Positions 1 to 37,901 of a DNA stretch of 37,901 nucleotides are shown here, one piece after another. The notes beneath the pieces are model-generated. The model ran no database searches. It saw only the letters and a list, made by a program, of their open reading frames with translations, and had not been told where the DNA came from. Position 1 is the first letter of the stretch; every line of letters begins with the position of its first letter. This DNA comes from a virus. Lineage: Duplodnaviria; Caudoviricetes. The position numbers and the translations under genes were made by a program. Location: IMG/VR virus record IMGVR_UViG_3300037722_001169, positions 1 through 37,901 of that record; one strand, 5' to 3'.

Positions 1-135
1 CGCATGAAGGCGCTGAACGCCGACCCGGAGTTCGCCGCCGCCCACCGCGAGCGCATGAAGGCGCTGAACGCCGACCCGGAGTTCGCCGCCGCCCACCGCG
101 CGCGCATGAAGGCGCTGCACGCCGACCCGGAGTTC
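1..135 (+). repeat. 51-bp in-frame tandem repeat, about 2.6 copies visible
   Basis: Near-identical units at 1-51, 52-102 and 103-135 (partial). Confidence 0.95.
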
Positions 136-270
136 AACCCGCTCGTCCTGCTCACCGACGCGGAACGGGCGGATTACGACGTGCTGAAAAAGGCCGGCTA
201 CAGCAGGTCCGACGCGCTGGCCGCGATCGGCCGGGCGGACCTGTCGCCGCACCGCGAAGCGGCGGAGTAG
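1..270 (+). CDS. Tandem-repeat protein, probably 5'-truncated by the window edge
   Basis: Frame open from base 1; 17-aa units RMKAL(N/H)ADPEFAAAHRE; TAG at 268-270. Confidence 0.75.
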   Translation, partial: RMKALNADPEFAAAHRERMKALNADPEFAAAHRARMKALHADPEFNPLVLLTDAERADYDVLKKAGYSRSDALAAIGRADLSPHREAAE

Positions 271-411
271 CCCGTGCCCGCCGCAGCCGCCCTCACCGAT
301 ATCGCCTGCTTCGGTATGCCAGTACCGGGCAGGGCGGGCGTGCTGCGTCGTCGTATCCAAGGGTCCGTTCCTCATCCTTCCGTAGGCAAACCCTACGGCG
401 AGGTAGAGGCG

Positions 412-765
412 ATGACCGCACACGCGGGTACCCGAAACTGTCGCGCACGATCGGCGCGAATGTTCAACGCGGCGACGTTCACCGAGTGGGCGGCGGACAC
501 GCTGGCCCGTGTCTTCGGCTACGGCATGACCGGCGCCAAGCGCGTCGCCGACGTGGCGGAGGTCAACGTTGCCACGGCGCGCAACTGGCACGAGGCGCGC
601 AACGCGATGCAGGCGTTCCAGCTGGCCAACCTGTGCGCCGAATCTGACGAGCTGCTGGCCGAGTTCCTCGCCGCGATCGGCCGGGCCGATCTGGCGGATG
701 CCGCCAGACGCGACGCCGTGATCGCGGAAATCAGAACCGTACTGGCGAGGCTCGATGCGCGGTGA
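412..765 (+). CDS. HTH DNA-binding protein (CII/Cro-like position)
   Basis: GAGG upstream of ATG 412; HTH-like AKRVADVAEVNVATARNW; start reassigned from 274. Confidence 0.6.
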   Translation: MTAHAGTRNCRARSARMFNAATFTEWAADTLARVFGYGMTGAKRVADVAEVNVATARNWHEARNAMQAFQLANLCAESDELLAEFLAAIGRADLADAARRDAVIAEIRTVLARLDAR

Positions 766-1025
766 AGGCAATCCTGATCGAGTTCGGCCCGCTGCTGCCT
801 CGCGTCATCGAGGAGCCGGTGCTGTTCTCGCGGCACTGGCGGGTGCTGCCGGCTTTCGAGCTCGGCCGCTTCCGGTTTCGCGGGATGATCGTCTATCTGG
901 CGGACCGGTCGGTGGCGGCGCACTGCCGCGAACAGCGCGAGCGCAACGCGGCGCTGACGCGCCGGCTGGTGGCCGTCAACGACGGCATGCGCAACGTCCT
1001 GCCGCTGCTGAGAGGCGGGGAATGA
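762..1025 (+). CDS. Hypothetical protein
   Basis: GTGA overlap with the previous stop; codon usage fits the genome. Confidence 0.65.
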   Translation: MKAILIEFGPLLPRVIEEPVLFSRHWRVLPAFELGRFRFRGMIVYLADRSVAAHCREQRERNAALTRRLVAVNDGMRNVLPLLRGGE

Positions 1026-1164
1026 CCATCACCGATCGCGCGCGCAGCCACCCCCTGGTTCCCGCGCGCGAGGGCAGGGCCTTCCTTGGTTGGGCCTTTG
1101 CCAACACGGACGGCGGCAATCCGTGGCCCGCGAAACCGCTACCCTTTTCCCCTTGGCGCGCTGC

Positions 1165-1250
1165 CGGTTCCGCCGCGCCGGGCTGTGGTCTCAGCGGAAC
1201 CCGTTTCCTCCCTGAACTCCCCCGGCGGCTTCGGCTGCCGGGGATTTTTT
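1165..1250 (+). ncRNA. suhB/mmgR (alpha-r8)-like small RNA
   Basis: Hairpin GGTTCCGC (1166-1173)/GCGGAACC (1194-1201), then the decamer TTTCCTCCCT (1204-1213), then a terminator hairpin with T-tract; this is the family's layout. Confidence 0.65.
1220..1250 (+). terminator. Rho-independent terminator
   Basis: CCCCGGCGGC-TTCG-GCTGCCGGGG followed by ATTTTTT. Confidence 0.9.
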
Positions 1251-1262
1251 CATGAGGCGGCC

Positions 1263-1454
1263 ATGATCGCAGGACTGACGACGAGAGAACGCGCGCTCGC
1301 CGGCGCCGTGTGCGCGCTGTTCCACGTCAAACGCATGTCGACGGCGGCAATCGCGGCGCGGCTGACGCGCGACGGCGAAACCATCACCGAGGCGCAAGCC
1401 TACAACATCCTCGCCCGCCACGGCGCCGAGTGGCGGCGGACCTACGCGGCGTAA
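1263..1454 (+). CDS. Small HTH-like protein
   Basis: GAGGCGG upstream of ATG 1263; MSTAAIAARLT...ITEAQAYNIL is HTH-like. Confidence 0.6.
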   Translation: MIAGLTTRERALAGAVCALFHVKRMSTAAIAARLTRDGETITEAQAYNILARHGAEWRRTYAA

Positions 1455-1481
1455 AGCCGCCCTGTAAAGGAGAAAGCACCC

Positions 1482-1985
1482 ATGGCACGACGCAGCACGA
1501 AGGCGCTCGACGGCGGCAGGCCCGACAACGAGCGCGAGGAACTGTCCAACCGCGGCGCCCGGCAGGCGGCGATCCGCGGCGCCTACCGGACGGTCTACGA
1601 CCTCGAAGCCGAGATCGCCGCGCTCGAGGCGACGTACATCAAGCCGCTGAAGGAAGAGCGCACGCAAGCGTGGCGCAACGCGAAGGGCGACACCAACATC
1701 GCCATCGCCGACCTGAAGCTCGGCTATCGCGCCTTCAAGCGGGCCAACGACGCCGAGGGCTTCGACGACGAGGGCGAGCGCGACGCCGTGCGCGACGGGC
1801 TCAAGGAGGTCTTCGAGACGCTGCAGCCGGGCGCCATCTTCGACCTCGAGGCGTTCATCGCCGCCGGCGAGGGCTTCGAGGCGGCGCGTCCGGACGACGA
1901 GGGCGACAAGGATCTGCGGCCGTCGTTCCTGCGCGACAACGAGGCGAGCACGCAGAACGGCGCCGAGGCGCCCGCCGACGCCTGA
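1482..1985 (+). CDS. GapR-like (DUF2312-like) DNA-binding protein with acidic tail
   Basis: AAGGAG RBS; the helical pattern IRGAYRTVYDLEAEIAAL...LKEERTQAWRNAKG...LKLGYRAFKR...ERDAV parallels GapR. Confidence 0.5.
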   Translation: MARRSTKALDGGRPDNEREELSNRGARQAAIRGAYRTVYDLEAEIAALEATYIKPLKEERTQAWRNAKGDTNIAIADLKLGYRAFKRANDAEGFDDEGERDAVRDGLKEVFETLQPGAIFDLEAFIAAGEGFEAARPDDEGDKDLRPSFLRDNEASTQNGAEAPADA

Positions 1986-1987
1986 GC

Positions 1988-2536
1988 ATGATCGTGCTGG
2001 GCCTCGATCTGTCGAAGTCGCGCACCGGCTTCGCGCTGGACGGGCGCGAGGGCGCCTGCCCGCCGCGCGCGGGCAGCCGGCGCACGAGCGGCGTGACGCT
2101 CGGCCGGCTCGGCTTCGAGTACCAGGAGTGGCTCTACGAGTTCGCGAAGACGAACAGGGTCGAGCTGATCGCCTACGAGGCGCCGGCGATCGGCAGCCGC
2201 GGCGGCAAGAAGGATGGCGAGCGTTCGTTCGTGATGGACGAGGAGACGTCGATCGCGCTGATCGGCATGGCGTTCGCCACCGAGACGATCGCGCACGCGC
2301 TCGGCGTCCGTTGCGAGCGCGCGCATGTCCAGACGGTGCGAAAGTTCCTGGTGGGGCATGGCCGGCCGCCGAACCCGAAACGGGCGGTGATGGAGCGCTG
2401 CCGGCTGTTGGGCTGGCCGGCGCCGAACACCGACGCGACGGACGCGCTCGCCGTGTGGGCGTGGGCGAAGGCCGGTTTCGACCGCTCGTTCCGCCTCGAG
2501 GCGACGACGCCGCTGTTTTCGAGGGCGGCGCAATGA
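1988..2536 (+). CDS. RuvC-like Holliday junction resolvase
   Basis: MIVLGLDLSKSRTGFA, IAYEAP, VRKFLVGHG, NTDATDALAVW acidic catalytic pattern. Confidence 0.85.
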   Translation: MIVLGLDLSKSRTGFALDGREGACPPRAGSRRTSGVTLGRLGFEYQEWLYEFAKTNRVELIAYEAPAIGSRGGKKDGERSFVMDEETSIALIGMAFATETIAHALGVRCERAHVQTVRKFLVGHGRPPNPKRAVMERCRLLGWPAPNTDATDALAVWAWAKAGFDRSFRLEATTPLFSRAAQ

Positions 2537-3177
2537 GCCGGGGCGAGAAAGGCGGCGCTCCGGGCTTCTGGACCGAGCCGGCGCGGGTCGACCGGCTGCG
2601 CGAGCTGTGGGGCGAGGGGCAGAGCGCCAAGCGGATCGCCGACACGCTGGCCGGCGAGTTCCACGACCACGAGATCACGCGGTCGTCGGTGATCGGCAAG
2701 GCGCATCGGCTCGGGCTGGCTTCGCGTCCGTCGCCGATCGCCGGCAAGGGCAGCGGCAAGCGGCCGAGGCGCAACCGCGGCAGCCGGGCCGCAAAGGCAG
2801 AGAGGGCGCTCGCACTGCCGAAACTGTTCGACGACGCGCCGGCAGTCGTCGTCACGCCGAAGCCCGGCAGGTCCGGGCACATGAACAGTTGCACGCGCAA
2901 CGTGAAGCCGCTGCCGGCCGACGAGGAGACCGACGACATGGAACCGCAGGCTCCGCGCAAGCTGTCGCCGAAGACGGCCAACCCGCACACGGCGCCGCCG
3001 CGCGGCTGGTGCCAGTACCCACGCGGCGAGAGCCCGGCGTGGGATTTCTGCGGCGGGAAGGCGAAGCCCGGATCGAGCTTCTGTCCGGCACATCACGCGC
3101 GCTGCTGGGTGGCGGCGCCGACAAAGCCAAAGCGCCGGATACGCGACACCATGACGGCGATGCTGGAGGCGGGATGA
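2533..3177 (+). CDS. gcrA: GcrA-family cell-cycle regulator
   Basis: WTEPARVDRLRELWGEGQSAKRIA...TRSSVIGKAHRLGL N-domain; C-domain CQYPRGE...FCG...SFCPAH. Confidence 0.9.
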   Translation: MSRGEKGGAPGFWTEPARVDRLRELWGEGQSAKRIADTLAGEFHDHEITRSSVIGKAHRLGLASRPSPIAGKGSGKRPRRNRGSRAAKAERALALPKLFDDAPAVVVTPKPGRSGHMNSCTRNVKPLPADEETDDMEPQAPRKLSPKTANPHTAPPRGWCQYPRGESPAWDFCGGKAKPGSSFCPAHHARCWVAAPTKPKRRIRDTMTAMLEAG

Positions 3178-3878
3178 CGGTGCGCGTCGAACATATCGGC
3201 GACGCCACGCTGTACCTCGGGGACTGTCTCGACGTGCTGCCAGCGCTCCGTAAGGCCGACGCGGTTGTTACTGACCCGCCGTATGGGATTGGATTCACCT
3301 TCGGAAAAAAGAAAACCGCGAAGTTGGCCCATCTGGCAAACAAGAGGGCCAATCAGCCGATTTACGGCGACGACCGGCCGTTCGATCCCTCGCCCTGGCT
3401 ACGATGGCCGTGCATTTTGTGGGGCGCGAACCATTACGCCGAGCGACTCCCGCATGGCCGTTGGCTGGCGTGGAATAAGCTCGGCGACCTGGAACCTTGG
3501 GATAGCTTCAGCGACGTCGAGTTCGCGTGGCAGAACACGCGGGCGGCGGATCGCATCTTCTCTCTGCTTTGGAAAGGCCTGGTACAGGGGCGAAAGGAGC
3601 CGAACAACGGCGAACGCTTCCACCCGACGCAGAAACCTGTTGCGCTGATGGAATGGTGTCTCGGCTTTCTTCCCGACGCCCACACCATTCTTGACCCCTT
3701 CATGGGCAGCGGCACCACCGGCGTAGCCTGCGCCAAGCTGGGCCGGAAGTTCATCGGGATCGAGATTGAAGAACGTTATTTCACGATAGCCTGCGAGCGC
3801 ATCCGCAAGGCCTACGACCAGCCCGACCTGTTCATAGCCCCGCCCAATCCCGCAAAGCAGGAGGCATTCAATGTCTGA
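3174..3878 (+). CDS. Beta-class N6A/N4C DNA methyltransferase (orphan)
   Basis: LYLGDC, VTDPPY, HPTQKP, ILDPFMGSGTT, FIGIE in beta order. Confidence 0.95.
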   Translation: MTVRVEHIGDATLYLGDCLDVLPALRKADAVVTDPPYGIGFTFGKKKTAKLAHLANKRANQPIYGDDRPFDPSPWLRWPCILWGANHYAERLPHGRWLAWNKLGDLEPWDSFSDVEFAWQNTRAADRIFSLLWKGLVQGRKEPNNGERFHPTQKPVALMEWCLGFLPDAHTILDPFMGSGTTGVACAKLGRKFIGIEIEERYFTIACERIRKAYDQPDLFIAPPNPAKQEAFNV

Positions 3879-4353
3879 ATTGAACGCCAAAATTCTACGG
3901 GAAATACTGCTGTATGACGGTCGCACAGGGGTATTCATCTGGCGGGTCCGTCCAGCACGCAACGTAAAGAAGGGATCGATAGCGGGACGTGTTGACGGTC
4001 GAGGATATGGCGGCATCAATATTCGAGGCCGCAAATATGCATCGCATCGTCTTGCTTGGCTTTACGTTTATGGAGAATGGCCCAAGGGCCAGATCGACCA
4101 CATTAATCGGGACCCTGCCGATAACCGTATTGACAATCTGCGCGATGTTTCTGGTTCTGAAAACTGCCGAAATCGCCGCTATAGATCGTATCTCCGGCGC
4201 GGCGGTGTAAAGGGCACATCGTTTCATAAGCGCTCAGGAAAATGGCAAGCGCAAATATGTTTGCCGGTATCTCGAAGCAAGTATCTCGGCCTGTTTGACA
4301 CGGAAGCAGAGGCTTTCGTCGCGTACACGCGCGCAGCGGAGGCGATGCTGTGA
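3871..4353 (+). CDS. HNH endonuclease with AP2-like C-terminal domain
   Basis: HRLAWLYVYG, IDHINRDPADNRIDNLR, KWQAQI...YLGLFDTEAEA; visibly more AT-rich than neighbours. Confidence 0.92.
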   Translation: MSELNAKILREILLYDGRTGVFIWRVRPARNVKKGSIAGRVDGRGYGGINIRGRKYASHRLAWLYVYGEWPKGQIDHINRDPADNRIDNLRDVSGSENCRNRRYRSYLRRGGVKGTSFHKRSGKWQAQICLPVSRSKYLGLFDTEAEAFVAYTRAAEAML

Positions 4354-4565
4354 ACTGCCCCTTGGCCCTGCGCATCGGCGACCGCATCCGCCTCGACTAC
4401 GTGCGCCACGGTGAGCGAATCCCGGACGAGGACGAAGCCGTGCCGATCGGGCACCACTCGGAATACGCCGTGCTGGTGGCGCGGGCAGCAAAACGGGCCG
4501 GAGATTCGAGAATCAATCCGACCCGTCCTGCATCGCGAGTGTGGCCCCGCTGGGAGGTAATTTAG
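4350..4565 (+). CDS. Hypothetical protein
   Basis: GTGA overlap with the HNH stop. Confidence 0.45.
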   Translation: MNCPLALRIGDRIRLDYVRHGERIPDEDEAVPIGHHSEYAVLVARAAKRAGDSRINPTRPASRVWPRWEVI

Positions 4566-4583
4566 CAAGAACTGAAAGAATTG

Positions 4584-4790
4584 CAACGGTTTTGCTTTGA
4601 GGCCGCTTCCGTAAAAAGCCCGACCTCAACGGTTTTCTCCGCTCCCGACCGACAAAGCGGAGATTAGGTCCGGGCAGTTTGTGGCCCCCGCTGCGATCAA
4701 GGCTGGCATCGGCTTTGTGAGAAACAGGTAAGCCCAGTTTGGCATTAGGCGTCTGGTCCACGTTACGGATACCTGACAAGCCGGACCGTA
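4584..4790 (+). other. Structured non-coding interval (candidate ncRNA or origin)
   Basis: Direct repeat CAACGGTTTT (4584, 4627); stems TCTCCGCT/AGCGGAGA (4636-4663) and GGTCCGG (4667-4673)/CCGGACC (4781-4787) enclosing inner stems. Confidence 0.45.
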
Positions 4791-4800
4791 AAGGAGCGAC

Positions 4801-5085
4801 ATGCTGGTGAGGAAGTCAACCAGCCCTGAATCAACAGCCCCCAGGCATGGCCAAAGGGTCGGGGGCCGGCTTTGCCAGATTGGAGAGATTCTAACCGGCG
4901 AGAAGAAAAAAAAGGCGCTGACGGCAGACGAAATCATGGAGCTGCACGAGGCGAAGGTCGACAGGTGGTTTCGCGAGCGGCTGACAGCGGTTCAGTACAG
5001 GCACTTCCACTGGTGCCTGGAGTATGACGCGGGCGATGCGAGGACGTACTGGAAACGGGTATCGGACATGGTGAGGGGCAAGTGA
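4801..5085 (+). CDS. Hypothetical protein
   Basis: Strong AAAGGAG RBS. Confidence 0.7.
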   Translation: MLVRKSTSPESTAPRHGQRVGGRLCQIGEILTGEKKKKALTADEIMELHEAKVDRWFRERLTAVQYRHFHWCLEYDAGDARTYWKRVSDMVRGK

Positions 5086-5351
5086 TTCCCGGCCTCAACC
5101 GCTATGGCGACTACATGGCGGCGTTTCCGAACGACCGCCGGATGAACACGACGCATGGACAGTGCGCGCCTGACCAGCGGCGGGCGCTGGACGTCATGAT
5201 GCGCATTGTGGCGGCGAAGATTCGGGGCGACATGGCGAAGTGGCGCGACGAGACGGCGTATCAGTTGCAGCTTTTGGAAGAGCGCGGAAACGAAGCCTAC
5301 GCATCGAAGGGCGAGGCGTGGTTACAACAGCAAACGACGAAAGGAACCTGA
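5082..5351 (+). CDS. Hypothetical protein
   Basis: GTGA overlap; GAGGGG RBS. Confidence 0.65.
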   Translation: MIPGLNRYGDYMAAFPNDRRMNTTHGQCAPDQRRALDVMMRIVAAKIRGDMAKWRDETAYQLQLLEERGNEAYASKGEAWLQQQTTKGT

Positions 5352-5353
5352 CG

Positions 5354-5530
5354 ATGGCTGTTGATGAGATGGCGACCAGAGTTCAGCGCGGCACGATGCA
5401 GCCCCGCAAAGCCGACATCACATTGCGGTATTGCAGTGCATGCGGCTGCTACCACGACGGCGAATGCCCGCCGCACGACGAAACCGCATTGGCGCTGACG
5501 GCGCTCGAAGAAGACGAAAAGGCGCGGTGA
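5354..5530 (+). CDS. Small Cys/His-rich protein
   Basis: AAAGGA upstream of ATG 5354; CSACGCYHDGEC. Confidence 0.6.
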   Translation: MAVDEMATRVQRGTMQPRKADITLRYCSACGCYHDGECPPHDETALALTALEEDEKAR

Positions 5531-5619
5531 AGGCGTAGGCATGGCTGGCGCGACAGGGAGAACCGGCGTGTGACGGTGCGGCAGGCTGACTACCGCTTAC
5601 AACCATTAGGAGAACGAAC

Positions 5620-5934
5620 ATGGCGACGGCGAAACCAGTAGAGTGGGTGCGGGCGCCGAGGGTCGAACGGCAGCCTCTGGCGCCGGCGAAACCGAAGCCG
5701 AAGCCGGCCCGCCCGAAGCTGACGGAACCGCAGGCGCGGCGGCTGCGCGAGCTGCGTGCGATTGCCGCCGCGGGCAGCGGCATGATCCCGGTGTCGCTGG
5801 CCTTCGACCGCTGCTTCAACGCGCTGCGGAGAGCGGGGCTGATCACGCGCAAGATGCCGGCGACGGCCAGCCCGCTGTTCGGGCGCGCGGTGCTGATCGG
5901 CCTCACTGCGGCGGGCAGGAAGGCGATAGCGTGA
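5620..5934 (+). CDS. Basic protein, possible winged helix
   Basis: AGGAG RBS; LTEPQARRL...NALRRAGLI...LTAAGRKA. Confidence 0.65.
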   Translation: MATAKPVEWVRAPRVERQPLAPAKPKPKPARPKLTEPQARRLRELRAIAAAGSGMIPVSLAFDRCFNALRRAGLITRKMPATASPLFGRAVLIGLTAAGRKAIA

Positions 5935-5936
5935 CG

Positions 5937-6161
5937 CTACTCGCGGGCTTCGATCGGCAGGTCTGCGAGCAAGCCGTCGATCGCGATTTTGCGCTCGGCG
6001 AGCAGGACGGTCAGTTTGCCGCGTGCGCCGGCCGGCACGGCCGCGCCGGCTGCCCAGCGGCGGACAGTGCGGTCGCTGACGCCGAGCGCGCGCGCCATCT
6101 CGGATTGCCAGCGCGAGGCGAACAACGCCTCGCCGGCATGGCGGAAAAGGGCTGGGGTCAT
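5937..6161 (-). CDS. XRE-like HTH transcription regulator
   Basis: WQSEMARALGVSDRTVRRWAAG. Confidence 0.85.
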   Translation of the reverse strand: MTPALFRHAGEALFASRWQSEMARALGVSDRTVRRWAAGAAVPAGARGKLTVLLAERKIAIDGLLADLPIEARE

Positions 6162-6422
6162 TCAGTCGGCCTCGACGATTTTCACGCCGTCAGCGGCTGG
6201 CGAGTATACCCGCAGCCATGTCTCGACGACGCGCTCGGCCGCTTCGCGCGTGGCGAAGCGCAGGGGCCGGACCGCCGCCGGCCGTGTCGCGTCGAGAAAC
6301 TCGTGAGGGCCGGGGTTGAAGTGGATGGCGTCGCCCTCGACCGCGATGACCGGCGCGTCGTAGGTCTCCAGCGCATAGTGCGAGTCGGGCCGCAGCGGCC
6401 GGCGGATGTGGACTTCGTACAT
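6162..6422 (-). CDS. Hypothetical protein
   Basis: GGGAGG RBS; abuts the next gene. Confidence 0.75.
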   Translation of the reverse strand: MYEVHIRRPLRPDSHYALETYDAPVIAVEGDAIHFNPGPHEFLDATRPAAVRPLRFATREAAERVVETWLRVYSPAADGVKIVEAD

Positions 6423-6434
6423 TGTCGCCTCCCG

Positions 6435-6764
6435 TTACATGCCGCGGCGGCTGATGCCGCTCTCGCAGTCAACGAAGGTCGCGCGGGTCTCGATGACGGT
6501 GTCGGTCTGGCGCGCGACGACAGCGTGGGTCGTGGTCACGGCGGCCAGCGCGCCGAGCCGGCGGCGCACCATCGTCGCGACCTGCCGCTCGTGCGCGAAG
6601 CCGGAAGCCTTGATCGTCTCGCCGCCGGGCAGCGTGATGTACGTCACCGCCTGCTGCGAGGCCGGCAGGTCGCGGTACGACTCCGGCGTGTTGAACTGTC
6701 CGAGGGTCTTTTTCGCCAGCGCCGCCGCTTCGCGGTCGGAAATGATGTCGGGCTGCTTGGTCAT
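6435..6764 (-). CDS. Hypothetical protein
   Basis: AGGGAGAG RBS downstream of a consensus promoter. Confidence 0.75.
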   Translation of the reverse strand: MTKQPDIISDREAAALAKKTLGQFNTPESYRDLPASQQAVTYITLPGGETIKASGFAHERQVATMVRRRLGALAAVTTTHAVVARQTDTVIETRATFVDCESGISRRGM

Positions 6765-6808
6765 GATCGGGTCTCTCCCTTATCGCGGCCGGGGCTATTC
6801 CCCTGCTA

Positions 6809-6844
6809 TGTCCTAAATATAGGACACGACGGCGGAGATGTCAA
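6809..6844 (-). promoter_or_regulatory. Sigma70 promoter with overlapping palindromic operator
   Basis: Minus strand TTGACA (6844-6839), 17 nt, TATATT (6821-6816); inverted repeat TGTCCTA-N4-TAGGACA at 6809-6826. Confidence 0.85.
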
Positions 6845-6884
6845 GCAGGGAAATCGACGCCATGTCTGACGGCGAGGTGATCGC

Positions 6885-7358
6885 ATGACCACGATTGCGT
6901 ACCGGGGCGGCGTTATGGCCGCGGACAGCCTCGGCACCCGCGGCGACATCCGCGTCGACGGCAGCCAGAAAATCCAGCGGTTGCCGAACGCGATTATCGC
7001 GTTTTCCGGCAATATCTCCGACGGCCTGCTGTTCGTCGACTGGTGGCGTCGTGGCTGCCTGCGCGACCACCCGCCGGTCTTCAGGCCGAATGGTCTTCGA
7101 GACGGGCAGGGACCGGACTTCCATGCGCTCGTGCTTACCGCCGACGGAGTGAGCCGATGGTGGGAGGATCTCGCACCGGAGCCTGTGCTCGACGAGTTCT
7201 TCGCGATCGGTTCCGGTGCTGCTGCTGCAACGGCGGCGATGCACATGGGCGCTTCCGCCGCGGAAGCCGTGCGCATCGCGATCAAGGTCGATATCTACAC
7301 CGGCGGCGAGGTCATCTGCATGGCGCTCCACCCGGCGCGGCAGGGAGAACAGGCATGA
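6885..7358 (+). CDS. HslV/proteasome-beta-like Ntn peptidase
   Basis: N-terminal (M)TTIAY, AADS, QKI, AFSG, FAIGSGA, AIKVDIYTGG. Confidence 0.85.
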   Translation: MTTIAYRGGVMAADSLGTRGDIRVDGSQKIQRLPNAIIAFSGNISDGLLFVDWWRRGCLRDHPPVFRPNGLRDGQGPDFHALVLTADGVSRWWEDLAPEPVLDEFFAIGSGAAAATAAMHMGASAAEAVRIAIKVDIYTGGEVICMALHPARQGEQA

Positions 7359-7402
7359 CTGACTGGCAGTATCTGCCGGCATGGAACGGGCGAGGCGATT
7401 AA

Positions 7403-7936
7403 TTGCCGCGTAAACCTCGCACCGCCGACATCGACTGGGATGGCCTCGCCTTCCGCATCGCCAACACCGGCGAGATCATGACGGAGATCGAACCGGTCGA
7501 CGAGACAGGCCGCAGGGACTACCGCGCGCAGGCCGGCGAGAAGGCAGCGCAGATACGCCAGCTGCCGATCGACTACTACGTCGGCTCGATCATCGACGGC
7601 GTCCAGTACGACGCGGCGAACCGGCTGTACTCTGCCGTGCAGCGGGCGGCGAGTCCGAATCCGGCCTTCACGGGGATCTACATCGACAACCCGAATTCCC
7701 ATACCGTGCATGAAAGCCAGCTGGCGGCCTTCGACGAAGTGAAAGGCGGGCTGGATGCGATTTCCCCGGAGTATCGCGAGGTCGTGCACCGTGTCGTGAT
7801 CGGGCGGGGGCAGGGACCGGAAACGATCGATGCGGTGCGGCGTCGCTACTCGATTTCGGACACGGTGTGCAAGCGGCTTTTGTGTGCCGGGCTGGACGAT
7901 CTGGCGGGCTGGTACGGGCTGAAAAGACGCGCTTGA
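7403..7936 (+). CDS. Putative late-gene regulator (Q-position, DUF6456-like)
   Basis: QYDAANR...VVHRVVI...LCAGLDDLAGWYG with C-terminal HTH-like region; sits just before a promoter-terminator pair; TTG start uncertain. Confidence 0.6.
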   Translation: MPRKPRTADIDWDGLAFRIANTGEIMTEIEPVDETGRRDYRAQAGEKAAQIRQLPIDYYVGSIIDGVQYDAANRLYSAVQRAASPNPAFTGIYIDNPNSHTVHESQLAAFDEVKGGLDAISPEYREVVHRVVIGRGQGPETIDAVRRRYSISDTVCKRLLCAGLDDLAGWYGLKRRA

Positions 7937-7961
7937 ACGTAGCGGGGGGAAAGTGTAGCAT
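7933..7961 (+). promoter_or_regulatory. Putative late promoter
   Basis: TTGAAC (7933-7938), 17 nt, TAGCAT (7956-7961). Confidence 0.6.
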
Positions 7962-7984
7962 ATTTTCCCATGTAGAGAATTGTG

Positions 7985-8012
7985 CCCGCCCGCTCCCTGC
8001 GCGGCGGGTTTT
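7985..8012 (+). terminator. Leader terminator after the late promoter
   Basis: CCCGCC-CGC-TCCCT-GCG-C-GGCGGG followed by TTTT. Confidence 0.65.
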
Positions 8013-8025
8013 GCATTCGGGGCCG

Positions 8026-8334
8026 ATGGATTTCGCTGCGCTGTCCCGCCGCCGGCCTGCCCGATACATCCGCCAGCATCCGGTCTGGCAGCTGCAACCG
8101 GGCGAGCAATTCGTGTTCGCCGAGGGCGATGTCGCGACCGGCTTTGTCATCGAGGACGACATGGCCGGCACCTTCGCGATCGATTGCGAGGGAACCCGGC
8201 TCTACTGCCCTTTGCGCGATGCTGCCGGAAAGCCGATACCGAAACGGCAGCCATTCGTCTGGCGGCCGTCGCCGGATATCCCCGACGGTTTGATCGCGCG
8301 CGAGATTTCCGATGCCGACGATCACGTTTCATAA
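8026..8334 (+). CDS. Hypothetical protein
   Basis: ATG 8026 just after the terminator (MDFAALSRRRP...); start reassigned from 7867. Confidence 0.6.
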   Translation: MDFAALSRRRPARYIRQHPVWQLQPGEQFVFAEGDVATGFVIEDDMAGTFAIDCEGTRLYCPLRDAAGKPIPKRQPFVWRPSPDIPDGLIAREISDADDHVS

Positions 8335-8695
8335 AAGCTCGTTCGAATTGCTCGTCGACTATGACGAGACAAAGCCGGATGCGCCCGGCCTGCGGCTGTG
8401 GTCGGTCGGGCTTGTCGGCAAGCGCGCCGCGTTCACGATCGTCGACCGGGTGCGGCGCGACGTCGTGATCGCCGTCGATGCCATGCGCGACCCGGTGCGG
8501 GCGGAAATCCGCCTGGTCCTGCCCAATCGCCCGCTGTACTGGACGAAACCGCGCGTGCTGATGAACTGGGCGGCGCGGACGAAGGCGACCAAGGCCGAAA
8601 TCGAGACGGCGACAGGGCTGCGCTACGACGCGGCGGCTGACGCGGTGCTGACGCATCCGCTCGGCCTGCGCTTCCTGCAAGAGGCGCATCGCTGA
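8312..8695 (+). CDS. Hypothetical protein
   Basis: Codon usage fits; TGATG coupling to the next gene. Confidence 0.7.
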   Translation: MPTITFHKSSFELLVDYDETKPDAPGLRLWSVGLVGKRAAFTIVDRVRRDVVIAVDAMRDPVRAEIRLVLPNRPLYWTKPRVLMNWAARTKATKAEIETATGLRYDAAADAVLTHPLGLRFLQEAHR

Positions 8696-9405
8696 TGGCT
8701 ATCGCCTTCGTCGATTTCGGCACCGACAGCGGCACCGCGCAGACGACGTACACGGCGGGGCTGCGGACGACCGGCGGGTCGGATTACGCGGTCACCGGCG
8801 TCGTCCACAAGTGGACCAGCGCCACGCCGGACAGCGACGCGCTGACGCACAACGGCGACGCGATGACCGAAGTCCAGGCGGCGACCGACGCCGGCGCGCA
8901 GCATGGCTATCTGTCGCACCGGCTCAATGCCGACGCCGACGCCGGTAGCGATCTGAACGTAGTCGGGAACCTCAGCTTCGACAGCGCCGATGTCGTGCTC
9001 GGCGCAATGAGTTTCTCTGGCGTCGACACGACGGCGATCAGGACGTCCGGCAAGCTCGATCCATCGACCCCGGCGGGTTCCGAGGACGACGTCACCCTGA
9101 CCGTGGTGTCGGGCGACATGGGCGTCGACGGTGCCAGTCTGGACGGCGACACGCTGACGGCCGGCGCCGGCCAGACCGAGCGCTACGACCTGTATGGCTC
9201 CGTGAGCAACGACACGCGCGGCGCCGGCAGCCACGAGGCGGCGACGGGCACCTCCGTCGTGCTGTCGTGGACGCCCGACGGCGGCGTCAAGGATTTCACC
9301 GTTGTCGCGCTGGCGTTCATCCCGGCGGCGGGTGGCGGTGGGACATTGCCGCACAACCCGCTCGGCCATGTGTTGAAGGGTCCGTTTGGAGGGCCAATCG
9401 GATGA
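8695..9405 (+). CDS. Acidic Gly/Thr/Asp-rich beta-type protein, probable virion accessory
   Basis: Composition; AMSFSGVDT; C-terminal AAGGGG linker; coupled at both ends. Confidence 0.6.
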   Translation: MAIAFVDFGTDSGTAQTTYTAGLRTTGGSDYAVTGVVHKWTSATPDSDALTHNGDAMTEVQAATDAGAQHGYLSHRLNADADAGSDLNVVGNLSFDSADVVLGAMSFSGVDTTAIRTSGKLDPSTPAGSEDDVTLTVVSGDMGVDGASLDGDTLTAGAGQTERYDLYGSVSNDTRGAGSHEAATGTSVVLSWTPDGGVKDFTVVALAFIPAAGGGGTLPHNPLGHVLKGPFGGPIG

Positions 9406-10637
9406 CGATGCATCTCGGGACGGTGCTGCCGGGCACGACACTCTACGTGCCGTTCCACACCTTTGACAGCAACGACCCGTCGGCCTCGGTGACGATCACC
9501 GGGCTGGCGGCGACCGACATCGAAATCTACAAGGATGGCTCGGTTACGCAGCGCGCCAGCGATACCGGCTATGCGCTGCTCGATACCGACGGCATCGATT
9601 TCGACGGCATTACCGGCATCCACGGATTCTCGGTTGACCTGGCGTCGAACGCAACGGCCGGCTTTTTCGAGGCCGGCTCGTCCTACTGGGTGGTCGTCTC
9701 GGCCGTCACGGTCGATGCGGCAACGGTCAACTTCGTCGCCGCGACATTCAGGATCGGCTACCCCGGCGCCATCCTCGATACGACGATCGCCACTCTGGCG
9801 AGCCAGACCTCGTTCACCCTCGAGGACGGCTCGGCCGACAACGACGCCTACAATGGCTGCGTCTGCATCATCCATGACCTCGCCTCGGCGGTACAGGTGG
9901 CGCAGGGCGTCGTCGCCGATTACACCGGCTCGACGAAGACGGTAACGCTGGCGTTCGATCCGGCCGTGTTCACGATGGCGGCCGGCGACAGCATTTCATT
10001 TTTCCCGCGCGTCAGCGCGCATGCCTGGAACGGCGTGCCGCTGGCGACGACGAATCCGCTGCCCAATGCCGCGGCAGACGCGGCGGGCGGGCTGGTCATT
10101 TCCGACGCCGGCGGGCTGGACGCCGACGCCATGGCGGCGTCCGTGTCGGCGATCGAGACGGATACGAGCACGACTCTGGATAATCTGGTGGACGACCTCG
10201 AAAGCCGGCTCGGCACGCCGTCTGACCTCGGTTCGGGCGCGACCATCGCCGCCAATCTCGTGGATATCGAGGCGCAGACCGATGATATCGGCGCAGCCGG
10301 CGCGGGCCTGACCGAGGCCGGCGGCACAGGCGACCACTTGACGGCTTTGGCGACACAGGCGAGCGTCGACGCGCTCAACGATCTGTCCGCCGCCGACGTC
10401 AACGCGGAGGTGGTCGACGCGCTGGCGACCGATACATATGCGGAGCCGACCGGCGTTCCCGCCGCGACGGCTACGCTGGCGGCCAAGATTGGCACACTGC
10501 ACATGATGGCGCGCAACAAGGTCACAGTCACGGCGACCAAGAAGACGTTCTTCGACGACGGCGATGCCGCTGAGTTCGAGAAAGACCTGTCGGACGACGA
10601 CACGACGTACACGGAGAGCGAGGCCAACGCAATCTGA
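9402..10637 (+). CDS. Probable virion fibre or decoration protein
   Basis: ATGA overlap at 9402; beta-rich N-half and Ala/Asp-rich helical C-half (LNDLSAADVNAEVVDAL). Confidence 0.6.
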   Translation: MTMHLGTVLPGTTLYVPFHTFDSNDPSASVTITGLAATDIEIYKDGSVTQRASDTGYALLDTDGIDFDGITGIHGFSVDLASNATAGFFEAGSSYWVVVSAVTVDAATVNFVAATFRIGYPGAILDTTIATLASQTSFTLEDGSADNDAYNGCVCIIHDLASAVQVAQGVVADYTGSTKTVTLAFDPAVFTMAAGDSISFFPRVSAHAWNGVPLATTNPLPNAAADAAGGLVISDAGGLDADAMAASVSAIETDTSTTLDNLVDDLESRLGTPSDLGSGATIAANLVDIEAQTDDIGAAGAGLTEAGGTGDHLTALATQASVDALNDLSAADVNAEVVDALATDTYAEPTGVPAATATLAAKIGTLHMMARNKVTVTATKKTFFDDGDAAEFEKDLSDDDTTYTESEANAI

Positions 10638-11080
10638 TGGCGATTGATACAGCGGAGCGGCGCCGGGCCGTCGCCGCGCTGTCCGGGGCGCATTGGTTCG
10701 GGCCGGGTGTCACGCCGGATACCGCAAAGGACGGCGAATGGCGGCAGCAGGTCGCTTTCGGTTATCCGGGCATATCGGCTGGCGAAGCGGTCGAGCCGGC
10801 AACCACGGCCGGGTGGATACCCCCGATCCGTCGTCGGTACATCCTGCCCAACGGCATGAACGTGATGGCGTCGCCGCACGAGGTCGCGGCGATGCTGGCG
10901 CGCATGAACCTCGAAATCAACGAGGTGCAGGCACCCCCTGCCGACATGGCCGACCTGAGAGACGCGCTGGTGAGCGCCTTGAAGGCAAAACCACGCCGCG
11001 GGGGACAACGGCGTTCACAGATTGAACACGACATGCGACAAGCCGACGACGACATGATAATCCTGATGATGATGAGTTGA
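10637..11080 (+). CDS. Hypothetical phage protein
   Basis: TGATG coupling; ends DDDMIILMMMS. Confidence 0.7.
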   Translation: MAIDTAERRRAVAALSGAHWFGPGVTPDTAKDGEWRQQVAFGYPGISAGEAVEPATTAGWIPPIRRRYILPNGMNVMASPHEVAAMLARMNLEINEVQAPPADMADLRDALVSALKAKPRRGGQRRSQIEHDMRQADDDMIILMMMS

Positions 11081-11083
11081 GAC

Positions 11084-11350
11084 ATGGCGGCCCGGACGAA
11101 GAAAATACGCCACGACGATGAAACCCGCGCCAAGATCCAGGCGGCCATGATCATCGACCGGCTGCAAAAGGGGCTGAAGGGGGAAATCGACCTGAACGCA
11201 CAACAAGTCAGTATCGGCTTGGGTTTGCTCCGCAAGGTGTTACCCGACCTGGCGCAGACCGATATGAATGCAACGCATGATGTCTCCGACCCGCTCAGGC
11301 AACTGTTACGGAATATCGATGGCAGGACGCGCGGGTTACCGAAAAACTGA
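11084..11350 (+). CDS. terS: Terminase small subunit (probable)
   Basis: Overlaps terL; RAKIQAAMIIDRLQ...LLRKVLPDL pattern. Confidence 0.7.
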   Translation: MAARTKKIRHDDETRAKIQAAMIIDRLQKGLKGEIDLNAQQVSIGLGLLRKVLPDLAQTDMNATHDVSDPLRQLLRNIDGRTRGLPKN

Positions 11351-12812
11351 GAGCCGGTTTCTCGACGTTCGCTGGCGTCTCGACAATCTCTATACGATTA
11401 CAGACAAGGGCGGCCACCGGGTTCCGTTCCGGATGAACTGGGCGCAAGAGCTCCTGTTCGCCGAAATGACGCACCGCAACGTCGTCCTGAAGGCGCGTCA
11501 GCTCGGGTTCTCGACGTTCATCCAGCTTTTCATGCTCGACGCCTGCCTGTTCAACTCCAACGTGGCGGCGGGCACGATCGCCCACACTCGCGACGACGCC
11601 GAGGCGATCTTCAAGACGAAGGCGAAGTTCCCTTACGACCATCTCGACGAGGGGCTGAAGGCGCGCAACCCCGCCAAGCAGGACAGCGCTCGTGAACTGT
11701 CGTTCGAGAACGGCTCGACCCTGCGCGTCGGCACCAGCCTGCGCTCGGGCACGTTCCAGTACCTGCACGTCTCGGAATTCGGCAAGATCGGGGCCAAATA
11801 CCCGGACAAGGCCAAGGAGGTCGTCACCGGCTCGTTCAACACCGTTGGCCCGGACGGCCTCATATTCGTGGAATCGACCGCGGAAGGGCAGGGCGGGGAA
11901 TTCCATGATCTGTGCCAGCATGCGCAGGAAGCGCAGCGCCAGCAACGAACGCTCACGCAGCTCGATTTCAAGTTCCACTTCTTCCCGTGGTGGCAGGAAG
12001 CGGCATATTCGTTGCGACCCGGTGTTGTCGCGCTGACACGCGAGCACAGCCGGTATTTCGAGCACCTGACGACGCAAGGCATCAGCCTGACGGAGGGGCA
12101 GAAAGCCTGGTACGCCGTCATGCTGGAAACGCAGAAAGAGGAGATGAAGCGGGAGTACCCGTCGACCCCGGAAGAGGCGTTCGAGGCCGCAGTCGAGGGC
12201 GCGTATTACGGGCCGCAGATGGCGCGGCTCGACATGAGCGGGCGCATCACGCGCGTTCCTCACGACCCGGCCATGGGCGTCGAGACGTGGTGGGATTTGG
12301 GCATGGACGATTCGACCACGATATGGTTCGTCCAGCGCGACCGCAGCGAATTGCGCTGTATCGACTATTACGAGAACTCCGGCGAGGGCCTGTCGCACTA
12401 TGCCGGGGTGCTGCGCGACAGGCGGGATACGCGGGACTTCGTGTACACGGAACATTACGCGCCGCACGACGCGGAAGTCCGCGAACTGAGCACGCGGAAA
12501 ACCCGCACCGAAACGATGAAGGAGCACGGCATCAAGTGGACGGTCGTGCCGAGACACGATTTGCGCGACGGCATAGAGGCTGTCCGTCGCAGTCTGCCGT
12601 TGTGCTGGTTTGACCGGGAGCACTGCGCGCAGGGCATCAGACACATGCGCCAGTACCGCAAGGAATGGGACGAGGAGCGCGCGGTCTACAAGGACCATCC
12701 CCGCCACGACGCGGCGAGCCATGGTGCCGATGCGTTCCGGACCGGCGTGAAGGCCAGGGGCCCTGCGTCTGCCCGCCGCGACCTGCCGCGACCGAAAGTG
12801 GCGATAGCATAA
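11319..12812 (+). CDS. terL: Terminase large subunit
   Basis: LKARQLGFST (Walker A), LHVSEFG (Walker B), VEST, WWDLGMDDST and SHGADAFR nuclease motifs; start uncertain. Confidence 0.95.
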   Translation: MAGRAGYRKTESRFLDVRWRLDNLYTITDKGGHRVPFRMNWAQELLFAEMTHRNVVLKARQLGFSTFIQLFMLDACLFNSNVAAGTIAHTRDDAEAIFKTKAKFPYDHLDEGLKARNPAKQDSARELSFENGSTLRVGTSLRSGTFQYLHVSEFGKIGAKYPDKAKEVVTGSFNTVGPDGLIFVESTAEGQGGEFHDLCQHAQEAQRQQRTLTQLDFKFHFFPWWQEAAYSLRPGVVALTREHSRYFEHLTTQGISLTEGQKAWYAVMLETQKEEMKREYPSTPEEAFEAAVEGAYYGPQMARLDMSGRITRVPHDPAMGVETWWDLGMDDSTTIWFVQRDRSELRCIDYYENSGEGLSHYAGVLRDRRDTRDFVYTEHYAPHDAEVRELSTRKTRTETMKEHGIKWTVVPRHDLRDGIEAVRRSLPLCWFDREHCAQGIRHMRQYRKEWDEERAVYKDHPRHDAASHGADAFRTGVKARGPASARRDLPRPKVAIA

Positions 12813-12813
12813 A

Positions 12814-12854
12814 TGTTACGTTTCCTTGAGGGGTAGACAGTAACGTGTTACGGT
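12814..12854 (+). promoter_or_regulatory. Putative promoter with GTTAC/GTAAC operator boxes
   Basis: TTGAGG (12826-12831), 17 nt, TACGGT (12849-12854); palindrome GTAAC-GT-GTTAC at 12840-12851; extra TGTTACG at 12814. Confidence 0.5.
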
Positions 12855-12881
12855 TCTCGCGCTTATAGCGTATGGGAACCG

Positions 12882-13043
12882 ATGAAGTTCACGGAATGGG
12901 TCGCCTCGCTAACGGTTGGCCGGGTTGGTGGCTGGCTGTCGCATTGCGACTGGTGCGGCGAGAGGATGTTTTCGACGCGGCGGGATGCGAAGTATTGCTC
13001 TGACGCCTGCAAGCAGGCCGCATACCGCAAGAGGCGGGGATGA
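12882..13043 (+). CDS. 53-aa zinc-binding basic protein (not in ORF track)
   Basis: MKFTEW...CDWCG...RRDAKYCSDACKQAAYRKRRG. Confidence 0.8.
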   Translation: MKFTEWVASLTVGRVGGWLSHCDWCGERMFSTRRDAKYCSDACKQAAYRKRRG

Positions 13044-13046
13044 TCG

Positions 13047-13601
13047 ATGACCACAGACGGCACGAGTGTAAGGGCGCAACGGATTCTGGCGGTTCGGGAA
13101 TCGGGCGAGCCGCTGATAGCGGCGGCGCTGAAAACGCTGGCGGACGAGATCGACCGGCTGTGGGAGGTGGTGGCCCGGCTAAGGGAGGCGGGGGAGATGA
13201 TGGCGACCAACAACCTGAACTTTGGGGGTGTGCTCGCCGGAACGCAGGAGTGGGTTCAGGAACTGGAGAATCAGCTCAAGTCCGCGCCAACCGGAAATGG
13301 CGACAGCGAAACCGCGAGCGGTACAACGCCTACATGCGGGAGTACCGGAGACGGAGACGTGACGCCCGAGATGATCGAGGCGGGGGCGGATGAAATCTTT
13401 GTTTGCCTCGACGACGAGACGCGGCACGAGGTCGCCGAGCGCGTTCTTCGCCGCGCCGGAGAGGAGTGGGTTACGAAGGCGATGATAAACGCCGGCAGAT
13501 TGGTCGTTTATGACGCGGTGGGGTGTTTCCCGACAGACGATGAAATGATGAGAATCTTCCGCATCATGTACGCGGTGGCGTGCGGAGAGGAAAGGCCATG
13601 A
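13047..13601 (+). CDS. Hypothetical protein; possibly two genes (second from GTG 13359)
   Basis: Coiled-coil-like N-half; repeated VTPEMIEAG/VTKAMINAG units in the C-half. Confidence 0.55.
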   Translation: MTTDGTSVRAQRILAVRESGEPLIAAALKTLADEIDRLWEVVARLREAGEMMATNNLNFGGVLAGTQEWVQELENQLKSAPTGNGDSETASGTTPTCGSTGDGDVTPEMIEAGADEIFVCLDDETRHEVAERVLRRAGEEWVTKAMINAGRLVVYDAVGCFPTDDEMMRIFRIMYAVACGEERP

Positions 13602-13780
13602 AAATCGACACGACGACCCTCAGCCCATGGGCTGAAATCCACCGCATGCTGGCGAACATGCGCACGCTGACGGTCACGGTGGGCGGCGACACGCACACCG
13701 GCGAAGCCGATTTGTCGGCCGACGACAGCGGCAACGTCATGCTGGCGTTTGCGGGCAAGCCGGCGAAGAAGCGCCGGTGA
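13598..13780 (+). CDS. Hypothetical protein
   Basis: GAGGAAAGG RBS; ATGA overlap. Confidence 0.7.
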   Translation: MKIDTTTLSPWAEIHRMLANMRTLTVTVGGDTHTGEADLSADDSGNVMLAFAGKPAKKRR

Positions 13781-13920
13781 AGCTGTTCCGCCTGATGTGG
13801 CAGGCGCTGATCCTGTCGATCGCGCTGGCGCAATGACCAGCCCACGCGGGCTGATCCCCTGCGACCTCGAAGAGCAGCTGATCCCCGGCTGGACGCCATG
13901 GCCGAAACGAGAGGACGAAC

Positions 13921-14088
13921 ATGACCCGCATCAACCCGGAAATCCGCATGAACCGCATGCAGGAACAGATCGACCGGCTATTGGGGGAGGTCGAGGCGTT
14001 GCGCGGGGAAATGCACGACCTCCGCAACCAGGCGGCAGTTGACGGAACCGCCGAAGACCTGTCGCCGAAGCGGAAAAGCGCGGCGTGA
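13921..14088 (+). CDS. 55-aa coiled-coil protein (not in ORF track)
   Basis: GAGGA RBS; MTRINPEIRMNRMQEQIDRLLGEVEALRGEMHDL...; stop overlaps the portal GTG. Confidence 0.7.
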   Translation: MTRINPEIRMNRMQEQIDRLLGEVEALRGEMHDLRNQAAVDGTAEDLSPKRKSAA

Positions 14089-16478
14089 CAGAAGACGAGC
14101 TGAAGGCCGTCATCGGCCGTCAGATACGGTCGGCCATCGGCTCCACCGTCGGTTCGACGGCGGGTTCGGAACTGGCCGAACAGCGCCGGAAGGCGCTCGA
14201 CTACTACTACGGCGACAAGTTCGGCAACGAGGTCGAGGGCCGTTCCGAGGTCGTGCTGACCGATGTCGCCGATACCGTCGAGTGGATGCTGCCGAGCCTG
14301 ATCGAGGTGTTCATGGCCGGCGACGAGGTCGTGCGTTTCGAGCCGCAGTACCCCGAGGACGAGGATGCGGCCAGACAGGCGACGGAATACGTCAATCACA
14401 TCTTCACGGTCGACAACCGCGGTTTCACGATTCTGTACGACATGTTCAAGGATGCGCTGCTGCAAAAGGTCGGCATCGCCAAGGTCTGGTGGGAAGAAAC
14501 GGAGGAAACGAAGAAGGAGAGTTTCAGCGGTCTCACCGATGACGATGTCGCGCTGATCCTGTCGACCGAGGGCGTCGAACCCGTCGCCAGTGCACAGAAC
14601 GAACTCGGGCTGTGGGATTTGACGGTCGAGCGCAAGACCGCCGACGGCCGGGTCAGGATCGAGAGCGTGCCGCCCGAGGAATTCCTGATTTCACGCAGGG
14701 CGACGACGATTCTGGATTCACCGTTCGTGGCGCACGCTACCGAGAAGACGGTCACCGAATTGCTGGAAATGGGCTTCGACCGGGAGACGGTGGAAGACCT
14801 GCCGGCGTATTCGGACGGCGTGTGGAACACGGAAACGACGGCGCGGCACGATTTCGACACGACGCAGCCGTTCGACCTCGACGCCCAGACCGACCGGTCG
14901 ATGCGGCCGGTCATGGTTTACGAGTGCTATCTGAAGGTCGACTACGACGACGACGGCCGCGCGGAACGGCGGAAGGTCACGGCGGCGGGGTCGGGCTTCA
15001 CCATTCTCGACAACGAGGAAGTCGACGAAGTCCCGTTCGTGTCGGTGTGTCCGGTGCCGATGCCGCACAAGTTCCACGGGCTGAGTTTTGCTGACCTGAC
15101 GATGGATCTGCAGCTGATCTCGTCGACCGTGATGCGGCAGATTCTCGACAACGCCTACAACATCAACAACGCGCGGAACGCAGTCAACGAGCGCGTCGAC
15201 CTTGACGATCTGCTGACGAACAGTCTCGGTTCCCAGGTGCGCGTCAGCGGCGAAGAGCCGGTTGAAGGCTCGATCATGCCGTTAGTGACGGTGCCGATCG
15301 GCGATCAGCTGTTCCCCGTGCTCGAATATCTGGCCCAGGTGCGTGAGAACCGGACAGGGGTATCCCGCTACAACCAGGGTCTTGACCCCGATGCGCTGAA
15401 CGATACTGCGGCGGGTATCGGCATGTTGCAGAACGCCTCGATGAAGAAGCAGGCGCTGATCGCGCGCATCTTCGCCGAGACGGGCGTACGCGACCTGTTC
15501 GCGCTGATCCTCCGGCTTGTGGTCGCCAATCAGGACCGGCCGAGAACGATCCGGCTGCGCAACGAATGGGTGCCGATGGACCCGCGCGACTGGAACGCGG
15601 AGATGGACGTGCAGATCGGCGTCGGCCTCGGGCACGGCAATCGTGACCAGCAGCAGTTCCTCCTGCGCGAAGTACTGAACGTGCAGCGGGAGATCGTCGG
15701 CTTCCAAGGCGGCCCGGCGGGTCCGCTGGTCGGGCTGACGAACATCTACAACACGCTGGACAAGCTGGTACAGGCCGGCGGGTTCAAGTCGGCGGAACCG
15801 TTCTTCATGGACCCGCAGGGCCAGCAGATGCAGGCGCCGGAACCGCCGCCCGACCCGAAGCTGATCGAAGTGCAGGCGAAGATGCAGCTCGAAGGCATGA
15901 AGGCGCAGAACGACGCCGAGCTGAAGCGCGAGGAATTCGCGATGAAGGAGCGGCAGACGACGGCGGAAATCGAGCTGGCGCGTTTCAAGGCGCAGATGGA
16001 GGCCGAGGTCGCCGTCGTCCGGGTGCAGATGGAGAACGCGCTGCGCCGCGAGCAGGCGGGCCTCGAGGTGGAAATATCGGTCGAGAAGCTGGTCGCCGAG
16101 CTCGGCATGAAGCAGGCGCAGATGCAGGCCGACATGGAGTCGAAGTCGGAGGACATGCGGCTCAAACGCGAATCCGCGCAATTCGACGCCGGCCTGAAGG
16201 AGCGCGGCGTGGCGATGGCCGAGGACGGCGAACGGCGCAAGTTCGAGGCGGCGCAGGGTAAGCCGGTGCTCGACGCCGTGCAGGAATTCACCAGGTCGAT
16301 GGCGGAGACCATCGCCAAGATCGACTCGGCCCTGAAAGACACGCTGAAGGAAGTTCGGGAACTGAAGGCCGAAGCGGCGGAACCGGTGCAACTGACGGTG
16401 AAGCGCGACGCCGGTGGCCGGCCGGTGGGTGGCACGCGCAAGCAGGGCAAGCGGGAAACTGAAATCACGATCAACTGA
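14085..16478 (+). CDS. Portal protein (P22/SU10-like) with long C-terminal helical barrel
   Basis: RRKALDYYYG...GRSEVV..DVADTVEW, ESVPPEEFLI, ENRTGVSRYNQG, IARIFAETG; Q/E/M-rich C-terminus. Confidence 0.93.
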   Translation: MTEDELKAVIGRQIRSAIGSTVGSTAGSELAEQRRKALDYYYGDKFGNEVEGRSEVVLTDVADTVEWMLPSLIEVFMAGDEVVRFEPQYPEDEDAARQATEYVNHIFTVDNRGFTILYDMFKDALLQKVGIAKVWWEETEETKKESFSGLTDDDVALILSTEGVEPVASAQNELGLWDLTVERKTADGRVRIESVPPEEFLISRRATTILDSPFVAHATEKTVTELLEMGFDRETVEDLPAYSDGVWNTETTARHDFDTTQPFDLDAQTDRSMRPVMVYECYLKVDYDDDGRAERRKVTAAGSGFTILDNEEVDEVPFVSVCPVPMPHKFHGLSFADLTMDLQLISSTVMRQILDNAYNINNARNAVNERVDLDDLLTNSLGSQVRVSGEEPVEGSIMPLVTVPIGDQLFPVLEYLAQVRENRTGVSRYNQGLDPDALNDTAAGIGMLQNASMKKQALIARIFAETGVRDLFALILRLVVANQDRPRTIRLRNEWVPMDPRDWNAEMDVQIGVGLGHGNRDQQQFLLREVLNVQREIVGFQGGPAGPLVGLTNIYNTLDKLVQAGGFKSAEPFFMDPQGQQMQAPEPPPDPKLIEVQAKMQLEGMKAQNDAELKREEFAMKERQTTAEIELARFKAQMEAEVAVVRVQMENALRREQAGLEVEISVEKLVAELGMKQAQMQADMESKSEDMRLKRESAQFDAGLKERGVAMAEDGERRKFEAAQGKPVLDAVQEFTRSMAETIAKIDSALKDTLKEVRELKAEAAEPVQLTVKRDAGGRPVGGTRKQGKRETEITIN

Positions 16479-16502
16479 CACCGCGCAATCCAGCGCGTTG
16501 CG

Positions 16503-16524
16503 AGCCGCCTTCGGGCGGCTTTTT
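16503..16524 (+). terminator. Rho-independent terminator
   Basis: AGCCGCC-TTCG-GGCGGCT followed by TTTT. Confidence 0.85.
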
Positions 16525-16538
16525 CATGGAGCAAACCG

Positions 16539-16688
16539 ATGAAGTTCGAATCGACGAAGACGACGAAGAAGTCGGGCAAGAACCCGCCGAAGATGGCGTA
16601 TGCCGACGCCAACGTGAAGGGCACGCGGCTGCCGAAGGGCGGCTGCCCGAAGGGCGGCAAGGGCAAGTCCGGCATGCCGGCGTACTGA
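16539..16688 (+). CDS. 49-aa Lys/Gly-rich protein (not in ORF track)
   Basis: GGAG RBS; MKFESTKTTKKSGKNPPKMAYADANVKGTRLPKGGCPKGGKGKSGMPAY; TGATG coupling. Confidence 0.7.
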   Translation: MKFESTKTTKKSGKNPPKMAYADANVKGTRLPKGGCPKGGKGKSGMPAY

Positions 16689-16969
16689 TGGACGAGTTCA
16701 AGGCCCGGCAGGACAGACGCCGGGCCGAAGCGGCGGCGCGAATTCTCGGCGATGAAATCGTCAAGGATGCGTTCGCTGCCGTCGAGGATCGTTTCACGAG
16801 GGCGATCCAGGACTCGAAGCCGGGCGAAACCGACACGCGGGAACAGGCGTATTTCGTGCTCCAGGGCATGAAGGCGTTCCGCGCCGTTTTCGAAGGGTAC
16901 ATTCGTAACGGCAAGGTTGCCGGCGCGTATCTCGAAAAGGAGGCCGGTAATGGCCGAAGAGGCGACTAG
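16688..16969 (+). CDS. Small head-region protein between portal and scaffold
   Basis: MDEFKARQDRRRAEAAARILGD...REQAY...; start reassigned from 16526. Confidence 0.75.
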   Translation: MDEFKARQDRRRAEAAARILGDEIVKDAFAAVEDRFTRAIQDSKPGETDTREQAYFVLQGMKAFRAVFEGYIRNGKVAGAYLEKEAGNGRRGD

Positions 16970-18035
16970 CCGGATCGAGGGCAAGGTGCCCGATTCCGGA
17001 CCCGCCAACAGTCTCGATCATCTCGCGAGCCGCTTCGACGCGGTAATGGAACCGCCCCCCGAAGAGGAAGCGGAAAACCCGGATGCGAGCCACCCCGGAC
17101 CCGCCGACAGCTCCGAAGGAGAACCGGCGAAAGACGAAGATGCCGCCGAAGCCGAAGAGGCGGAAGCGGACGAAGACGACAGCGAAGAAGCGAAATCCCC
17201 TGATACGCTGGAAGACCTTGCGCGCGCTCTCGGCGCGAAGGACGACGATGAAGTCGGGCAGTACGCGGACCTGATCCGCAGCCAGCTTCGCGTCCCGGTC
17301 AAGGTCAACGGTGAAACGCGAAGGGTTACCTTGCAGGAGGCGCTGGACGGTTATTCGCGCACGGAAGACTACCGCGCGAACAACCAGAAGCTGTCTGATG
17401 AGCAGCGTCGTTTCGACGACGCCGTTCAGCAGGCACGATCGCACGTCAAGGAGAAGATCGACAGGGCGGGTGAACTCGCCCGCGCGCTTGAAGGACAACT
17501 GATGTCCGACGAGCAACTGGACGCGATTCTCGCGCAGCAGGGTTCCGACGAATACCTGCGGGCGAAATCGCAGCGCGACCGGCTGAAAGCCTCGATCGGG
17601 GCGGTGCAGACGGAATCGCGGCAGGCGAACGAACAGGCGCAGCAGGAAGCGGCCGAGAACTACCGCCGCTTCATCGCCGAACAGCAGCAAGTGCTGTCCG
17701 GTGATTTCCCGGAGATTACCGATCCCGTGAAGGGCAAGGCGCTGCGGGAGCGCTGGAAGGGCTATCTCGTGAACGAAGGGTTTTCCGAGAAGGAAATCTT
17801 CCAGGTCGCGGACGCCCGGATGGTGCGCGTGTTCGACAAGGCGATGAGGTTCGACGATCTGCAAAAGGCGAAGCCGGAGCAGACGAAGAAGCTCAAGAGC
17901 CTGCCCAGGGTGCTGAAGCCCGGCAAGGGCGAGAAGGCGCCGGCGAAGTCAACCCTCGATGTTGCGAAGGCGAAACTCAAGCGGACCGGGCGTCCCGAGG
18001 ACGCTGCCGCCGCTATCATGGCGCTGATCAAATAG
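16950..18035 (+). CDS. Capsid scaffolding protein
   Basis: AAGGAGG RBS; acidic N-terminus, VKVNGETRRVTLQEALDGYSRTEDY, coiled coil, basic C-terminus; directly before the capsid gene. Confidence 0.9.
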   Translation: MAEEATSRIEGKVPDSGPANSLDHLASRFDAVMEPPPEEEAENPDASHPGPADSSEGEPAKDEDAAEAEEAEADEDDSEEAKSPDTLEDLARALGAKDDDEVGQYADLIRSQLRVPVKVNGETRRVTLQEALDGYSRTEDYRANNQKLSDEQRRFDDAVQQARSHVKEKIDRAGELARALEGQLMSDEQLDAILAQQGSDEYLRAKSQRDRLKASIGAVQTESRQANEQAQQEAAENYRRFIAEQQQVLSGDFPEITDPVKGKALRERWKGYLVNEGFSEKEIFQVADARMVRVFDKAMRFDDLQKAKPEQTKKLKSLPRVLKPGKGEKAPAKSTLDVAKAKLKRTGRPEDAAAAIMALIK

Positions 18036-18057
18036 GACAGCGCCGGAGGATTATGAC

Positions 18058-19020
18058 ATGGCTCCTCCGAGCAACACACTGACTGCCTACGACGCGATAG
18101 GCAACCGCGAAGACCTCTCCGATATCATCTACGATATCAGTCCGACCGACACACCGTTCCTGAACGGCATCCCGACGACCGACGCGACGGCCGTCAACCA
18201 CGAATGGCAGACGCACGCCCTCACGGCGGCGACGGCCGACAACAAGGTCGAGGAAGGTCTCGACGCTTCTACCGACGCCTCGACGACGACGACCCGGCGC
18301 GCCAACCGGACGCAGATTTCCGACAAGGTTCCGCGCGTGTCCGGCACGCAGGAAGTCGTCAACAAGGCCGGTCGCCGGTCGGAAATGGGCTTCCAGGTCA
18401 CCAATAAGGCGCGCGAGTTGAAGCGCGATATGGAAATGCGTCTGGTCTGCAACCAGGCGAAGGTGACAGGAGCGTCCGGCACGGCTGCCGAAACGGCGGG
18501 CGTCCTGTCGTGGCTGAAGACCAACGAGTCGGTCGGCGCCGGCGGGTCCGCGCCCTCGGCGGCGGACGGCGCGCAGACCCGTACCGCGGGGATGCAGCGG
18601 GCGTTCACGGAAGCGCAGATGAAAACCGTTCTGGCGGCGTGCTTCGACAGCGGCGGCGACCCGGACATGATCATCGTCAACGGCTTCAACAAGCAGGCGA
18701 TGTCCGGGTTTACCGGCAACGCGACGCGCATGGTCGGGGCGGGCGAGGAAAAGCTGTACGCCTCGATCGACGTCTACAAGTCGGACTTCGGCGATCTTCA
18801 GGTGGTCCCCAGCCGGTTCATGGAAACCCTGACGCAAAAGGGCGACCACGCGCTGATTCTGCAGATGGACATGTGGGCGATCGCCTATCTGCGCCCGTTC
18901 CAGCTGCATGATCTGTCGAAGACCGGCGACAGCGAGCAGAAGCAGTTGCTCGCCGAGTACGCGCTCGAGGCCCGCAACGAAGCGGCTTCGGGCGTGGTCG
19001 CGGACCTCACCGTCAGCTAA
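18058..19020 (+). CDS. Major capsid protein (DUF5309/SU10-like)
   Basis: GNREDLSDIIYDISPTDTPF, HEWQT, NRTQI, ELKRDME, YKSDFG, LSKTGDSE. Confidence 0.95.
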   Translation: MAPPSNTLTAYDAIGNREDLSDIIYDISPTDTPFLNGIPTTDATAVNHEWQTHALTAATADNKVEEGLDASTDASTTTTRRANRTQISDKVPRVSGTQEVVNKAGRRSEMGFQVTNKARELKRDMEMRLVCNQAKVTGASGTAAETAGVLSWLKTNESVGAGGSAPSAADGAQTRTAGMQRAFTEAQMKTVLAACFDSGGDPDMIIVNGFNKQAMSGFTGNATRMVGAGEEKLYASIDVYKSDFGDLQVVPSRFMETLTQKGDHALILQMDMWAIAYLRPFQLHDLSKTGDSEQKQLLAEYALEARNEAASGVVADLTVS

Positions 19021-19027
19021 CCGGGCG

Positions 19028-19047
19028 GGGGAGGCCGCGGCCTCCCC
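19028..19047 (+). other. GC-rich hairpin after the capsid gene (no U-tract)
   Basis: Perfect palindrome GGGGAGGCCGCGGCCTCCCC. Confidence 0.6.
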
Positions 19048-19071
19048 GTCCCCAACATGGGAGTACGGAAC

Positions 19072-19575
19072 ATGCGTGCATTCGCTGTTCTCCTGGCGGT
19101 CCTGTTTGCCGTCAGCCCGGCTTACGCGGGGTCCAACATCAAGCAGAAGGACACCGGGGCGACGGTCTGGTCCGACCAGAACAGTATCGACGTCCCGATC
19201 GGCAGTTCCGGGCTTGTGGTCGGTATCTCCGATCTTGCCACGTCGGCGACGGTGTTCGTGGTCACGCACAAGCCCGGCCGCGTTATCAAGGCGTATGTGG
19301 TCAGGAACCGTGCGGCGGATGCAGCGTCGGATTCGTCGATTCTGACGGTGTATATCGCGAAGTTCCTAACCTCGACGACGCAGTTCACGCCGATTTCGAT
19401 CGGCGCGGAACTGACGACGGCGACGCCGCATGACGGCGCGATATCGTCGATGTCGCCGGCCTATACCGGCGTCGAGGCGAAACAGGGCAGTGTCATCGCC
19501 GTTCACACCGATGGCGGCGAGACGTGTTCGGGTACCGTCGGCTGCGAGGCCAACGTCACCATCGTCATCGAGTGA
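19072..19575 (+). CDS. Capsid-accessory-like beta protein with Sec signal peptide
   Basis: GGGAG RBS; MRAFAVLLAVLFAVSPAYA|GSN; mature part ISDLATSATVFVV...GRVIKAYVV...IAVHTDGG...NVTIVIE resembles the small proteins that follow this capsid family. Confidence 0.7.
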   Translation: MRAFAVLLAVLFAVSPAYAGSNIKQKDTGATVWSDQNSIDVPIGSSGLVVGISDLATSATVFVVTHKPGRVIKAYVVRNRAADAASDSSILTVYIAKFLTSTTQFTPISIGAELTTATPHDGAISSMSPAYTGVEAKQGSVIAVHTDGGETCSGTVGCEANVTIVIE

Positions 19576-20618
19576 TCATCGCACGTTACGGGGCGGTCCT
19601 GCTGCTATGCGGGGCCGCCCTTTCGTTCGGGTATATCGCCAACCTCAACGCAACCAAGTGGGTTGCGCTGTACTGCGCGGCACTGGCCTGTTTCCTGTGG
19701 TTCCGCCCGGCTGCGGTGCGGCCGGTGCTCGCGTTCTGCGGCTATGTCCTGCTGAGCCTGGCGTGGTCGCCGGATCCGCTGGAAGGGCTGCTGCGGTTAC
19801 AGAATTTCGCCGTGCTGGCGACCGTAGTCGTCCTGTTCGCGCGCACGGAGTTGAACGCGGGGCTGTTCGGAGCCACGGGGATCGTCGGTGCGTTCGTGCT
19901 GACGCTGGCGTTCCCCGACTATCTCGGCGGCTTCGGCAATGAGAATTTTCGCTCCGATTTCGTCGTCATCTGCCTGCCGCTGACGCTCTGTCTCGGCTGG
20001 TGGTCGCTGCCGTTCCTGGTCCTGGGGGGCGGATTTCTGCTGGTGCACGGCACGCTGGCGGTGTTCGCGGCGGCGTTTTGCGCGGCGGCGCTGGTGTGTG
20101 TCATCGCGTGGCGGCGCGGCGCGCGCTACCCGGCGCTGCTGCTGACGGCGGCGGCGGCGAACTTCGCCGTGTTCGCCGATTTCGCGTATCAGTCGTGGTG
20201 GCACCGTCTCGAACTCTACCACAACACCCTCGTCCTGTGGTTTGAACGGCCGCTGTTCGGGCACGGAGTCGGGGCCTGGGATTACGTCTACCCGAGGGTG
20301 CAGGAAGCGCATTTATGGTTCTCGACACGCACCCTGATAGACGGCCCGGCGGTAATATCCGGCGCGGCGCATTCGGACGTATTGCAACTGCTCGCCGAAT
20401 ACGGGCTGATTGGCTTCGTGCTGGCCTTTTACGTGCTTTCGGGCGTGCGCTGGCGCACGCCGGCGGGGTTGGCGCTGGCGTCCGCCATTGGTGTCGCCTG
20501 CGTTGGCTTCCCGTTGCAGACGCCGGCGGCGGCGTTGGCCGGCGCCGTCGCGCTGGGTACGTCGTTGCGTGGAGCGCGGTACTGGCTGCCCTTTGCGTTT
20601 CGGGCGGATACTGGATAG
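19572..20618 (+). CDS. O-antigen ligase / O-oligosaccharyltransferase-like (Wzy_C) membrane protein
   Basis: GTGA coupling; many hydrophobic helices; GGFGNENF, HRLELY...RPLFGHGVGAW, AHSDVLQLLAEYGLIG, GFPLQTPA. Confidence 0.85.
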   Translation: MIIARYGAVLLLCGAALSFGYIANLNATKWVALYCAALACFLWFRPAAVRPVLAFCGYVLLSLAWSPDPLEGLLRLQNFAVLATVVVLFARTELNAGLFGATGIVGAFVLTLAFPDYLGGFGNENFRSDFVVICLPLTLCLGWWSLPFLVLGGGFLLVHGTLAVFAAAFCAAALVCVIAWRRGARYPALLLTAAAANFAVFADFAYQSWWHRLELYHNTLVLWFERPLFGHGVGAWDYVYPRVQEAHLWFSTRTLIDGPAVISGAAHSDVLQLLAEYGLIGFVLAFYVLSGVRWRTPAGLALASAIGVACVGFPLQTPAAALAGAVALGTSLRGARYWLPFAFRADTG

Positions 20619-21037
20619 TAGCGGAACGTCAGTTCACCTACGCGCGCGCCTATGCCGGTGTCGATGCGGTGCTGTTCGTGCAGCACGTCAACCGGGCGAT
20701 GCAGGTCTATCGTCTGGACAACAGGTACCGGCTTCATATCGCGCTGGCGATGGCGAACCTGCTGAAATCGGGGCTGGAAGTCCGCACCGACGACCGGACC
20801 ATGGACCGGGTGCACGAAATCGCGTCGTCGGCGTCGCCGTGGTTGCCGGCGGTGCTGGTATTACGGGCCGAATATCTCATCAACGCGCAACGGTGCGGCC
20901 CCGAGCTGGACCGCATCGTCGATTATCTCAAACGGCGGGTCACGATGCAGGCGGCGTCGGGGCAGGTATGGAGGTACTATCATGAGGAATCTGCTTGCGG
21001 CAGTGCTCGTCCTCTGGGCGGGAGCGGCGCACGCTGA
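20555..21037 (+). CDS. Probable C-terminal continuation of the Wzy_C protein in the -1 frame (TM helix plus helical domain)
   Basis: GYVVAWSAVLAALCVSGGYWIVAERQF then TPR-like helices; no good independent start; boundary approximate. Confidence 0.55.
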   Translation, partial: GYVVAWSAVLAALCVSGGYWIVAERQFTYARAYAGVDAVLFVQHVNRAMQVYRLDNRYRLHIALAMANLLKSGLEVRTDDRTMDRVHEIASSASPWLPAVLVLRAEYLINAQRCGPELDRIVDYLKRRVTMQAASGQVWRYYHEESACGSARPLGGSGAR

Positions 21038-21335
21038 AGGCCCGTATACGGTCGTCACGTCGGAAGACGAGACGCTGGCGGTGACAGGTGTCACGAGCTC
21101 GGACATCCAGGGGCCGTACGACGCCATCCGCCTTGTCTGCACGGTGGATTGCCGGGTCGCGGTGCTGACGACGCCGCTGCTCGAGGTCGGCGGCGTGACG
21201 GGAACGCACCCGGCGAGCGTGCCGATCTTCCTGCCGGAGGACACGCCGTTCGAGGTAAGGCCCGGCGCCGGCCGCGTCATCGTGGTCGGCCATGGCGCCT
21301 CGGGCACTCTCAACATCCTCACCTTGTCGAAGTGA
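20982..21335 (+). CDS. Small capsid-accessory-like protein with Sec signal peptide
   Basis: GGAGG RBS; MRNLLAAVLVLWAGAAHA|EGP; IRLVCTVDC...IFLPEDTP...SGTLNILTL. Confidence 0.75.
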   Translation: MRNLLAAVLVLWAGAAHAEGPYTVVTSEDETLAVTGVTSSDIQGPYDAIRLVCTVDCRVAVLTTPLLEVGGVTGTHPASVPIFLPEDTPFEVRPGAGRVIVVGHGASGTLNILTLSK

Positions 21336-21661
21336 TGCGCGCCCTTCTCGATCAGTGGGGCGGTCTCCTCACCTATTTCGAGCAAGGCGAGCGGCCCGAC
21401 GATATCCGGGTGCGGACGTGGCAGGCGAACGATCCGTTCCTGGAACAGAACCGGCGCGAACGCAACGCCGGGCATAATCCCAAATCCGATTTCCGCAAGG
21501 TGGCGTCGATCCCGGCAGGACTGCAACTGGAGCTGATCCGTCAGCACGGCATGCGGCCGGGCGAGTTCTACCGGAGACCGGTGAAGGAACAGCTCGACTT
21601 CTGGAAGCGGATTTACATGGACCGGGACTATTCGCAGCTCCGGACGAGTGACCGGGTATGA
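21335..21661 (+). CDS. Conserved head-region phage protein
   Basis: TGATG coupling; DPFLEQNRRERN...FRKVASIP...DRDYSQLRT. Confidence 0.8.
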   Translation: MRALLDQWGGLLTYFEQGERPDDIRVRTWQANDPFLEQNRRERNAGHNPKSDFRKVASIPAGLQLELIRQHGMRPGEFYRRPVKEQLDFWKRIYMDRDYSQLRTSDRV

Positions 21662-22566
21662 GCATCAGCAATTACGGCGAATTGAAAACCGCCGTCGCCA
21701 ATTACCTCTCGCGTGACGACCTCGAAGACCGTATCCCCGAGTTCATCGCGCTCGCCGAGGACCGGCTGGCGGTCAAGCTCCGCATCGAGCCGACGACGCA
21801 ACACACGCCGATCATGCTCCGCGCTCCGGTGGCCATCGCGGCGTCGGAAATCGGCGGTACCGCCAATGCGATGACGTTCACCCCGGCAACGGCGGCGACG
21901 GCCTACAATCTCGGTGATTCGTACTCGTTCACCTATCCGTTCACGCAGAACGAGCTCGCCTCGACGACGACGGTCGATGTTTCCGGTCTCGGGGCCAAGG
22001 AAATCGGCTACCGAAGGGCGTGGGGCGTCAGGGAAAGCGCGCGGTCGGGGACGTTGGTCAAGGATTATCCGACGAACATCGTCTATGACACAGTGGCTTT
22101 TGTTCTGGCGCCGGCGGGCGGGTACGTCATTCCGGGCGAGATGGTCGAAATCCGGTCGGCCTATCTCGACACCACCAACAAGCGCCTCGAATACTATCCC
22201 CCTCCCGATTTCTGGAACCGGGCGGCCGTGGGCGACACGGGCGAACCGAAAATCTACACCATCGAGGGCGCTTTCTTCGTCGTCGCGCCGGTCCCCACGA
22301 AAACCTACGCAGTACGGATGACGGGGTCGCAGAGATTGTTCGACCTGTCCTCGGATACCGACGCGGGCTGGACGATGACGAATGCGGCGGGTTTGCTTCT
22401 GTACGGCGCCTTGATTGAAGCGTCCGTCTATATCGAAGACGACGGCCGCGCGCTGACGTGGGCGACGATGTACGACGACCTGCTCGACGAGCACAAGAAG
22501 GCTGACCGGTACTATCGTTACCCGAGAGGCAGGGCGATCATGCGTTCGGACGTGAAGGGCGGATAG
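21658..22566 (+). CDS. Head-tail adaptor protein with an inserted domain
   Basis: SISNYGELKTAVANYLSRDDL..RIPEFIALAE N-terminus; GEPKIYTI, LLLYGALIEA C-terminus; about 95 extra residues in the middle. Confidence 0.8.
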   Translation: MSISNYGELKTAVANYLSRDDLEDRIPEFIALAEDRLAVKLRIEPTTQHTPIMLRAPVAIAASEIGGTANAMTFTPATAATAYNLGDSYSFTYPFTQNELASTTTVDVSGLGAKEIGYRRAWGVRESARSGTLVKDYPTNIVYDTVAFVLAPAGGYVIPGEMVEIRSAYLDTTNKRLEYYPPPDFWNRAAVGDTGEPKIYTIEGAFFVVAPVPTKTYAVRMTGSQRLFDLSSDTDAGWTMTNAAGLLLYGALIEASVYIEDDGRALTWATMYDDLLDEHKKADRYYRYPRGRAIMRSDVKGG

Positions 22567-23309
22567 AAGGTCCGGGCGAACCTGTTGGCGTAATAGTGGG
22601 AAAGCATTTCCGCTGTAGGGACGAAGCGCGTCAGGAACTCCCGGTACAGACTGGCATAGGGCTTCGTGTCCGACCGGTTGGCGTCGATCCGCTCCAGACC
22701 GGGAAATATCTCGGCGAAGTGATCTTCGAGGGATTCGAAGCGGTAGACCGTGAATTTGCCGAACCGGATCGTTCCGTACCGGTCGGGGTGGTGAGCGTAA
22801 ATGTTCACTCCGTGAACGGGGATGAAGTCGCGTTCGAACCAGTCCGCGAACCCGGTCACGGGACGCGCCCGGCGGCGGTCGAGATAGCGGTGTGAACGGC
22901 GCAACGCCTCGCGGTTCTCGAATACGTATCGAAACGCATCGAGCGCGTCGTCAACGGTCGCGACGTTGAAAACCGCCAGATTCTGGAACATCGCCGAGAC
23001 CGATTGCGTCATCGGATCGCGGTAGGCCGAGATTACCTGATCCGCGTCTGAAAACGCTTCGGCGCGGTCGCATTGCGACAGCACGGAAGCGGCGTTTTCA
23101 AGATCAGCATCGGGCAGGGCACAGGTTTCCCGCAGCTCGGTAATCGTCTCGGGCGACAGGAAATGATGACGCTCGATTCTTGCCGTGGGGAAGGTTGCCC
23201 GCAGGCTTTGCGCGACGGTTTGCGAGCCGGTCTTGCCGGACATGTGAACGAGAAAGGAGGCGGCCGGTGAAACTTTCCCAGCGTCTGGCCGCTGTCCCGC
23301 TTCAGGCAA
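22518..23309 (-). CDS. Sulfotransferase-fold protein (capsular polysaccharide synthesis-like)
   Basis: HMSGKTGSQT (5'-PSB-like loop), ISAYRDPMTQSVSAMFQN (3'-PB-like), WFERD, YRFESL, NRSDTKPYASLY; start uncertain. Confidence 0.75.
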   Translation of the reverse strand: MPEAGQRPDAGKVSPAASFLVHMSGKTGSQTVAQSLRATFPTARIERHHFLSPETITELRETCALPDADLENAASVLSQCDRAEAFSDADQVISAYRDPMTQSVSAMFQNLAVFNVATVDDALDAFRYVFENREALRRSHRYLDRRRARPVTGFADWFERDFIPVHGVNIYAHHPDRYGTIRFGKFTVYRFESLEDHFAEIFPGLERIDANRSDTKPYASLYREFLTRFVPTAEMLSHYYANRFARTFYPPFTSERMIALPLG

Positions 23310-24796
23310 AGTCCCTGCCTCCGAAGACCATCGAATTTGGCCAATGGTTGCCCGATCTGCCTGCCTTGGGCAACCCCGGTGCCACGGTGGCCAACGGGGT
23401 CATCCCGGCCGCGACTTCCTACCGGCCCTTGCCCGGCCTGGCTGTTCAGTCCGGCGCGCTGACGGCGTATTGCCGGGGCGCTGCGGCAGCCAAGACCACG
23501 GCAGGAGATACCTACTTCTACTGCGGCGACGCGACCAAGCTCTATTCGCTGCGCAACGGCACGGTGACGGACGAGAGCGGAGCCACCTACACCACGGCGC
23601 TTGACAGCCTGTGGCGGTTCGTCGTGTTCGGCACGAAGATTCTGGCGACGAACTACGACGACCCCGTGCAGTCAATTACCATCGGCGGGGCAGGGACGTT
23701 CGCCGACCACTTCACCTCGACGGAAAAGCCGCAAGCGCGCTGGATCGCGGTGATCGGTAATTTCCTCGTGCTGGGAAACATCAACTCCACGGCGGATGGC
23801 GTCGTTCCCAACCGGGTCCACTGGTCGGCGGTCAACGACAGTCTCGATTTCGACCCCGATGCGGCGACGCAGTGCGATTTCCAGGATTTCCCCGATGGCG
23901 GCCATGTCCAGCAAGTGGTCGGCGGCGCCACCTATGGGCTGGTGTTCCAGGAGCGGCAGATTTCCCGGTTGACCTATGAAGGATCTCCGCTGGTCTTCCG
24001 GGTCGATCCAATCGACCGCCAGAGAGGCACGCACATTCCGACCTCTGTAATCGGGCACGGCTCGCGGGTGTACTTCGTCAACGAGGAAGGCTTCCACTTC
24101 ACCGACGGCGCGCAGACGCATCATATCGGCATGAACAGGGTCGATACGACGTTTCTCGAGCAGTTCGACCCGCAATACTGGTACCGGGTTTCGGCGGCGG
24201 TCGATCCCCGCAACAATCTCATCGTCTGGTCGTTTCCGGGTAGCAGCGGCGCGTTTCCGACCAAGCTGTATTTCTACAACTACGAAACCGACCGGTTCGC
24301 CGAAGCCGACATCGAGACGGAAATCATCGTCGCCGCCGAAACGCAGGCGCTGGACATGGACAGCACCGGCACGACGGCTGACCCCGACGAGATGGACACG
24401 GCCGGCCTGCCGTCGCTCGACAGCGCCGCGTACCAGGGCGGTCAGCTTCGTTTTGCCGCGTTCGATACCTTCCACCGGCTGTGCTATTTCACCGGGTCCA
24501 ATCTTGCAGCAGTGATGGAAACCGGCGAAGCGCAGCTCGTCAGCGACCGGCGTTCGAAGGTCAGGAAGGTGCGTTCGCTCGTCGATACCGCGAACGCCAC
24601 AATTGCGGTGGCTTCACGGGACCGGCTGGCGGATGCGGCGTCGTTCGGGTCCGCCGTGTCGATGTCCGCCATTGGAGAGCATTCGGTCCTGAATGACGGC
24701 CGCTACCATCGGTTCCGGGTTTCGATTCCCGCCGGAGAAAGCTGGACGCACGGACAGGGCGTGCAGGCGGTCTACAGCCCGACGGGGCGCAAGTAG
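23267..24796 (+). CDS. Tail stabilisation/nozzle protein (P22 gp10-like role)
   Basis: AAAGGAGG RBS; FGQWLPD, RVHWSA..D, GLVFQER, beta-propeller-like pattern; position after the adaptor. Confidence 0.8.
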   Translation: MKLSQRLAAVPLQAKSLPPKTIEFGQWLPDLPALGNPGATVANGVIPAATSYRPLPGLAVQSGALTAYCRGAAAAKTTAGDTYFYCGDATKLYSLRNGTVTDESGATYTTALDSLWRFVVFGTKILATNYDDPVQSITIGGAGTFADHFTSTEKPQARWIAVIGNFLVLGNINSTADGVVPNRVHWSAVNDSLDFDPDAATQCDFQDFPDGGHVQQVVGGATYGLVFQERQISRLTYEGSPLVFRVDPIDRQRGTHIPTSVIGHGSRVYFVNEEGFHFTDGAQTHHIGMNRVDTTFLEQFDPQYWYRVSAAVDPRNNLIVWSFPGSSGAFPTKLYFYNYETDRFAEADIETEIIVAAETQALDMDSTGTTADPDEMDTAGLPSLDSAAYQGGQLRFAAFDTFHRLCYFTGSNLAAVMETGEAQLVSDRRSKVRKVRSLVDTANATIAVASRDRLADAASFGSAVSMSAIGEHSVLNDGRYHRFRVSIPAGESWTHGQGVQAVYSPTGRK

Positions 24797-25159
24797 ATGC
24801 CCCTGGCCTCGCCCCGATCCTCGGGCCGGGCCTATGACGGGGCGCCGCTGGAATGGTCGGACGCCCGGGAATGGATGCGCCGGATCGCGGAGACCGCGAA
24901 CGGCGTGCTCGCCGGCAAGCTCAATTCGACGGGCACTTTCACCCTGACCGTGAACTCGCTGACGACGGTGGTCGACGATCCCCGCTGCGGGCCGGATTCG
25001 GTGGTTCTCTGGTGCCCGACGACGGAAACCGCCGGCGGGGAAGTGGGCATGTACGTCACCAGCCGAGGCGTCGAGACCGCCGGGATAAGGGGGTTCACCG
25101 TCAACCATGGATTCGATTCACGCAGCGACAGAACCTTCGCCTACGTCCTCATCGGCTAG
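24797..25159 (+). CDS. Small tail-associated structural protein
   Basis: Abuts the nozzle gene; NGVLAGKLNSTGTFTL...DRTFAYVLIG. Confidence 0.7.
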   Translation: MPLASPRSSGRAYDGAPLEWSDAREWMRRIAETANGVLAGKLNSTGTFTLTVNSLTTVVDDPRCGPDSVVLWCPTTETAGGEVGMYVTSRGVETAGIRGFTVNHGFDSRSDRTFAYVLIG

Positions 25160-25547
25160 GTTTACCGGCGTCCTGTCATTTCACGTCCCCGAACTCTGGC
25201 TGAAGATTCTGCCTCTGGTCGAATCCGCTCTGGAACAGGGGCATGGCGAGTATGAGGCCGAGGACATTTATCAAGCGCTGCTGTCGAGAGACATGCAGTT
25301 GTGGACGGACGGGTGTGGAATCGGGGTTACCGAGATTGTCCGCTACCCGCAGAAAAGCGTGTGCTGGGTCGTGCTCGCATCCGGCGGGCCGATGGCGGAC
25401 TGGCTGCCGCAGGTCTCCGTGATCGAGCGGTGGGCGAAGTCGAAGGGCTGCGCTGAAATCCGTGCTATTGGCCGCGCCGGCTGGGCGCGGGCCATGGAAA
25501 AATACGGCTGGCAACGGCCGTATGCGCTGGTGAGGAAAGAGCTATGA
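25107..25547 (+). CDS. GNAT-like phage protein preceding the ejection genes
   Basis: DMQLW, VTEIVRYP, IERWAKSKGC, GRAGWAR; start uncertain. Confidence 0.65.
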   Translation: MDSIHAATEPSPTSSSARFTGVLSFHVPELWLKILPLVESALEQGHGEYEAEDIYQALLSRDMQLWTDGCGIGVTEIVRYPQKSVCWVVLASGGPMADWLPQVSVIERWAKSKGCAEIRAIGRAGWARAMEKYGWQRPYALVRKEL

Positions 25548-26368
25548 GCGGTGGCGGCGGAAAAACGCAGACGACACAGCAGACGGCCAAATCCGAGCCG
25601 TGGGCGGCGCAGCAGCCGTACCTGACGCACGGGTTCGAACAGGCGCGTCAGCAGTACGATTCCGACCAGCCATCGTTCTATCCCGGCCAGACCTATACCG
25701 ATTTCGACCCGGCCACTGTTCAGGCGCTGGACATGCAGCAGAGCCGCGCGGTTGGCGGCAATCCGCTGACGACGGCGGCGCAACGCGAGGCGGGGATGAC
25801 GCTCGGCGGCGATTACCTCAGCGCCGGCAACCCGTACATGGGCGCGATGACCGACCGCATCTCGGGCGATGTCGCGCGCAACGTCAACAGCCAGTTCGGG
25901 GCCGGGGGAAGGTTCGGTTCGGGTCTTCACGCCGAAGCCATCGCGCGCGGCACCGGAGACGCGCTGGCGCCGATTCAGTTCCAGAACTACGCCGACGAGC
26001 GCGGTCGTATGCAGAACGCGATGATGGCCGCGCCGGGACTGGCGCAGCAGGACTATTTCGATATCGGTCAGTTGGCGGGCGTCGGCGCGACCCGCGAAGG
26101 CAAGGCCGGCGAGGCGCTTCAGGGCGATATCGAACGATACAATTTCGGGGAGAACATCGAACGGCTGAAACTGGCCGATTACATGGGGCTGATCCAAGGC
26201 AACTACGGCGGCGAGACGCAGAGCATGATGTCACAGCCGCTGTACCGCAACGGGCTCGCTTCCGGGCTCGGCGGCGCGGCGAGCGGGGCCGCGATGGGAA
26301 GCATGTTCGGGCCGGTCGGCATGGGGGCAGGCGCCCTTCTCGGTGGCGCCCTCGGCTATTTCGGCTAG
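25544..26368 (+). CDS. Internal virion/DNA-ejection protein
   Basis: MSGGGGKTQTTQ..EPWAAQQPYL; Gln/Ala/Gly-rich; GxxxG hydrophobic C-terminus. Confidence 0.8.
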   Translation: MSGGGGKTQTTQQTAKSEPWAAQQPYLTHGFEQARQQYDSDQPSFYPGQTYTDFDPATVQALDMQQSRAVGGNPLTTAAQREAGMTLGGDYLSAGNPYMGAMTDRISGDVARNVNSQFGAGGRFGSGLHAEAIARGTGDALAPIQFQNYADERGRMQNAMMAAPGLAQQDYFDIGQLAGVGATREGKAGEALQGDIERYNFGENIERLKLADYMGLIQGNYGGETQSMMSQPLYRNGLASGLGGAASGAAMGSMFGPVGMGAGALLGGALGYFG

Positions 26369-26380
26369 GAGGGCGCGCTG

Positions 26381-27721
26381 ATGGCCAACGGTTTCCTGTT
26401 CGGCGGCGGCGCCGGCTACACGCCGCAGGGTGGGGGGATATGGGGGAGCCAGACGGTCCCGAATCCACCTCCGACCTCATGGTGGGACCGGTTCTCGTCC
26501 GACCCCAACAACATGATGATGGCGGCGCAGGTGCTTGGGCAGCTCGGCGGCGGCTTGCTCGCCGCCGGTGCGCCGTCGACCGACCCCGGACATTTCGGCC
26601 GGACATTGGGCGCGACGATGCAAGGCATCGGCCCGCAGATGGACCGCAGCCAGTATCTGAGGAATCAGGGACGGTTGACGACGGCGAAGATCGAGGAAAT
26701 CGAGGCCCAGCGCCGTCAGGAAGCGGCGAAGGCGCAAGCCGTGCAGGGCTTGTTGGGGCAGGGGCCGCAGGCCAACACGTCGATGATGTCTGCTCCAATG
26801 GTCAACGCGCAGGGCGCGAACGTCGGCGGCGGGCCGGCGGCGAACACGCCGGCTCCGCAAGGGCTGCTCGGGGGCATGAACCCTCAGCAGCAGCAGTACA
26901 TGGGGGTGCTGGCGCAGGCGGACCCGGACGCGGCGCTGAAGATGACGGGGGAGCGGCTGTTCGCGGAGCCGAAGGATACGCCGCGGCAGGTCATCGGGAA
27001 CGATATCTACGAACGCGACCCGGCGACGAACCAATGGACGAAGGTGCTCGATACGCCGCCGGACCTGTCGCCGCGCGATCAGGCGTTCGCCGGTCTGACG
27101 CCGGCCGAACAGCGGCAGGTGCTGATGAAGCCGCAGGTGCAGATCGGCGGCGCCTACAAGCCGCAGACCGATATCGCCAAGCTGGAGGCCGACAAGAAAT
27201 ACCTGATGGACGGCGGCTACGCCAAAGAGTCGCCGCAGATCAGGGCGATCGAGCGCAAGATCGCCGAGACCGGCCGTCCGTCCGGCGAATTGATGCGCAC
27301 GCGCGAAATGGTCGAGAGCGGCCAGCGCACGATGAAACAGATCACCGATACCCTTATGCCCGACGGCAAGGTCGACCGCAACGCCATGACGAGCATGTAC
27401 GCGGCCCTCCCCGGTACGGACGGGCGAACGACGCGCTCGCAATTCGAGGAGGCTGCGGCGCTGATGCTGCGGCTGGAAACCGGTGCTGCGGCGACCGCCT
27501 CGGAAGTGCAGAACCTCTCCGACCGTTACATGCCGAAACCATGGGACAACGACGAGACGATCCGGGACAAGATACAGCGGTTCCAGAGCCGTTTCGACAG
27601 GGCCAAGGCGATTTTGGAAGGCAAGTCGGTCGAGGACTTGCCGGCCGATGAAGCGATCACCGGAGCGCCGAAGGCGAAGCCCGGACGTATTCCCCGTTTG
27701 CCGCCGCTCTCCCTTCCGTAG
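26381..27721 (+). CDS. Internal virion/DNA-ejection protein
   Basis: GGAGG RBS; GLLAAG/GLLG motifs; Gln/Met-rich; position. Confidence 0.75.
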   Translation: MANGFLFGGGAGYTPQGGGIWGSQTVPNPPPTSWWDRFSSDPNNMMMAAQVLGQLGGGLLAAGAPSTDPGHFGRTLGATMQGIGPQMDRSQYLRNQGRLTTAKIEEIEAQRRQEAAKAQAVQGLLGQGPQANTSMMSAPMVNAQGANVGGGPAANTPAPQGLLGGMNPQQQQYMGVLAQADPDAALKMTGERLFAEPKDTPRQVIGNDIYERDPATNQWTKVLDTPPDLSPRDQAFAGLTPAEQRQVLMKPQVQIGGAYKPQTDIAKLEADKKYLMDGGYAKESPQIRAIERKIAETGRPSGELMRTREMVESGQRTMKQITDTLMPDGKVDRNAMTSMYAALPGTDGRTTRSQFEEAAALMLRLETGAAATASEVQNLSDRYMPKPWDNDETIRDKIQRFQSRFDRAKAILEGKSVEDLPADEAITGAPKAKPGRIPRLPPLSLP

Positions 27722-27728
27722 GTAGCAG

Positions 27729-29816
27729 ATGACCCCTCTTGAAAAATATCGGGAACAGAATCCTCAACTCGCCGAAGTGTCCGATCAGGAATTGGCGTCT
27801 GCGTTGTATGAGGATCAGTACGCCGCCAAGATGAGCAGGCGGGATTTTTATGGAAAGCTGGGGCTTTCTGGAGAGGCCAATACCGCCGGTTTCTGGACAG
27901 GACTTAGGAAACTACCGCAATCGGTCGTGCCGTTTGGTGATGAAGCAGCGGGAGCTGGCGCTTTTCTGGGGCGCGGTACGCGCTCGTTGATCGAGGGGCG
28001 CGGTCTGGAGGGGTCCTATGAGGATGCGCTTACGGCGATGCGGCGGCGCATCGAAGAGGCCCGAGCACAGGGGCGGAATTTCTTTCAGGATTATCCGGCA
28101 GTAGCTTATCCGTTGAGCGTTGCGGCGGGCTTCGGTGTCATGGGCCCGCGCGGCGCGGCGACGGCAGGCGGCTTTGGGGCTGTTCCCTCGAATCTCCCTG
28201 AAGTGACGCGCGGTTTTTGGTCCAATGTCGGTCGCAATGTCGGGGAAGGTGCCGCTATCGGCGGGCTTTATGGCGCGGGCGCCGGAGAGGGTGGTTTCGG
28301 CGAACGGGCGAATGCAGCCGTTACCGGGGCGGCGCTTGGCGGGGGCTTCGGGGCTGCTGTTCCTGTTGGCTGGAGAGCGGGCGAAGTTGTCTGGAATCGC
28401 ATGCGGAATATGCTCGGCGTGGGCAAGGAATGGGCCTCGAAACAAGCCGCGCAGAAGGTTTTCGAGGCGCTTCAAAAGGACGGGATGTCCGTTGATGATG
28501 CGGCGAATGCGTTGCGTCAATGGCGCGATGCTGGTGCGAAACCGGCCGCACTGTTCGATATCGGCGGCCAGAACATGAGGCGGCTGGCTCGTGCGACGGC
28601 CGGGACGCCGAGCAGCAAGGCGGGGCAAATTGCCGACGAGTTTCTGTCGGCCCGGAAAGGCGCCCAAGGAGATCGCATTGCCGGAGACTTGGCAAAGTTC
28701 ATGGATGCGTCGGACTTCTTCACGATGATGGATGATGTTGTGGCGCGGCAGAAAGCGAAGGCAGCGCCTCTGTATGACAAGGCATATGCTACGCCTCTGT
28801 ATGACAATCAGACCGGGGGGGCTTTCGTTCATACCGACGAAACGAACATTCTTCAGAAGATTATGGGCCGGCCGGTCATAAAGACAGCCATTTCGCGGGC
28901 CAGAAACCTGGCGCGAAACGAGGGTTATACGCTCGGCAAGGACCTCGATGTTCGCGGCTGGGATTACGTCAAGCGTGGCCTCGATGATATGATCAATCTG
29001 GAAACAGACCCGATTACCGGGAAAATAACCAATCGCGGACGTATCTATGCTGATAATCGGCGTCTCGTTCTTGGCGAAGTCGACAAACTTTCGCCAGCCT
29101 ACAAGGAGGCGCGCGCGACATTCGCCGGCGAAGCTGACATTCTGTCAGCAATGAACATGGGTCGGAAACTGTTCTCCGGCGATGACCTTGCAATGAGTTT
29201 CGCGAACAAGAAGATTGCCGCTATGGGGCCGTCGGAAAAAGAAGCGTTCCGCGTCGGCGTTACCCAGGCAATCAAGGAAAGGGCGAGCCGTACGCCGGAT
29301 GGTGCAAACATCGTCAGGCGATTTTTTAATGACCCCAACAAGCGCGCCAGGATCGAATCCGCATTCGACGACACGAACCAGTTTCAGGCGTTTCAAGACG
29401 CGATGAAGCGGGAAATGGATCTGTATGACGCCGGGCAGTTCGTTTCGCCGAACACGGGGTCGCAAACGCAACTCAGACAGGCGGATGCGGGTGCGCTGGC
29501 CGATGATGTCATGGCCGATGTGGTTCTCGGCACGGCACAAACCGGCAGCCCGATTGCGGGGGCAACGAACGCCGGCTATCGGTTGGTCGCGCGCGGTATG
29601 CAACCAAGCGTTCAGTTTCCGGCCAAAGTGGCCGATGAAATCGCGCCGCGCATGTTCACCGGAGATTACAGCGCCAACATGGCCGCACTGGATTGGACGA
29701 GGGGCGGGCAGGCTTCTTTGGTGGAGGACGCCTTGCGGCGGTATAATGCTTACAAGCTTGGCACCTATGCACCGACGATCGGGCTGGCCCCCCATGCTGG
29801 CGGGTTAATCGACTGA
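27729..29816 (+). CDS. Large internal virion/DNA-ejection protein
   Basis: PFGDE, GAAIGGLYGAG, A.PLYDKAY, DYVKRGLDD, YKEARA.FAG, GSQT. Confidence 0.8.
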   Translation: MTPLEKYREQNPQLAEVSDQELASALYEDQYAAKMSRRDFYGKLGLSGEANTAGFWTGLRKLPQSVVPFGDEAAGAGAFLGRGTRSLIEGRGLEGSYEDALTAMRRRIEEARAQGRNFFQDYPAVAYPLSVAAGFGVMGPRGAATAGGFGAVPSNLPEVTRGFWSNVGRNVGEGAAIGGLYGAGAGEGGFGERANAAVTGAALGGGFGAAVPVGWRAGEVVWNRMRNMLGVGKEWASKQAAQKVFEALQKDGMSVDDAANALRQWRDAGAKPAALFDIGGQNMRRLARATAGTPSSKAGQIADEFLSARKGAQGDRIAGDLAKFMDASDFFTMMDDVVARQKAKAAPLYDKAYATPLYDNQTGGAFVHTDETNILQKIMGRPVIKTAISRARNLARNEGYTLGKDLDVRGWDYVKRGLDDMINLETDPITGKITNRGRIYADNRRLVLGEVDKLSPAYKEARATFAGEADILSAMNMGRKLFSGDDLAMSFANKKIAAMGPSEKEAFRVGVTQAIKERASRTPDGANIVRRFFNDPNKRARIESAFDDTNQFQAFQDAMKREMDLYDAGQFVSPNTGSQTQLRQADAGALADDVMADVVLGTAQTGSPIAGATNAGYRLVARGMQPSVQFPAKVADEIAPRMFTGDYSANMAALDWTRGGQASLVEDALRRYNAYKLGTYAPTIGLAPHAGGLID

Positions 29817-29942
29817 AAAAGGCGGTAGATTTTTAAGTATTTCTGGTCGGTCAGCCGGCTGGACCACATCATGAAACGCTGCCAAAAGGCCCGCCATTAC
29901 AAAAATCAGTGTTACGGCTATAGCCAGTCGATTGGAATTCAT
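29805..29942 (-). CDS. 45-aa single-TM peptide (not in ORF track)
   Basis: MNSNRLAIAVTLIFVMAGLLAAFHDVVQPADRPEILKNLPPFSVD; ATGA overlap with the upstream peptide. Confidence 0.5.
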   Translation of the reverse strand: MNSNRLAIAVTLIFVMAGLLAAFHDVVQPADRPEILKNLPPFSVD

Positions 29943-30013
29943 CGCACGGCCCACCAGACCAGCCCGATGACGACAGCCCCGAATATGACGGCGTACTGAA
30001 TGCGTCGCTCCAT
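29939..30013 (-). CDS. 24-aa single-TM peptide
   Basis: MERRIQYAVIFGAVVIGLVWWAVR. Confidence 0.45.
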   Translation of the reverse strand: MERRIQYAVIFGAVVIGLVWWAVR

Positions 30014-30040
30014 CCGATCAGCATAGCGGAGAATTACCGA

Positions 30041-31057
30041 ATGCGTAAGTACGCAATCGCCGCCCTGTCCGTGCTCGCGCTTGTCGGCGTGGCGTGGGCG
30101 GCCGATATCAACGACCTCGACGTCACCGACGCCTCGAACACGGCCCGGTTCCCTGAGAACATGGCGCGCTCTGCGGTTAACGACGGCCTGCGCGCGCTGG
30201 AAGGCATTATCGCGCGGGGCTGGAAGGATGCGGTCGAAGGCAACAAGGATTCGACCGGCTCGTCCAACGCCTATGCGGTCGCGGCCAACCGCACCATCAC
30301 CGCTTATTACGACGGCCTGCGGGTTGGTTTTCACGCCAGCTTCGCCAATACCTCGACGGCGTCGCTCAACTACGACAGCGTTGGCGCGAAGGAAATCATG
30401 AAGCTGCACGATCAGCAGCTTGCCGGGGGCGAAATCGAGGCCAACCAGTACGTCGAGGTCGTCTATTCGGCGACGGACGATGCGTGGCAGCTGATATCCG
30501 CCAACGCCGTCACGCCGCTCGTCAATGTCATCGAGGACACGACGCCCCAACTCGGCGGGCAGCTCGACATCAACTCTCAGAGTATTCTATGGGCGTCAGG
30601 CGTTACGACATCGGATGTATTCGACGAAGACGATCTGACATCGGACAGCGCCACGGCGCTCGCCACGCAGCAGTCGATCAAGGCGTATGTCGACGACCAG
30701 ATCTCCGCGCAATCCTATATCAGTATTTTCGAATCCCCGGAGGCCACCATTACTGCCGGCGCGGCGACGACGATCGCGCACGGGCTGGGGGCCGCCCCAC
30801 AGTGGTTCGACCTCTATCTCGTGTGCCAGGACACCGACGCCGGCTATTCGGCCGGCGACAAGCTGTGGCTTGGCGGCTACCAGACCGGCAGCTCCTCGCG
30901 CGGTGTCGGTGTCACGTTCGACGCGACCAACCTGTACGTGCGGTTCGGCTCCAACTCCGGCGATGTCTTCCGCGCGCCCAACAAATCCAGCGGGACGGAT
31001 GCGGCGCTTGACGTAACCAAGTGGACGGCGGTGTTCGTCGCCGGACGCGCCAGCTAG
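30041..31057 (+). CDS. Tail fibre protein with N-terminal Sec signal peptide
   Basis: GGAG RBS; MRKYAIAALSVLALVGVAWA|ADI; then ASN..FPENM..SAVND, GAKEI, DTTPQLGGQLD, DEDDLTSDSATALATQQSIKAYVD, AHGLGAAP fibre-type motifs. Confidence 0.8.
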   Translation: MRKYAIAALSVLALVGVAWAADINDLDVTDASNTARFPENMARSAVNDGLRALEGIIARGWKDAVEGNKDSTGSSNAYAVAANRTITAYYDGLRVGFHASFANTSTASLNYDSVGAKEIMKLHDQQLAGGEIEANQYVEVVYSATDDAWQLISANAVTPLVNVIEDTTPQLGGQLDINSQSILWASGVTTSDVFDEDDLTSDSATALATQQSIKAYVDDQISAQSYISIFESPEATITAGAATTIAHGLGAAPQWFDLYLVCQDTDAGYSAGDKLWLGGYQTGSSSRGVGVTFDATNLYVRFGSNSGDVFRAPNKSSGTDAALDVTKWTAVFVAGRAS

Positions 31058-31105
31058 ACAGAACGTCTGCCAAAGGGGAAGAAGTCCCCGGATGCCGAGG
31101 AGTAA

Positions 31106-31414
31106 TTGACGCGCACGGTCCTGCTATTCCTCCTCCTCGCCTCGCCGGTGCTGGCGCAGGAATCCCACCAGTGGATCATGGACGACACCCGCTATCGCAC
31201 GGAAGCGGGCAGTGGCTGCTGCGGCATCAGCCACTGCCGCCCGGCCGGACCGGGCGAGCTCGTGTTCACGAAGGATGGCTATCTGCACGTGCCGACGGGC
31301 ACGACGCTTCGCTACGGCAGCAAGGCGGTGTACCCGACGCGCGACCCGCAGGGGCGGGTGTTCATCTGCGTGACCGACGAGCTGGTGTGCGTGTTTCCGG
31401 GAGGCAGTACGTGA
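31106..31414 (+). CDS. Exported Cys-rich small protein
   Basis: GAGGAG RBS, TTG start; MTRTVLLFLLLASPVLA|QES; GCCGISHC...FIC...VCVFP. Confidence 0.8.
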   Translation: MTRTVLLFLLLASPVLAQESHQWIMDDTRYRTEAGSGCCGISHCRPAGPGELVFTKDGYLHVPTGTTLRYGSKAVYPTRDPQGRVFICVTDELVCVFPGGST

Positions 31415-31415
31415 A

Positions 31416-31745
31416 ATGGCGGACATGGGCGACATGTGGCCATGGCTGGCCGGCGGTGCGGGCGGCGGCGGCGCTCTCTGGAAACTATGGGACTGGATGC
31501 GCGGTATCGAAAAGGAATCACTGGCGCGGGCGCGCGAGCTCCACGTCCGGGTCAACACGGTCGAACAGATGAAGGCGGACAAGGCCGAAGTGGACAAGGA
31601 TATCGCGCGCCTCGAGGACAGGTTCGTCGCCGCGCTCGGCGATCTGCGGAACGACCTGAGAGAACACCGTACGGAAACGACGGGCCAGTTCAAGGCGCTG
31701 GGCGACAAGATCGACCGGCTGGTGAGAACCGGAGACGGGAAATGA
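31416..31745 (+). CDS. Membrane-anchored coiled-coil protein in the lysis region
   Basis: Trp/Gly-rich hydrophobic N-terminus followed by heptads. Confidence 0.7.
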   Translation: MADMGDMWPWLAGGAGGGGALWKLWDWMRGIEKESLARARELHVRVNTVEQMKADKAEVDKDIARLEDRFVAALGDLRNDLREHRTETTGQFKALGDKIDRLVRTGDGK

Positions 31746-31843
31746 CCGCGTACACGGTGCTGTCCGCCGCGATGCAGTCCATCACCGTCGGAGAAGCGAC
31801 GCTCATGGTCATGATCATGGTTTTGCTGGTGCGGCGGAAATGA
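31742..31843 (+). CDS. 33-aa hydrophobic peptide
   Basis: MTAYTVLSAAMQSITVGEATLMVMIMVLLVRRK; ATGA overlaps at both ends. Confidence 0.55.
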   Translation: MTAYTVLSAAMQSITVGEATLMVMIMVLLVRRK

Positions 31844-32337
31844 GCGGCCGCTTCGACCGCCGCATCGCCATTATCCTCGGCTGGGAAGGCGGCTACGTCA
31901 ACGACCCGCACGACAGGGGCGGGGAGACGCATTTCGGCATATCGAAGCGCCGGTACCCGATGCTCGATATCGCCGGCCTGACACTCGATGAAGCCAGGGC
32001 GATCTACAAGGCGGATTACTGGCAGCCGCTGCGCTGCGACGAACTCCCGGACGGTATCGACCTGCTGGTGCTGGACATCGGCGTTTTGCAGGGGCCTCGC
32101 GCAGCCGCGAAATGCCTCCAGAGAGCGGCGAAGGTAAAAGACGACGGTGTCATAGGCCCGGTGACTGTCGCCGCTGTACGCGCGATTACGGGGCGTCTGG
32201 CGCTATGCCGGGAGATAACGGCACGACGGTGCAAGAAATTCGCCGAGGCGCCGACCGTCGGCGTGCACGGGCTTGGCTGGTACCGGCGGGCAGTCGAGAT
32301 TCACGAGACAGCGCAATCGCTGGCGCAGAGCGGGTGA
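31840..32337 (+). CDS. Endolysin, glycoside hydrolase family 108
   Basis: EGGYVNDPHDRGGETHFGIS, IYKADYW, DGVIGPVT, GWYRR. Confidence 0.93.
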   Translation: MSGRFDRRIAIILGWEGGYVNDPHDRGGETHFGISKRRYPMLDIAGLTLDEARAIYKADYWQPLRCDELPDGIDLLVLDIGVLQGPRAAAKCLQRAAKVKDDGVIGPVTVAAVRAITGRLALCREITARRCKKFAEAPTVGVHGLGWYRRAVEIHETAQSLAQSG

Positions 32338-32392
32338 AGTGCTGCCGGACCGCCCCTCTCCCAACCCGCCTCTACAGCAAAGGGTATCGGTT

Positions 32393-32626
32393 ATGAGCCG
32401 TGTCGGCAGGCGGAAGCCCTACACGCAAATTGGTATTCGCAGGAAGACTTGCCAGCGGTGCGGAGCGCCGGCCCGATTCCAATGGAATTGCTGCGCGAAC
32501 GATAACTTGTGGGTTCCGGTCTGCGCCGCTTGTGATGTCCGGTTGAACGAACTCGCGCTGGAGTTTTTCCGCATTCCGGGCCAAAAGGCGCTTTTGCGCC
32601 GTTACCAATCCCGGCTGACCGGCTGA
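32393..32626 (+). CDS. Small zinc-finger protein inside the lysis cassette
   Basis: MSRVGRRKPY...CQRCG...QWNCCA...CAACD. Confidence 0.65.
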   Translation: MSRVGRRKPYTQIGIRRKTCQRCGAPARFQWNCCANDNLWVPVCAACDVRLNELALEFFRIPGQKALLRRYQSRLTG

Positions 32627-32653
32627 CTGACTGAACAGCAAAGGAGTCCTGCC

Positions 32654-32848
32654 ATGGACAGCAAAGCTTGGTTTCAAAGCAAGACGCTCTGGGCCAACCT
32701 CATCGCCGGCGCCGTTACCATTGCCGGCGTGTTCGGCCTCGACCTCGGGCTTGACGAAACCATGCAGGCGCAACTCGTCGCCGGCGTCATGGTCGTCGTC
32801 AACATCGTGCTCCGTCTCGTCACCGACAAGCCGATTGCGCCGAAGTGA
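32654..32848 (+). CDS. Holin-like two-TM protein
   Basis: AAGGAG RBS; KAWFQSKTLWAN, two TM helices, NIVLRLVTDKPI. Confidence 0.75.
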   Translation: MDSKAWFQSKTLWANLIAGAVTIAGVFGLDLGLDETMQAQLVAGVMVVVNIVLRLVTDKPIAPK

Positions 32849-33060
32849 CATGGTTGCGCGTCCTCGCTGGTCCGGTCCTCGACTTTCTCGGGAAGGTATT
32901 TCCTTGGGTAGCCGGCTTCTGGATGGGCAGAAAAGCACAGCGAGGCGATGATGCGCGCGAGGCTCTCGACCAGATCGGCAAGGCGGCTGATGCTGCCAAT
33001 CGCGTTGAGCTTGATGACGCTTACCGCGACAAGTTGCGCGACAAGTACAGGCGGCGTTAA
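32845..33060 (+). CDS. i-spanin-like protein
   Basis: Hydrophobic N-terminus then helical region; overlaps a lipoprotein ORF. Confidence 0.55.
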   Translation: MTWLRVLAGPVLDFLGKVFPWVAGFWMGRKAQRGDDAREALDQIGKAADAANRVELDDAYRDKLRDKYRRR

Positions 33061-33169
33061 CGCATTCTGTGTCGTGGTCGGGCCGCCGCCGCCCGAGATG
33101 ATCCCGGCACCCGGTGAGCCGGCGGGGTGGATCGATACCTATCTCGCGGTTTTCGACGCCACGTGTTGA
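32948..33169 (+). CDS. o-spanin-like lipoprotein
   Basis: Basic N-region, hydrophobic core, lipobox-like ATSC; Pro-rich; overlaps the i-spanin in another frame. Confidence 0.65.
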   Translation: MMRARLSTRSARRLMLPIALSLMTLTATSCATSTGGVNAFCVVVGPPPPEMIPAPGEPAGWIDTYLAVFDATC

Positions 33170-33279
33170 AGGGAACGGCGGGCCTTATTGGCGTTGCCCG
33201 CCGCCCGATCGCGTCTGACGATCACCCTTCCGCCACAGCGGAATTGCCGACAATTCTAAGGCTTCGCATGCCCGGTTGC

Positions 33280-33311
33280 AAAGAAAACCCGCCCGGCCGG
33301 AGCCGAGCGGG
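33280..33311 (-). terminator. Terminator at the convergence of the two arms
   Basis: Minus strand CCCGCTCGGC-TCCG-GCCGGGCGGG followed by TTTTCTTT. Confidence 0.85.
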
Positions 33312-33325
33312 TTGAGGTCAAGAGG

Positions 33326-33532
33326 CTAGACGGTCGCCGTGGCGACGAACTCGCGGAACTCGCGGCGCCAGGATCCGAACATCATGCTCAGCCCCCCGCG
33401 CCGGGAAACACGCAGCGCAGCCGGCCGCCGCGCACGCACCGCCAGGTCCGCCCCTCGGGCGCCGTCGGCCGGGTGGTCGGAGCTGCCCTTGCGCAAATGG
33501 TACTGCCAGAGATTCGCGATATCGATGGTCAT
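33326..33532 (-). CDS. Hypothetical protein
   Basis: AAAGGA RBS. Confidence 0.5.
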   Translation of the reverse strand: MTIDIANLWQYHLRKGSSDHPADGARGADLAVRARRPAALRVSRRGGLSMMFGSWRREFREFVATATV

Positions 33533-33553
33533 CGTTAGGGTTCCTTTCGTGTT

Positions 33554-33928
33554 TCAGGCGCGCGCCTCGAGCGCGGCAATCACGAGGGCGAGAGCGGGGG
33601 TGGCCGCATCGCTGTGCGCGTACACGCCACCCTCCGTCATGACCATGTCTGAAACGAACGCTTGCGCTCCGCCGGGGTTGAACAGTTCGTCCGGTGGGTG
33701 GGTGTTGACGCCCCATTGAAGCCCTTCCGGCACCAGCGTAAGCGCAGCGTCAATCGAGCCGGTGTAGTCGGGCACTGGTACAACCGCGCTTTTCGGCCGG
33801 CCATCGAAAGATGTAACCAGCATCCAGTCGCCGTCGTGAATTTCCGCACCTTCCAGCACGGCAATCCGCGCGTCCAGTTCCCTGCCCGGCCCTGTCGCTG
33901 CTCTCAGCGCGGCTATGAGGTCACGCAT
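33554..33928 (-). CDS. Conserved phage early protein (NinX/ABA-sandwich-like)
   Basis: GGAGGGGAG RBS; ATGPGRELDARIA...PDYTGSIDAALTLVPEG...ATPALALVIAALEAR. Confidence 0.75.
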   Translation of the reverse strand: MRDLIAALRAATGPGRELDARIAVLEGAEIHDGDWMLVTSFDGRPKSAVVPVPDYTGSIDAALTLVPEGLQWGVNTHPPDELFNPGGAQAFVSDMVMTEGGVYAHSDAATPALALVIAALEARA

Positions 33929-34340
33929 CGCTCCCCTCCATCGCGGCGGCGAGGTTGGCGAGGGCTTGTGCTGCGGCTCGCAACTCGCCCAATGTGATGC
34001 ACATAGCGATCTGATGTACCCAAAGCTCCGCCTCGTCCGGGCCGTCGTCAGAATCGAGCTGTCCGCCGGCTTCGGCAAAGGGACGCAACGCCATCGCCAC
34101 TTCCACCAGCGCAGCAGTGACGGCGGGGTGCGCGGCGGCGATGTAGGCAGCGTCGGCCGCCGGGAACGAGCCGCCGGGCGGACTGGCATAAATCATCTGC
34201 CGGCCGGAGGTCGCAGCTACAGCGACGCCGTGTGCGAAGCCGTCCGGGTCTGTGCCGGGCCTGGTCTGCGTCCAAGGCCCCGGCGTCGCCGCTCTTGCCT
34301 TGGCGAGCAGGTCGTTCAGGTAGGGGGTGAGGTCAGTCAT
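33921..34340 (-). CDS. Ead/Ea22-like protein
   Basis: AKARAATPGPW...ADAAYIAAAHPAVTAAL. Confidence 0.75.
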   Translation of the reverse strand: MTDLTPYLNDLLAKARAATPGPWTQTRPGTDPDGFAHGVAVAATSGRQMIYASPPGGSFPAADAAYIAAAHPAVTAALVEVAMALRPFAEAGGQLDSDDGPDEAELWVHQIAMCITLGELRAAAQALANLAAAMEGSDA

Positions 34341-34704
34341 CGTCTTCATCCTCATTATCGGCCTCGCGTCGCAGGACCGTGGCGAGCTGCGCCTGTAGGG
34401 CGGCGATAGATTGGACAGCAGAACAAGCTCCCGGGGTCGGACAGCCTTTCGGCTCCCGCAGCCCGTCATCGTCGGGCAGGGTGGCGAAAGGACGCCTGTT
34501 CCAAGCCTCGGCAAGCAACGGACGAGAGTCGCATTTGTCGCCCCACCGCAGCATGCTCGACACGCTGCATGTCGGCTCGCCACACTGGACGAAGTGCGCG
34601 CCGAAGTTCTCGTCCTCGTCGTTGTCGATTTCGTGAAAGCTCGCTTCGCTACCGCAAAACGGACACGGCAGCAGCGCCGCCGCTTCCATCGCTTCGTCGG
34701 TCAT
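34333..34704 (-). CDS. Lar-family restriction alleviation protein
   Basis: LLPCPFCGSEA...VQCGEPTC...AEAWNRR. Confidence 0.8.
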   Translation of the reverse strand: MTDEAMEAAALLPCPFCGSEASFHEIDNDEDENFGAHFVQCGEPTCSVSSMLRWGDKCDSRPLLAEAWNRRPFATLPDDDGLREPKGCPTPGACSAVQSIAALQAQLATVLRREADNEDEDDD

Positions 34705-34982
34705 GTCGGTTCTCCCTGCTGCGCGCCGCGCAATTGACCCGCGCCGCGCGACTTCTGGCGAAGCCGCGAAAGCCGCGAGTACGTCATATGTTCGACCGAC
34801 ATTCGGCCGCAGCCGCCTTCCCCGACGCAGTACCAATTCATCACCCACGCCTTGCCCGCAGGCGCATAGCGGCAAACCGCCGGTACACATGGCCCAGCAC
34901 CCCAATCGTATTGAACGCCGCCACACCGGCACCGGCGCTGCGCGCGACTATCTATGTCGTCACCATTGCAAAGCGCCATCAT
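34701..34982 (-). CDS. Cys-rich hypothetical protein
   Basis: GGGAGG RBS; ATGA overlaps at both ends. Confidence 0.55.
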   Translation of the reverse strand: MMALCNGDDIDSRAQRRCRCGGVQYDWGAGPCVPAVCRYAPAGKAWVMNWYCVGEGGCGRMSVEHMTYSRLSRLRQKSRGAGQLRGAQQGEPT

Positions 34983-35254
34983 TGTCCTCCCTGCTGCGCG
35001 CCGGGGCGCGGGGTGGCGACAATGGTCAGTACGCGACCGTCGGCCAAATCAATGCGGCCGGGCTGCGTGCCATGACCGCAGCACGAGGCGACTGTCTCGA
35101 CGCCGCCGGCGTTGAGCGCAGCGACAATGTGGTGAATGCACCAGTCGATGCACTGCACCCGGCCGTTGATCGGCATCGCCGCCTGATTGGCGTAGGTTAC
35201 GCGGCCCCCGGGACCGTCACAGCGATCACAATAGTCGCGTTCCGGGTACGTCAT
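34979..35254 (-). CDS. Phage protein with SCCGH motif
   Basis: IDWCIHHIVAALNAGGVETVASCCGHG. Confidence 0.75.
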   Translation of the reverse strand: MTYPERDYCDRCDGPGGRVTYANQAAMPINGRVQCIDWCIHHIVAALNAGGVETVASCCGHGTQPGRIDLADGRVLTIVATPRPGAQQGGQ

Positions 35255-35405
35255 CGTCTCTCGTCTCCTTCAGGCTGGGCGCTGGTTGTCCACAGCCGTT
35301 CCGCTATATGTTGAGGCGAACGCAGAACGGACGAAGGGGGAACGAAATATTCTTTCGCGGCAGGAACCGGCGGTTCGGCCCAACGCAATAAAGTTGCGTT
35401 GGCTG

Positions 35406-35433
35406 GAATCCGATAATGTATACTTTGGTAACT
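35406..35433. other. dif-like (XerCD-type) site, candidate attP or resolution site
   Basis: GAATCCGATAA-TGTATA-CTTTGGTAACT; 19/28 matches by hand to E. coli dif GGTGCGCATAA-TGTATA-TTATGTTAAAT; AT-rich surroundings. Confidence 0.45.
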
Positions 35434-35470
35434 TCCCGCCATTTCTGCTTGCCTACACTATCTAGTAGTC

Positions 35471-35499
35471 TGAACAGGTATTGCTATTTTACCTGTTCA
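35471..35499. repeat. Perfect 10-bp inverted repeat with 9-bp spacer
   Basis: TGAACAGGTA-TTGCTATTT-TACCTGTTCA. Confidence 0.85.
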
Positions 35500-35859
35500 C
35501 CTTATCACCCGCAAGTGTTCGCTGGAATTCTCGGGGCGCTCTTCTTGCGCCTCGCGCTCGCGCATGATCGTTTCCATCTCGGCGCGCAGCCGCACGAATT
35601 GCTGTCTCGACTGCCTGAGTAGCGAGTCCGTGTGCACGATCACGGTGCGGGCATCGTCCGACAGCCGCGCGATCCGCGACATCTCCTGCGCCAGAAAGCC
35701 GAGTTTGTGCGCAATCTCGTACAGGCCGGACGGCGTTTCCGGGAGCGGGATATCGAGCCGCCGCGTCGGCAGGGCAGGGCGGCCCGCCTTGTCGTGCAGC
35801 TCGTGGCCGAGCACGGCCCAGTCGAATTTGTCCATCCGGCCCTTGGCGACCTCAACCAT
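35497..35859 (-). CDS. Hypothetical helical protein
   Basis: AGGGAG RBS; TAATG coupling to the upstream gene; MVEVAKGRMDKFDW... Confidence 0.7.
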   Translation of the reverse strand: MVEVAKGRMDKFDWAVLGHELHDKAGRPALPTRRLDIPLPETPSGLYEIAHKLGFLAQEMSRIARLSDDARTVIVHTDSLLRQSRQQFVRLRAEMETIMREREAQEERPENSSEHLRVIR

Positions 35860-36635
35860 TATCGTTCTCCCTGTGTGGTGTCGGGGAACTCGACCCAGCG
35901 CCGGCCGTCCAGCTCGGGCGTCTCGATCTTGCGCCGGCCCTCGATCTTCTGCTTGTAAAAGAACGGCACGCCGTGCGCGGCGCATTGGTCGCGCGAAAGC
36001 CGCGCCCAATCCTCATTGAATGGACGGGCACGCGGCCCCGACTCCGCGCCGACGATCATCCAGCCGACCGCGCCTGTCCGCAGCAGCGGTGACCAGTGGA
36101 CCGGGCCGATGGCCGGCTCATAGCTGATGAAGGTCGGCCAGCCGGCGGCGTGCGCGAAGGCGAGAATATCGCCGCGTTCGTCGAGCGCGTCCTGATTCTC
36201 CATCGTCACGCCAAGCCGTACATGCTCGAATGGCGGCCGGCGCTCGGCGGCGGGCAGGAACAGCGGCCAGTTCTCCGGCCGCTTGGTCAGCAGCAGCCAG
36301 TCAAGATTCGGCGTCTCGGCGATCAGGCGCCAGAGGTCGCCGCGCCACTCCGCATCGATCGACGCATGATCGTCGAATACATCGGCCAGCGACGCGCAGA
36401 ACACGCGCCGCCGCTCGCCCGCAGCGCCCGCTGCGGTATCCCACTTGCGCGGCTGCCGCCAATTCTGTTCGCTCGTGCGCGAGCGGGCACCGCCCGGCCC
36501 CCACGTGACGCGGCCGTAGCGCCGGTCCATCATCTCCTCGGCGTAGCAGTTGCGGCAACCTTCCGAGACGCGGGTGCAGCCGATCCACGGATTGAACGTC
36601 GCGTCGGTCCATGAAATCTTGCTGTTCTCAGCCAT
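35859..36635 (-). CDS. Gp37/Gp68 (DUF5131) family protein
   Basis: SKISWTDATFNPWIGCTRVSEGCRNCYA, RVFCASLADVF, LLLTKRP, WMIVGAESG, PFFYKQ. Confidence 0.93.
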   Translation of the reverse strand: MAENSKISWTDATFNPWIGCTRVSEGCRNCYAEEMMDRRYGRVTWGPGGARSRTSEQNWRQPRKWDTAAGAAGERRRVFCASLADVFDDHASIDAEWRGDLWRLIAETPNLDWLLLTKRPENWPLFLPAAERRPPFEHVRLGVTMENQDALDERGDILAFAHAAGWPTFISYEPAIGPVHWSPLLRTGAVGWMIVGAESGPRARPFNEDWARLSRDQCAAHGVPFFYKQKIEGRRKIETPELDGRRWVEFPDTTQGER

Positions 36636-36669
36636 CTCTACTCCCCCACGAACAGGACGGGCAGGGCGG

Positions 36670-37236
36670 TCATTCGTGCTTTTCCCAACAAGGGCATTCG
36701 GTGCCGTCGTTCGGCCCCGGCGCGCCGCACACCAGACACGGCAGCGAGCGGATGAAATCCAGGTGCGCCTTGTCCTCGTGCCGGCGTGATACCTTGTGCT
36801 CCTTGTACTGACCCTTCTGTGTAACAGGGCGCGTGGGGGCGACGCGGCTAGGCCAGGCTATCTCCCGGACCTTGCGATAAACTTCACGCGCTTCCTCGAC
36901 CGTCCGAATCTCGGCGGTGTGGTATTCGTCCCTTCCCATTGCCTTGGCCAGTTCCCGGTATGCCTTTCCGCGCGACATGCGGCCGGATTTCCATAGCGGG
37001 TCGAAAACGCGGTGTATGTGCTGGTGGGCCTTCTTGATTTCGGCAGTAGGAATAACGCCGAGCGGGCGCGTGCGGTCTCGCGTCTTGTGGTGACAGCCGA
37101 CGTAGTTGCCACAGGCGTCGCATTTCCAGAACGGCAGCGACGACAGGTCCGATCGGTGCGGGTAGATTTCTGCACCGTCGGTGAGCCGCGCCGACACGGT
37201 GCGCCCGCAGCCGCAACAATAAATCTCGCGCGTCAT
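36670..37236 (-). CDS. DUF3268-like zinc-finger protein with a truncated nuclease-like C-terminal extension
   Basis: YCCGCG...EIYPHR..L...FWKCDACGNYVGCH...PLG...HRVFDPLWK...RGKAY..LA; tail HLDFIRSLPCLVCG. Confidence 0.75.
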   Translation of the reverse strand: MTREIYCCGCGRTVSARLTDGAEIYPHRSDLSSLPFWKCDACGNYVGCHHKTRDRTRPLGVIPTAEIKKAHQHIHRVFDPLWKSGRMSRGKAYRELAKAMGRDEYHTAEIRTVEEAREVYRKVREIAWPSRVAPTRPVTQKGQYKEHKVSRRHEDKAHLDFIRSLPCLVCGAPGPNDGTECPCWEKHE

Positions 37237-37265
37237 CCTCATTCCCTTCCTGCCGTCACGCGGGG

Positions 37266-37901
37266 CTACTCCGCCGCTCGCGTGAAGTCGTCGTCGAGCG
37301 GATCGCCGGAATTGGCGTGCGCGATCTCGCTGTCGGCGCGCGCCATCTCGTCGTCGGCCTCGTTGCAGATCTGCTTCAGTTCGGCGAGCACCGGCTCGAG
37401 CATCGCGCGGGCCGATTTCGTGACGTTGCCGGCCCACCAGTCGCGGAAGGCGACGGAACCTTCCCCGGCCCTTTCTCGTGCCAGCGCGCGCCAGCGTCCG
37501 ATCTCGGGGTCGACGGCCTCGCCGCCGGCCGCCCACGCCGCGATCTCGGCACCCATTTTCTCGGTGATGAACTCGCCCGGCCTGATGACGCGGGCGATTT
37601 CCTCGGGCGCCTTGACCGGCCCGATCGGCGTGTACTGAGGCGTATCGCCGACCATCTGGCCGATGATGCCCGATTGCATGCGGCAGACGATCGTCGACTC
37701 GTAGACCAGCAGCATCGCCGGGTCGCATATCGGCACGTCGCCGACGTTGACGATCTCGGCATCCTTGCCCTTTCCGAGCTGCACGTTCTTCGACTTCGCC
37801 CGCAGACAGAAGATCGTGTGCACCGGCGAGCGGAACAGCGCATTGGACATCCGCGTATAGGCGAGCTTCGGGATGCGCCACTTGTTGAGACCCTGGGTCG
37901 T
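37266..37901 (-). CDS. AAA-family (Sak4-like) recombination ATPase, C-terminal part
   Basis: Frame open to the window end; KWRIPK...HTIFCLRAK...YEST...ITEKMGAEIAAWA; Walker motifs lie outside the window. Confidence 0.6.
   Translation of the reverse strand, partial: TTQGLNKWRIPKLAYTRMSNALFRSPVHTIFCLRAKSKNVQLGKGKDAEIVNVGDVPICDPAMLLVYESTIVCRMQSGIIGQMVGDTPQYTPIGPVKAPEEIARVIRPGEFITEKMGAEIAAWAAGGEAVDPEIGRWRALARERAGEGSVAFRDWWAGNVTKSARAMLEPVLAELKQICNEADDEMARADSEIAHANSGDPLDDDFTRAAE

What the first reader, a model, noticed from the sequence alone, without database searches (positions are those of the whole stretch)
19072..21335. Candidate periplasmic virion-glycosylation system: an O-oligosaccharyltransferase-like gene wedged between two signal-peptide-bearing capsid-accessory genes
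Seen: directly after the major capsid gene come three overlapping genes. They encode a Ser/Thr-rich beta protein with signal MRAFAVLLAVLFAVSPAYA|, a multi-TM protein with Wzy_C motifs (RPLFGHGVG, AHSDVLQLLAEYG), and a second small beta protein with signal MRNLLAAVLVLWAGAAHA|. Both small proteins have a Cys pair (CSGTVGC, CTVDC). Established: Wzy_C enzymes (WaaL, PglL, TfpO/PilO) transfer glycans from undecaprenyl-PP carriers on the periplasmic face, whereas capsids assemble in the cytoplasm. Inference: the two small proteins resemble decoration-type proteins I recall at this position without signal peptides. The phage may therefore export surface parts, have them glycosylated with host lipid-linked glycan and disulfide-bonded, and load them onto capsids when the inner membrane fails at lysis. 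Placement inside the late head operon fits this better than ordinary lysogenic serotype conversion.
Basis: partly seen in the sequence, partly recalled or inferred. Interest (0 to 1): 0.95.

Follow-up and report, generated by a model that had tools for sequence, protein, structure and literature searches.

The report
Phage exports and sugar-coats outer parts
An uncultured sediment phage puts predicted bacterial export signals on two capsid-decoration-like proteins and its tail fibre, and places a sugar-transferring membrane enzyme gene between the first two, so these outer parts are likely finished outside the cytoplasm, possibly sugar-coated, and would join the particle only when the cell bursts.

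Summary
The window is an SU10-like podophage, likely of an alphaproteobacterium. Behind the major capsid gene lie gene A (signal peptide, jelly roll, modelled as a trimer), a Wzy_C gene and gene B (signal peptide, jelly roll). Correction: the Wzy_C gene is split by a frame change; the catalytic core is whole, and relatives break at the same junction. Extension: the tail fibre also has a signal peptide. Gene A with a signal peptide is followed by this Wzy_C family in 30 of 30 loci, signal-less homologues in 0 of 47; this is about one evolutionary switch, plus a second setting in HK97-type siphoviruses. Exported forms never carry an odd number of cysteines. One enzyme-bearing siphovirus has a signal peptide on a RcGTA-type spike base, and signal-bearing proteins are MS-annotated virion parts of Cellulophaga phage phi10:1. 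Export is well supported and virion membership likely. Protein glycosylation is inferred only: the enzyme resembles PglL more than WaaL but fails the PglL and TfpO/TfpM family tests. I found no paper describing this; earlier notes of this scan report it in other genomes.

The parts
18058..19020 (+). SU10-type major capsid protein, no signal peptide; presumed docking surface
   Evidence: PF17236 E 8e-91; PHROG major head
19072..19575 (+). Gene A: 19-aa predicted Sec signal peptide (19072-19128) plus 148-aa jelly-roll protein with one Cys pair; likely trimeric capsid cement or short head fibre
   Evidence: AlphaFold pLDDT 86; structural hits to cement proteins tied with carbohydrate-binding modules; same domain fused to cement Pfams in 2 tested proteins; trimer model 0.87 vs best control 0.00
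19572..20618 (+). Wzy_C (GT-C) enzyme core, 348 aa, multi-pass membrane protein with the family's invariant Arg and His
   Evidence: PF04932 34.6 bits; invariant residues in 28 of 28 rows; best PDB sequence match 9rmk oligosaccharyltransferase
20549..21037 (+). Last membrane helix and C-terminal helical domain of the same enzyme, in another reading frame, without a clear ATG/GTG/TTG start; overlaps gene B by 56 nt
   Evidence: codon-position GC; family profile positions 371-512, E 1.6e-25; same frame as the core in L001 and L003
20982..21335 (+). Gene B: 18-aa predicted Sec signal peptide (20982-21035) plus 99-aa jelly roll with CxxxC; possible vertex or decoration protein
   Evidence: AlphaFold pLDDT 73; only generic fold hits, best Z 8.5; signal-less homologues in control loci
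21335..21661 (+). Conserved small protein without signal peptide, present in loci with and without the enzyme
   Evidence: phrog_3982
21658..22566 (+). SU10-type head-tail adaptor, no signal peptide; closes the cassette
   Evidence: PF24175
30041..31057 (+). Tail fibre with a predicted 20-aa Sec signal peptide in front of the conserved fibre-attachment N-terminus
   Evidence: PHROG tail and tail-fibre hits; leader; leader also in enzyme-bearing G012, absent in 9 of 9 control records with a visible start
31840..33169 (+). Lysis cassette: signal-less glycoside hydrolase 108 endolysin (31840-32337), two-helix holin-like gene (32654-32848), spanin-like pair (32845-33060, 32951-33169)
   Evidence: PF05838; holin and spanin roles read from hydropathy and a lipobox by eye

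Best explanation
This phage carries a late-operon cassette whose two small capsid-decoration-like proteins, and its tail fibre, are predicted to be exported to the periplasm, where the phage's own Wzy_C enzyme likely attaches a host-made sugar chain to at least the first of them, after which they would bind the finished particles once lysis opens the inner membrane. Shown: the leaders, gene order, homology to signal-less proteins at the same positions, co-occurrence with the enzyme, cysteine parity. Established: Wzy_C enzymes take glycans from undecaprenyl-pyrophosphate on the periplasmic face, and tailed-phage heads assemble in the cytoplasm. Inferred: cleavage of the leaders, protein as acceptor, joining at lysis. 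The phage has no detected glycan-synthesis gene, so the glycan would be the host's. The likeliest use is a host-like glycan shell that changes what the particle sticks to; this last step is a guess.
For: Co-occurrence: gene A with leader is followed by this enzyme family in 30 of 30 loci with at least 250 nt downstream (23 of them found through gene A, not the enzyme; 23 of 23 after dereplication) and signal-less homologues in 0 of 47 (0 of 22); 0 of 13 control genomes hold the enzyme anywhere. The pair recurs in HK97-type siphoviruses (L117-L121, L068). Export: odd cysteine counts in 0 of 24 exported gene A cores vs 11 of 22 signal-less ones, and 0 of 8 vs 9 of 27 for gene B. Virion link: tail-fibre leader in 2 of 2 enzyme-bearing records vs 0 of 9 controls; in G005 a leader precedes a full NCBIfam spike_base match (residues 27-111, 93.7 bits, cut-off 28), a family whose founder docks on capsid pentamers by its N-terminus (PMC7296036, passages); gene A's domain is fused to capsid-cement Pfams PF22758 and PF09956 and models as a trimer, score 0.87, best control 0.00, partner pLDDT at least 72, runs agreeing in at least 70% of contacts, a mark reached by 20 of 30 solved pairs and 1 of 23 solved single chains, possibly helped by likeness to solved trimers; phi10:1 gp091-094 are annotated as MS/MS-detected structural proteins and all 4 carry such leaders. 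Enzyme: profile matches 9rmk oligosaccharyltransferase at E 5e-7 while WaaL 7tpg scores E 0.012 or is not listed; C-terminal periplasmic-type domain as in PglL/PglS; acceptor-then-enzyme gene order as in pilin-OTase pairs (PMC3643930, PMC9829042).
Against: No glycopeptide, virion proteome, RNA or isolate exists for this group (no INPHARED match). On the capsid tree all signal-less loci lie on one side of one branch (SH-aLRT 93, quick tree), so the podophage counts are about one event. The enzyme has no PglL_A or Wzy_C_2 Pfam hit, the column of PglL E404 is acidic in only 4 of 24 rows and Gly here, and genes A and B do not end in Ser/Thr as TfpO/TfpM substrates do. No glycosylation motif specific to exported forms was found; Ser+Thr content barely differs. 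The window's enzyme is split. Gene B lacks the leader in enzyme-bearing L004. Four siphovirus fragments (8-34% complete) have a leader-bearing head fibre and no Wzy_C in the record. Fold hits for both small proteins are at background level (best Z 8.8 and 8.5) and tie with carbohydrate-binding modules and cupins.
Confidence: 0.5

Rival explanations
1. Exported decoys or a glycan sink: former decoration proteins are exported and glycosylated but never join virions. They would drain lipid-linked O-units or soak up competing phages and debris at lysis.
For: Leaders send the proteins away from where heads are built; no virion proteome exists; fold hits are not specific to capsid proteins.
Against: The only detected tail fibre also has a leader and a podophage needs one; no second, signal-less copy of gene A or B was found in the window; leader-bearing proteins are MS-annotated virion parts in phi10:1.
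Confidence: 0.2
2. The parts are exported for folding and disulfide formation and do join virions, but the enzyme acts on the envelope as a WaaL- or Wzy-like ligase or polymerase late in infection, altering LPS so that progeny do not re-adsorb.
For: Wzy_C alone cannot separate these activities (PMC3643930); PglL family tests fail; close cellular homologues lie beside glycosyltransferase and sugar genes in an Azospirillum MAG (L160); leaders occur in phages without the enzyme.
Against: It does not explain why the enzyme gene always follows the leader-bearing gene A, in two capsid lineages, and never the signal-less form; sequence match favours the oligosaccharyltransferase over WaaL.
Confidence: 0.17
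3. Ordinary lysogenic serotype-conversion moron, like Wzy-beta of Pseudomonas phage D3, sitting in the head operon by chance.
For: Phage-borne Wzy_C genes of this kind are known (D3, phi297, VarioGold; PMC9658991, passages).
Against: The VarioGold gene lies on the opposite strand outside the late module, whereas this one overlaps the stop of gene A on the late strand; no consensus promoter directly upstream (weak); no tyrosine integrase or resolvase in G000 (CheckV 100%) or G005 (94%); no tblastn match to INPHARED phages at E 1e-3.
Confidence: 0.05
4. The family works as in the best explanation, but in this phage the enzyme is crippled by the frame change and the exported parts stay bare or rely on a host enzyme. 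Not exclusive of the readings above.
For: Frame change near 20560 with about 20 residues fewer than intact relatives and no clear start for the second part.
Against: Breaks at this same junction occur in 3 of 30 loci that span it (window, L005 with its own ATG, L159) and 12 of 35 database homologues end there; the second part keeps coding-type GC; WaaL and TfpM work without such a domain.
Confidence: 0.25

Closest known systems
Acceptor plus dedicated O-oligosaccharyltransferase gene pairs (pilA-tfpO/pilO, pilin-tfpM, comP-pglS) and PglL (PMC9829042, PMC3643930, PMC12800693)
   Same: Wzy_C domain with conserved Arg and His; exported small protein encoded directly upstream; intact members are mostly 440-590 aa with a C-terminal domain like PglL/PglS; best PDB sequence match is an oligosaccharyltransferase (9rmk).
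   Different: Phage-encoded, in a head operon; the upstream protein is a jelly-roll decoration homologue, not a pilin; no PglL-specific Pfam hit, E404 column not conserved, no C-terminal Ser/Thr on genes A or B.
Glycosylated mycobacteriophage virions (Che8, Rita; Freeman et al. 2023, known to me here only through passages of PMC11256854)
   Same: Phage genes put glycans on capsid proteins, forming a shield.
   Different: Those phages use ordinary glycosyltransferases on the major capsid protein (cytoplasmic action is my recall); here a lipid-carrier-dependent membrane enzyme and exported accessory parts are involved and the major capsid protein has no leader.
Cellulophaga phage phi10:1 gp091-gp094 (GenBank KC821618)
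   Same: Tailed-phage proteins annotated as MS/MS-detected structural proteins that begin with Sec-type leaders.
   Different: Other host phylum and phage type; no Wzy_C gene among the 39 features of the part I read (30000-53600); the record does not remark on the leaders.
RcGTA head-spike base Rcc01079 (PMC7296036) and jelly-roll cement proteins of BPP-1 (3j4u) and KHP40 (7dou)
   Same: Small jelly rolls on the capsid outside; a true spike_base member with a leader occurs in enzyme-bearing G005; gene A aligns to the cement proteins at Z 8.0 and 7.8.
   Different: Genes A and B of the window match none of these families by sequence, and the Z scores tie with unrelated folds.
Phage serotype-conversion Wzy_C genes (D3 Wzy-beta, phi297, VarioGold p25; PMC9658991)
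   Same: Phage-borne Wzy_C multi-pass membrane protein.
   Different: Those are moron-type genes of temperate phages; this one is coupled to a structural gene in phages with no detected integrase, with no sequence match at E 1e-3.

Membership tests
Wzy_C / GT-C lipid-linked glycan transferases | PF04932 above the curated cut-off in a multi-pass membrane protein | tested here: met
   34.6 bits vs 31.7; 5 of 6 first relatives also above
Wzy_C / GT-C lipid-linked glycan transferases | Conserved Arg and catalytic His of the large periplasmic loop | tested here: met
   invariant in 28 of 28 rows including the window; role of the His from PMC9829042 and PMC12800693
PglL/PglS O-oligosaccharyltransferases | PglL-specific profiles (PglL_A, Wzy_C_2) | tested here: not met
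   no such Pfam hit for the window at E 0.01, 6 relatives at E 0.1 or 6 further homologues at E 0.05
PglL/PglS O-oligosaccharyltransferases | Acidic residue at PglL E404 / PglS E379 | tested here: not met
   acidic in 4 of 24 rows with the motif, Gly in the window
PglL/PglS O-oligosaccharyltransferases | Large C-terminal periplasmic domain | tested here: met
   130-224 residues follow the last core motif in the 23 intact rows where the motif was found; present but in another frame in the window
PglL/PglS O-oligosaccharyltransferases | Transfer of glycan to protein Ser/Thr | not testable with these tools
   needs co-expression and glycoproteomics
TfpO/TfpM | NCBIfam TfpM cut-off and acceptor ending in Ser/Thr | tested here: not met
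   14-18 bits vs cut-off 600; gene A ends in Glu, gene B in Lys; only the tail fibre ends in Ser
WaaL O-antigen ligase / Wzy polymerase | Ligation to lipid A-core or polymerisation of O-units | not testable with these tools
   weak match to WaaL 7tpg (E 0.012; not listed) does not exclude it
Lysogenic conversion moron (D3 type) | Temperate phage and a separately transcribed cassette | tested here: not met
   no PF00589 or PF00239 in G000 or G005; start overlaps the upstream structural gene; plasmid-type lysogeny not excluded
Jelly-roll capsid cement / decoration proteins | Jelly-roll fold, oligomer, gene directly after the major capsid gene | tested here: met
   domain fused to PF22758 and PF09956 proteins
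Jelly-roll capsid cement / decoration proteins | Specific structural or sequence match to a solved cement protein | tested here: inconclusive
   3j4u_H Z 8.0, rmsd 3.3, 108 aligned; 7dou_4 Z 7.8, rmsd 4.3, 114 aligned; tied with unrelated modules
Jelly-roll capsid cement / decoration proteins | Presence on the virion | not testable with these tools
   no isolate
RcGTA-type spike base (NF048002) | NCBIfam match | tested here: not met
   no hit for window genes A or B or two signal-less gene B homologues; met for a leader-bearing gene of G005
Sec-exported proteins | Basic n-region, hydrophobic core, AxA site, ending where signal-less homologues begin | tested here: met
   rule-based and by alignment; SignalP and N-terminal sequencing not available

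The most novel reading that the evidence does not exclude
A group of tailed phages runs a two-compartment assembly line: heads and tail cores are built in the cytoplasm, while cement, vertex and tail-fibre proteins are secreted, disulfide-bonded and glycosylated with host lipid-linked glycan by a phage-encoded oligosaccharyltransferase of a new family, and the particle is completed only when lysis mixes the compartments. The acceptor-enzyme pair is a mobile module shared by podo- and siphoviruses.
Probability: 0.45. Interest if true: 0.93.

Novelty: categorically new. Interest (0 to 1): 0.82.

Why it matters
Tailed phages are taught to assemble wholly in the cytoplasm. A cassette that exports outer virion parts and pairs them with a periplasm-facing glycan transferase would add a second compartment and a lysis-timed last step, and give virions a coat that changes with the host's glycan. 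It would also supply a new family of oligosaccharyltransferases with a small non-pilin acceptor next door, testable in standard glycoengineering strains without culturing the phage. The export half is well supported here and has overlooked proteomic precedent; the glycosylation half is a direct, cheap test.

Tried and rejected
No Pfam, PHROG or NCBIfam family for genes A or B; PDB sequence searches gave only chance hits; Foldseek gave no useful match. No cultured relative in INPHARED for gene A or the enzyme. No gene A relative in the GTDB genome scan. No RNA holder listed; runs X2 and X3 give only short pieces that do not cover the frame change. Ser/Thr richness rejected as evidence for glycosylation. 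Sequencing error as sole cause of the split is disfavoured (same junction in relatives); a conserved programmed frameshift is disfavoured because the shift is -1 here and +1 in L005 and L159 (frames). L159 lies in a MAG labelled Saccharibacteria but is a 4.6-kb phage fragment of 59% GC, so I do not take it as the host. HFTV1 (PMC12494034, passages) and a marine phage proteome paper (PMC12014285, passages) gave no precedent for export or virion glycosylation. The careful capsid tree did not finish; the quick tree is cited. Dropped before the count: 11 re-fetched copies of the same contigs, 5 leader-bearing loci with under 250 nt downstream, L070 (gene A itself frameshifted), and loci without gene A; the leader of L068 was set by hand.
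Full report
Setting. The window is a whole 37,901-base virus record, estimated 100% complete, with no tyrosine integrase or resolvase. It has an SU10-type portal, major capsid protein and adaptor, scaffold, nozzle-like, ejection and tail-fibre genes, a glycoside hydrolase 108 endolysin with holin- and spanin-like neighbours (by eye), and a GcrA homologue, which points to an alphaproteobacterial host (inference). The one run holding the whole stretch is a sediment metagenome and may be the source.

Observation. Genes A (19072-19575) and B (20982-21335) and their leaders and Cys pairs are as described. The middle gene hits Wzy_C above cut-off but is split: the core ends at 20618 and the last helix plus C-terminal domain run in another frame to 21037. 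Both parts share one frame in L001 and L003. The break is recurrent: 3 of 30 loci spanning the junction are split there (window, L005, L159, not dereplicated), and 12 of 35 database homologues stop at profile positions 357-376 (some come from short contigs). I read it as a tolerated fission of core and periplasmic domain; activity of this copy is open.

Conservation and co-variation. All 6 viral contigs found with the enzyme have capsid gene, leader-bearing gene A, enzyme. Searches with gene A motifs added 4 viral and 28 metagenome loci, some re-fetched. Controls came from the capsid gene (24 loci) and a signal-less gene B (46 loci, none with the enzyme or any long membrane-rich ORF). Among loci with gene A and at least 250 nt downstream, 30 of 30 leader-bearing ones have the enzyme next and 0 of 47 signal-less ones do; dereplicated at 80%, 23 of 23 and 0 of 22. 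The enzyme profile finds nothing in 13 of 13 control genomes, 8 of them at least 90% complete. The limit is kinship: on a quick capsid tree of 59 rows the signal-less loci fall on one side of a branch with SH-aLRT 93, so this is about one switch. A second setting exists: HK97-type siphoviruses L117-L121 (near-identical; G005, 94% complete) and L068 carry a longer leader-bearing head-fibre gene ending in the gene A domain, directly followed by the same enzyme family. Against a strict rule: of 9 other siphovirus loci of that scan that I listed, 4 have a leader on a related head-fibre gene lacking the gene A domain, with no Wzy_C in their 8-34% complete records. Gene B has a leader in 8 distinct enzyme-bearing lineages but not in L004.

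Are the leaders real? They were called by a hydropathy-and-charge rule and alignment, not SignalP. They end where signal-less homologues begin. Cysteine parity gives a separate line: exported cores have 0 or 2 cysteines in 24 of 24 (gene A) and 8 of 8 (gene B), while 11 of 22 and 9 of 27 signal-less cores have odd numbers; CxxxC occurs in 5 of 8 vs 0 of 27 gene B cores (rows are related, so the p-values overstate). Ser+Thr content differs little.

Are they virion parts? The tail fibre of the window has a leader, as does that of G012, the only other enzyme-bearing record reaching it; 9 of 9 control fibres with a visible start have none. In G005 a 26-residue leader precedes a full-length NCBIfam spike_base match; the RcGTA founder is a jelly-roll pentamer that binds capsid pentamers by its N-termini (PMC7296036, passages). 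The gene A domain is widespread (1,818 clusters at E 0.001; 35 of 146 new top hits pass the leader rule, a few falsely) and is fused to two capsid-cement Pfams in 2 of the longer hits tested. Its model (pLDDT 86) is a jelly roll with a short N-terminal beta arm; cement proteins of BPP-1 and KHP40 are among the top structural hits but tie with carbohydrate-binding modules. A three-copy model scored 0.87 against 0.00 for the best control; 20 of 30 solved pairs and 1 of 23 single chains reach that mark, and likeness to solved trimers may help. Gene B (pLDDT 73) gives only generic jelly-roll hits. Following a lead from earlier scan notes I checked Cellulophaga phage phi10:1: gp091-094 are annotated as structural by MS/MS and 4 of 4 carry leaders, as does the neighbouring pectate lyase gp095, while 8 of 8 other structural genes checked do not. 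I saw only the GenBank note, not the spectra.

The enzyme. Arg and His of the periplasmic loop are invariant in 28 of 28 rows. The family profile's best PDB match is 9rmk, labelled oligosaccharyltransferase (E 2.5e-7 and 4.8e-7); WaaL 7tpg scores E 0.012 or is absent. That 9rmk is Neisseria PglL is my inference from its Glu at 404 (PMC12800693, passages). Two phage motifs fall on the two regions used to tell PglL from WaaL (171-201 and 395-420; PMC3643930, first sixth of the text), but the first lies in a stretch that is not significant alone, PglL-specific Pfams are not hit, and the E404 column is acidic in 4 of 24 rows. TfpM scores far below cut-off and its substrates end in Ser/Thr (PMC9829042, passages), unlike genes A and B. 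So it works like an acceptor-linked oligosaccharyltransferase by context but belongs to no named family. Of 4 genome hits, one is a phage fragment, one an Azospirillum MAG with two close homologues beside sugar genes, and one a distant Acidobacteriota homologue behind pilin-like genes (pilin motif read by eye). No glycan-synthesis gene was detected among 63 window translations scanned.

Mechanism. Late in infection genes A, B and the fibre are secreted and cleaved (predicted), form disulfides where they have them (inferred), and gene A receives host glycan from undecaprenyl-pyrophosphate through the coupled enzyme (inferred, about 0.6 given export). A holin with a signal-less endolysin would open the inner membrane and let these parts meet finished heads before spanins remove the outer membrane, or they bind in the lysate (inferred; large holin lesions and late attachment of tailspikes are recalled knowledge). 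Overall 0.5.

Comparison and novelty. Known neighbours are pilin-OTase gene pairs, glycosylated mycobacteriophages (seen through PMC11256854, passages) and D3-type conversion genes (PMC9658991, passages). Seven searches on phage glycosylation, export and ligases (listings and abstract starts only) returned no paper describing exported virion parts with a phage Wzy_C enzyme; the library lacks most subscription journals and I read no supplements. Earlier notes of this scan describe the same idea in other genomes; they are unchecked and not independent support. This report adds the matched signal-less controls, cysteine parity, the transfer between capsid lineages and the recurrent split.

Noticed in passing
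window 22518-23309, minus strand: A 263-aa gene on the opposite strand between adaptor and nozzle genes; its motifs recall a sulfotransferase-fold or capsule-synthesis protein (recalled, no Pfam hit). It could modify glycans.
   Followed up: partly
window 21658-22566; L001, L003, L006, L039, L051, L052: The head-tail adaptor is about 300 aa, against about 200-220 in most controls, through an insert similar to the tail-fibre N-terminal region; L048, L049 and L004 have the short form although they carry the enzyme.
   Followed up: partly
window 31106-31414: Small cysteine-rich protein with a signal peptide between the tail fibre and the lysis genes; no family hit.
   Followed up: no
window 2533-3177: Phage-borne GcrA cell-cycle regulator homologue (PF07750) next to a DNA methyltransferase gene.
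   Followed up: no
window 1-270: ORF made of three or more near-identical repeats of about 16 residues at the start of the record.
   Followed up: no
L068 2834-8335: HK97-type siphovirus with a 509-aa repeat-rich leader-bearing head fibre, two tandem Wzy_C genes and another leader-bearing gene behind them.
   Followed up: partly
L160 3363-8788: Cellular pair of close homologues of the phage enzyme flanking an IalB-family gene in an uncultured Azospirillum MAG; a possible donor or host-side counterpart.
   Followed up: partly
L044-L047 gene A; P0003, P0010, P0012-P0017: A subgroup of gene A has an extra hydrophobic stretch of about 25 residues in front of the usual leader, possibly a membrane anchor or second processing site.
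   Followed up: no
L004, L005 capsid genes; L013, L057, L069: Major capsid genes interrupted by insertions, in L005 holding endonuclease-like ORFs; likely introns.
   Followed up: no
L123 4870-5562; L130-L132: Siphovirus fragments with leader-bearing head fibres, and in L123 a further leader-bearing cysteine-rich gene in the tail region, without a Wzy_C neighbour.
   Followed up: partly

Follow-up and report, generated by a model that had tools for sequence, protein, structure and literature searches.

The window, by which we mean the whole 37,901-nucleotide stretch of DNA analysed here, is a virus record rated complete. Its gene content includes an SU10-type portal, capsid and adaptor, a nozzle, three ejection-type genes, a fibre-like gene and a GH108 endolysin. 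As the window also carries a GcrA-like gene, and its capsid protein matches those of phages of Bradyrhizobium, Pelagibacter, Sinorhizobium and Rhizobium, the host is presumably an alphaproteobacterium. Positions 18000–32400 are identical, with 0 differences and 0 gaps, to a Logan contig of a sediment metagenome run (X1). This run is perhaps the source sample, so the second assembly is probably of the same sample; with that reservation, no assembly error was seen behind either the fibre leader or the split ligase described below. Elsewhere, an ORF with a tandem repeat of ~17 residues occupies the left end of the record (1–270), and three leaderless, structural-looking genes lie upstream of the terminase (8695–11080), which had no Pfam or NCBIfam match and no match among the 170 loci compared. 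An opposite-strand ORF lies between the adaptor and the nozzle (22518–23309, minus strand); a Pfam search gave no match for it, and by eye it looks sulfotransferase-like.

The fibre-like gene is an ORF on the plus strand (30041–31057) that encodes 338 amino acids. A Shine-Dalgarno-like GGAG (30028–30031) stands 9 nt ahead of its ATG, and a 224-bp gap precedes the gene in the window; in several leader-bearing phages the fibre gene overlaps or abuts the last ejection gene. Residues 1–20 (30041–30100) form a predicted Sec/signal peptidase I-type leader with an Arg-Lys n-region, an uncharged hydrophobic core and A-W-A at positions −3 to −1, and both our heuristic and the starts of homologues place the cut after A20. 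The first-pass annotation had described a cleavable Sec leader, a GGAG ribosome-binding site and no Met until residue 41; the leader call held up in the comparison across genomes given below, the GGAG lies where expected, and Met occurs at residues 1, 41 and 120 only. Neither a lipobox nor a transmembrane stretch beyond the leader was found in the protein. A true start downstream of the hydrophobic stretch was rejected, since there is no Met before residue 41 and the GTG codons that lie in frame, 10 and 4 codons before the cut, both lack a Shine-Dalgarno match.

Leaders were called with our own signal-peptide heuristic rather than SignalP, using a basic n-region, an uncharged hydrophobic core, small residues at −3 and −1 and a length of 18–30 residues as sequence criteria for Sec and signal peptidase I. 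These features were found in the window leader and in 28 leaders of the fibre family, two of which are 33 residues long. The heuristic flagged four of the 59 called window genes, those starting at 19072, 20982, 30041 and 31106, and only 4 of 416 genes across 18 loci with leaderless fibres. We consider the fibre leader very probably functional.

A search returned 1,223 relatives of the fibre, and the start positions of the best 120 were compared with the predicted cut, a check that had been proposed in the first-pass annotation. In 97 of these homologues the initial Met falls on or next to the residue that aligns with A21; 17 carry leaders of their own, 2 start internally and 4 match other parts only (13 of the start classes were assigned by eye). 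The proposal that the mature N-terminus corresponds to the start of the family is thus upheld across genomes. At the DNA level, leaders were present at 8 of 80 virus loci and one locus was cut off; the remaining loci have no hydrophobic upstream frame, as judged by eye, and a stop often lies just before the Met. After reduction of the set at 85% identity, 28 leaders were readable. All 28 have Lys or Arg within the first six residues and no Asp or Glu, the −1 residue is Ala in 24, Ser in 3 and Thr in 1, and the −3 residue is A, V, L or G in every case. Mean identity is 25% for the leaders versus 63% for the first 17 mature residues, a pattern expected if the character and register of the leader are kept while its sequence is free to change. 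In 14 of 14 loci we saw no clear Shine-Dalgarno-backed start at the cut.

The window genome contains no leaderless fibre paralogue or second copy (1 match). Among the best 40 of 272 tblastn records, none was identified as a cultured phage whose copy bears a leader; both full-domain matches among those listed were examined. In Rhizobium phage RHph_Y1_10 (MN988487.1, 42573–42917; L232), the homologous frame is unannotated and a gene is annotated on the opposite strand. Five loci (L001, L002, L050, L067 and L087) encode short (~150 aa) leaderless members that end right after the conserved domain and share a hydrophobic C-terminal motif, which suggests an adapter for a separately encoded fibre.

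The mature protein begins with a conserved segment and helix (residues 21–64; 30101–30232), the region at which leaderless homologues start and the presumed particle anchor. A beta domain in common with the Pa193 gp47 tail fibre follows (residues 72–155; 30254–30505), and the rest of the chain (30506–31057) consists of a variable stalk, with a fibre motif near residues 185–222, and a C-terminal beta head containing the single Cys262. This last region is mosaic across the fibre family and matches the tail fiber protein family phrog_24210. The structural model (mean pLDDT 74) has a helix at residues 48–64, a confident beta domain at 72–155, a weaker stalk and a C-terminal beta head. While Pfam and NCBIfam searches with the fibre were without match, the family profile matched, among solved chains, the Pa193 gp47 tail fibre (E 1.2e-14) and 9efk orf22 (E 1.7e-7). 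Foldseek ranked 9b45 first (E 4.7e-5), and the best viral match is a tail fibre; no capsid spike is among the two PDB sequence matches of the fibre. The protein combines tail-fibre domains with a conserved N-terminus, a variable C-terminus and a gene within the particle operon, as podophage tail fibres do, and its identification as a tail fibre with typical fibre motifs in the first-pass annotation agrees with these sequence and fold matches. It is probable, from this evidence, that the fibre-like protein belongs to the particle.

As to where it might attach, the nozzle/hub gene (23267–24796, plus strand) encodes a segment, residues ~357–392, that is conserved at the place of the fibre attachment loop of phage Pa223, and we therefore prefer this loop as the candidate docking site. 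No other fibre gene lies between the adaptor and the nozzle. Homology favours the tail over the head; the gene position also fits the Pa223 capsid spike and, since the post-ejection gene of Pa223 encodes that spike, position does not fix the tail as the attachment site. The head-tail adaptor of the window (21658–22566) is ~90 residues longer than in many relatives, and in three loci (L206, L207 and L212) the extra adaptor part matches the fibre 72–155 domain.

A cassette of further exported and membrane proteins lies directly behind the major capsid gene (SU10_MCP; 18058–19020), all on the plus strand. Its first gene encodes SP1, a leader-bearing jelly-roll protein (19072–19575), and is followed by the N-terminal part of a membrane enzyme of the Wzy_C (O-antigen ligase/oligosaccharyltransferase) superfamily (19572–20618; PF04932 E 1.8e-8), by the C-terminal part of this ligase in another frame (20600–21037) and by SP2, a leader-bearing protein of 117 residues (20982–21335). 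The first-pass annotation had linked the fibre to two other exported genes about 9 kb away; these two, SP1 and SP2, lie ~9–11 kb upstream, and a fourth leader-bearing gene (31106–31414, plus strand), small and Cys-rich, can now be added directly behind the fibre, where it stands between the fibre and the lysis genes.

SP1 is a likely capsid cement. Its modelled fold is a jelly roll that most closely matches the BPP-1 cement (Z 8.8, rmsd 3.2, 108 aligned), with the KHP40 cement close by (Z 8.5, rmsd 4.5, 113 aligned), both tied with unrelated jelly rolls; the position of the gene after the capsid gene also fits a cement. Four ligase-free relatives carry a shorter, leaderless SP1 homologue right after the capsid gene, and one of these relatives (G036) carries a leaderless SP2 homologue as well. 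A PDB sequence search gave no match for SP1 or the ligase.

The ligase contains a Wzy_C domain above the PF04932 cut-off and 8 spans by hydropathy. It belongs to a large family, with 316 clusters at E 1e-30; 35 of the best 150 relatives are ≤430 aa, some of them probably fragments. The two parts form a single fused gene in G001, G003 and G004; the window, G005 and G010 share one split point. In G005 and G010 (L166 and L168) the second half has an ATG or TTG of its own, followed by a leader-like stretch; for the C-terminal part in the window, no start codon was seen near the overlap (20570–20620).

Small leader-bearing genes behind the fibre also occur in L090, L051 and G062, and the genes after the fibre in G001 (35994–36800; Laminin_G_3) and G003 (14653–15264) are leader-bearing. 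The corresponding protein of G010 (24170–24823) has a similar start and is leaderless, as is the G010 fibre. In L119 the gene after the fibre begins with what looks like a twin-arginine-like leader, which may indicate a second export route there. On contig C22 of G051 (10359–10703) and in G062 (39515–39859), the gene of the SP2 family lies away from the ligase; it is found upstream of the terminase and is followed by a longer gene.

The fibre leader tracks this cassette of an exported cement-like protein, a Wzy_C ligase and often a second exported protein. Among 50 virus records, taken from the 80 loci mostly by length, PF04932 was found in 5: 4 of 7 with a leader-bearing fibre versus 1 of 43 with a leaderless one. 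The three leader-bearing records that lack the ligase are fragments of 15–37% completeness, and a profile built from the phage ligases finds the same five records. Since a test of 4/4 versus 1/43 dropped the three leader-bearing fragments and no leaderless ones, we preferred the subset of 17 records with a PF17236 capsid gene, in which the ligase is present in 3/3 leader-bearing and 1/14 leaderless records (p 0.006, with no correction for kinship). One more case of leader and ligase together came from G051:C22, a phage contig within a MAG. Searching from the ligase side yielded 20 new loci, many of them near-copies, with SP1 in front of the ligase in 19 and one locus that begins inside the ligase. 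Two of these 20 records, G062 and G068, reach the fibre gene, and both fibres are leader-bearing; as both are close kin of G051, they are not independent confirmations. The gene after the fibre is likewise leader-bearing in 6 of 10 leader-bearing loci versus 1 of 41 others. G010 is a counter-example, with ligase, SP1 and SP2 present and the fibre leaderless, so the cassette does not require fibre export.

A quick tree built from 137 N-domains, 29 of them leader-bearing and 108 leaderless, requires the leader to have changed state 18 times, and well-supported branches force no fewer than 4 of these changes; as the tree is unrooted for this question, it does not distinguish gain from loss. A single clade of leader-bearing fibres was rejected by the AU test (p 1.6e-4; quick tree, 135 columns), and on the capsid tree the cassette is likewise spread over more than one clade (4 changes). 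The window fibre is placed among leaderless ones, and its nearest relatives, at 74% identity, are leaderless. It has a single cysteine in total, an odd case that would fit a recent gain of the leader. Leader-bearing N-domains have either no Cys (19) or two (10), and nine of the ten pairs occupy the same two sites, near residues 67–69 and 96; leaderless N-domains have 0 (76), 1 (29), 2 (2) or 3 (1). Of the whole mature chains with Cys, 15 of 18 leader-bearing ones have an even count versus 23 of 76 leaderless ones. The cysteine pairing has a raw p of 7.5e-5 and, with kinship counted, reduces to 4 independent pairs (p 0.5, not significant), so that the pattern is suggestive of oxidative folding at most. 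New here are the link between leader and cassette, the comparison of leader-bearing with leaderless members within one family, the leaderless counterparts of the cement-like protein, G010 as a counter-example and the test result against a single origin.

We considered several features that might mark the fibre as a substrate of the ligase. The protein does end in Ser, as the first-pass annotation had noted, but the suggested role of this residue as an acceptor for TfpO/PilO-type transferases did not stand: C-terminal Ser occurs in 3 of 29 leader-bearing and 13 of 108 leaderless fibres (contig ends truncate some of the locus proteins) and in 1 of 28 SP1 proteins, as expected by chance. N-glycan-like and D-S/T-x motifs were set aside as signs of glycosylation, their density being equal in both fibre classes. 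The Ser plus Thr content is 0.205 in leader-bearing versus 0.201 in leaderless fibres (p 0.04), a small difference. One of four ligases matched TfpM faintly (E 7e-4; 19 bits, the cut-off being 600), one of 20 ligase relatives gave a weak, sub-threshold match to the PglL-type domain Wzy_C_2, and no named transferase matched the ligase above threshold. SP1, not the fibre, is the most constant neighbour of the ligase. Glycosylation of the fibre by the phage ligase is, on this sequence evidence, a possibility that we hold to be doubtful.

The general view is that folding and assembly of tail fibres take place in the cytoplasm and, to our knowledge, that tailed-phage particles are put together wholly there. 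For the window fibre we favour, with some reserve, a route in which it is exported and then docked on the particle at lysis. The fibre would be made late, exported by Sec and cut after residue 20, and the mature chain would fold oxidatively and trimerise in the host periplasm. Docking on finished particles would follow once the inner membrane fails at lysis, most likely at the nozzle loop and possibly at a capsid site. The purpose of export may be, as a weaker suggestion, that outer particle proteins meet the phage ligase and receive lipid-linked glycans of the host from it; among candidate acceptors the cement-like protein is the more constant, and the fibre would be optional. More tentatively still, and with less expectation that it holds in full, we propose that a widespread group of podophages, likely of Alphaproteobacteria, makes the outer layer of the particle in the periplasm, where Sec-exported cement, fibre and accessory proteins would receive lipid-linked glycans of the host from a phage Wzy_C transferase before being added to DNA-filled particles at lysis, and that incoming fibre genes are repeatedly recruited by gain of a leader. 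If this is true, the particle would leave coated in the surface sugar of its host.

A different account would keep the exported protein off the particle. It would be a surface factor or decoy, a receptor binder of fibre origin with which the infected cell or lysogen blocks superinfection; the ligase would alter host LPS (serotype conversion), and the particle would rely on other fibres. Phage Wzy_C genes are indeed known from lysogenic conversion, in D3 and VarioGold (PMC9658991, accessible part), the fibre gene stands behind the 224-bp gap, the three leaderless genes at 8695–11080 might supply appendages, and integrase-looking genes were seen, by eye only, in G003 and G005. A lysogenic-conversion cluster would lie apart from and opposite to the late operon, and the VarioGold cluster does run opposite to the late genes according to the accessible part of PMC9658991, whereas the cassette genes here are on the same strand, in line with capsid and tail genes and often overlapping them. 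Moreover, conservation among the leader-bearing copies is highest in the presumed anchor segment, the fibre, SP1 and SP2 genes with a leader take the positions of their leaderless counterparts, the genome has no second fibre copy, and a weak promoter scan of the gap found no sigma-70-like site. We judge the decoy improbable, and less likely than a particle protein. The same low expectation applies to an exported capsid spike, or head fibre, in place of a tail fibre. The gene at the post-ejection position in Pa223 encodes a trimeric capsid spike held by residues 2–41, as far as the accessible part of its description goes, and with a cement-like SP1 the export may concern the head surface. The sequence and fold matches nevertheless go to tail fibres, with no spike among the two PDB sequence matches, and the nozzle keeps its fibre-loop-like segment with no other fibre gene between adaptor and nozzle.

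The leader might also be uncut or unused, so that it tethers the fibre as a membrane anchor, or an internal start gives a cytoplasmic fibre. The two in-frame GTG codons just ahead of the cut would allow the latter, but they have no Shine-Dalgarno match and none of the 14 loci has a clear Shine-Dalgarno-backed start at the cut; against an uncut leader, all 28 leaders, divergent as they are, keep the −1 (A/S/T) and −3 (A/V/L/G) residues in register with the point where the family starts. This we consider very unlikely. Finally, export may serve oxidative folding, or may keep a sticky receptor binder out of the cytoplasm, with the ligase acting on SP1/SP2 or host LPS and not on the fibre. This account overlaps with the route favoured above and differs from it in the glycan-transfer step only. 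The recurrent Cys pair in 9 of 29 leader-bearing rows speaks for such folding, and G010, which keeps its ligase with a leaderless fibre, and the lack of enrichment of the sequon-like motifs tested speak for a ligase that does not act on the fibre. On the other hand, none of the records that cover the capsid region showed a leader-bearing fibre without the ligase, Cys is absent from 19 of 29 leader-bearing N-domains and the window fibre has a single one. It deserves consideration as a minority view, and we treat both it and the capsid site as variants of the main reading, export of a particle protein.

The nearest known relatives of the fibre are tail fibres. Pa193 gp47 (PDB 9b45), from a Pseudomonas phage, has the beta domain in common with the window fibre, and gp22 of the cultured Paracoccus phage KLEP18-1, annotated as a putative tail fibre, is homologous over residues 24–155 (98% probability, E 4e-14). 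The latter gene also follows three ejection-type genes, the same place as in the window, but gp22 has no leader, and the C-terminal halves of both proteins differ from that of the window fibre. Particles of Pa223 (Bruynoghevirus) and SU10 have a capsid, adaptor and nozzle homologous to those of the window; the Pa223 capsid protein is probably the nearest solved one, and structures 9ny2 and 9nwi appear, from their chain lengths, to belong to Pa223. In that phage the fibre gene precedes the hub gene and the capsid spike gene follows the ejection genes, and the accessible part of its description mentions neither export nor a ligase (bioRxiv 10.1101/2025.06.11.659172).

The arrangement of the cassette resembles the pilA-tfpO, PglL and TfpM pairs, in which a Wzy_C enzyme is encoded directly behind an exported protein, as here. 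O-oligosaccharyltransferase acceptors are periplasmic. The window differs from these pairs in that there is no conserved C-terminal Ser and the acceptors would be particle proteins. A phage-encoded Wzy_C enzyme is likewise found among the serotype-converting genes of D3, phi297 and VarioGold. The accessible part of the VarioGold report describes a leader-bearing neighbour of its Wzy_C gene (PMC9658991) and a cluster opposite to the late genes, in contrast to the window cluster, which lies inside the capsid operon with homologues of particle proteins as neighbours. Annotation pipelines would label leader-bearing fibre genes as secreted host-like proteins and miss their role in the particle. Mycobacteriophage glycosyltransferases reportedly act on leaderless proteins in the cytoplasm, with no export step. 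The glycans are put on capsid and tail proteins (Freeman et al. 2023, as cited in the accessible part of PMC10877033). A phage Wzy_C enzyme that glycosylates proteins and has small, defined acceptors would be of interest to glycoengineering.

With regard to export itself, no Sec-exported tailed-phage fibre was found in the titles and abstracts searched, most subscription papers being beyond reach. Coat proteins of filamentous phages are Sec-processed and have signal peptides, stay in the membrane and assemble during extrusion, while the proposal here concerns a tailed, lytic particle with soluble exported parts. The P22 tailspike is an appendage that can be added to finished particles. The native tailspike is without disulfides, according to the accessible part of PMC3357383. 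If a fibre has to cross the inner membrane first, particle assembly would involve a second compartment and be completed only at lysis, and export would open particle proteins to disulfide formation and lipid-linked glycan transfer. The difference between a leader-bearing and a leaderless fibre amounts to only ~20 starting residues; compared with the systems above, the component parts are of known kinds and the assembly route that they imply is not.
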